Origin: Clostridiales bacterium
GTDB lineage: Bacteria; Bacillota; Clostridia; Oscillospirales; Oscillospiraceae
NCBI GenBank assembly: GCA_012728025.1
Contig: JAAYFX010000202.1
Location: forward strand, 1 to 32,247
Reading direction: 5' to 3'
DNA length: 32,247 nt
Shown here: positions 1 through 32,247 of the stretch, piece after piece
Numbering within the stretch: the stretch's first letter is position 1
How the letters are laid out: each line of letters opens with the position of its first letter
Made by a program: the position numbers and the translations under genes
Notes under the pieces: generated by a model
The model's input: only the letters and a program-made list of their open reading frames with translations
Database searches by the model: none
Told to the model about the DNA's origin: nothing

Positions 1-275
1 AGATACCCTTTGCCGAGGCAGAGGCCATGAAGCAGGACTATGCAAGGCACAAGGAAATTTTGCCGGTGGTGAAGGCGGTCATTGAAAAAATGGCAACCAT
101 CATAAACCGGTATATAGACAAAAGCATGACCGACACGATATATCTCTGCGGCGGCACCTGCTGCCTTACGGGGATAGAAAAAATCATCGAAGGCGAAACC
201 GGAATTAAGACGATAAAACCGAAAAACCCCTTTTTGGTAACGCCTGCCGGCATCGCCATGAACTGCCTTATATGA
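1..275 (+). CDS. eutJ: EutJ-like ethanolamine utilisation chaperone, C-terminal fragment (5' end outside window)
   Basis: The reading frame of ORF 27..275 stays open to the window edge (..IPFAEAEAMKQ..). The C-terminal actin/Hsp70-fold signature IYLCGGTCCLTGIEKIIEGETGIKT...PFLVTPAGIA resembles EutJ. It heads a run of eut genes. Confidence 0.65.
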   Translation, partial: IPFAEAEAMKQDYARHKEILPVVKAVIEKMATIINRYIDKSMTDTIYLCGGTCCLTGIEKIIEGETGIKTIKPKNPFLVTPAGIAMNCLI

Positions 276-302
276 AAACCCTTAATGAAAGGGGGAATAT
301 CT

Positions 303-1001
303 ATGGACTATAACGAAATGGTGCAGGAGATTGTTTCAAGAGTTGCAGCCTACCTTGAAAAAGACCTTGCGGAAGGGGAGGATAACAGAAAAAAGCTTAT
401 AATTTTAACTCATGAGCATGGCGACATATGCCACAAGGGACTTGAAAGCCCGAAAATTAACGAATGTTTCAAGACCGAATGTGCCCTTTTAAGCGATTTT
501 CAGTGTGACGTTTCTTCATGCGACGCAATGGTTCTCTACGGACTTAGCAATTCAGACATTGCCCGCCTTGCCTCCGGTGTCTGCGATACGGTTTACACAA
601 GGATAGCATCAAAGGCACTGCTTTTGGGCAAGAAGGTTTGGGCGGTGAAGGAGGAAATCGAGCTTCTTCAGTATTGCTCCGACCAGCCATACGGAAAGAT
701 GATGTACGACAAGCTGAACCTGCTTACGGATATGGGCCTTACTATTTGCTCATATGAGGAGCTTGAGGACAGCATTGTAAACACTTTCTGCTATTGTGAA
801 GGAAACACTGAAACCTGCTATGAAAAGCCGAAAAAGCAGGGCGGAGACTATGTTTGCGCAAAACGTGTGGTAACGGAAAAAGATTTGGTGGCGGCTCGGT
901 CCGAGGGGGCTTCACGGCTTCTTACAGGGGAAAAAGCCATAATAACAGACCTTGCCCGTGAGTTTGCAAAGGAACATGGAATTGAAATTGTAAAGACCTG
1001 A
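303..1001 (+). CDS. Conserved eut-operon protein of unknown function (Firmicute 'eut hypothetical' type)
   Basis: ORF 285..1001. I prefer the ATG at 303 because GGGGGA lies 6 nt upstream. No catalytic motif was recognised. The C-terminal segment VVTEKDLVAARSEGASRLLTGEKAIITDLAREFAKEHGIEIV resembles tails seen in eut/pdu accessory proteins. Its position between eutJ and eutN fits the call. Confidence 0.45.
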   Translation: MDYNEMVQEIVSRVAAYLEKDLAEGEDNRKKLIILTHEHGDICHKGLESPKINECFKTECALLSDFQCDVSSCDAMVLYGLSNSDIARLASGVCDTVYTRIASKALLLGKKVWAVKEEIELLQYCSDQPYGKMMYDKLNLLTDMGLTICSYEELEDSIVNTFCYCEGNTETCYEKPKKQGGDYVCAKRVVTEKDLVAARSEGASRLLTGEKAIITDLAREFAKEHGIEIVKT

Positions 1002-1050
1002 GCCAACAGGGCAAAAGCTCTATCGGCACTCAGGCAGCGGAGGACAGACA

Positions 1051-1332
1051 ATGCGCATTGGAAAAGTAATAGGCAACATATGGGCAACCCGCAAGGAGGA
1101 AAAGCTCTCCGGACTTAAGCTTCTTATAATCCAGCCTGTAAACATTGTTACAAAGGAGCTTGACGGTGCACCCTTGGTATCGGCGGATATTATAGGCGCA
1201 GGTATCGGAGAAACGGTTATCTTCGTAAGCGGGAGCTCGGCGCGGGGTGCTGTCGGTGATGTGCAAACACCGGTTGACGCTACCGTTGTGGGAATAGTCG
1301 ATGACCTTGAAATCGATTCGGCACTTATATAG
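1051..1332 (+). CDS. eutN: EutN/CcmL-family microcompartment vertex protein
   Basis: 93 aa. The N-terminus MRIGKVIGNIWATRKEEKLSGLKLLIIQP and the motif DIIGAGIGETVIFVSGSSAR are typical of EutN/CcmL pentamers. GGAGGA RBS upstream. Confidence 0.85.
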   Translation: MRIGKVIGNIWATRKEEKLSGLKLLIIQPVNIVTKELDGAPLVSADIIGAGIGETVIFVSGSSARGAVGDVQTPVDATVVGIVDDLEIDSALI

Positions 1333-1347
1333 TGCGGAGGTGATTGT

Positions 1348-2706
1348 ATGGGACTTATTGAGACTATCCAAAGCTCCGGCATAGTCGGGGCTGGCGGTGC
1401 CGGCTTTCCAACCCATGTGAAGCTGGATACAAAGGCGGAATGCTTCATAATAAACGCCGCCGAGTGCGAACCTCTTATTGAAACGGATAAATTTTTATGC
1501 AGAACTTTTCCGGATAAAGTTGTTGGCGGCACGGCAATTGCGGCGGCGCATCTGGGGGCAAAGCGTATAGTTATCGCTTTAAAGGGCAAATATGAAGATG
1601 AGATAGCAGCTCTTAAGGCTTCAATCAAAAAAGCCGGAGTCAATATCGAAATTTTTAAAATGCCAACCTTCTACCCTGCCGGAGACGAGCAGACAATGGT
1701 TCACATGGTAACGGGGAAAACCGTTCCTGAAAGGGGCATACCCCTTGAGGTGGGCGTGGTTGTAAACAACGTCGGCACTATGATGAACCTGTTTGAGGCC
1801 GTCCATGAGGGAAAACCCGTCTGCGACAAATACCTTTCTGTTGTAGGCGAGGTTGAAAAACCCATAATGCTCCACGTTCCCATAGGCACAGCCATTGAAG
1901 AATGTATAAAAAAGGCCGAGCCTAAGATAAGGGACTACGCTGTTATTTTGGGTGGGCCTATGATGGGCAGTGTCTTGAAAGAACCGGAGGAAATTTCCCA
2001 AAGCGTCGTTACAAAAACCAGCGGAAACATTATAGTTTTACCTCGTGACCATTTCCTTATAACACGAAGCACAGTTCCCATAGAACGGCTGAAGCAGCAG
2101 GCAAGAAGCGCTTGCATCCAGTGCAGATTTTGCACAGACCTATGCCCCAGATACCTTATAGGCCACAGGATACGCCCCCATCTGGTTATGCGCAATGTCT
2201 GGCTGGAGGAGCAAACCCGTGATAACGAAAGGTTTGAGGAGCTTTTTGGAGACGCTGTAAACTGCTGTGACTGCGGCATTTGTGAGCTTTTCTCGTGTCC
2301 AATGGGACTTTCACCAAGGCTCATAAACGTCTATATGAAGGGCAAACTTCGTGAGCGGGGCATCAATGTTCCAAAAACTCCGGAGCCCGAGGCTTTGGAT
2401 ATTATAGATATGCACAGGGTACCAACGGAAAGGCTTGTAACAAGGCTTAACCTTGGAAAGTACTATACCCAGCATACGAAAGACTGCTTCGAGCTTAATC
2501 CCGAGCAGGTTTATATACCTTTTGCTCAACACATCGGAAAGCCCGCAGAGCCATGTGTATCACAGGGTGATGAAATTAAAAAGGGGCAGCTTCTTGCAAA
2601 AGCGCAGGGTGCTGTTTCGGCAAATATTCATGCAAGCATAAGCGGCACAATCGTGAAAGTCGACGCAAAAGGAGCTTCTATCAGCAGGAAGGGGGAATCC
2701 ATATGA
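1348..2706 (+). CDS. PduS-like RnfC/NuoF-family flavoprotein with two 4Fe-4S motifs (putative cobalamin reductase or electron shuttle)
   Basis: 452 aa. The N-terminal GIVGAGGAGFPTHVKL...IINAAECEPL is an RnfC/PduS-type nucleotide-binding motif. Two Cys clusters are present, CIQCRFCTDLCP and CCDCGICELFSCP. The gene overlaps the next one in an ATGA junction. Confidence 0.7.
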   Translation: MGLIETIQSSGIVGAGGAGFPTHVKLDTKAECFIINAAECEPLIETDKFLCRTFPDKVVGGTAIAAAHLGAKRIVIALKGKYEDEIAALKASIKKAGVNIEIFKMPTFYPAGDEQTMVHMVTGKTVPERGIPLEVGVVVNNVGTMMNLFEAVHEGKPVCDKYLSVVGEVEKPIMLHVPIGTAIEECIKKAEPKIRDYAVILGGPMMGSVLKEPEEISQSVVTKTSGNIIVLPRDHFLITRSTVPIERLKQQARSACIQCRFCTDLCPRYLIGHRIRPHLVMRNVWLEEQTRDNERFEELFGDAVNCCDCGICELFSCPMGLSPRLINVYMKGKLRERGINVPKTPEPEALDIIDMHRVPTERLVTRLNLGKYYTQHTKDCFELNPEQVYIPFAQHIGKPAEPCVSQGDEIKKGQLLAKAQGAVSANIHASISGTIVKVDAKGASISRKGESI

Positions 2707-3242
2707 GCCGTGCCATTGGAATGATAGAGCTTTCCAGCATTGCCCGAGGCATAGAGGTAAGCGATTATATGCTGAAGGCATCAAAGGTTGACCTTATTCG
2801 AACCTCCACGATTTGTCCGGGAAAATATGTAGTAATAATCGGCGGAGATACAGGAAATGTCCGAAGTTCAATAGCTGAGGGCGAAAAATGGGGAGGGGAA
2901 TGTGTTCTGGATGTCCTTATAATCCCCAATGTGCATCCTGACCTTATACCGGCAATTTCCCTTTCAAACCATGTGGAAACCCGAGGGGCCTTGGGTGTGA
3001 TGGAGTTTTTCTCTGTGACATCGGCAATTAAGGCGGCGGATTTTGCGGCAAAGGCGGCAAATATCACCCTCATAGAGGTTAGGATTGGGTTTGCCATAGG
3101 CGGAAAGGGATATGTAACTCTAACCGGAGATGTGGGTTCTGTTCGTACGGCTGTCACAGCCGCCTCTAAGCAGGCCGAAATGCTCGTCGGAACCGCTGTC
3201 ATACCCATGCCGGAACCAAGGCTATTTGACCATATGCTGTAA
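2703..3242 (+). CDS. pduT: PduT-like tandem-BMC-domain shell protein
   Basis: 179 aa with two BMC repeats (AIGMIELSSIARGIEVSDYMLKAS... and ALGVMEFFSVTSAIKAADFAAKAANI...). TICPGKY contains the Cys that ligates the 4Fe-4S cluster in PduT. The start overlaps the stop of the PduS-like gene. Confidence 0.75.
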   Translation: MSRAIGMIELSSIARGIEVSDYMLKASKVDLIRTSTICPGKYVVIIGGDTGNVRSSIAEGEKWGGECVLDVLIIPNVHPDLIPAISLSNHVETRGALGVMEFFSVTSAIKAADFAAKAANITLIEVRIGFAIGGKGYVTLTGDVGSVRTAVTAASKQAEMLVGTAVIPMPEPRLFDHML

Positions 3243-3286
3243 ATGACGTTCTTGTAAGCCTAAATTTTGTAGGAGGATTATTATTT

Positions 3287-4549
3287 ATGTTTCAAGAGTT
3301 AATAGACAACATAACAAATGTAGGAGTTTTTACCGAAAGTATAAAAGGATGGGTTTCTGACCTATCCATAAACTCCGTTATCATTTTTATCATGATGATT
3401 TTCATGATAGTCGGCGCCATTGATAAAATGCGCGGCAACAAGCTCGGCTACGGTGAGCAGTTTGACGAAGGCTTTATGGCAATGGGCTCTCTTGCTATCG
3501 CCATGGCCGGTGTCGTGGCGGCCGCTCCTGTCCTTGCCATCATCCTTGGACCTATCATAACCCCTCTTTATACGGCTGTGGGCGCAAACCCCGCCATGTT
3601 TGCAACAACCCTTCTGGCAAACGACATGGGCGGCTATCCCCTTGCCATGCAGCTTGCAGGAGACAATGAGGCAATCGGTAACTTTGCGGGTCTGATTCTA
3701 GGCTCCATGATGGGACCCACCATAGTGTTCACAATCCCTGTGGCTCTTACCATCATAAAGCCCGAGGATCGCTCCTATCTGGGCGCCGGTATCCTTGCCG
3801 GTCTTATAACAATTCCCATTGGCTGCATAGTCGGCGGCCTTGTAATGAACATGACCCCTTACAAAATGAACATTGGTGAAATCCTTATAAACCTTATCCC
3901 TGTTATCATCATTGCCGGACTTATCGTTTTAGGTCTGTGGTTTGCTCCTGCCAAGATGATTAGCGGCTTTAACAAATTTGGTAAAGGTGTAACAATTGCC
4001 ATAACCTTCTTCACAGCCGTTGCTGTGTTCGAGTATCAAACGGGCATTTTGTTCCCCCTGTTTAACATCATGGTTGAACCGGACGCCGTTACAGGCTCCA
4101 TTCCTCTGGAGGACGGTCTTTTAGTCTGCGGCCAGATTGCCGTTGTCTTAATAGGTGCCTTCCCCATGGTTATGTGGATAACAAAGACCTTTGGAAAGGC
4201 ACTTTCCAAAATCGGCGGCAAGCTGGGCATGGATGAAAATGGCTCGGCCGGCCTTGTGGCAACCCTTGCAAACAACATTGCCATGTTCAACATCATGAAG
4301 GACATGAACCCCAAGGGCAAGCTTTTGAACGTGTCCTTCGCAGTTGCAGCGGCCTTCGTTTTCGGCGACCATCTCGGCTTTACAGCAGGTGTTAACTCTG
4401 ATATGATATTCCCCATGATTGCCGGAAAGCTAACTGCCGGTATCACAGCCCTTATCCTTGCTAACATTCTGTCCCCCATGCTCCTTGCAAAGATTGACAA
4501 CGGAGGGAGCGACCTCATAGAGGGCGCCGAAGAAAAAGACGAAGACTAA
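3287..4549 (+). CDS. eutH: EutH ethanolamine permease
   Basis: 420 aa polytopic membrane protein. Its location between shell genes and eutQ fits EutH, and a GGAGGA RBS lies upstream. Confidence 0.8.
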   Translation: MFQELIDNITNVGVFTESIKGWVSDLSINSVIIFIMMIFMIVGAIDKMRGNKLGYGEQFDEGFMAMGSLAIAMAGVVAAAPVLAIILGPIITPLYTAVGANPAMFATTLLANDMGGYPLAMQLAGDNEAIGNFAGLILGSMMGPTIVFTIPVALTIIKPEDRSYLGAGILAGLITIPIGCIVGGLVMNMTPYKMNIGEILINLIPVIIIAGLIVLGLWFAPAKMISGFNKFGKGVTIAITFFTAVAVFEYQTGILFPLFNIMVEPDAVTGSIPLEDGLLVCGQIAVVLIGAFPMVMWITKTFGKALSKIGGKLGMDENGSAGLVATLANNIAMFNIMKDMNPKGKLLNVSFAVAAAFVFGDHLGFTAGVNSDMIFPMIAGKLTAGITALILANILSPMLLAKIDNGGSDLIEGAEEKDED

Positions 4550-4561
4550 GCTTTGGCATAA

Positions 4562-4590
4562 ATCCGACCCCGCCAAAATCGGGGTCGGAT
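4562..4590 (+). other. Perfect 11-bp stem-loop in the eutH-eutQ spacer (no U-tract)
   Basis: atccgaccccg (4562-4572) pairs with cggggtcggat (4580-4590) around a 7-nt loop. The 10-mer ccccgccaaa recurs at 4568-4577 and 4592-4601, which allows an alternative pairing. Confidence 0.4.
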
Positions 4591-4667
4591 GCCCCGCCAA
4601 AGGGCCTTATACCCTAGGCGGTGAACACAGTTAAAGACAGTTGTGAGCTTTCGGGAAAGGAATCCAT

Positions 4668-5099
4668 ATGAATATTAGTGAGGAGCTAATAAAAGCGATA
4701 GTCGAGCAGGTTGTTCGGGAAATGCAAAAACCGGCCTGTGAGTCTGAAAGACAAGTTGACCCCAGCGGTATAATAGGCATAAAAACCTCAAGTGTTAAGC
4801 TTGAGCCTTTTGCCGGACGTGATGATGTTCTTTTAAAAGATGTAACAAGTCTGGCCGAAGCACCCAGAATGGGCTGCGGAATTATGGAGCTTAAAAACGG
4901 TGCAGATTTTGAATGGACCCTTACTTATGACGAGTATGACATCATTTTGGAAGGTTACCTTGAGATAGAAATAGACGGGCGCACGATTTCCGGCGGCCCT
5001 GGGGATATTATATACATACCCAAGGGAAGCCATATACACTTCAAAACGCCGGATTACGCAAAATATGTATACACCGTCTACCCTGCGGATTGGCAGTAA
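4668..5099 (+). CDS. eutQ: EutQ cupin-fold ethanolamine utilisation protein
   Basis: 143 aa. The C-terminal cupin core is EWTLTYDEYDIILEGYLEIEIDGRTISGGPGDIIYIPKGSHIHF. It is the last gene of the eut block. Confidence 0.75.
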   Translation: MNISEELIKAIVEQVVREMQKPACESERQVDPSGIIGIKTSSVKLEPFAGRDDVLLKDVTSLAEAPRMGCGIMELKNGADFEWTLTYDEYDIILEGYLEIEIDGRTISGGPGDIIYIPKGSHIHFKTPDYAKYVYTVYPADWQ

Positions 5100-5124
5100 A
5101 AGTTGTGGGGAAATTAAATACAGC

Positions 5125-5380
5125 GTCTTTGTGACCTTGTGCGGGATGAACGCCCAAGGGTGGACAAGGGAATTCGGTTAGAACCCGAAGCGGTACCGCC
5201 ACTGTATGCGAAGTCCGCTGCTTAAGCGTAATTGACAAAGGCAGGCTCTATAAAAGAGCGGTCGGTCTTTACGTTGGGCGAAAGCCCTCCATTGGGGAAA
5301 CCTGAGAAGGTGAGCAGATGAGGCGAGGGGAAGGTTTCCCCATGCGTGAGCCAGTAGACCTACAAGGATTGGATGAGCGT
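5125..5380 (+). promoter_or_regulatory. Cobalamin (B12) riboswitch aptamer
   Basis: The conserved core aagggaattcggttagaacccgaagcggtaccgccactgt (about 5166-5205) and a B12-box-like gagccagtagacctac (about 5348-5363) are present. They are separated by a long insertion containing the helix ggggaaacc/ggtttcccc. B12 salvage and transport genes lie downstream. Boundaries are approximate. Confidence 0.8.
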
Positions 5381-5412
5381 GGGTGATTTGCATCCCCGCT
5401 GAGACTTCATGC

Positions 5413-5460
5413 AAAAAAACGGTTGCGGTGGGGCTTTGCCCGACGCAGCCGTTTTATCTT
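5413..5460 (+). terminator. Intrinsic terminator (riboswitch expression platform)
   Basis: A GC-rich hairpin aaaacggttgcgg...ccgacgcagccgtttt is followed by ttttatctt, about 50 nt before the cobU-like start. Confidence 0.7.
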
Positions 5461-5508
5461 AAAACCCTTTGCGATTTCGTGAAATGAGCAGAAAGGAAAG
5501 GCGTATAT

Positions 5509-6105
5509 ATGAAAGTTCTTATATCAGGAGGCGTTAAAAACGGCAAGACCTATCACGCCCAGCGCCTTGCAAAAGCGCTTTCCGGAAAGGGACCGCTTTA
5601 TTATATAGCAACTATGGCTCCGGTTGACAGGGAGGATGATGAGCGCATAGCCCGCCATATTGCCGAAAGGGAGGGCTGGGGCTTTGAAACCATCGAATGT
5701 CCCACCGACATAATGAGCTGTGTTTACAGGGGAAGGCCCGAGGGGGTTTTCCTTTTGGATAGCACAACAGCTCTTTTGGCAAACGAGATGTTTTCAAAGG
5801 ACGGCAGCGTTGACCACTCGGCGGCAGAGCGGGTGGCAGAGGAGCTTCGTGCCTTTGCAAGCTGCGTTGAGGGGATTGTAGTGGTTTCTGACTCGATTTA
5901 TTCCGATGCTCAAACTTATAGCGAGCTGACTCAGGAATACAGAATCAGTCTTGCGTATATAGACCGTGCCCTTGCCAAAAGCTTTGACGCAGTTTATGAG
6001 GTCTGCTGTGGCAAGATTATATGCCACAAGGGCAGCCTTTTGGAGGGTTATGGCAAGGAGTCTTTAGAAAACAAGGAAAATAAAGTACAGGGAGGCAAAG
6101 TATGA
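5509..6105 (+). CDS. cobU: CobU/CobP-family adenosylcobinamide kinase/guanylyltransferase-like protein
   Basis: 198 aa, collinear with CobU. It has a variant P-loop (ISGGVKNGKT), LYYIATM, ERIARHI (His region), LLDSTTALLANEMF and VVVSDSIY. The operon is under riboswitch control. Confidence 0.7.
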   Translation: MKVLISGGVKNGKTYHAQRLAKALSGKGPLYYIATMAPVDREDDERIARHIAEREGWGFETIECPTDIMSCVYRGRPEGVFLLDSTTALLANEMFSKDGSVDHSAAERVAEELRAFASCVEGIVVVSDSIYSDAQTYSELTQEYRISLAYIDRALAKSFDAVYEVCCGKIICHKGSLLEGYGKESLENKENKVQGGKV

Positions 6106-6479
6106 ATCTGATAATTGGGGGAGCCTATCAGGGAAAGCTGGAATATGCCAGAGAAAGATTTGGGCTTTCTGATGAAGACATTTGCCTATGCTCGGAGGAT
6201 AGGCAGCCGGACTTATCAAAAAGCTGCCTTTACCATGTGGAGCAGTTTGTTATGCTATGTATGAAAAACGGGCGAGACCCCGCCTTAGAGCTGGCCGACT
6301 GGCAAAAAGAGCATAAGGACGGCCTGCTCATATGTGAGGATATTTTCTGTGGTGTTGTCCCCACAGACCGGCAGACAAGACTTTGGCGGGAGGCCACAGG
6401 CCGATTTATGAGCTGGGCGGCAAGGGAAGCTGAGTCTGTAACAAGGATTTTTTGCGGTCTGCCCCAGAAGATAAAATGA
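6102..6479 (+). CDS. Short CobU-like paralogue with degenerate P-loop
   Basis: 125 aa. The N-terminus IIGGAYQGKL has no Ser/Thr after the Lys. The C-terminus ICEDIFCGVVPTDRQTRLWREATGRFMSWAAREAESVTRIFCGLPQKIK resembles the CobU C-terminal half. ATGA overlaps occur at both ends. Confidence 0.5.
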   Translation: MNLIIGGAYQGKLEYARERFGLSDEDICLCSEDRQPDLSKSCLYHVEQFVMLCMKNGRDPALELADWQKEHKDGLLICEDIFCGVVPTDRQTRLWREATGRFMSWAAREAESVTRIFCGLPQKIK

Positions 6480-7069
6480 CGAGTGCAGCCTATCTTATAC
6501 GCCACAGCCTTACCGAGGCCAACGAAAAAAGGCTGTACTGCGGAAAAACTGACCTGCCCCTTTCGAAAGACGGAATAAGTCTTGCCATGGAGCTAAAACG
6601 GCAGGAGATTTATAAGCTTCCTGAGGGCTGCAAGTTTTTCACAAGCGGCATGAGGCGCACAGACGAAACTTTAAGGCTGCTGTTTGGGGAAGTCAATTTT
6701 ACAAAGGTGCCGGAGCTTAGAGAAATAGACTTCGGCAGCTTTGAAATGCTATCATACGCAGAGCTTAAAGACAGGGAAGATTATAAGCTTTGGCTGAAAG
6801 GCGATAATGAAAAAAACCCCTGTCCCCATGGGGAGAGCGCCGTGGACATGGAGAAAAGGGTTATTCCCGCCATAAGAGCGATTTTTAAGGAAAAATCCTC
6901 TGTTACTGTCACCCATGGCGGGGTTATCGCCTGTATTATGGCACAGTTTTTTCCCCATGAGGGTAAAAATAGATACCAATGGCAGCCCGCTCCGGCGGAA
7001 GGGTACCGCCTGCTATTAAAAGATAGCATCCCTGTGGGATATGAATGGCTCCATAGAAACACAAAGTAA
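6476..7069 (+). CDS. cobC: Histidine phosphatase family protein (CobC-like alpha-ribazole phosphatase)
   Basis: The ORF track starts at 6452. I prefer the ATG at 6476, which forms an ATGA overlap with the upstream stop. YLIRHSLTEAN corresponds to the RHG-type catalytic motif, and VTHGGVI carries the second His. The context is B12 salvage. Confidence 0.6.
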   Translation: MTSAAYLIRHSLTEANEKRLYCGKTDLPLSKDGISLAMELKRQEIYKLPEGCKFFTSGMRRTDETLRLLFGEVNFTKVPELREIDFGSFEMLSYAELKDREDYKLWLKGDNEKNPCPHGESAVDMEKRVIPAIRAIFKEKSSVTVTHGGVIACIMAQFFPHEGKNRYQWQPAPAEGYRLLLKDSIPVGYEWLHRNTK

Positions 7070-7110
7070 AAAAGCCGGCGATGTCAGTCGGCATATACGG
7101 GGGAGAAAGC

Positions 7111-8031
7111 ATGAAAAAGAGACAATTTGCTTTGATATTGGCGCTGGCGCTGGGCTTAAGCCTTCTTGCCTCATGCGGCACAGTGCTTGAAAAGCCGGAG
7201 GAAAACACAGGTTCGTTTCAGCTCGTTGACATGGAGGGGCGAGTGCTTAATCTTGAAGGGCCGGCGGAGAGGGTTATTGCCCTTACAGCGTCAGATTGCG
7301 AGATACTTTTTGCTCTGGGAGCTGGGGATTTTGTTATTGCAAGAGGGCAGTATTGCAACTATCCGGAAAAGGCTTTGGAGCTTCAGGCGATTTCATCGGG
7401 TAGCGAAACTAACACAGAGCAGATAATAGCTTTAAAGCCGGACCTTGTCATAATGAACATGATGGACCAGACATTAAAGCAAATCGCTGCCATGGAAAAA
7501 GCAGGCATACCGGTGGTGGTAAACTCTGCCGAAAGCATAGATGAGGTTTATAAATCCATAGAGCTAATCGGCAAAGCTGTGGGAAAAGACATGGAAGCAG
7601 AGACTTTAGTTTCCGATATGAGGAAAAATTTTGAAGACATAAGCTCTAAGTCGATACAGGGAGAAAAAACAGTATATTTTGAGGTTTCACCTCTGGAATA
7701 CGGCCTTTGGACAGCGGGAAAAGGAACCTTCATGGATGAAATAGTGGAGCTTCTCGGCATGAAAAACGCCTTTCCCGACGTTTCGGGCTGGGCAGAAATT
7801 TCTCAGGAGCAGGTAATAGAAAGAAACCCCGATTATATTGTAACCATAAGCATGGGTACTTTGGGCCAGCCATCGCCAACGGAGGAAATAATGTCCCGCA
7901 GGGGATGGCAGGGCATAAAGGCAGTAAGTGAAGGTGCCGTGACGGAAATTGACTCCGATGAAATCGCAAGGCCAGGGCCAAGGCTTGTTTCAGCGGCCGA
8001 AGGGCTTTATGCCTTCTTCTACGGTGATTAG
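7111..8031 (+). CDS. BtuF-like ABC substrate-binding lipoprotein (cobalamin/siderophore family)
   Basis: The ORF track starts at 7081. I prefer the ATG at 7111, which has GGGGGAGA upstream. The signal peptide plus lipobox reads MKKRQFALILALALGLSLLASC. The motifs PDLVI and NPDYIV are typical of the PBP cluster A fold. Confidence 0.8.
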   Translation: MKKRQFALILALALGLSLLASCGTVLEKPEENTGSFQLVDMEGRVLNLEGPAERVIALTASDCEILFALGAGDFVIARGQYCNYPEKALELQAISSGSETNTEQIIALKPDLVIMNMMDQTLKQIAAMEKAGIPVVVNSAESIDEVYKSIELIGKAVGKDMEAETLVSDMRKNFEDISSKSIQGEKTVYFEVSPLEYGLWTAGKGTFMDEIVELLGMKNAFPDVSGWAEISQEQVIERNPDYIVTISMGTLGQPSPTEEIMSRRGWQGIKAVSEGAVTEIDSDEIARPGPRLVSAAEGLYAFFYGD

Positions 8032-9052
8032 GGGCGGGGGCTTTCGCCCTGCGGCCTATGGAGCCATGCTTTTGGGGACGGCTTTTGTTTTTATCATAAG
8101 CGTCTGCCTTGGCAGTGTAAGCGTACCTTTAAGGGATGTTTTCGCAAGTGTAGCGGCCGCCCTCTCCGGCGAAAAGCAGCTTTTAACAGGACACAGCGAC
8201 ATAATTTTATCGGTGCGGATACCAAGGGTGCTTTGCGTGGCTTTAACCGGTGCCTCGCTTTCCCTTTGCGGAGCGGCAATGCAGGGAATACTAAGAAACC
8301 CCCTTGCCGACGGAAGCACCTTGGGGGTTTCCGGCGGGGCTTCGCTGGGTGCTGTTTTGGCCATAAGCTTCGGCTCAAGGCTGCCCTTTTTCGGCGGCGG
8401 GGGAGTGGTGGTAACGGCGATAGTTTTTGCATTTATGTCCCTTGCTGTGATATTGGGCCTTTCCCACAAGCTGGACCGCTCCTTGTCCACAAACACCATT
8501 ATTCTTACGGGAATAGTGTATTCAATGTTTGTTTCCAGCATAATCAGCCTTGTTATTGCCTTTGCCGGTGACAAGGTTAAAACCATTACCTTCTGGACCA
8601 TGGGCTCTTTAGCCAACACCGACTATCTAAATGTGCTGACAATCCTCACAGCTCTTTTATTATGCGCAAGCCTTATTCTTATGAGAAGTCGTGAGCTTAA
8701 TGCCTTTGCCTTGGGGGAGGACAATGCCCGAAGTGTGGGGGTAAACGTAAAAAGAGTTAAGCTTGAGCTTCTTATAGCTGTTTCCATTCTTATAGGCGTT
8801 TGCGTGTCCATAGGCGGAACCATAGGTTTTGTGGGACTTGTAAGCCCCCATATGACCAGAATGCTCACAGGGCCAAACCACAAAAGGCTTCTTTCTGCCT
8901 CCATGTTTTTTGGGGCCTGCTTTCTTATGCTGGCAGACCTTTTGAGCAGAACAATAGTTAGACCAATGGAGCTTCCTGTGGGGGTTGTCACGTCTTTCAT
9001 AGGGGCTGTGGCCTTTGTTTTCATATTCAAAAAGTCGGGAAGGGTGGGCTGA
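8024..9052 (+). CDS. FecCD/BtuC-family ABC permease
   Basis: Polytopic protein with LCGAAMQGILRNPLADGSTLGVSGGASLGAV and the C-terminal ELPVGVVTSFIGAVAFVFIF typical of FecCD permeases. The start is uncertain: GTG 8024 (overlapping the upstream stop) or ATG 8066. The 7949 start in the ORF track overlaps the binding-protein gene and I reject it. Confidence 0.8.
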   Translation: MIRGGGFRPAAYGAMLLGTAFVFIISVCLGSVSVPLRDVFASVAAALSGEKQLLTGHSDIILSVRIPRVLCVALTGASLSLCGAAMQGILRNPLADGSTLGVSGGASLGAVLAISFGSRLPFFGGGGVVVTAIVFAFMSLAVILGLSHKLDRSLSTNTIILTGIVYSMFVSSIISLVIAFAGDKVKTITFWTMGSLANTDYLNVLTILTALLLCASLILMRSRELNAFALGEDNARSVGVNVKRVKLELLIAVSILIGVCVSIGGTIGFVGLVSPHMTRMLTGPNHKRLLSASMFFGACFLMLADLLSRTIVRPMELPVGVVTSFIGAVAFVFIFKKSGRVG

Positions 9053-9053
9053 T

Positions 9054-9815
9054 ATGCTTAAGGTAGAAAATCTTGGTGTTTCCTACGGAGATTTAAAAAT
9101 ACTGGATGGGCTGAGCTTCACCTTGGAGCAGGGGCAATGGCTTATGATAGCAGGGCCAAACGGGGCGGGCAAAAGCACCGTTTTAAGAGCCTTGTCAAGG
9201 GGCTGCCGTTACACAGGGCAAATAAGCCTTAAAGGCAGGGATATAAAAAGGTTTAAACCCCACATTCTGGCACAAAAGCTGGGCTTTTTATCCCAACGCC
9301 ACGAGGTCACATATCCCTTTAAGGTCAGGGAAGTTGTGGCTTTGGGAAGGTATGCCCATTCAAAAAATGCCCTTTACGGAGGGGCGGCAGGGGATGAGGA
9401 AAAAGTTTCGGAGGCTCTATCCCTGACGGGGCTTTCTGAACTTGCCGAAAAATCCGTACTGGAGCTTTCCGGAGGGGAACTTCAAAGAACCTTCATTGCC
9501 CAGCTTTTTGCCCAAGACCCTGACATAATAGTTTTGGACGAGCCAACAAACAGCCTTGACCTTATCTACCAAAAGCAGGTATTCCAGCTTATAGAAGGGT
9601 GGATAAAAAAGGAGGGCAGGGCGGTAATATCGGTTGTCCACGACCTTAGCCTTGCAAGGCTTTACGGAACAAAGGCGATTTTGCTTGATAGGGGAAGGGT
9701 GGTTGCTATGGGGCAGCCCGAGAAGGTAATAAGCGAAAAATATCTTAATCCTGTGTATTCCATGGATGTTTCCGGATATATGAGGGAAATTTTGTCCACA
9801 TGGCAGAGGGGATAA
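9054..9815 (+). CDS. ABC transporter ATP-binding protein (BtuD/FepC type)
   Basis: Walker A GPNGAGKST, signature LSGGELQR and Walker B IIVLDEPT. The ATG at 9054 lies 1 nt after the permease stop, so I reject the 9015 extension. Confidence 0.85.
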   Translation: MLKVENLGVSYGDLKILDGLSFTLEQGQWLMIAGPNGAGKSTVLRALSRGCRYTGQISLKGRDIKRFKPHILAQKLGFLSQRHEVTYPFKVREVVALGRYAHSKNALYGGAAGDEEKVSEALSLTGLSELAEKSVLELSGGELQRTFIAQLFAQDPDIIVLDEPTNSLDLIYQKQVFQLIEGWIKKEGRAVISVVHDLSLARLYGTKAILLDRGRVVAMGQPEKVISEKYLNPVYSMDVSGYMREILSTWQRG

Positions 9816-9896
9816 TTAAAGCGCCGCCATCTAAGAAAACCCAGACACCTTTAACGGCCTGACCGGCCAGCTAAAAGCATAAAAGAAGTTAAAACT

Positions 9897-9940
9897 AAAA
9901 CTAAGGCAGGACATATTTTCAGGTGTCCTGCCTTAGTTTT
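9897..9940. terminator. Bidirectional intrinsic terminator
   Basis: A perfect 13-bp stem ctaaggcaggaca/tgtcctgccttag is flanked by aaaa and tttt. It lies between the convergent ABC ATPase and DUF2804-like genes. Confidence 0.75.
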
Positions 9941-9950
9941 AGTAAGTTTA

Positions 9951-11024
9951 TTAAATGTTATTGTAGCTTATGTCCTCTCCCATGGCGGTCATGCCATCGA
10001 GAGTGATTTTATTGCCGTCCCCGTCAATTACAAAACCTGTGACTGTGCCAAAGGGAGCTGTATAGTCTGCTCCGTTGCCCAAAAACTTTCTGTTAAGCTT
10101 GTAGCTGTCGTGGATGTGGAAAACAAGGCTAACACTGCCATATTTGTCAAAAACCTGCCAGTCGCCGTTTTCAAGATGCTGAAAATCAACATTGGGAAGA
10201 AGGTGGCCCCGCTCTCCCAGCCAAAGAATGTTTTCGCAATACTTATCAGGCTCCAATGCCTGATTTTTACAAAGGTTAAGCCCCAGCGGCAGACCGCCTG
10301 AAAAACCCATGCAGGTCATCCAGTCGTAGTGCATATGCCGGTGATAATAGCCCTTGTGGTCGTCTATTATTCCAAGACTTCTTTCATTGAGTTTGAAAAC
10401 CCTGTCGCCGATTTTTATGCTGCCCTCAGCCTTGAAAAGGTTTTTATAGGTATAAAGAGGGCGGTTTTCCCCCAAAGGCATAATGGTAACCACCGGCGAG
10501 GACAAGGCAATGAAAGAAAGCTCGGCCCCCATGGGAAGATGCTTTGGAGAGCGTGGCGAATAATCAGAAGAAATAAAAACCCTGCCACTTTCCAGATTGT
10601 TTCTGATTTCGGCCTTAAAAGCTCCTGTTTTCAGGCTGTTTACGCTGTTTATCAGACTGTTTTGTACGCATTTTCGAGGATAGGAGAAAATTTGTCTAGC
10701 CTTTACGGTTTTATCGACCCTATCGTAAAACATGAGAACATTAAAAACAGCAGAGCCCATATTATAAATTGCCCCGCAGATAAAACCCTCGTCAAAACAA
10801 ACCTCATAGGCTTCCCATTCTTTTATGCGCTGCCGATTTAAAAAAGTCGGCAGGGCAAGGGACAGGGGCCTGTGGGCTTCATGGATGTTAACGTCTTTTA
10901 TAAGGCCGTCGAAAGCGCCGAATATGGCCCTTCCCTCGGATACGGCACAATCAGGCGCAGACTTTGGAAATCTTTCCTTGTGGAGGATGTCGGGACGGGT
11001 AAAAGCATTATTTGAAATATACAT
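9951..11024 (-). CDS. Hypothetical protein, possibly DUF2804 family
   Basis: 357-aa ORF with a GGAGAAGGGG RBS, 28 nt downstream of the histidine kinase gene. The family call comes from memory of the general pattern (KEWEAYEV..., DDHKGYYHRHMHYDWM, ENILWLGERGHLLP) and is not verified. Confidence 0.4.
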   Translation of the reverse strand: MYISNNAFTRPDILHKERFPKSAPDCAVSEGRAIFGAFDGLIKDVNIHEAHRPLSLALPTFLNRQRIKEWEAYEVCFDEGFICGAIYNMGSAVFNVLMFYDRVDKTVKARQIFSYPRKCVQNSLINSVNSLKTGAFKAEIRNNLESGRVFISSDYSPRSPKHLPMGAELSFIALSSPVVTIMPLGENRPLYTYKNLFKAEGSIKIGDRVFKLNERSLGIIDDHKGYYHRHMHYDWMTCMGFSGGLPLGLNLCKNQALEPDKYCENILWLGERGHLLPNVDFQHLENGDWQVFDKYGSVSLVFHIHDSYKLNRKFLGNGADYTAPFGTVTGFVIDGDGNKITLDGMTAMGEDISYNNI

Positions 11025-11052
11025 ATTTCCCCTTCTCCGTAAGCACTATATT

Positions 11053-12024
11053 TTATGAGGGGCAGACTGAATGCTCCAGCTCTTGACTGTTTTCAACACT
11101 TTGGGAGATGGGCAGGCTTATTTTAATAGTCATTCCCATACCCTGTGAGCTTTGGGCAGAAATTGTTCCCCCCTGAGACTCTATGGCGGTTTTGGCAAGA
11201 TACAGCCCATGGCCATGGCCTATGGTTTTGTTGCTGCCTTGGAAATTCATTTCAAAGATGTACTGTGTCTGTTCTTCGCCCAGACCCAAGCCATCGTCTT
11301 TTATGGTGATATTGACAAAGGTGCCTGAGGCTTCAGCCATTATTGTCACATGACCTTCACGGCCCATGTATTTAAGAGAGTTTTCAAGGATGTTAAAAAT
11401 AACCTTGCTTATTTGATAAAAATCCCCCTCGATATAAAGACTATCCAAGGTGGAGATGGTTTGTATGTTGATGCCATGGTTTTTGGCAACAGTTTGCATA
11501 TCCTCGCCTATTTGACGCAGGAGAGCTATAATATCAAAACGTGAAAACTCCAAAGCAATTTCATCCGAAGCCCTGCATGAAGCCAGACGTTTTGTAAGGA
11601 TTTCGCTTATATACTGGGTGCGGTCAACTATTTTGCCAAGGTATTCTTTTTTCATTTCCTCGTTGGTGATGATGTCTTTTTCCAAAAGACCTGCATAACC
11701 CTGAACTATTGATAAAGGCATACGAAGCTGGTGGGACATAAGGCTGCGAAACTCCTCCAAGGCCTCATGGTTTGATTTGCTCATGGCGGCAAGCTCATCC
11801 TTATGGGCTTTTGCCTCATTGTCGGCAAGGGCTCTGAAAGCCTCATCCTGCTTTCGAGAGTCATTTAAAAGTTTTATTAATCTTCTTATATAAATGATAA
11901 GTATTGTAATGGCTGCCGCAAGACAGATGGTACAAGCTCCAAGGCTTATGTAAAGGTAAAGGATGGGAACTAAGGCCAGAAGTATCGCAAAGACTACCCA
12001 GATTATGCGGCTGTTTCTGAACAT
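11053..12024 (-). CDS. Sensor histidine kinase, intramembrane-sensing type (two N-terminal TM helices, no extracytoplasmic domain)
   Basis: H-box SHQLRMPLSIVQGY, N-box FNILENSLKY, and G-boxes IKDDGLGLG and GHGHGLYLAK. I prefer the ATG at 12024, which has AAGGAGGA upstream. The 12114 start would add a non-homologous extension across promoter-like AT-rich DNA. Confidence 0.85.
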   Translation of the reverse strand: MFRNSRIIWVVFAILLALVPILYLYISLGACTICLAAAITILIIYIRRLIKLLNDSRKQDEAFRALADNEAKAHKDELAAMSKSNHEALEEFRSLMSHQLRMPLSIVQGYAGLLEKDIITNEEMKKEYLGKIVDRTQYISEILTKRLASCRASDEIALEFSRFDIIALLRQIGEDMQTVAKNHGINIQTISTLDSLYIEGDFYQISKVIFNILENSLKYMGREGHVTIMAEASGTFVNITIKDDGLGLGEEQTQYIFEMNFQGSNKTIGHGHGLYLAKTAIESQGGTISAQSSQGMGMTIKISLPISQSVENSQELEHSVCPS

Positions 12025-12097
12025 TATGCGATTCCTCCTTAAGAATACTAAAAAACCCCTTAAAAATATGTTGAAAGCTGGAAAATAAAATGAGATA

Positions 12098-12106
12098 TGA
12101 TATAAT
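12098..12106 (+). promoter_or_regulatory. Candidate extended -10 element (TGaTATAAT) for the response-regulator/ATPase transcript
   Basis: An exact TGnTATAAT lies in the divergent intergenic region. No well-spaced -35 is present (TTGAAA sits 24 nt upstream). About 225 nt upstream of the RR start. Confidence 0.3.
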
Positions 12107-12248
12107 ATCCGCAAGCAGTTACCCTCAGGGGGCTGTGAACCTGTGGCATAATGGCCTAAAGGACATTATACAGATACAAGTGACCGGATAAAGGTAAAAA
12201 GCAAAATCTTCAGATGTGGTATGAATAAAAAGCACTTATTTTTCAGAT

Positions 12249-12286
12249 GCCTGTAAAGTAACTCTTATTATACACTATTTACAGGC
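12249..12286. repeat. 9-bp perfect inverted repeat gcctgtaaa(N20)tttacaggc in the HK/RR intergenic region
   Basis: Read directly from the sequence. Located 46 nt upstream of the RR start codon. It could be an operator or a leader hairpin. Confidence 0.4.
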
Positions 12287-12331
12287 TGCAATGCAATTAA
12301 ATTTGTAAAACCGCAGGGGGGGAATAAGCTT

Positions 12332-13012
12332 ATGTATAATGCACTTCTCGTTGAGGATGATAAGGATTTATCTATTATAACGCAGATGAACCTGACACAC
12401 GCAAACTATCAGGTAGATGCCGCATTCACCTGTCAGCAGGCTTTGGATTTTTTGGCGGGAAAGGAATACGACCTTATACTTTTGGACGTGGTGCTGCCCG
12501 ATAAGCGAGGGGATGAGCTGTGCAAAATAATCCGTGATGCCTGCACCTGCCCCATAGTGTTTATGAGCTGCCTTGACGACAGCAAAACCATAGTTAAGGC
12601 CCTGCGCAGCGGCGGCGACGATTATATGGTTAAGCCCATAAGCTATGACGAGCTTTTGGCTAGGGCAGATGCGGTTATCCGCCGCTCTAAAAACATAAGG
12701 GGCAATGATAAGCGGGGATTTCATCAGTTTAAGCAGTTTACTGTGGACACTGTCCGCCACAGAGTGCTGAAAGGTGAGGAGGAAATCTGCCTTTCGTCCA
12801 TTGAATACGAAATACTTAAATATATGGTAGAGCATCCGGATGAGCTTTTACTCTACCGTCAAATTTATGAAAACGTCTGGGATAGCGACAGTCTGGGTGA
12901 TGTGCGCACTGTTATGGTACATATTTCAAACCTTCGTAAAAAGCTGGACCCAGAGCGCACAGGCATAATAGAAACCGTACGTGGTGCGGGATACATATTC
13001 ACAAATATCTAA
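12332..13012 (+). CDS. OmpR/PhoB-family response regulator
   Basis: The receiver domain has the acidic pocket VEDD, phospho-acceptor LILLDVVLPD and the conserved Lys in YMVKP. The C-terminal winged helix reads LSSIEYEILKYM...VHISNLRKKL...IETVRGAGY. Confidence 0.9.
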   Translation: MYNALLVEDDKDLSIITQMNLTHANYQVDAAFTCQQALDFLAGKEYDLILLDVVLPDKRGDELCKIIRDACTCPIVFMSCLDDSKTIVKALRSGGDDYMVKPISYDELLARADAVIRRSKNIRGNDKRGFHQFKQFTVDTVRHRVLKGEEEICLSSIEYEILKYMVEHPDELLLYRQIYENVWDSDSLGDVRTVMVHISNLRKKLDPERTGIIETVRGAGYIFTNI

Positions 13013-13024
13013 GGAGGCGCCCCA

Positions 13025-15328
13025 ATGGCAAGTTTAAGTGAACTTTTTTCTCCTAGTAAAAGGGAAGTGCCCTTTGAAAGCTATCGTGAGTACACAGACT
13101 ATCTTTTTGCCTGCGTGGATATGCGCCTATCTGACTACATTGACGGGCTTATGGGGCTTTTTGCCAGCCAATCGGGAGGGTATAAAAACGTTATTTACCC
13201 TGATGTGGAAATTGCAAGGGACCTTTGCGACAAGCAGCTGGCGGAGTTTTTGCTGAAGTCCGGCGGGGAAACCGAAGATGAAAGCGGTTTTGCAAGGCCG
13301 CAAGAGCGGGCTGTGCCGCCAACAGAGCTGGATGAGCTTTTTGCCGAATTTGCCGAGGATGTTTCCTCGAGGGATGCGGGGGAGGGCCTTTCGGCCACAG
13401 ATTGCATGGAGCACATAAAAGACAGGGCAAAAAAAGCCCAAGGCAATATATTCATGCCCATGTACGAGCTTTGCGAAAAGCTGGGGCTTTCCCCTTTTAG
13501 CACCTTTTGCTTTGCCTGTGCTGTTTTATCCGCCACCCAGACAAGTTATGCCGGTGTTTTTCAGGTGGTTAACCAAAACGGCGCTTTGTCTGCTCCCACC
13601 ATCGAATCCGCTGCAAGAGTTTTTTACGGAAAGGATTTTTCCATAACCGAGGCATACAGTGAAATGTCCCTTGCACTAGAGCAGTTAACGCCGGTTTTTG
13701 CCCTTTCTATAAACAATGCAATGCCCTTTTCAACGGTTGTCTCTCCGGACAAGAGGATGATAGACTTTCTTTTCGGCCCCGAGCCAAACCGTATAGACGA
13801 AAACTATGCCCGTTTTTTCTCAAGACTTACAGATAAAAAGGAAATTGACCCCTTTATAGCAAACAGGGGCATCTTGGATGCTGTTAACATATTTTATGAT
13901 GACGGCGGGCGAATTGTTGCCCTTTGGGGAGATGAAGGGGCGGGAAGAAAGTTTACCATAACCCATTTCTGTCGGGATAGGGAAAAGGGCTGTGTTTCCA
14001 TCAACTGCACAAAGCTTTTTGTCTATGACTTTGCCTTTGTGGATAAGGCCCTTTGGGCTGCCGCCCGTGAATGTATTTTAACAGATTCCTGCGTCTGCCT
14101 AGACGGGCTTGCCTATCGTGAGGAGGAAAAGGAAAAGTTTTTCGGCTATATGGACTTGGCCTTTGGAAAGTTTACAAAATACGATATTCCCGCCTTTGCC
14201 GTCAGCATGGAAAAGCTGCCCATGAGGCAGATAAGCGACATGGATTTTGCCCAGATTGAAATTCCAACGCCGGACACAAGGGAACGTGAGCAGGTCTGGG
14301 ACCATTATGCACAGGGATACAGTTTTGCCGATGATGTTGACCTAACAGAGATGGCGGCAAAGTTTCTTTTCACATCGGGTAAAATAAAAAGTGCTATCCA
14401 TCAGGCAAAAACCCTTGCGGCCATGGATAAAAAAACCGATATCCCCCGCAGTATACTTTTCCAATCCTGCAACAACCAAATGAGCCACGAGCTTACCCAA
14501 AAGGCAACCCGTATTCCCGCAAAATTTGGCTGGAACGACATTGTTATGAATCCTGACCAGCGGCTTGCCCTTAAAAATGCCTGTGACCAGCTTATTTACC
14601 GCAAAAAAGTCTATGAAGAATGGGACTATCTGAAAAAATATCAATACGGCCGTGGGCTGTCTGTCCTTTTGTTCGGCGCCCCCGGAACGGGAAAATCTAT
14701 GTGCGCTCAGGTTATCGCAAACGAGCTTAATCTGGAGCTTTACAGGGTTGACCTATCCAAGGTTGTGGATAAATATGTAGGTGAGACGGAAAAGTCCATA
14801 TCCATGATTTTCAGGGAAGCGAAAAAGTGCAACGTAGTTTTATTTTTCGACGAGTGCGACACGCTTTTCGCAAAGCGCAGTGACGACGGCGGCTCGAACC
14901 AATCGTCCAACAACAACAAAACTGCCCTGCTTTTGCAGGAGGTGGAGGCTTACGATGGGGTTTCTGTCATGGCAACAAACTATAAGCACAATATAGACCC
15001 CGCCTTTTTCCGCCGCATGAAGTTTATAGTGGAATTTCAGTTTCCTGATGTGGAAACCCGCAAAATACTTTGGAATGCCACAATCCCGAAAAACACACCC
15101 TTGGCCGAGGATGTGGACATAGATTTTCTTGCCCAGCGCTTTGAGTTTGTGGGTGGAAACATAAAAAACTGCATACTCAATGCAGCCTTTTTGGCGGCTG
15201 CCGACCCAGAAGCCGAGGGGCAGGTGCATATGAAGCACTATTTACAGGCCATACGCTATGAATTTGTTAAAACCGGCAAGGTATTCACCCGTGCGGACTT
15301 TGAGCCTTATGCCCATCTTGTTCTCTAG
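13025..15328 (+). CDS. AAA+ ATPase with long N-terminal domain, Afp15/Pvc15-like (CIS-associated ATPase)
   Basis: 767 aa. Walker A GAPGTGKS (14675-14698) and Walker B VVLFFDECD (14834-14860). The flanking LYRVDLSKVVDKYVGETEKSISMIFREA, ATNYKHNIDPAFFRRMKFIVEFQFP and GGNIKN match my memory of the single-AAA ATPases found in eCIS loci. The AAGGAGG RBS overlaps the RR stop, with a 12-nt gap. Confidence 0.75.
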   Translation: MASLSELFSPSKREVPFESYREYTDYLFACVDMRLSDYIDGLMGLFASQSGGYKNVIYPDVEIARDLCDKQLAEFLLKSGGETEDESGFARPQERAVPPTELDELFAEFAEDVSSRDAGEGLSATDCMEHIKDRAKKAQGNIFMPMYELCEKLGLSPFSTFCFACAVLSATQTSYAGVFQVVNQNGALSAPTIESAARVFYGKDFSITEAYSEMSLALEQLTPVFALSINNAMPFSTVVSPDKRMIDFLFGPEPNRIDENYARFFSRLTDKKEIDPFIANRGILDAVNIFYDDGGRIVALWGDEGAGRKFTITHFCRDREKGCVSINCTKLFVYDFAFVDKALWAAARECILTDSCVCLDGLAYREEEKEKFFGYMDLAFGKFTKYDIPAFAVSMEKLPMRQISDMDFAQIEIPTPDTREREQVWDHYAQGYSFADDVDLTEMAAKFLFTSGKIKSAIHQAKTLAAMDKKTDIPRSILFQSCNNQMSHELTQKATRIPAKFGWNDIVMNPDQRLALKNACDQLIYRKKVYEEWDYLKKYQYGRGLSVLLFGAPGTGKSMCAQVIANELNLELYRVDLSKVVDKYVGETEKSISMIFREAKKCNVVLFFDECDTLFAKRSDDGGSNQSSNNNKTALLLQEVEAYDGVSVMATNYKHNIDPAFFRRMKFIVEFQFPDVETRKILWNATIPKNTPLAEDVDIDFLAQRFEFVGGNIKNCILNAAFLAAADPEAEGQVHMKHYLQAIRYEFVKTGKVFTRADFEPYAHLVL

Positions 15329-15368
15329 GGGCTTTTGGCTGCCAAGGAAAATCTGAGGAGGATGCCCC

Positions 15369-15599
15369 ATGGCCTTAAAAAAGGACTTAGACTGGCGCAT
15401 AGACCAGCAAAATAAAAGGAAAAGAACCCTCCCCATTGATGAAGAGCCGGAGGATATGGAGCTTTGGCTTCAAAGGGAAAGCGGCAACTCTATAAACACG
15501 CAAAAAAGCGTGTTTGACAAAAAAATCGGCAAAGACGGAATAAACACCGAGCCTTCGGTTTTTGACAAATTTGCCGTTTTTAAAAGTCAGCAGGAGTAA
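15369..15599 (+). CDS. Small hypothetical protein (76 aa) with an internal repeat; coding status uncertain
   Basis: GGAGGA lies 7 nt upstream of the ATG. The protein is hydrophilic. It contains the tandem repeat INTQKSVFDK/INTEPSVFDK, which coincides with two DNA/RNA hairpins (see findings). Confidence 0.3.
   Translation: MALKKDLDWRIDQQNKRKRTLPIDEEPEDMELWLQRESGNSINTQKSVFDKKIGKDGINTEPSVFDKFAVFKSQQE
15492..15569 (+). repeat. Two 30-nt repeat units (15492-15521 and 15540-15569), each with a hairpin core
   Basis: ATAAACAC-N13-TTTGACAAA occurs twice, 48 nt apart. The flanks are identical and the cores differ (GCAAAAAAGCGTG versus CGAGCCTTCGGTT), yet both keep stem potential with the flanks. Confidence 0.6.
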
Positions 15600-15624
15600 A
15601 ACATAATATAAGCTCTTAAAAACT

Positions 15625-15675
15625 AAAAACCATCTGCCCGCCCAAAACTTGCTTTGGGAGGGCAGTTGGTTTTTT
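15625..15675. terminator. Bidirectional intrinsic terminator
   Basis: A long hairpin aaaaaccatctgcccgcccaaa...tttgggagggcagttggttttt has an A-run and a T-run at its ends. It lies between convergent genes. Confidence 0.75.
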
Positions 15676-15682
15676 AAGTCTT

Positions 15683-16534
15683 CTAATTTTCTTTTGACGT
15701 CAGGAACAAGGCAGACCTTGAAAGGGGGCGCCCTTCAGGAGCCAGCCTTTCTAAAAGAGAGGTAGAAATTGCGTTTACGCAGTTTACTATAATTTCGGTG
15801 TCTTTTGGGTATTTTTCTAAAGCCCTTTGATAGGAAGCTGACAGCATTGAGGAAAAAGCGGCAGAGCCGCCTGCTCCGGAATCAGCGTAGGCAAGGGTAA
15901 GCTGCCCGTTAAAGGAGCGGTCAAACACCATAAATCCGTCTATCCGTGAGCCGTCCATAACGGCAACGGAAAGCTCAGGGTCAAGTTCTGCCTTATCAAG
16001 GGGAAGGGGCAGTATGGCCTCCTCGGATATACGGGCCGAGCGGTCCAACTCCCGTACACAGGATGTGGGGATTTCCAAAAATTGATGCACTTTCAGTCCT
16101 TCAGCGGCTTTTGAGAAAAACGGGGATTTTGAAAGGGAAGAAAGGTTGACGGAGTATATGGTTTCCCTTGGCTTTTTAAATTCAAAGCCTGAGTGCCGCA
16201 GAAAGTTTTCATACATAGAAAGCTCCCCGTTTGTCACAGTGAAGTCCGAGCGTATACCAAAAAGCGAGCTTTGCCCCTCCATACAGCTTTTTAGGCTTTC
16301 AAGAAGAAGCTTGCCGCCACCCCTGCCCCGCTTGACGGGGGCAACAAAAAAGGATGAAATCTCAAAATATCCGTCTCTTGGGCCGCCGGCAAGGGCGCCG
16401 CAGGCCTCCTCATTTTCAACAAGGCCCAAAGCGAAAATGGGTTTGCCTTCTTTCAAAAGCAAAGCGGCATCCGGAAGGAGAAAAGAGGTAAAAAAGTCAA
16501 GGTTTCCACGGTCTATTATGGTCGTTTCCATCAT
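15683..16534 (-). CDS. GNAT-family acetyltransferase-like protein (283 aa)
   Basis: Acetyl-CoA motif A-like FFVAPVKRGRGGGKLLLESL. It begins 12 nt after the stop of the 503-aa gene, with GGGGGGAGGA upstream. Confidence 0.6.
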   Translation of the reverse strand: MMETTIIDRGNLDFFTSFLLPDAALLLKEGKPIFALGLVENEEACGALAGGPRDGYFEISSFFVAPVKRGRGGGKLLLESLKSCMEGQSSLFGIRSDFTVTNGELSMYENFLRHSGFEFKKPRETIYSVNLSSLSKSPFFSKAAEGLKVHQFLEIPTSCVRELDRSARISEEAILPLPLDKAELDPELSVAVMDGSRIDGFMVFDRSFNGQLTLAYADSGAGGSAAFSSMLSASYQRALEKYPKDTEIIVNCVNAISTSLLERLAPEGRPLSRSALFLTSKEN

Positions 16535-16546
16535 TTATCCTCCCCC

Positions 16547-18058
16547 CTATTCTTCTTCTGCGGACGCTGCTTTGTAGCGCTGCAAAGCAGATTCAGCTGG
16601 ATTGCTTAGGGGTTTTCCGAGTAAAAGGTGCGCCATAATATCCATAAGAGCCCCTGCATAGTGCTCCATAAGATTATCTTCTTTGGAACATTTATCTAAT
16701 AAGATGCTTGCCTGATGTGTAAGCCAAGTTTTAATCGGGTCTTCAGTAGGGTTGATACTGTTATTATTCTGCACTCTTTGCAGCTTAAGCCTGTAAAGAA
16801 AACGCTCGCTGCGACTGCTTTGAGTCTTAAAAAAGTCGGAAAAAACCTTGTCGATTAATTCCCTATTACGCTGATATGCTTCGGGATTTTCGAGAATCAT
16901 ATTCCGATATTTTGCAAAATCCTCATATAAAAGCGGAGTGCCGCCATTGGGGAAGGAAACACCGAATTTCTGCGATAAAAGCTCATCTTGCTCGGCGAAT
17001 TCTCTCTCTAATTCTAAGGAGTTTTCTGCCGCCACAAGCCGCTCAACCTCATTAGCGAAGAGATTTTTCACACCGCTGCCATAAGACCTAAGCTTGCTTG
17101 AATAATTTGCTGTGGCATCGTCTCGCATATTAAGGCCAAGCTCTATCGGCACCTTGCTGTCATAACCGTAAACCTTTCCGACGTTAAAATTAATACCCAA
17201 TGCGTTCATATGCATAGAGAAGGCATGGGTAAATGCGACTCCCAATCTGGATTGCTCTTCAAGAACCTCCTGCTCAAGCTGGGGCAGTTGTTCAAAATAT
17301 TCGGGGTTTTCTTTTTGCAGGTTTTCAAAATATGTAAACTTATCTGCCATTGCCTTATATTCGGCAGCCCGCCTTATAAGGTTTTCCGGCGTAAACATAT
17401 CCGGCTTCATGCTAAAAGTCCAACTTATCATTTCCGTTTTTATACGGTCAAGGTGGGGGCGGCGCAAAAGGGGGTCGCCACTTGCGTACTCTCGCATAAA
17501 GCTGCCGTTTTCCTTTTGAATATACTCGTCTATGGCACTTGCGGGCTTACCCTTTCTATCAAGGTTATAGTCTTGGCAGAAAGCCCTCAGGATACGGGGG
17601 TCAGAGCCGCTTTTTTCCACAAGCCCTCTGACTTCGTCGTCGATTACAGCTGTGCGGCAATCAATAGACGCCCTTATCTGGGCGGCAATTTCCATAGTGT
17701 TTTCATCCCCTACGGGGCAGACCTTTCTGGCGGCCTTAAGTTTTTTCTGCCGCTCACGCCTTGCTTTATAACTCTCGCTTGCCACAGGCTGCGCTGTGAG
17801 GGGCCCCGAGACATTGGCCGAGGAGGTAACCCGAATTCTCCTAGCCTGTCTTCCCATTTGGCCTATGGCGGCTTGGCCATAAGCAGTCTGATATTCCATA
17901 ATGTTTTCAGCAAAGCTCTCTTTTTGCCGTTGCAGCTGCTCACCTTGGGCACCTCCCCAGCTTTGGAGGGGTTGAAGGTGTTCTAATTGCGCCGGAGCCT
18001 GCTCCTGACGTTCCCGCACATCTTTGATTTCTCTTTGTTTCAGGATTTCTTCGTCCAT
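16547..18058 (-). CDS. Hypothetical protein (503 aa) with a charged, low-complexity N-terminal region; no recognisable domain
   Basis: Long ORF with an AAGGGGG RBS. The first ~110 aa are rich in Q/E/R/K/A (EILKQREIKDVRERQEQAPAQLEHLQPLQ...ARRERQKKLKAARK). I saw no catalytic motif such as HExxH. Confidence 0.6.
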   Translation of the reverse strand: MDEEILKQREIKDVRERQEQAPAQLEHLQPLQSWGGAQGEQLQRQKESFAENIMEYQTAYGQAAIGQMGRQARRIRVTSSANVSGPLTAQPVASESYKARRERQKKLKAARKVCPVGDENTMEIAAQIRASIDCRTAVIDDEVRGLVEKSGSDPRILRAFCQDYNLDRKGKPASAIDEYIQKENGSFMREYASGDPLLRRPHLDRIKTEMISWTFSMKPDMFTPENLIRRAAEYKAMADKFTYFENLQKENPEYFEQLPQLEQEVLEEQSRLGVAFTHAFSMHMNALGINFNVGKVYGYDSKVPIELGLNMRDDATANYSSKLRSYGSGVKNLFANEVERLVAAENSLELEREFAEQDELLSQKFGVSFPNGGTPLLYEDFAKYRNMILENPEAYQRNRELIDKVFSDFFKTQSSRSERFLYRLKLQRVQNNNSINPTEDPIKTWLTHQASILLDKCSKEDNLMEHYAGALMDIMAHLLLGKPLSNPAESALQRYKAASAEEE

Positions 18059-18257
18059 ATCATAGCCCCCTTATATTATTGTTCATATTTCAAAGCAGAG
18101 TATAAAAAGGTGGTTTCCATGCAATTTATAAACCAGATGCCTTATTACTATTTATATATTAGCACAAAACTTCGGTATATAAAGCCGGCAATCCTAAAGG
18201 TTTTCTAAAACAAGTCTGTTTTCAGCTATATGGAGGCCTATAAAGCCTTCGCCGACA

Positions 18258-18286
18258 TTGACAAGGCAGGGCCTGCGGATTAAACT
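18258..18286 (+). promoter_or_regulatory. Candidate sigma-A promoter (TTGACA-17 nt-TAAACT) for the MATE operon
   Basis: TTGACA at 18258-18263, a 17-nt spacer, then TAAACT at 18281-18286. This lies about 85 nt upstream of the RBS-supported GTG at 18370. Confidence 0.3.
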
Positions 18287-18536
18287 GTTAATATGGAAGA
18301 AAGATGAAGAGTTTGTCCTTGAGCTTTGGAGCAAGGCCATGAACTTTGATATAAATGGGGGGAAGCTAGGTGGAAAAGCAGGAGGAAAAATCCCTGCGGG
18401 ACAATGATGTTTTCATACGCAAACCTTCAGAAAGTTTCTTTTCCCCTCTATACTGTCTCTTTTAGGCGGCACCATATCAAGCTTTTCCGGCGGGGTTATA
18501 GCAGGTAATGTATTAGGTGCCGGCGGACTTGCAGCC

Positions 18537-20135
18537 ATGGGCATTGTAAGCCCTGTCTTTTTCGTCTACACAAGCCTTGGCTCTCTTATAGGTGTTGGGG
18601 GCGCTGCCCTTTCCTCCCGCCGTTTGGGACGGGATGACCATGAAGGGGTCAGCAGGCTTTTTTCCCTTTCTCTTGCACTTATGCTGGTGGTTGGGCTTTT
18701 GGTTACAGTTGGGGCTCTTGTGTTTCTTGAAAAGCTTCTTGACATTCTTGGGGCTCAGGGGGAGATAAGAAGCGCAGCCAGAGATTATTGCCTTTACTTT
18801 ATCCCCGGGGCCATAACAACCATGCTTTTATACATACCCCTTAACTTCTTCCGTATAACGGGAAAGCCGAACATAGGCGTTTGGATGTTTGGCATAATGG
18901 CTCTGGGTAACATATGCTTCAGCCTTGTGTTTTTGCTGGTGTTTGACATGGGCATGGGGGGCATAGGTCTTTCGGCGGTATTGTCAAATTTGGCGGCCCT
19001 ACTATATAGCCTCCATGGGTTTTTCAAAAAGGACTCATACCTTCGTCTTGTAAGCTTTAAAAGTGAAATAAAAACCACAGGGGAGCTTCTTGCCACAGGC
19101 AGCCCCATGGCTCTTACAAACCTTTTCACGGTTTTGAGAACACTTTTATATAACAGGCTGCTGCTTAGTATTTTAGGACTGGGAGGGCTTGCGGTATTTA
19201 CCGTTTTGGCAAATGTGAACACCTTTGCCCTTTCCATCCTTTTGGGAGTTTCCCAAACTATTATTCCTCTAACGGGGGTTTTCTTCGGGGAAAAAGACTA
19301 TGTAAGCATCCGCCATGTTATGGGGGCTTCCCTGCGTTGGGGGCTTTTTCTGGCAACGGCCTTTGGTCTTGCTCTGGCTGTCTTTTGGAAAAGCATATGT
19401 CACATTTTCGGTCTTTACGACGAGAGCCTTTTCCAGTCGGCCATGTTTGCAATTTTCATGTTTGCCTTGAGTATGCCCTTTGCCATGGTTACAAATCTTT
19501 ATCAGTTTCACTTTATGACCATAGGTGTGCTATGGTTTTCAAACCTTATATCCGCCTGCCGCTGCCTTATCCTGCCTCTTGCCGCATCACTTTTTTTATC
19601 AAAGGTTTCCCCCCTTGCAGTTTGGGCGGGCATACCTGCGGGCGAGGCTTTGACGGTGTTGCTGACTCTTGCTGTTTCATATATTTACGGCAAAAAACGG
19701 GGACTTTCAAGGCTTCTTCTTTTAAATGAGGAAGACGAGAAAAATTCCCGCTCCATAGCCTTTTCTGTTAAAAACGATACGGATTCCATAATAAATGCCT
19801 CGGAAAAGATTTCGGAGTTTTCGGCGGTCAATAAAATCGATGAAAAAAGAGCCATGTTTATTTCTCTGGCCTTAGAGGAACTTTTATTGTCCATATCCCA
19901 AAATGCCTTTGAAGACCATGACGAGGGCTATATGGACGTTCGTCTCCTGTCGGGAACAGACCATGTTATCCTGCGCATACGAAACGGCGGTCGGGAATTT
20001 GACCCCATAAGCTTCTACGAAAGCAATCCGGATAATATGGAAGAAAGCCTTGGAATTAAAATGGTGGCTGCCTCTGCCCGTGACATAAAATATACAAGAA
20101 CCCTCGGCGTTAACAACCTAAGCGTACTGATATAA
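18537..20135 (+). CDS. MATE-family efflux transporter fused to a C-terminal RsbW/SpoIIAB-like HATPase domain; the 5' end appears frameshifted
   Basis: About 395 aa of polytopic MATE-like sequence is followed by about 130 aa collinear with the RsbW-like protein at 23526 (LALEELLLSISQNAF, VILRIRNGGREFDP, ESLGIKMV, YTRTLGVNNLSVLI). The same frame stays open upstream to 18408 and encodes TM1-like FRKFLFPSILSLLGGTISSFSGGVIAGNVLG without a start codon. Confidence 0.7.
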   Translation: MGIVSPVFFVYTSLGSLIGVGGAALSSRRLGRDDHEGVSRLFSLSLALMLVVGLLVTVGALVFLEKLLDILGAQGEIRSAARDYCLYFIPGAITTMLLYIPLNFFRITGKPNIGVWMFGIMALGNICFSLVFLLVFDMGMGGIGLSAVLSNLAALLYSLHGFFKKDSYLRLVSFKSEIKTTGELLATGSPMALTNLFTVLRTLLYNRLLLSILGLGGLAVFTVLANVNTFALSILLGVSQTIIPLTGVFFGEKDYVSIRHVMGASLRWGLFLATAFGLALAVFWKSICHIFGLYDESLFQSAMFAIFMFALSMPFAMVTNLYQFHFMTIGVLWFSNLISACRCLILPLAASLFLSKVSPLAVWAGIPAGEALTVLLTLAVSYIYGKKRGLSRLLLLNEEDEKNSRSIAFSVKNDTDSIINASEKISEFSAVNKIDEKRAMFISLALEELLLSISQNAFEDHDEGYMDVRLLSGTDHVILRIRNGGREFDPISFYESNPDNMEESLGIKMVAASARDIKYTRTLGVNNLSVLI

Positions 20136-20215
20136 GCGCCTGCTTACAAGTTAGACAGGGGCTATGGATTTTCTGTTGCTCACAAGTTTTGACATTAAGG
20201 ATGGAAGTGCTGAAA

Positions 20216-21286
20216 ATGGTAGAACTTACGAGGGAAAAAACCGGAGAAAAATTAAGCTGCGATTTTAAAGAAGTCAACCCCGATGCAATGGAGGATATTT
20301 TAGGCTTTCAAGCCTGCATACGTGACGAATATGGGGAGAGCTATCCACGAGATTATATATATAAGCCTCATGAGCTGGCGGAAAAAATAAGGCAAGGCGA
20401 GATTTTATGCTATCTTGCCTTAAGTGACAGGAAAGACCCTGTGGCAAGCCTTGCCCTGACCCCCTTCAAAGGGCTTGAAAGGGTGCCTGAGATGACCATG
20501 CACGTAGTCAGAAAGACATATAGGGGCTTTGGTGTCGGCACTGAGTTTACAAAAGCTGTGTTAGATAGCCCCCCCATAGACGAGTACAATGCTGTTGCAA
20601 TACATTCTGTCACCTTCCATTCCATAGCCCAGCGTCAGACCATAAGCTGTGGCTTTTTACCCACAGGCTTTTTGCTTTCCGTTCACAGCAACGATATATT
20701 AAAGCATTCCTTTGACATAAACGGCTGCCGCAAACAGTCCTTTGCCGTAGCCGTTTTGCCCAAGGGAAAAAAAGATGCGGGCAGTCTGCACTTGCCGCCG
20801 GAGCATGAAAGTTTTATAAAAGGCATATACGAAAAACTTAGCGTGGTCTTTAAGCAGGCAGATGGAAAAAACTCTGAAGGTAAAACCGAATATCACTGTG
20901 AACAGGACGAAACCCATCTTACAAAAACAACAGAAGTTTTTAAATGCGGTGAAGATTTTGAAAAGCTTACGGATGCACTTTTACAAAAGCCGTATAAAAT
21001 GGGGCAAACCATAAATGTTTTTATAAACTTAAATGACCCTTGTGCGGTTTATGCTTATGAGGTTCTTAAAAATCGTGGCTTTATTTTCACAGGGCTTCAT
21101 CCCCTGTGTGCAAACGGTGAATTTATGATAATGCACCACCCGCTGGGCTTGGGCTTGCCCTTAGACAGGCTGGAAATTGATGAGGGATACAGGCGGGTTT
21201 ACGACTATATAGCTTATGGTCAGATAAAAAGCCAGAGGGAAGGTTCGGCAAATGAAGAAAAGATGCCTATGCTGCCGATTACATGA
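20216..21286 (+). CDS. GNAT-family acetyltransferase-like protein with an uncharacterised ~200-aa C-terminal extension
   Basis: Motif A-like HVVRKTYRGFGVGTEFTKAVL. The start is uncertain (TTG 20189, ATG 20201 or ATG 20216); 20216 has GGAAG 9 nt upstream. Confidence 0.55.
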   Translation: MVELTREKTGEKLSCDFKEVNPDAMEDILGFQACIRDEYGESYPRDYIYKPHELAEKIRQGEILCYLALSDRKDPVASLALTPFKGLERVPEMTMHVVRKTYRGFGVGTEFTKAVLDSPPIDEYNAVAIHSVTFHSIAQRQTISCGFLPTGFLLSVHSNDILKHSFDINGCRKQSFAVAVLPKGKKDAGSLHLPPEHESFIKGIYEKLSVVFKQADGKNSEGKTEYHCEQDETHLTKTTEVFKCGEDFEKLTDALLQKPYKMGQTINVFINLNDPCAVYAYEVLKNRGFIFTGLHPLCANGEFMIMHHPLGLGLPLDRLEIDEGYRRVYDYIAYGQIKSQREGSANEEKMPMLPIT

Positions 21287-21314
21287 GCTTTACATATTTT
21301 ATCAGGAGGTCATT

Positions 21315-23438
21315 ATGAAAACCATACGGGGAAAAATATTCTTAATACTTCTCGTTATCTCATTATTCTCTCTGGTTCTTATGGGCGTTGTCACCTTTAT
21401 AAGCGTGGACATGATAAGAACAGACGTTTTTGAGGCCAGCAGCAACCTTGGTGTCACAGCGGGAGACAGCAGCGGCAAGGCTGTTGAAACGCAGATACTC
21501 GAAAGGCTCAGCTCCACTGCCGAAACAAAGGCATCAATAGCTGACGAAAAGCTTGGAAAACAGCAGACATATACACAGGTTTTGGCAAACTATGCAGGGG
21601 AGCTTTATGCAAATCCCGAGAATTATTTTGGAAAAGATGCTTCGCCGCCGGAGCCTGCTCTTGCAGGCATAAATACGGCGCAGCTTTTGCTTGCGGAAGG
21701 GCTGTCTCTATCAGAGCTTGAGGACGAAATTGGCCTTGTGGCAAACTGCAATGAAATATTACTGCATATTACGGAAGTTGACGAGGATATAACAGCGGAC
21801 TACATAGCCACTGAAAGCGGATTTGTCATAATGGTGGACCCCGATTCGGACAAAAAGCCTGAGAATATAGACGGCAGACAAAGGGGTTGGTATATAGACG
21901 CAAAGGGTGAGGGAAGTCTTATTTGGACGGATGTTTTCAGCGACGCCATGGGGCGTGGGCTTGCTATAACCTGTGCCGCCCCTGTTTTTGACTCTTTGGG
22001 AAACTTTAAAGCCGTTGTGGGCATAGGCGCTTTGATGACAAATTTAAACGAAGAAATAATAAGCACCTCCATAGGTGAAACAGGTTATGCCTTTGTGGTT
22101 AACCAAGGGGGCAATGTTATAATCTCCCCTTATATCCAAAAAGGTGAGAATGGGGAGATTATAACTGCCGATATGACCCAGCACGAAAATCCCGAAATTG
22201 CAAAGATGATGGAAGATATGCTTGCGGGTGTTTCTTCCGTTGCTCAGGTTGAATATGAGGGAAGGCAGGTTTATATGGCCTGCCAGCCCATGTCTGTTTT
22301 GCCTTGGGGTGTTGTGACTGTTATGGATGTGGATGAGGCCCTTCGCCCCGTCAGCGAGGTTTACGATAGCATAATGGACATGACGGATGCCGCAATACTG
22401 GCTGTGGACAATTCTGTGAAAACTGCGCTTATAGCCATAGCCGCCATTGTCTGCGCTGTTTTGGTTATGGTTTTCATATTAGGTTCTTTTTTCTCAAAAA
22501 AACTCACAGGGCCCTTGGCTCACTTAAGCCGTGGAGTGGAGGAAATATCTGAAGGTAATCTGGATACGAAGCTGGATATTAAAACCGGAGATGAAATTGA
22601 AACTTTGGCTCTGGCCTTTAACTCCATGACAGGCAGCCTTCAGCGGCATATAAAAGAGCTAACGGAGGTTACGGCAGAAAAAGAGCGCATAGGAGCAGAG
22701 CTTAATGTTGCAACGCAAATTCAGGCCTCCATGCTGCCCTGTATTTTTCCGCCCTTCCCCGAGCATAAGGAGCTTGACATTTTTGCAAGTATGCGGCCTG
22801 CTAAGGAAGTGGGGGGCGACTTTTACGACTTTTTCCTTGTGGACGAAGAAAACCTCGGTGTTGTTATAGCGGACGTTTCCGGCAAGGGTGTGCCGGCGGC
22901 GCTGTTTATGGTTATAGCAAAAACCCTTATCAAAAACCACACGCAAAACGGCGAAGCGCCCTCGCAGGTTTTAACCTCGGTTAATACCCAGCTTTGCGAA
23001 AATAACGATGCCGCCATGTTCGTAACCGCTTGGATGGGGGTTTTGAACATTAAGACCGGCAAAATGGTTTATGGCAACGCAGGCCATAACCCCCCGCTTT
23101 TAAAGCGCTCTGATGGAAGCTTTACCTACCTTAAATCCGACCCAGCCTTTGTTTTGGCAGGGCTTGAAAACATATCCTATGGGGAGTTTGAGCTGAACCT
23201 TTCCGGCGGGGATATTTTGTATCTATATACAGATGGGGTGACAGAGGCCACTGATATTTCCGATGAGCTTTTCGGAGAGGAACGGCTTAAAGATGTTTTG
23301 GATGAAAACTCGGATAAAGACATGAAGGGGATTTTAAATGCTGTGGAGGAGGCTATGGAAGTATTTGTGGGCGAAGCGGAGCAGTTTGATGATATTACAA
23401 TGCTTGGAATTAAATTTAAAGGCAGGGAAAACGCATAG
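21315..23438 (+). CDS. Membrane sensor phosphatase: TM, dCache-like domain, TM, HAMP, PP2C/SpoIIE (RsbU-like)
   Basis: I prefer the ATG at 21315 (AGGAGG 5 nt upstream) over 21252. TM1 is IFLILLVISLFSLVLMGVVTFISV. A periplasmic Cache-like segment contains GWYIDAK...TCAAPVFD...GYAFVVNQGGNVI. TM2 is followed by a HAMP domain (LTGPLAHLSRGVEEISEGNLD...ETLALAFNSM). PP2C motifs are GGDFYDF, ADVSGKGVPAALFM, LYLYTDGVTEA and FDDITML. Confidence 0.85.
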   Translation: MKTIRGKIFLILLVISLFSLVLMGVVTFISVDMIRTDVFEASSNLGVTAGDSSGKAVETQILERLSSTAETKASIADEKLGKQQTYTQVLANYAGELYANPENYFGKDASPPEPALAGINTAQLLLAEGLSLSELEDEIGLVANCNEILLHITEVDEDITADYIATESGFVIMVDPDSDKKPENIDGRQRGWYIDAKGEGSLIWTDVFSDAMGRGLAITCAAPVFDSLGNFKAVVGIGALMTNLNEEIISTSIGETGYAFVVNQGGNVIISPYIQKGENGEIITADMTQHENPEIAKMMEDMLAGVSSVAQVEYEGRQVYMACQPMSVLPWGVVTVMDVDEALRPVSEVYDSIMDMTDAAILAVDNSVKTALIAIAAIVCAVLVMVFILGSFFSKKLTGPLAHLSRGVEEISEGNLDTKLDIKTGDEIETLALAFNSMTGSLQRHIKELTEVTAEKERIGAELNVATQIQASMLPCIFPPFPEHKELDIFASMRPAKEVGGDFYDFFLVDEENLGVVIADVSGKGVPAALFMVIAKTLIKNHTQNGEAPSQVLTSVNTQLCENNDAAMFVTAWMGVLNIKTGKMVYGNAGHNPPLLKRSDGSFTYLKSDPAFVLAGLENISYGEFELNLSGGDILYLYTDGVTEATDISDELFGEERLKDVLDENSDKDMKGILNAVEEAMEVFVGEAEQFDDITMLGIKFKGRENA

Positions 23439-23525
23439 AAACACCGCAGTTGTGGAAGAATCTACCTAAGGGTCGCCGCAGCTTACAGGCAGGCGGCATA
23501 TAAACCGACAAGGAGCTGAAAGCCC

Positions 23526-23948
23526 ATGAAAGAACTTATTATAAGCGCAGAAACAGAGCGTCTGGAGGAAGTTCTGGCCTTCGTTCGAGGGATACTGGAA
23601 AGCTATAATTGCCCTATGGAAGACCTTATCGCCATAGAGATTGCGGTGGAGGAGATATATGTTAACATTGCCCACTATGCCTATCATCCGGAGGTTGGCG
23701 AGGCAAGCATACGCTGCCGTGTGGAAAAAGAGCCCCTGCGGGTAATTATAGAGTTTATGGACGGGGGGATTCCCTATAATCCCCTTGAAAAGGCAGACCC
23801 CGATATAAGCCTTTCCGCAGAAGAAAGGGATGTTGGCGGCCTTGGTATATACATGGTGAAAAATAGCATGGATGATGTGGCCTACAAACGTGAAAACGGG
23901 AAAAATATTTTCACAATACAGAAAAATTTAAGAGAAACGGCAGGCTAA
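23526..23948 (+). CDS. RsbW/SpoIIAB-type anti-sigma-factor-like serine kinase (HATPase_c_2)
   Basis: 140 aa. N-box EEIYVNIAHYAY and G-boxes FMDGGIPYNP and GGLGIYMVKNSMD. AAGGAG RBS upstream. Confidence 0.8.
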   Translation: MKELIISAETERLEEVLAFVRGILESYNCPMEDLIAIEIAVEEIYVNIAHYAYHPEVGEASIRCRVEKEPLRVIIEFMDGGIPYNPLEKADPDISLSAEERDVGGLGIYMVKNSMDDVAYKRENGKNIFTIQKNLRETAG

Positions 23949-23973
23949 AAAGGCCCCCCATAAAAAATGCGTA

Positions 23974-24013
23974 AAAAGCCAAGACCCTTATACAATTATG
24001 GGTCTTGGCTTTT
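23974..24013. terminator. Bidirectional intrinsic terminator between the kinase and STAS genes
   Basis: aaaagccaagaccc (23974-23987) pairs perfectly with gggtcttggctttt (24000-24013) around a 12-nt loop. Confidence 0.75.
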
Positions 24014-24078
24014 ATATATGGATTTAAAAACAGGATAAGAAAAAAGCTGAAATATAGCTTTTTGAGCTTAAATCCCCT

Positions 24079-24378
24079 TTAGTTAATGGTCAGAATTTTT
24101 GAAAAGCCCACAGATTCCAATATGGAAAACACCGCCGGTGAAACATTTTTAAGTTCCATGGTAAGCCCCTTTGAAGCCGCTGTCTTTTGCCCGATAAGAA
24201 GGGCACGAAGTCCCGCACTGCTTATGTAAGGCACAGCGGCAAAATCAACCGTTACGGTTTTTGCCGTTTGAAAGGCTTTTAGCAGGGCATCTTGAAGCTG
24301 GGGGCTGGTGTTGGTGTCTATCCGGCCCTCTATGGCCAAAATAGTGTTTGCGCCCTCCTGCGATGTTTTGATAGTCAT
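24079..24378 (-). CDS. Single-domain STAS protein (RsbV/SpoIIAA-like anti-anti-sigma factor)
   Basis: I prefer the ATG at 24378 (AAGGAG upstream), giving 99 aa; I reject the 24474 extension. ILAIEGRIDTNTSPQLQDAL...VDFAAVPYISSAGLRALL carries the conserved phosphorylatable Ser context. Confidence 0.85.
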   Translation of the reverse strand: MTIKTSQEGANTILAIEGRIDTNTSPQLQDALLKAFQTAKTVTVDFAAVPYISSAGLRALLIGQKTAASKGLTMELKNVSPAVFSILESVGFSKILTIN

Positions 24379-24503
24379 ACTTACACGCTCCTTGAATTTA
24401 TTAGCCGTCAAGCCCGAAACCCCTGAGACAAAAGCTTGAAATCGTGGCTTTGGGCATCGGAGATTTAAAAACAATTTATAAAGAAAAGTTTGACCGCATA
24501 TTT

Positions 24504-32247: not shown

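Follow-up and report, generated by a model that had tools for sequence, protein, structure and literature searches.

A rapidly diversifying all-helical protein family paired with a tandem GNAT beside Clostridial contractile injection loci: a candidate cargo and its putative helper

The stretch of DNA analysed here (32,247 nt, hereafter the window) carries, beside genes of a contractile injection system (CIS), a two-gene operon encoding a 503-aa protein, for which and for whose family we use the working name fam503, and a 283-aa tandem-GNAT protein. We propose that fam503 is a new family of CIS effectors or carriers with a dedicated tandem-GNAT helper acting in the producer cell, a proposal to which we give about an even chance of being right. 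Injected cargo with a helper is the most likely role because fam503 lies beside the CIS and is almost always paired with the tandem GNAT, because it forms tandem paralog arrays and calpain-like and kinase-like fusions, because its amino-acid sequence evolves fast, and because its first 35 residues are hydrophilic family-wide, as in eCIS toxins (PMC11297309). That the genes are real is established here, as are the size of the family, the novelty of its fold, the synteny, the pairing, the fusions and the evolutionary rates. The first-pass annotation of this DNA had suggested a cargo and modifier pair; the CIS linkage, the arrays, the fusions and the fast evolution speak for that suggestion, while its details of an orphan protein, a disordered leader and a tRNA-acetylating toxin did not hold up.

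The fam503 gene (16,547-18,058, minus strand) encodes the all-alpha protein that we regard as putative CIS cargo or effector platform, and the gene of its conserved partner, the tandem GNAT, lies at 15,683-16,534 on the same strand. The minus-strand operon described earlier was confirmed, and it has strong ribosome-binding sites: the ORF list gives a spacer of 12 nt between the two ORFs, a Shine-Dalgarno-like AAGGGGG was read directly 5' of the fam503 ATG (18,066-18,072), and a ribosome-binding site GGGGGGAGG lies 5' of the GNAT ATG and overlaps the fam503 stop codon (16,539-16,547, minus strand). The operon is closed by a strong intrinsic terminator hairpin, bidirectional and placed between the GNAT gene and a convergent small ORF (15,618-15,683; -34.9 kcal/mol, z = -6.4, A- and U-runs on its flanks). 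The short spacer suggests translational coupling of fam503 and GNAT, as judged from the sequence. In a simple promoter scan, nothing convincing as a sigma-70 promoter turned up on the minus strand 5' of the pair. Since homologues of both genes are under purifying selection (dN/dS 0.07-0.57), we take both to be real genes; no signal peptide or transmembrane segment was found.

The first reading had recognised no domain in the 503-aa protein, and searches of Pfam, NCBIfam, PHROG, PADLOC and PDB sequences agree, as none of them gave a match. Pfam, other profile, PDB sequence and fold searches found no housekeeping homology either, and there was no Pfam match to the DUF4157/eCIS_core domain. Domain, sequence and fold searches recognised no enzymatic or toxin domain in the copy of the window, a point which counts against the cargo reading. 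The AlphaFold2 model is all-alpha with 18 helices (pLDDT 85, pTM 0.75), and a Foldseek search of PDB and BFVD gave no match at E < 0.1; the modelled fold is thus novel relative to these two collections.

The first ~110 residues had been described as charged, of low complexity and disordered. Their richness in Q/E/R/K/A stands (54.5% in residues 1-110 vs 34.9% in the remainder), while the disorder does not: AlphaFold2 predicts two long helices over residues 3-72 (pLDDT 56-84), and only residues 75-91, a Pro/Ala/Gln-rich linker with pLDDT <50 (17,786-17,836, minus strand), are predicted disordered. Residues 1-72 (17,843-18,058, minus strand) make up a variable, very hydrophilic, Q/E-rich leader which is poorly conserved in alignment A1. 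The Kyte-Doolittle sum of the first 35 aa is -44.9, with a median of -48 in 18 sampled family members, and 12 of the 16 residues at positions 6-21 are disorder-promoting. In eCIS toxins the first ~35-50 residues are hydrophilic and disorder-promoting (PMC11297309), and for lineage Ia loading signals the criterion is a pLDDT <40 over residues 1-50 (PMC11495950); it should be noted that both sets of N-terminal criteria come from lineages other than the CIS of fam503. Residues 1-50 of fam503 are predicted helical with a pLDDT of ~70, and the first eight positions hold no aromatic residue. The likeness to a PVC-style disordered leader was therefore not upheld, and these features of the leader weigh against fam503 as cargo.

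Residues 94-119 (17,702-17,779, minus strand) are not low-complexity sequence but a conserved structural motif, a basic helix followed by a CPVGDE turn (SESYKARRERQKKLKAARKVCPVGDE), and the best-conserved motif of the family (alignments A1 and A2; hmmalign, 159 members). The gene is 86% identical at the nucleotide level to that of the related locus L020 in this region, compared with 50-70% in its remainder. Lys98 is Lys in 90% and Arg in 2% of the 159 aligned members; the basic sites near it exchange K and R freely. Residues 120-503 (16,550-17,701, minus strand) form a confident helical core with pLDDT mostly >90. According to the domain map of the 159 members, profile positions ~100-340 correspond to a module that in relatives occurs in repeats or in fusion with other C-termini, and positions ~340-500 to a second module.

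The protein is no orphan, contrary to the first description: a word-indexed search gave 15 close clusters and a profile search 401, and by its sequences fam503 is a previously unannotated, rapidly diversifying family. It occurs in gut and digester Clostridia beside phage-tail-like injection machines. We mapped 159 sequences (150 listed of the 401 profile-search matches, and nine other relatives from the first search), and 57 of these carry C-terminal extensions, with Peptidase_C2 (a calpain-like protease) in five and DRHxxN/IDND kinase-like motifs, resembling PI3/4-kinase, in three. For a subgroup with an extension of ~530 aa (alignment A4) a profile search of the PDB gave no match. At some loci the family forms tandem paralog arrays of up to four copies (L019). 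Compared with L020, dN is 0.38 for fam503 and 0.033 for the adjoining GNAT at similar dS, i.e. the amino-acid sequence of fam503 evolves ~11 times faster than that of GNAT. In the genome of L001 the spike is 78% identical to ours, and fam503 merely 39%.

The pair had been placed beside a CIS-type ATPase, and the 767-aa neighbour (13,025-15,328, plus strand) is a WHD and AAA ATPase (Pfam, AAA 5.6e-27 and WHD 1.3e-4). It consists of an N-terminal domain/WHD (WHD at residues 126-251), a degenerate D1 and a canonical D2 AAA, with GDEGAGRKF at about residue 300 and canonical Walker A/B at 547-672; its PDB matches are of the VCP D2 type. This is consistent with a Pvc15/Afp15-like ATPase, judged by architecture rather than by comparison with the Pvc15 sequence. 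A conserved, hydrophilic 76-aa small ORF (15,369-15,599, plus strand) is always found 3' of the large AAA ATPase, with phmmer matches in all syntenic loci and dN/dS of 0.09-0.13. On the other side of the pair, Pfam reveals a regulatory block (18,537-24,474) of a MatE + HATPase_c_2 fusion, a 365-aa GNAT-like protein, a dCache-HAMP-SpoIIE phosphatase, an RsbW-like kinase and a STAS protein. Beyond it the distal part of the CIS operon (24,504-32,143, minus strand; Pfam and PHROG), encoding a Phage_base_V spike, gp25, a 1017-aa wedge protein, Baseplate_J and Tail_P2_I, runs off the window. A CIS payload is looked for within a few genes of the core genes or beside an Afp15/Pvc15-type ATPase, and the fam503 pair is found in such a place: the ATPase operon is ~350 bp away, the last baseplate gene ~6.4 kb. 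This ~6.4 kb between pair and structural operon is filled by genes of the opposite strand, which together with the embedding of the pair among regulatory genes counts against the cargo reading.

Among the loci that we inspected, fam503 is strongly associated with the CIS in other genomes as well. We inspected 12 distinct loci out of ~400 fam503 clusters, and pattern scans of genomes and metagenomes gave only close relatives, at three loci and one locus, respectively. A CIS marker is nearby in 11/12 of the inspected loci, and a ~280-aa tandem-GNAT gene stands beside or inside the fam503 array, again in 11 of the 12. The neighbourhood recurs in other Oscillospiraceae contigs at 39-83% identity with a set of CIS baseplate, STAS, regulators, fam503, GNAT, small ORF and AAA, and the arrangement of the pair is kept in seven loci having baseplate genes; related contigs hold a complete CIS operon with sheath, tube, CIS_tube x2, spike and DUF4280. 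In L019 the baseplate and STAS genes are directly followed, without change of strand, by four paralogs of fam503 and a single GNAT, which is the classical payload position. The AAA, small ORF, transporter and SpoIIE set is still associated in L017 and L023, in shuffled order, and the L017 locus is flanked by a serine recombinase. Proteins with eCIS_core are neighbours at L009, at L024, where GNAT is followed by a fam503 fused to a kinase-like domain and then by the eCIS_core protein, and at L015, the last inferred from homology to L009. One locus (L002-L004) has two fam503 copies but neither a GNAT nor, within 10 kb, a CIS gene, which again counts against the cargo reading. An ART toxin (L001) and a 903-aa protein after STAS (L022) were considered as members of the family and rejected. 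Comparing fam503, the ART toxin and the eCIS_core proteins by eye, we saw no obvious N-terminal motif common to them.

The same neighbourhood would suit a pair that is never injected and instead acts as a regulatory or assembly accessory of the CIS, e.g. as the output of STAS/RsbW/SpoIIE partner switching or as a scaffold, controlled by acetylation. We consider this unlikely, though it survives better than the other alternatives. The pair is always surrounded by the same regulatory genes (response regulator, histidine kinase, SpoIIE phosphatase and RsbW-like kinase, further STAS, GGDEF and a transporter fused to HATPase_c_2), and the set of the regulatory block is common to L001, L005, L009, L015, L017 and L023. 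In L023 the start codon of the pair overlaps the stop of the SpoIIE phosphatase gene, an overlap which also speaks against cargo, and in L011-L013 the array of fam503 and GNAT genes has an RsbW-like gene behind it. The pair moreover keeps its position, while obvious toxins beside it (ART, eCIS_core) come and go. However, regulators are seldom found in three to four tandem paralogs, seldom fused to calpain-like or kinase-like C-termini, and seldom evolve ~11 times faster than their neighbours at non-synonymous sites.

The 283-aa partner had been called GNAT-like, which motif A and the fold bear out and the Pfam gathering score does not. Its AlphaFold2 model (pLDDT 87.8) contains two GNAT folds, and Foldseek matched it with probability 1.00 to 4my3 (1.6e-11), 2wpw and VipF 7wx7 (5.7e-10), at a sequence identity of 10-20% and TM-scores of only 0.4-0.5 to the tandem-GNAT structures. 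Motif A, the acetyl-CoA pyrophosphate-binding loop (residues 64-81, VAPVKRGRGGGKLLLESL; 16,292-16,345, minus strand), reads R69-G-R-G-G-G and fits R/Q-x-x-G-x-G/A, with R69 invariant and G72 at least 90% conserved in alignment A3. All Pfam scores were under the gathering cutoffs (17.1-20.1 bits; closest Acetyltransf_1, 19.8 vs 20.7), and membership in the superfamily is therefore assigned by the fold; several homologues do carry precomputed Pfam GNAT matches. The N-terminus is structured and hydrophobic (KD +16.5), with no hydrophilic leader, and the dN/dS analysis indicates strong purifying selection. Full-length homologues also adjoin eCIS_core (DUF4157) proteins, and as the same GNAT family thus pairs with both, this favours cargo with a partner.

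It may be asked whether the roles are reversed, with the tandem GNAT as the delivered enzyme and fam503, like eCIS_core elsewhere, as an adaptor tethering it to the CIS. Its structural neighbour VipF is a Legionella effector and likewise a tandem GNAT of ~285 aa, one GNAT family has two unrelated partner types (fam503 and eCIS_core), and GNAT is conserved as expected of an enzyme. In Streptomyces, Sle2, itself an eCIS_core protein, has been reported to bind to the core of the CIS and to be associated with a cargo, Sle1 (PMC13277306). Against this, fam503 members with a protease or kinase-like domain of their own still adjoin a GNAT, L019 has four fam503 genes to one GNAT, the fast evolver is fam503, as is usual for the target-facing component, and GNAT has no hydrophilic leader. 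We find the reversal rather improbable.

GNAT toxins occur in toxin-antitoxin (TA) systems, and those of the AtaT/TacT/ItaT type are single GNAT domains of ~175 aa with an adjoining small DUF1778/RHH antitoxin. The partner of fam503, a 283-aa tandem GNAT, is not a tRNA-acetylating toxin of this type, which was one of the options offered earlier; no DUF1778/RHH antitoxin match was found in Pfam, and its sole operon partner is the 503-aa helical protein. That the pair is a self-contained toxin-immunity or TA module, or a polymorphic toxin exported otherwise, hitch-hiking near CIS loci as the CIS-free copies of L002-L004, the serine recombinase at L017 and the known GNAT toxins might suggest, is very improbable given the CIS markers at 11/12 loci, the absence of PADLOC, LXG, WXG and Rhs (Pfam) matches, the tandem build and the lack of a signal peptide or transmembrane segment.

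Further candidates were rejected. For a tape measure protein (Pvc14/Afp14) fam503 is too compact (pTM 0.75), multi-copy and outside the structural operon, with matches at E > 0.2; a related CIS operon already holds a 631-aa and a 908-aa protein without assignment. A membrane pore-former is contradicted by the compact fold, the multi-copy gene and a maximum 19-residue hydropathy of 1.0, and for anti-phage defence the sole matches are between the ATPase and IetA/IteA, which reflect generic AAA similarity and score far under the cutoff. Among the eCIS-associated toxins (EATs) of Geller 2021 and Danov 2024, the former labels EAT8 and EAT12, of Firmicutes, 'Nucleoporin?'; EAT12 (Ccel_1518), at only 59 aa, was rejected as a fam503 member.

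Returning to fam503 as cargo, we would see it as serving a CIS lineage common in Oscillospiraceae and related Clostridia, either as an effector itself or as a platform that carries effectors. Leader (1-72), disordered linker (75-91), invariant basic helix with CPVG turn (94-119) and compact core would make up a platform which relatives keep while extending it at the C-terminus, for instance by a calpain-like cysteine protease or a PI3/4-kinase-like domain, and the copy of the window would be the platform-only version. GNAT would be a tandem acyl/acetyltransferase and a dedicated partner of both fam503 and eCIS_core (DUF4157) effectors, most likely staying in the producer cell, where it modifies or otherwise assists the effector before the putative Pvc15-like AAA+ ATPase next door passes this to the particle. 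We place GNAT on the producer side because of its tandem fold, motif A, hydrophobic N-terminus, purifying selection and eCIS_core adjacency, and the preference for K over R at Lys98 is counted for the same placement. Loading into the particle, injection and the substrate of GNAT are the parts of this reading that we infer. The near-invariant Lys98 is a candidate acceptor; that GNAT acylates or acetylates it and the corresponding site of eCIS_core proteins, and that loading by the ATPase, or else the activation or silencing of the effector, depends on this, we offer as a doubtful extension. We know of no CIS for which a HlyC-like maturation of pro-effectors has been described.

CIS loci are frequent in anaerobic Clostridia: we obtained 725 homologues in the search with the spike, the named ones coming from Oscillospiraceae, Gracilibacteraceae and Family XIII. 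To our knowledge the cargos of Clostridial CIS are essentially unknown, and existing toxin predictors depend on DUF4157 or PVC-type leaders. If the cargo reading is true, an effector-platform family of ~400 clusters with a new fold would offer a handle for payload annotation in these systems, its extensions would point to eukaryote-like activities (calpain-type protease, lipid/protein kinase-like), and engineering would gain a large, structured module for loading. From the regular presence of a tandem-GNAT partner there further arises an idea so far undescribed, namely that the cargo of a CIS may have to be licensed by post-translational modification before it is loaded.

As a working analogy for GNAT and Lys98, in mechanism only, we use HlyC-HlyA and CyaC-CyaA, where a small GNAT-fold acyltransferase, encoded next to the secreted toxin, modifies internal lysines before export; here, the GNAT is tandem rather than single-domain, has no Pfam HlyC match and is associated with a CIS, not with type I export. 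With VipF, the Kribbella GNAT 4my3, CBG 2wpw and Eis it shares two GNAT folds per chain of ~280-390 aa (Foldseek E 1e-9 to 1e-11), in a different genomic context. Like LXG, MIX, Rhs and other N-terminal trafficking domains of polymorphic toxins, fam503 combines a conserved helical N-terminal platform with variable C-termini and tandem paralogs, but it has no Pfam match to them and is linked to a CIS, not to T7SS or T6SS. The PVC/Afp payloads (Pdp1, Pnf, Afp18) resemble fam503 in their place at the distal end of the CIS locus beside a Pvc15-like AAA+ ATPase, in a hydrophilic N-terminus, in being variable and often multi-copy, and in modular relatives with enzymatic C-termini. Fam503 differs from them in having neither sequence or fold similarity to described payloads nor DUF4157, in a leader predicted helical instead of disordered, in a conserved platform of ~400 residues compared with a signal of ~20-50, in its systematic GNAT partner and in a Gram-positive anaerobic host. 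The platform of Sle1 in the Streptomyces lividans CIS is related to tape-measure proteins (PMC13277306), to which fam503 has no significant match, and the partner of Sle1 is an eCIS_core protein where that of fam503 is a tandem GNAT; yet Sle1/Sle2 and fam503 have in common an N-terminal platform, exchangeable C-terminal domains and a dedicated partner, and some fam503 members (L024) also adjoin an eCIS_core protein.

The best-supported reading of the pair, i.e. the gene of the 503-aa protein (whose family we call fam503) and the adjoining 283-aa GNAT gene, is that fam503 is a new family of cargo or effector platforms of the contractile injection system (CIS), with the tandem GNAT as a dedicated helper in the producer cell; we judge its chances to be about even. 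The two ORFs lie on the minus strand (503 aa, 16547-18058; 283 aa, 15683-16534) with a spacing of 12 nt, and the coordinates in the first-pass annotation proved exact. Strong Shine-Dalgarno-like runs precede both ATG codons, AAGGGGG (18066-18072) for fam503 and GGGGGGAGG (16539-16547) for the GNAT, the latter overlapping the stop codon of the 503-aa gene. At the operon end a hairpin (-34.9 kcal/mol, z = -6.4 vs shuffles) with A- and U-runs on its flanks acts as a bidirectional terminator common to the pair and a convergent small ORF.

The 503-aa protein gave no match in the curated libraries (Pfam, NCBIfam, PHROGs, PADLOC) or PDB sequences, but its earlier designation as an orphan had to be dropped. 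A word-indexed search returned 15 clusters (25-100% identity), and a 13-member profile run against 1.84 billion representatives returned 401 clusters at E <= 1e-3 (168 at E <= 1e-30); the family that the protein defines is sizeable and unannotated. AlphaFold2 predicted 18 helices with confidence despite the shallow alignment (mean pLDDT 85, pTM 0.75). Foldseek found no match for this model in PDB (best E 0.53, TM about 0.15) or BFVD (best E 0.12), and the predicted fold is new relative to these two libraries.

As noticed earlier, the N-terminus is rich in Q/E/R/K/A (54.5% in residues 1-110 vs 34.9% elsewhere). The description of these 110 residues as disordered and low-complexity holds only in part: the region is hydrophilic and residues 75-91 are disordered in the model, but residues 3-72, variable and uniformly very hydrophilic, are predicted as two long helices (moderate confidence), and residues 94-119 (SESYKARRERQKKLKAARKVCPVGDE) are the best-conserved stretch of fam503 in the alignments. 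The Kyte-Doolittle sum of the first 35 residues is -44.9, with a median of -48 in 18 sampled family members; for Pdp1 the value quoted in PMC11297309 is -36.9. Of 145 aligned members, 90% have Lys and 2% have Arg at position 98 while adjacent basic sites swap K/R freely, which suggests that the amine itself matters. The remainder forms a compact helical core with near-invariant D153, G170, L203, N251 and F255, and no hydrophobic segment was detected in the protein (19-residue hydropathy maximum 1.0).

We mapped 159 family sequences to the profile, 150 being matches listed from the profile search and nine being additional relatives found by the first search. Stand-alone proteins of ~480-530 aa make up about 60% of the set, 57 sequences carry a C-terminal extension of at least 150 aa, and in some the core module (profile positions ~100-340) is repeated two to four times. 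Five extensions contain a calpain-type Peptidase_C2 domain and three show DRHxxN and IDND motifs with sub-threshold PI3_PI4_kinase matches; for a 21-member group of ~250-aa extensions and a ~530-aa group no recognisable relatives were found. A conserved platform at the N-terminus with swappable enzymatic C-termini is a polymorphic-effector architecture. L020, which is closely related to the window, has flanks of 85-93% DNA identity and a GNAT of 93% protein identity. In fam503 the identity drops to 50%, and conserved islands are left at the basic helix and the SGDPLLRRPHLDRI...FTYFENLQKENPEYF motifs. By Nei-Gojobori, fam503 gave dN 0.380, dS 0.670 and dN/dS 0.57, and the GNAT dN 0.033, dS 0.474 and dN/dS 0.07; at comparable dS, fam503 thus accumulates non-synonymous changes about 11-fold faster than the GNAT, in keeping with a protein that faces a target or diversifies for another reason.

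The comparative sample held 12 distinct loci (handles L001-L024 denote related loci in other contigs or genomes). fam503 lies at most 10 kb from CIS baseplate genes in seven of them (the window, L005/L014, L001/L016, L007, L009, L015 and L019), and in all of these except L019 the gene order is as in the window, down to 39% identity. L019 has four fam503 paralogs and one GNAT directly after the baseplate and STAS genes on the same strand, the canonical payload position. In L017/L018, with a 1448-aa member, and in L023, whose CIS lies about 18-27 kb away on the same contig, the response regulator, large AAA ATPase, small ORF, transporter and SpoIIE phosphatase are retained in altered order. Three to four tandem members interleaved with GNATs adjoin a WHD-AAA ATPase in L011-L013, and L024 reads GNAT, kinase-like fusion member, eCIS_core (DUF4157) protein. 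At related loci, variable genes have been inserted next to the pair, and these make obvious candidates for payloads. L001 has an 856-aa ART toxin accompanied by a WHD-AAA ATPase of its own; L009 and L015 have eCIS_core proteins, and a GNAT follows each of them. Each of these toxin cassettes adjoins a second WHD-AAA ATPase, which is shorter at 692-728 aa (L001, 12424-17261; L009, 16872-20846; L015, 12374-18866), suggesting that payload cassettes move together with an ATPase of their own. In L017, a serine recombinase (7229-8656) and a small sigma-70-like gene (6707-7192) flank the GNAT and the 1448-aa calpain-fusion member, a hint that effector cassettes may be mobile.

A gene map of the window from Pfam and PHROG scans bore out the CIS locus and the position beside the ATPase, with the qualifier that the structural genes lie 6.4 kb off, behind a regulatory block. 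Plus-strand eut/BMC, cobalamin and B12-transport genes (285-9815) include a partial ethanolamine-utilisation/microcompartment cluster unrelated to the pair (285-5099; RnfC-like flavoprotein, BMC shell protein, EutH, EutQ) and two neighbouring ORFs of 198 and 125 aa (5509-6479) that match CobU, the second only at the profile's C-terminal end, and may represent one split gene or what is left of a duplication. A DUF2804 protein, a histidine kinase and an OmpR-type response regulator follow (9951-13012, mixed strands), then the 767-aa WHD and AAA ATPase (13025-15328, +) and the 76-aa small ORF (15369-15599, +), which is very hydrophilic, has a duplicated SVFDK motif and a dN/dS of ~0.1, and sits directly downstream of the large ATPase in every related locus. 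Beyond the pair (15683-18058, -) come a MatE and HATPase_c_2 fusion, a 365-aa weak GNAT, a dCache-HAMP-SpoIIE phosphatase and an RsbW-like kinase (18537-23948, +), a STAS gene (24079-24474, -), and Tail_P2_I, Baseplate_J, a 1017-aa wedge protein, gp25 and a Phage_base_V spike (24504-32143, -), the CIS genes continuing past the window edge. A related 3.2-Mb Oscillospiraceae genome has a complete CIS operon (sheath, gp19 tube, DUF6760, two CIS_tube, GPD-like, spike, gp25 and wedge proteins), and a further related contig additionally has a DUF4280 PAAR-like gene. A search with the spike gave 725 homologues (E <= 1e-10), those named being from Oscillospiraceae, Gracilibacteraceae and Clostridiales Family XIII MAGs.

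The stretch 18537-24474 is a partner-switching module within the CIS locus, kept in all related loci (also L001, L005, L009, L015, L017 and L023). The CIS operon ends with the STAS gene, and the kinase and the phosphatase come next; in some loci the module also includes a GGDEF protein, and no sigma factor gene adjoins it. The MatE-family transporter (18300-20135, +), with its C-terminal RsbW-like domain, is of unusual architecture and is replaced by an MFS transporter in L023. Near 18400-18420 its gene has a frameshift, residues 1-26 of the L005 orthologue aligning in a different frame; either the assembly is wrong here or the gene is a pseudogene. The 365-aa protein (20189-21286, +) has merely a faint GNAT signal (E 0.01) and no detectable kinship to the 283-aa tandem GNAT; in loci retaining the MatE-SpoIIE block (L001, L005, L009, L015) it is conserved at the position between the two. 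A non-injected role for the pair, as a regulatory or assembly accessory of this module, seems unlikely. The strongest point in its favour is that in L023 the start of the pair overlaps the SpoIIE stop; tandem amplification as in L019, with its four paralogs, speaks against it.

A GNAT of the 283-aa family adjoins or sits inside the fam503 array in 11 of the 12 loci, either upstream or downstream. The window protein scores slightly under the Pfam gathering cutoffs, retains motif A with R69 invariant (alignment of 11 homologues) and is predicted by AlphaFold2 as a tandem GNAT (pLDDT 87.8). Foldseek places it closest to other tandem GNATs, namely Kribbella 4my3 (1.6e-11), CBG 2wpw, the Legionella effector VipF (5.7e-10), glucosamine N-acetyltransferase and Eis. 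It is not of AtaT/TacT type, and the tRNA-acetylating toxin once considered for it falls away. We find it rather improbable, somewhat more so than a regulatory role, that the GNAT is itself the delivered enzyme with fam503 or eCIS_core proteins as adaptors. In favour, eCIS_core proteins are flanked by full-length homologues of the GNAT (E 5e-11); against, the N-terminus of the GNAT forms a hydrophobic beta-strand (KD +16.5), contrasting with the fam503 leader. A CIS-independent toxin module is very improbable, L002-L004 (two tandem fam503 copies) being the sole locus among the 12 with neither GNAT nor CIS gene within 10 kb.

The first-pass proposal of a cargo and its partner survived each computational refutation test applied. 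With fam503 as cargo and the GNAT as helper, fam503 would be loaded into the CIS by the ATPase and injected. HlyC-type acyltransferases acylate protoxins, and by analogy Lys98 may be the substrate of the GNAT. The main upside of the pair is a possible GNAT-licensed maturation of cargo. Our literature search found no paper tying CIS cargo to an acetyltransferase partner or to calpain-type domains, and GNATs are not mentioned in Geller 2021 or Danov 2024. The fam503 platform with its exchangeable C-termini also matches the architecture of Sle1-type CIS effectors, described recently in PMC13277306.

Follow-up and report, generated by a model that had tools for sequence, protein, structure and literature searches.

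We favor, with about even confidence, the hypothesis that the window (the whole 32,247-nt stretch of DNA analysed) carries a sigma-less partner-switching module that is integral to the locus of a Clostridial contractile injection system (CIS), has an output other than a sigma factor and licenses CIS action post-translationally. The conservation, in many gut Clostridia, of a STAS gene as the last gene of the CIS operon, with a kinase and a phosphatase encoded nearby and no sigma factor, suggests that the CIS is controlled by a signalling switch. Such control would be new for these injection systems: no published description of it was found.

Components of the partner-switching module

The earlier note had described a complete trio of Cache-HAMP-PP2C phosphatase, RsbW-like kinase and STAS protein. 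All three are encoded between 21315 and 24378 with domains and catalytic motifs intact, but the trio is not the entire module: the kinase/phosphatase operon also holds, upstream of 21315, genes for a MatE::HATPase_c_2 fusion and for a GNAT-like protein.

18258..18286, plus strand: promoter-like match TTGACA-17-TAAACT (10/12, consensus scan) in the divergent spacer that precedes the MatE/GNAT/PP2C/kinase operon
about 18411..20135, plus strand: MATE-family membrane transporter with a C-terminal degenerate RsbW-like domain (pseudokinase); MatE and HATPase_c_2 in Pfam, MATE in NCBIfam
20189..21286, plus strand: GNAT-like protein of about 355-365 aa; weak Pfam Acetyltransf_1 match
21315..23438, plus strand: membrane sensor phosphatase composed of TM1, extracytoplasmic dCache_1, TM2, HAMP and PP2C of the SpoIIE family (Pfam, hydropathy)
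23526..23948, plus strand: RsbW/SpoIIAB-like serine kinase, 140 aa; HATPase_c_2 5.5e-24
23974..24013, no strand assigned: GC-rich hairpin AAAAGCCAAGACCC / GGGTCTTGGCTTTT between an A-run and a T-run, candidate terminator for both directions
24041..24063, no strand assigned: second hairpin, A/U-rich, 9 bp, located 16-38 nt past the STAS stop codon, with a U-run after it on the minus strand
24079..24378, minus strand: STAS protein (anti-sigma-antagonist type), 99 aa; Pfam STAS and STAS_2, NCBIfam ant_ant_sig
24379..24503, minus strand: gap of 125 nt between the gpI/Cis12-like gene and STAS, without terminator-like structure

The phosphatase, whose ATG at 21315 is preceded by an AGGAGG ribosome-binding site, matches dCache_1 (1.4e-23), HAMP (5.8e-13) and SpoIIE/PP2C (3e-49) in Pfam. 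Two hydrophobic segments, at about residues 8-30 and 370-392 within hydropathy segments 3-35 and 361-397, bracket the Cache domain, and the PP2C motifs GGDFYD, DVSxKG, YTDG and DDIT are invariant among 21 orthologues. The kinase has RsbW (6m36) as its best PDB match. It is predicted to be ATP-competent, with intact ATP-binding motifs (N47, D79-x-G81 and G104-G105-x-G107) that are invariant in 30 orthologues.

The STAS gene starts at ATG 24378 behind an AAGGAG ribosome-binding site. Its product matches Pfam STAS (1.2e-16) and scores 61.3 bits for ant_ant_sig, above the cut-off of 53.45; its nearest solved structures are SpoIIAA-like proteins and RsbV (PDB relatives 4hyl, TM1442 and RsbV). The predicted phospho-site Ser54 lies inside Y51-x-S-S54-A-G-L-R58, and this serine is unchanged in 72/72 orthologues; the Y-x-S-S-A-G-L-R motif is invariant as well. 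As judged from sequence, the protein keeps the phospho-serine of SpoIIAA and RsbV together with the flanking motif for kinase and phosphatase binding.

The RsbW-like domain fused to the MATE transporter has lost the N-box Asn47, the G1 Asp79 and the G2 Gly104-Gly105 in all 16 orthologues, whereas the free kinase keeps these residues in 30/30. This pseudokinase is the most obvious candidate receptor for STAS in the locus. STAS and MatE::pseudokinase genes are adjacent in cassettes with and without a CIS alike, often with overlapping stop and start codons. The MATE::pseudokinase gene of the window has a 1-nt frameshift at its 5' end relative to orthologues, so that its first in-frame start is ATG 18537; we count this frameshift against our favored hypothesis.

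The GNAT-like protein combines an N-terminal acetyltransferase fold, whose family profile matches N-acetyltransferases in the PDB, with a C-terminal half without assigned family. Its gene is found in 16 related loci, each time between the MatE fusion and PP2C, and among the loci analysed it occurs only in CIS-linked cassettes, being absent from non-CIS ones. A ribosome-binding site was looked for upstream of TTG 20189 and not found; the true start is probably slightly downstream. The promoter-like sequence at 18258-18286, a consensus match only, is one of the two best in the scanned region.

No Sigma70 domain was detected by Pfam scans in the 29 ORFs covering the window, and phmmer with SigF, SigW and ECF-like seeds, which could overlook divergent sigma factors, found none when run on every window ORF of 50 aa or more. 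Sigma-like ORFs occur in 3/80 related loci and in 1/80 sister loci. The earlier proposal that an adjacent sigma factor is unlikely to be the output agrees with the wider search.

Position and conservation of STAS in the CIS locus

The module was said to abut the CIS baseplate genes. It does adjoin them, but it sits inside the locus, between these genes and the AAA+ ATPase/two-component genes (11053-15328).

31322..32143, minus strand: spike/hub protein with gp5/VgrG OB domain; Phage_base_V 6.8e-21
30824..31243, minus strand: gp25-like baseplate wedge protein; GPW_gp25 1.3e-16
27808..30861, minus strand: large baseplate protein, 1017 aa; partial TIGR02243 match, conserved in 67 loci
25664..27790, minus strand: Baseplate_J/TIGR02243-type baseplate protein, 708 aa (Pfam, NCBIfam)
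24504..25592, minus strand: gpI/Cis12-like last baseplate gene, 362 aa; Tail_P2_I, TIGR02242 above cut-off, partial CIS12_fam match
16547-18058, minus strand: 503-aa protein without family match, candidate cargo, in the variable region 15369..18058
15683-16534, minus strand: 283-aa GNAT-like protein, same variable region
15369-15599, plus strand: small SVFD-repeat protein, same variable region
13025..15328, plus strand: AAA+ ATPase, 767 aa, with N-terminal winged-helix region (Pfam AAA, WHD)
12332-13012, plus strand: OmpR-type response regulator (Pfam), 12 nt before the ATPase
11053-12114, minus strand: histidine kinase (Pfam)

The AAA+ ATPase marks the far side of the CIS locus and is downstream of the baseplate genes in 42/57 loci. 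The unit of histidine kinase, response regulator and ATPase recurs in Oscillospiraceae relatives, the two former being candidate transcriptional regulators of the locus.

STAS is the final gene on the CIS strand. The gap that separates it from the last baseplate gene is exactly 125 nt and, as the earlier note held, has no strong terminator: its folding energy is no better than that of shuffles (z +0.29), and a scan for terminator-like sites found none. The described convergence of STAS with the kinase/phosphatase operon is also seen. The intervening spacer (23949-24078) has a folding energy of -39.3 kcal/mol and is much more stable than shuffled versions (z -5.25 for the plus strand, -3.77 for the minus strand); the hairpin at 23974-24013 is a candidate bidirectional terminator common to both transcription units, and the one at 24041-24063 appears in the folds of both strands.

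For the gpI/Cis12-like protein, 91 homologues were found. With this protein as the sole query, 80 related CIS loci were retrieved; their source genomes are species representatives from Oscillospiraceae, Lachnospiraceae, Family XIII, Gracilibacteraceae and related groups. Conservation of the neighbourhood, which the earlier note had proposed to check, is strongly positive: in 70/80 loci the gpI/Cis12-like gene has a STAS gene of about 99 aa behind it on the baseplate strand, within 200 nt in 67 of them. The position, strand and length of this STAS gene are kept in several families, even where the gpI-like proteins share as little as 35% identity. Three of the 10 loci without this gene are truncated contigs, 6 lack it despite adequate downstream sequence, and in one it has moved to a place behind the ATPase; STAS is therefore not needed to build the CIS.

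The gaps between gpI and STAS measure 13-200 nt in most related loci (13-16 nt for the shortest orthologous ones). Terminator-like hairpins were found before STAS in 1/72 related loci versus after STAS in 18/72. An independently annotated genome of 3.25 Mb has the identical arrangement, with a 16-nt gap and co-directional genes from sheath to STAS. The hairpin distribution, the short gaps and the shared direction support STAS as an operon member, encoded at the 3' side of the genes that run from sheath to baseplate; they also support its putative co-transcription with the CIS structural genes, as had been proposed.

Downstream of STAS the order of genes varies greatly between loci, and the window has it inverted in comparison with many relatives. 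Among the 57 loci with at least 8 kb of downstream sequence, STAS is retained in 52, the kinase in 32 and the phosphatase in 20, neighbours being sought within 10 kb. About half of these loci have no kinase or phosphatase in that range (kinase missing in ~40%, phosphatase in ~65%). The higher retention of STAS than of its enzymes fits a role as the element closest to the CIS. The next gene codes for an FtsE-like ATPase in 19/57 loci (211-261 bits, cut-off 264.85), beside which neither an FtsX-like protein nor any other permease partner was recognised. In locus L074 this ATPase is fused to an RsbW-like kinase domain.

CIS-linked STAS proteins appear to form a separate, monophyletic-looking clade with invariant residues of its own. 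L33, F36 and T66 are found in 77/77 of them and vary in equally diverse sister STAS proteins, and nearest-neighbour labels match for 80/80 CIS-linked sequences and 53/54 others. The sister proteins are mostly encoded in stand-alone STAS/MatE::pseudokinase/PP2C cassettes without CIS genes, so that a pre-existing cassette was probably recruited to the CIS. For the nearest non-CIS STAS, 55/62 informative metagenome loci have no gpI-like gene immediately upstream, and the partner-switch module therefore has a function independent of the CIS. CIS-free sister cassettes, missing enzymes in many loci and loci without STAS were likewise counted against the favored hypothesis.

Proposed mechanism and alternative outputs

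The kinase would keep STAS phosphorylated and inactive. A ligand at the Cache domain would switch on PP2C via HAMP, yielding unphosphorylated STAS, which would bind a partner other than an anti-sigma/sigma pair. One candidate receiver is the cytoplasmic degenerate RsbW-like domain on the MATE protein, the ancestral neighbour of this STAS family; another is some CIS component, as suggested by the residues invariant only in CIS-linked STAS. Profile-profile comparison found no hidden RsbW-like or STAS-like domain in the CIS structural proteins. The net effect may be post-translational licensing of a membrane-proximal CIS step (docking, firing or release). The adjacent histidine kinase/OmpR-type regulator pair would separately govern transcription of the locus.

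We consider unlikely that the kinase acts as an anti-sigma factor holding a remote sigma factor, which dephosphorylated STAS would free for transcription of the CIS operon. The closest solved relatives of the kinase are indeed the true anti-sigma factors RsbW and SpoIIAB of B. subtilis, and STAS passes the cut-off of the anti-sigma-antagonist family. Regulators commonly sit inside the operon under their control, as in rsbV-rsbW-sigB, and STAS at the operon end would provide positive feedback like rsbV in the sigB operon. An ECF-type sigma gene directly follows STAS in L078, and sigma-like ORFs lie within 10 kb in L020 and L039. However, the searches detected no sigma factor in the 32-kb window nor within 10 kb in 77/80 related loci, and the kinase, the supposed output element, is missing from 25/57 loci. 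Moreover, a conserved histidine kinase/OmpR-type regulator pair already stands beside the ATPase, and a catalytically dead RsbW-like domain tethered to a membrane transporter has no role in sigma release. The possibility that the kinase sequesters a sigma factor from another part of the genome is counted against the favored hypothesis.

It is improbable to a similar degree that the switch regulates an envelope transporter instead of the CIS particle, with STAS gating MATE via the pseudokinase or, in Lachnospiraceae loci, the FtsE-like ABC ATPase. The transporter-type protein would then be a CIS accessory for envelope remodelling or lysis for particle release, for cofactor export, or for self-protection. 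STAS domains do regulate transport proteins such as SLC26/SulP transporters and MlaB-MlaF, and the adjacency of STAS to MatE::pseudokinase with or without a CIS, the frequent FtsE-like gene and its kinase fusion in L074 point the same way. Against this, 14/57 loci retain STAS although none of the MATE, FtsE-like, kinase and phosphatase genes lies within 10 kb, the FtsE-like gene has no recognised permease beside it, and the MATE gene of the window is frameshifted. A partner common to sister cassettes also does not explain residues invariant only in CIS-linked STAS.

Neutral hitch-hiking of a cassette that landed beside the CIS cluster and travels by linkage would account for CIS-free cassettes and for the variable, here inverted, downstream order, but it is very improbable given the very short intergenic gaps, the distinct CIS-linked clade, the constancy of STAS position, strand and length over several families, and the persistence of STAS while everything around it is shuffled or lost.

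Comparison with known systems

The module shares three protein families with RsbU/RsbV/RsbW and SpoIIE/SpoIIAA/SpoIIAB of Bacillus: a single-domain STAS that keeps the conserved serine, a serine kinase of the GHKL type that has the N, G1 and G2 boxes, and a phosphatase of the PP2C/SpoIIE family. It differs by the lack of a cognate sigma factor in the window and in 77/80 related loci, by a STAS gene set apart from the kinase at the end of a structural operon, and by the second, catalytically dead RsbW-like domain on a MATE transporter. STAS proteins with non-sigma output have precedents in SypA, BtrV and RbaV (PMC8256260).

BtrU/BtrV/BtrW of Bordetella is likewise a PP2C/STAS/RsbW-type trio genetically tied to a protein-injection machine, whose output is not simple sigma release (PMC8256260). 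The likeness is one of protein type; the machine, for which the Btr proteins are required, is a type III secretion system as opposed to a contractile phage-tail-like one, in another phylum and envelope. The Btr regulon includes a sigma/anti-sigma pair, BtrS/BtrA. In Rhodobacter capsulatus, RbaV/RbaW/RbaY partner switching was reportedly described by Mercer and Lang in 2014 as affecting gene transfer agent production. This too is a STAS-centred switch acting on a domesticated phage-derived particle, with STAS regarded as the output (PMC8256260), but its genes are not embedded in the structural operon of the particle, which is a capsid-containing gene transfer agent and not a contractile injection system.

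PpkA/PppA/Fha1 of the Pseudomonas H1-T6SS use threonine phosphorylation to control a contractile injection machine when an envelope or extracellular cue arrives. Post-translational phospho-control of such a machine is what we propose here, but the protein families (Hanks kinase, PP2C, FHA protein) are unrelated, and Pfam found no Pkinase or FHA domain in the window.

The top NCBIfam match of the phosphatase is SiaA of the Pseudomonas aeruginosa SiaABCD system, at 105.9 bits, far below the cut-off of 700, and in the close relative L002 a GGDEF gene stands between those for the kinase and the phosphatase. No diguanylate cyclase is present in the window, where the genomic partner is a CIS. SiaABCD and SypA/SypE of Vibrio fischeri are STAS switches with non-sigma outputs in which unphosphorylated STAS is the active species (PMC8256260).

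Extracellular CIS of the Afp/PVC type and cytoplasmic CIS of Streptomyces share sheath, tube, spike, gp25, TIGR02243/Cis11-type and Cis12-type baseplate proteins and AAA+ ATPase with the present locus, which differs by its partner-switch regulators and by the absence of a recognised tail-fibre gene in the window. To date, GerE/LuxR, BTAD, RfaH and histidine kinases have been reported as the regulators of these loci, and SpoIIE is a rare "cloud" domain in the CIS survey, with 18 occurrences (PMC8213781).

Genes of the locus and components of the switch

The earlier note described a partner-switching module abutting the baseplate genes of a contractile injection system (CIS). The adjacency stands, but "beside" is too weak a word: the switch genes lie inside the CIS locus, with baseplate genes on one side and the AAA+ ATPase on the other.

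Features of the window (coordinates, strand, feature)
1-5100, end part of an ethanolamine-utilisation cluster
5509-9815, cobalamin salvage and uptake genes
between the cobalamin genes and the histidine kinase, DUF2804 gene
11053-12114, minus, histidine kinase
12332-13012, plus, OmpR-type response regulator, with the ATPase gene 12 nt further on
13025-15328, plus, AAA+ ATPase of 767 aa
15369-15599, plus, SVFD-repeat small protein of a 70-100 aa family, no Pfam match
15683-16534, minus, GNAT-like gene
16547-18058, minus, 503-aa protein without family match
about 18411-20135, plus, MatE::HATPase_c_2 fusion, first gene of the plus-strand operon
20189-21286, plus, GNAT-like gene (365 aa), same operon as the MatE fusion
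21315-23438, plus, dCache-HAMP-PP2C phosphatase, same operon
23526-23948, plus, RsbW-like kinase, same operon
24079-24378, minus, STAS protein of 99 aa
24504-25592, minus, gpI/Cis12-like gene
25664-27790, minus, Baseplate_J protein
27808-30861, minus, 1017-aa baseplate protein
30824-31243, minus, gp25
31322-32143, minus, gp5/VgrG-like spike

The baseplate set is present, with the spike OB domain, gp25, a gp6/J-like protein (TIGR02243) and the Cis12/gpI-like protein. The window stops at the spike. A syntenic cluster in an independently annotated 3.25-Mb genome, whose gpI-like protein is 58% identical to that of the window, has Phage_sheath_1/1C and Phage_T4_gp19 proteins upstream on the same strand. 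Its genes form one co-directional string coding for sheath, tube, two CIS_tube proteins, a GPD-like protein, spike, gp25, baseplate proteins of 1010, 707 and 362 aa and, after a gap of 16 nt, STAS; past STAS, kinase, phosphatase, GNAT and MatE genes follow as a block with the inverted orientation that they have in the window. Capsid and terminase domains were looked for in the window and not found, and no tail-fibre or receptor-binding (Afp13-like) domain is recognised between baseplate and ATPase. A fibre-type function could be hidden in an unannotated protein, for example the 503-aa one. A role in anti-phage defence was discarded: PADLOC has no match for any switch protein, and the only resemblance, to IetA/TRIP13, is that of the ATPase's AAA domain.

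All three switch components have good Pfam/NCBIfam matches and keep their catalytic motifs, in agreement with the earlier description of a complete trio. The STAS protein has a Pfam STAS match, scores above the NCBIfam ant_ant_sig cut-off and aligns with SpoIIAA-like structures and RsbV. Its start is ATG 24378, preceded by an AAGGAG ribosome-binding site, which gives the same length as in nearly all orthologues. Ser54, at the start of helix 2, is kept in 72/72 STAS orthologues, within an essentially invariant Y51-x-S53-S54-A-G-L-R58 stretch. It aligns with the D-S-S/T-G serine of SpoIIAA/RsbV and corresponds, in the alignment to PDB matches, to SpoIIAA Ser58 and RsbV Ser56. Exact-sequence look-up found no match for this STAS, and the kinase matched only on a 1.3-kb contig.

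The kinase (HATPase_c_2, 5.5e-24) has RsbW and SpoIIAB as closest solved relatives; its N, G1 and G2 boxes (N47, D79xG81, G104G105xG107) are invariant in 30 orthologues. The phosphatase matches the full-length SpoIIE profile (3e-49). Two hydrophobic segments bracket its dCache_1 domain, HAMP precedes PP2C, and the PP2C metal-site motifs GGDFYD, DVSxKG, YTDG and DDIT are invariant in 21 orthologues. The dCache_1 sensor is common to 19 of the 21 CIS-linked phosphatases, and the idea of variable sensory input as a feature of the system was dropped for this reason. In some loci solute-binding protein and SDF symporter genes lie upstream of the phosphatase; from these neighbours we speculate that the sensor cue is an amino acid or a dicarboxylate.

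The domain fused C-terminally to the MATE transporter (the last 135 aa) is homologous to the kinase (hhalign probability 96%). In 16/16 orthologues L, S or I stands in place of its N-box Asn, C, N or S in place of the G1 Asp, and E/D and S/V/A in place of the G2 glycines. These losses argue for a putative pseudokinase, a membrane-tethered, cytoplasmic RsbW fold that would only bind. Compared with orthologues, the window copy lacks 1 nt near 18410-18420: within 18360-18540 the orthologue-matching N-terminus (…SLRDNDVFI) is in another frame than the remaining protein, whose first in-frame start is ATG 18537. The frameshift could be an assembly error, or real and a step towards a pseudogene.

Conservation of STAS in CIS loci and in stand-alone cassettes

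The gpI-like protein has 91 database relatives, and a profile from 30 of these retrieves 186 relatives among GTDB species representatives. The best 80 of the 186 loci were taken with 10-kb flanks and their six-frame ORFs searched with the window proteins. They come from Oscillospiraceae, Oscillibacter, Flavonifractor, Agathobaculum, Lachnospiraceae, Acetatifactor, Dorea, Eubacterium, Family XIII and Gracilibacteraceae, with gpI-like proteins 34-67% identical to that of the window. The neighbourhood is conserved: a same-strand STAS ORF lies 3' of the gpI-like gene in 70 of these best 80 loci, at 200 nt or less in 67 of the 70 and often at 13-30 nt. Among the ten others, three are truncated contigs, six have no STAS (L010, L018, L034, L057, L064, L067), and in L051 STAS is relocated 3' of the ATPase. 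No diverged STAS was found in the small ORFs (families f24 and f42) 3' of the gpI-like gene in STAS-less loci; families f42, f28 and f30 have the appearance of wrong-frame ORFs.

In the 57 loci with at least 8 kb past the gpI-like gene, STAS is present in 52, the AAA+ ATPase in 42, the kinase in 32, the phosphatase in 20, an FtsE-like ABC ATPase directly 3' of STAS in 19 and the MatE fusion in 13; STAS stands without other switch-type parts in 14; loci of the Oscillibacter clade are of this STAS-only kind. The genomic association of STAS with the CIS is conserved and well supported. In many Lachnospiraceae/Eubacterium loci the operon runs on co-directionally from STAS into MatE::HATPase_c_2, GNAT, PP2C and kinase genes. 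The convergent arrangement of STAS and kinase in the window is a local inversion, common to its closest genome-collection relative (L002) and the 3.25-Mb genome.

The earlier note reported the lack of a strong terminator hairpin between the gpI-like gene and STAS, a bidirectional terminator shared by STAS and the kinase operon, and possible co-transcription of STAS with the CIS structural genes; folding calculations and a terminator scan favour all three points. The 125-nt gap folds no better than shuffled sequence (z +0.29), and a consensus scan places no promoter-like site in it; over the whole scan the count is uninformative (15 sites against 10.9 +/- 3.6 expected). The 130-nt convergent spacer has folding z of -5.25 and -3.77 on the two strands and holds a GC-rich hairpin (23974-24013) between an A-run and a T-run. 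Across 72 loci, a hairpin-plus-T-run scan gives a terminator-like site before STAS in one and within 200 nt after it in 18, which by sequence points to STAS as the terminal gene of the CIS structural operon.

The reverse test used 80 metagenome loci picked by STAS similarity alone. A gpI-like gene is immediately upstream of STAS in 7 of the 62 informative ones. Stand-alone cassettes, in which STAS goes with MatE::HATPase_c_2, PP2C and/or kinase, make up many of the others; of 25 non-CIS loci that span 6 kb or more, 14 hold PP2C, 14 the kinase and 10 the MatE fusion. A sigma-like ORF occurs in 1/80 of the metagenome loci, and the stand-alone cassettes are otherwise without sigma factor. Metagenomes from gut, rumen and termites commonly contain STAS, MATE::pseudokinase and Cache-PP2C genes, the kinase included or not, as a cassette free of sigma and CIS genes (L111, L144, L148, L153, L157, L158, L116, L136, L138, L161 and others), and the literature searched holds no description of this cassette.

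A neighbour-joining tree groups the CIS-linked STAS proteins in a single contiguous block. The nearest neighbour is CIS-linked for 80/80 of them and non-CIS for 53/54 of the others; mean identity is 0.56 and 0.53 inside the two groups (CIS-linked and non-CIS, respectively) and 0.42 between them. The phospho-site and core residues G18, R19, D21, Y51, S53-R58, K65, G91 and F92 are common to both. CIS-linked STAS proteins alone have extra invariant positions in helices 1 and 2 (L33, F36 and T66, in 77/77); Q29, I32, Q37, G63 and S69 are further positions of this clade that, like these three, vary in the sister group. In our reading the CIS locus recruited a Clostridial cassette that already existed, and STAS probably came under new clade-specific constraint afterwards. 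Neutral hitch-hiking of the cassette with the CIS, which the repeated occurrence of the cassette elsewhere might evoke, is highly improbable beside this pattern.

Output of the switch

The module is a bona fide partner-switching set of STAS, kinase and PP2C with no cognate sigma factor adjacent. As the earlier note had observed, the window has no Sigma70 domain or sigma-70-family ORF, by Pfam or by phmmer with sigma seeds, and sigma-like ORFs occur in 3 of the best 80 of the 186 gpI-like loci. One of these bears on a transcriptional model: L078 has an ECF-type sigma-like ORF directly 3' of STAS (11566-12093, plus strand), the sole related locus so arranged. Transcriptional control through a remote sigma factor encoded elsewhere is nevertheless unlikely, the more so since a separate, conserved two-component pair by the ATPase can handle transcription.

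It is equally unlikely that the direct target is only an envelope protein, MATE or FtsE-like. Both occur as neighbours of STAS, and the cassette exists elsewhere without a CIS; STAS, for its part, stays with the CIS while enzymes and transporter-type neighbours vary. Together with the invariant residues proper to CIS-linked STAS and the two-component pair, this favours a CIS-proximal, post-translational role. At the level of sequence it is firm that the components are present, that they are predicted to be catalytically competent, and that STAS has a conserved place in the operon, and we give about an even chance to a dedicated non-sigma switch acting on CIS function. We remain restrained because no CIS protein has a recognisable STAS-receiving fold, because the cassette occurs without a CIS, and because several CIS loci do without STAS. 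With hhalign no hidden RsbW- or STAS-like domain was recognised in the spike, gp25, 1017-aa and 708-aa baseplate proteins, gpI-like, CIS_tube and YqbQ-like proteins or AAA+ ATPase: unexpected pairs all have a probability of at most 7.5%, and only the expected matches appear (PP2C::kinase fusions, MatE fusion, histidine kinase).

In such a CIS-directed switch the kinase would phosphorylate STAS at Ser54, the Cache-regulated PP2C would strip the phosphate, and free STAS would bind a non-sigma partner. A more specific version, which we consider a long shot, is that in these monoderm gut bacteria the CIS acts from within the cell and that STAS is the adaptor that docks it, switched by phosphorylation. 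In its unphosphorylated form STAS, produced along with the baseplate, would link the latter to the cytoplasmic pseudokinase domain of MATE, the FtsE-like ATPase taking over as anchor in Lachnospiraceae, and an extracellular ligand at the Cache phosphatase would set the time and place of membrane anchoring and firing. If true, the mode of action would resemble that of the T6SS or of the Streptomyces CIS, and its trigger would be of a new kind.

In function the module comes closest to BtrU/V/W, tied to type III secretion, to RbaV/W/Y, which reportedly affects gene transfer agent production (Mercer and Lang), and to switches of the SypA/SiaC type, with non-sigma outputs (PMC8256260). The window differs from SiaABCD (SiaA-like PP2C, SiaB kinase, SiaC, diguanylate cyclase target): its phosphatase matches SiaA at 105.9 bits for a cut-off of 700, and it has no GGDEF gene. 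In L002 a GGDEF diguanylate cyclase gene (11951-13207, minus strand) separates the kinase gene from the phosphatase gene, which makes for a SiaABCD-like composition. The logic is analogous to the T6SS threonine-phosphorylation pathway (PpkA/PppA/Fha1), but the parts are unrelated; Pkinase (Hanks-type kinase) and FHA domains have no match in the scanned window ORFs.

To our knowledge, the cue for assembly, firing or release of phage-tail-like injection systems is largely unknown outside T6SS, and almost nothing is known of CIS control in Gram-positive gut commensals. The literature searched holds no paper combining CIS with STAS or partner switching; apart from chance word matches, the only joint matches are papers on gene transfer agents. 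In the parts of the extracellular CIS surveys consulted (Chen 2019; Geller 2021), STAS is not among the entries. The regulators named there are GerE, BTAD, RfaH and histidine kinases (PMC8213781); kinase, phosphatase and anti-sigma terms are all absent from Chen 2019, and SpoIIE is merely a rare "cloud" domain in the portion of Geller 2021 consulted (PMC8213781). A near-constant STAS phospho-switch in the structural operon would offer a concrete, testable handle on CIS control, including a putative ligand-binding extracellular sensor, a kinase and a predicted membrane-tethered pseudokinase. Its carriers are species-representative genomes of several Clostridia families, cultured Oscillibacter and Pseudoflavonifractor strains included (O. 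valericigenes An890, L025; P. phocaeensis An507, L005). It would extend the short list of partner switches with non-sigma output by a well-defined case, and it draws attention to an uncharacterised STAS/MATE::pseudokinase/PP2C cassette that is widespread in anaerobic Firmicutes. The sensor ligand, if found, could serve to switch such CIS on in engineered delivery.

Accessory genes

At its far end the locus carries the histidine kinase, OmpR-type regulator and AAA+ ATPase as a unit that is conserved (L003, L004, L007, L008, L017, L025), a second, separate signalling input to the CIS. Small SVFD proteins, in which GINTxxSVFDxxAVF motifs recur and the N-terminal part is acidic, are conserved beside the ATPase, usually encoded just upstream of it and in the window downstream (other loci: L018, L031, L034, L037, L051, L054-L056, L060, L061, L066, L074). 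They could be adaptors or substrates of the ATPase.

Two distinct GNAT-like proteins are kept, the 15683-16534 type in 17 loci and the 20189-21286 type in 16. The N-terminal domains of both resemble protein N-alpha-acetyltransferases (Naa50/60, ARD1, RimI), and among the loci analysed the 365-aa type occurs only in CIS-linked switch cassettes. The 503-aa protein, without Pfam, NCBIfam or PADLOC match, is found only in the closest relatives (L002, L082, L162, partly L026); where it lies and how patchily it occurs would suit a candidate cargo or toxin. In Agathobaculum loci L021 (11491-13917) and L026 an S-layer-homology-domain protein of ~800 aa, possibly a cell-wall-anchored accessory, is encoded between STAS and kinase.

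In Lachnospiraceae-type loci the gene directly 3' of STAS codes for a lone FtsE-like ABC ATPase (about 11400-12200), beside which no permease partner is recognised (L029, L031-L033, L035, L038-L041, L043, L049, L055, L056, L063, L065, L068-L070, L072, L077). These neighbours are reminiscent of the STAS/ABC-ATPase pair MlaB-MlaF. Gene fusions tie parts of the module together: PP2C is fused to the kinase in L028, L036 and L046, and the FtsE-like ATPase to an RsbW-like kinase domain in L074 (11444-12634).
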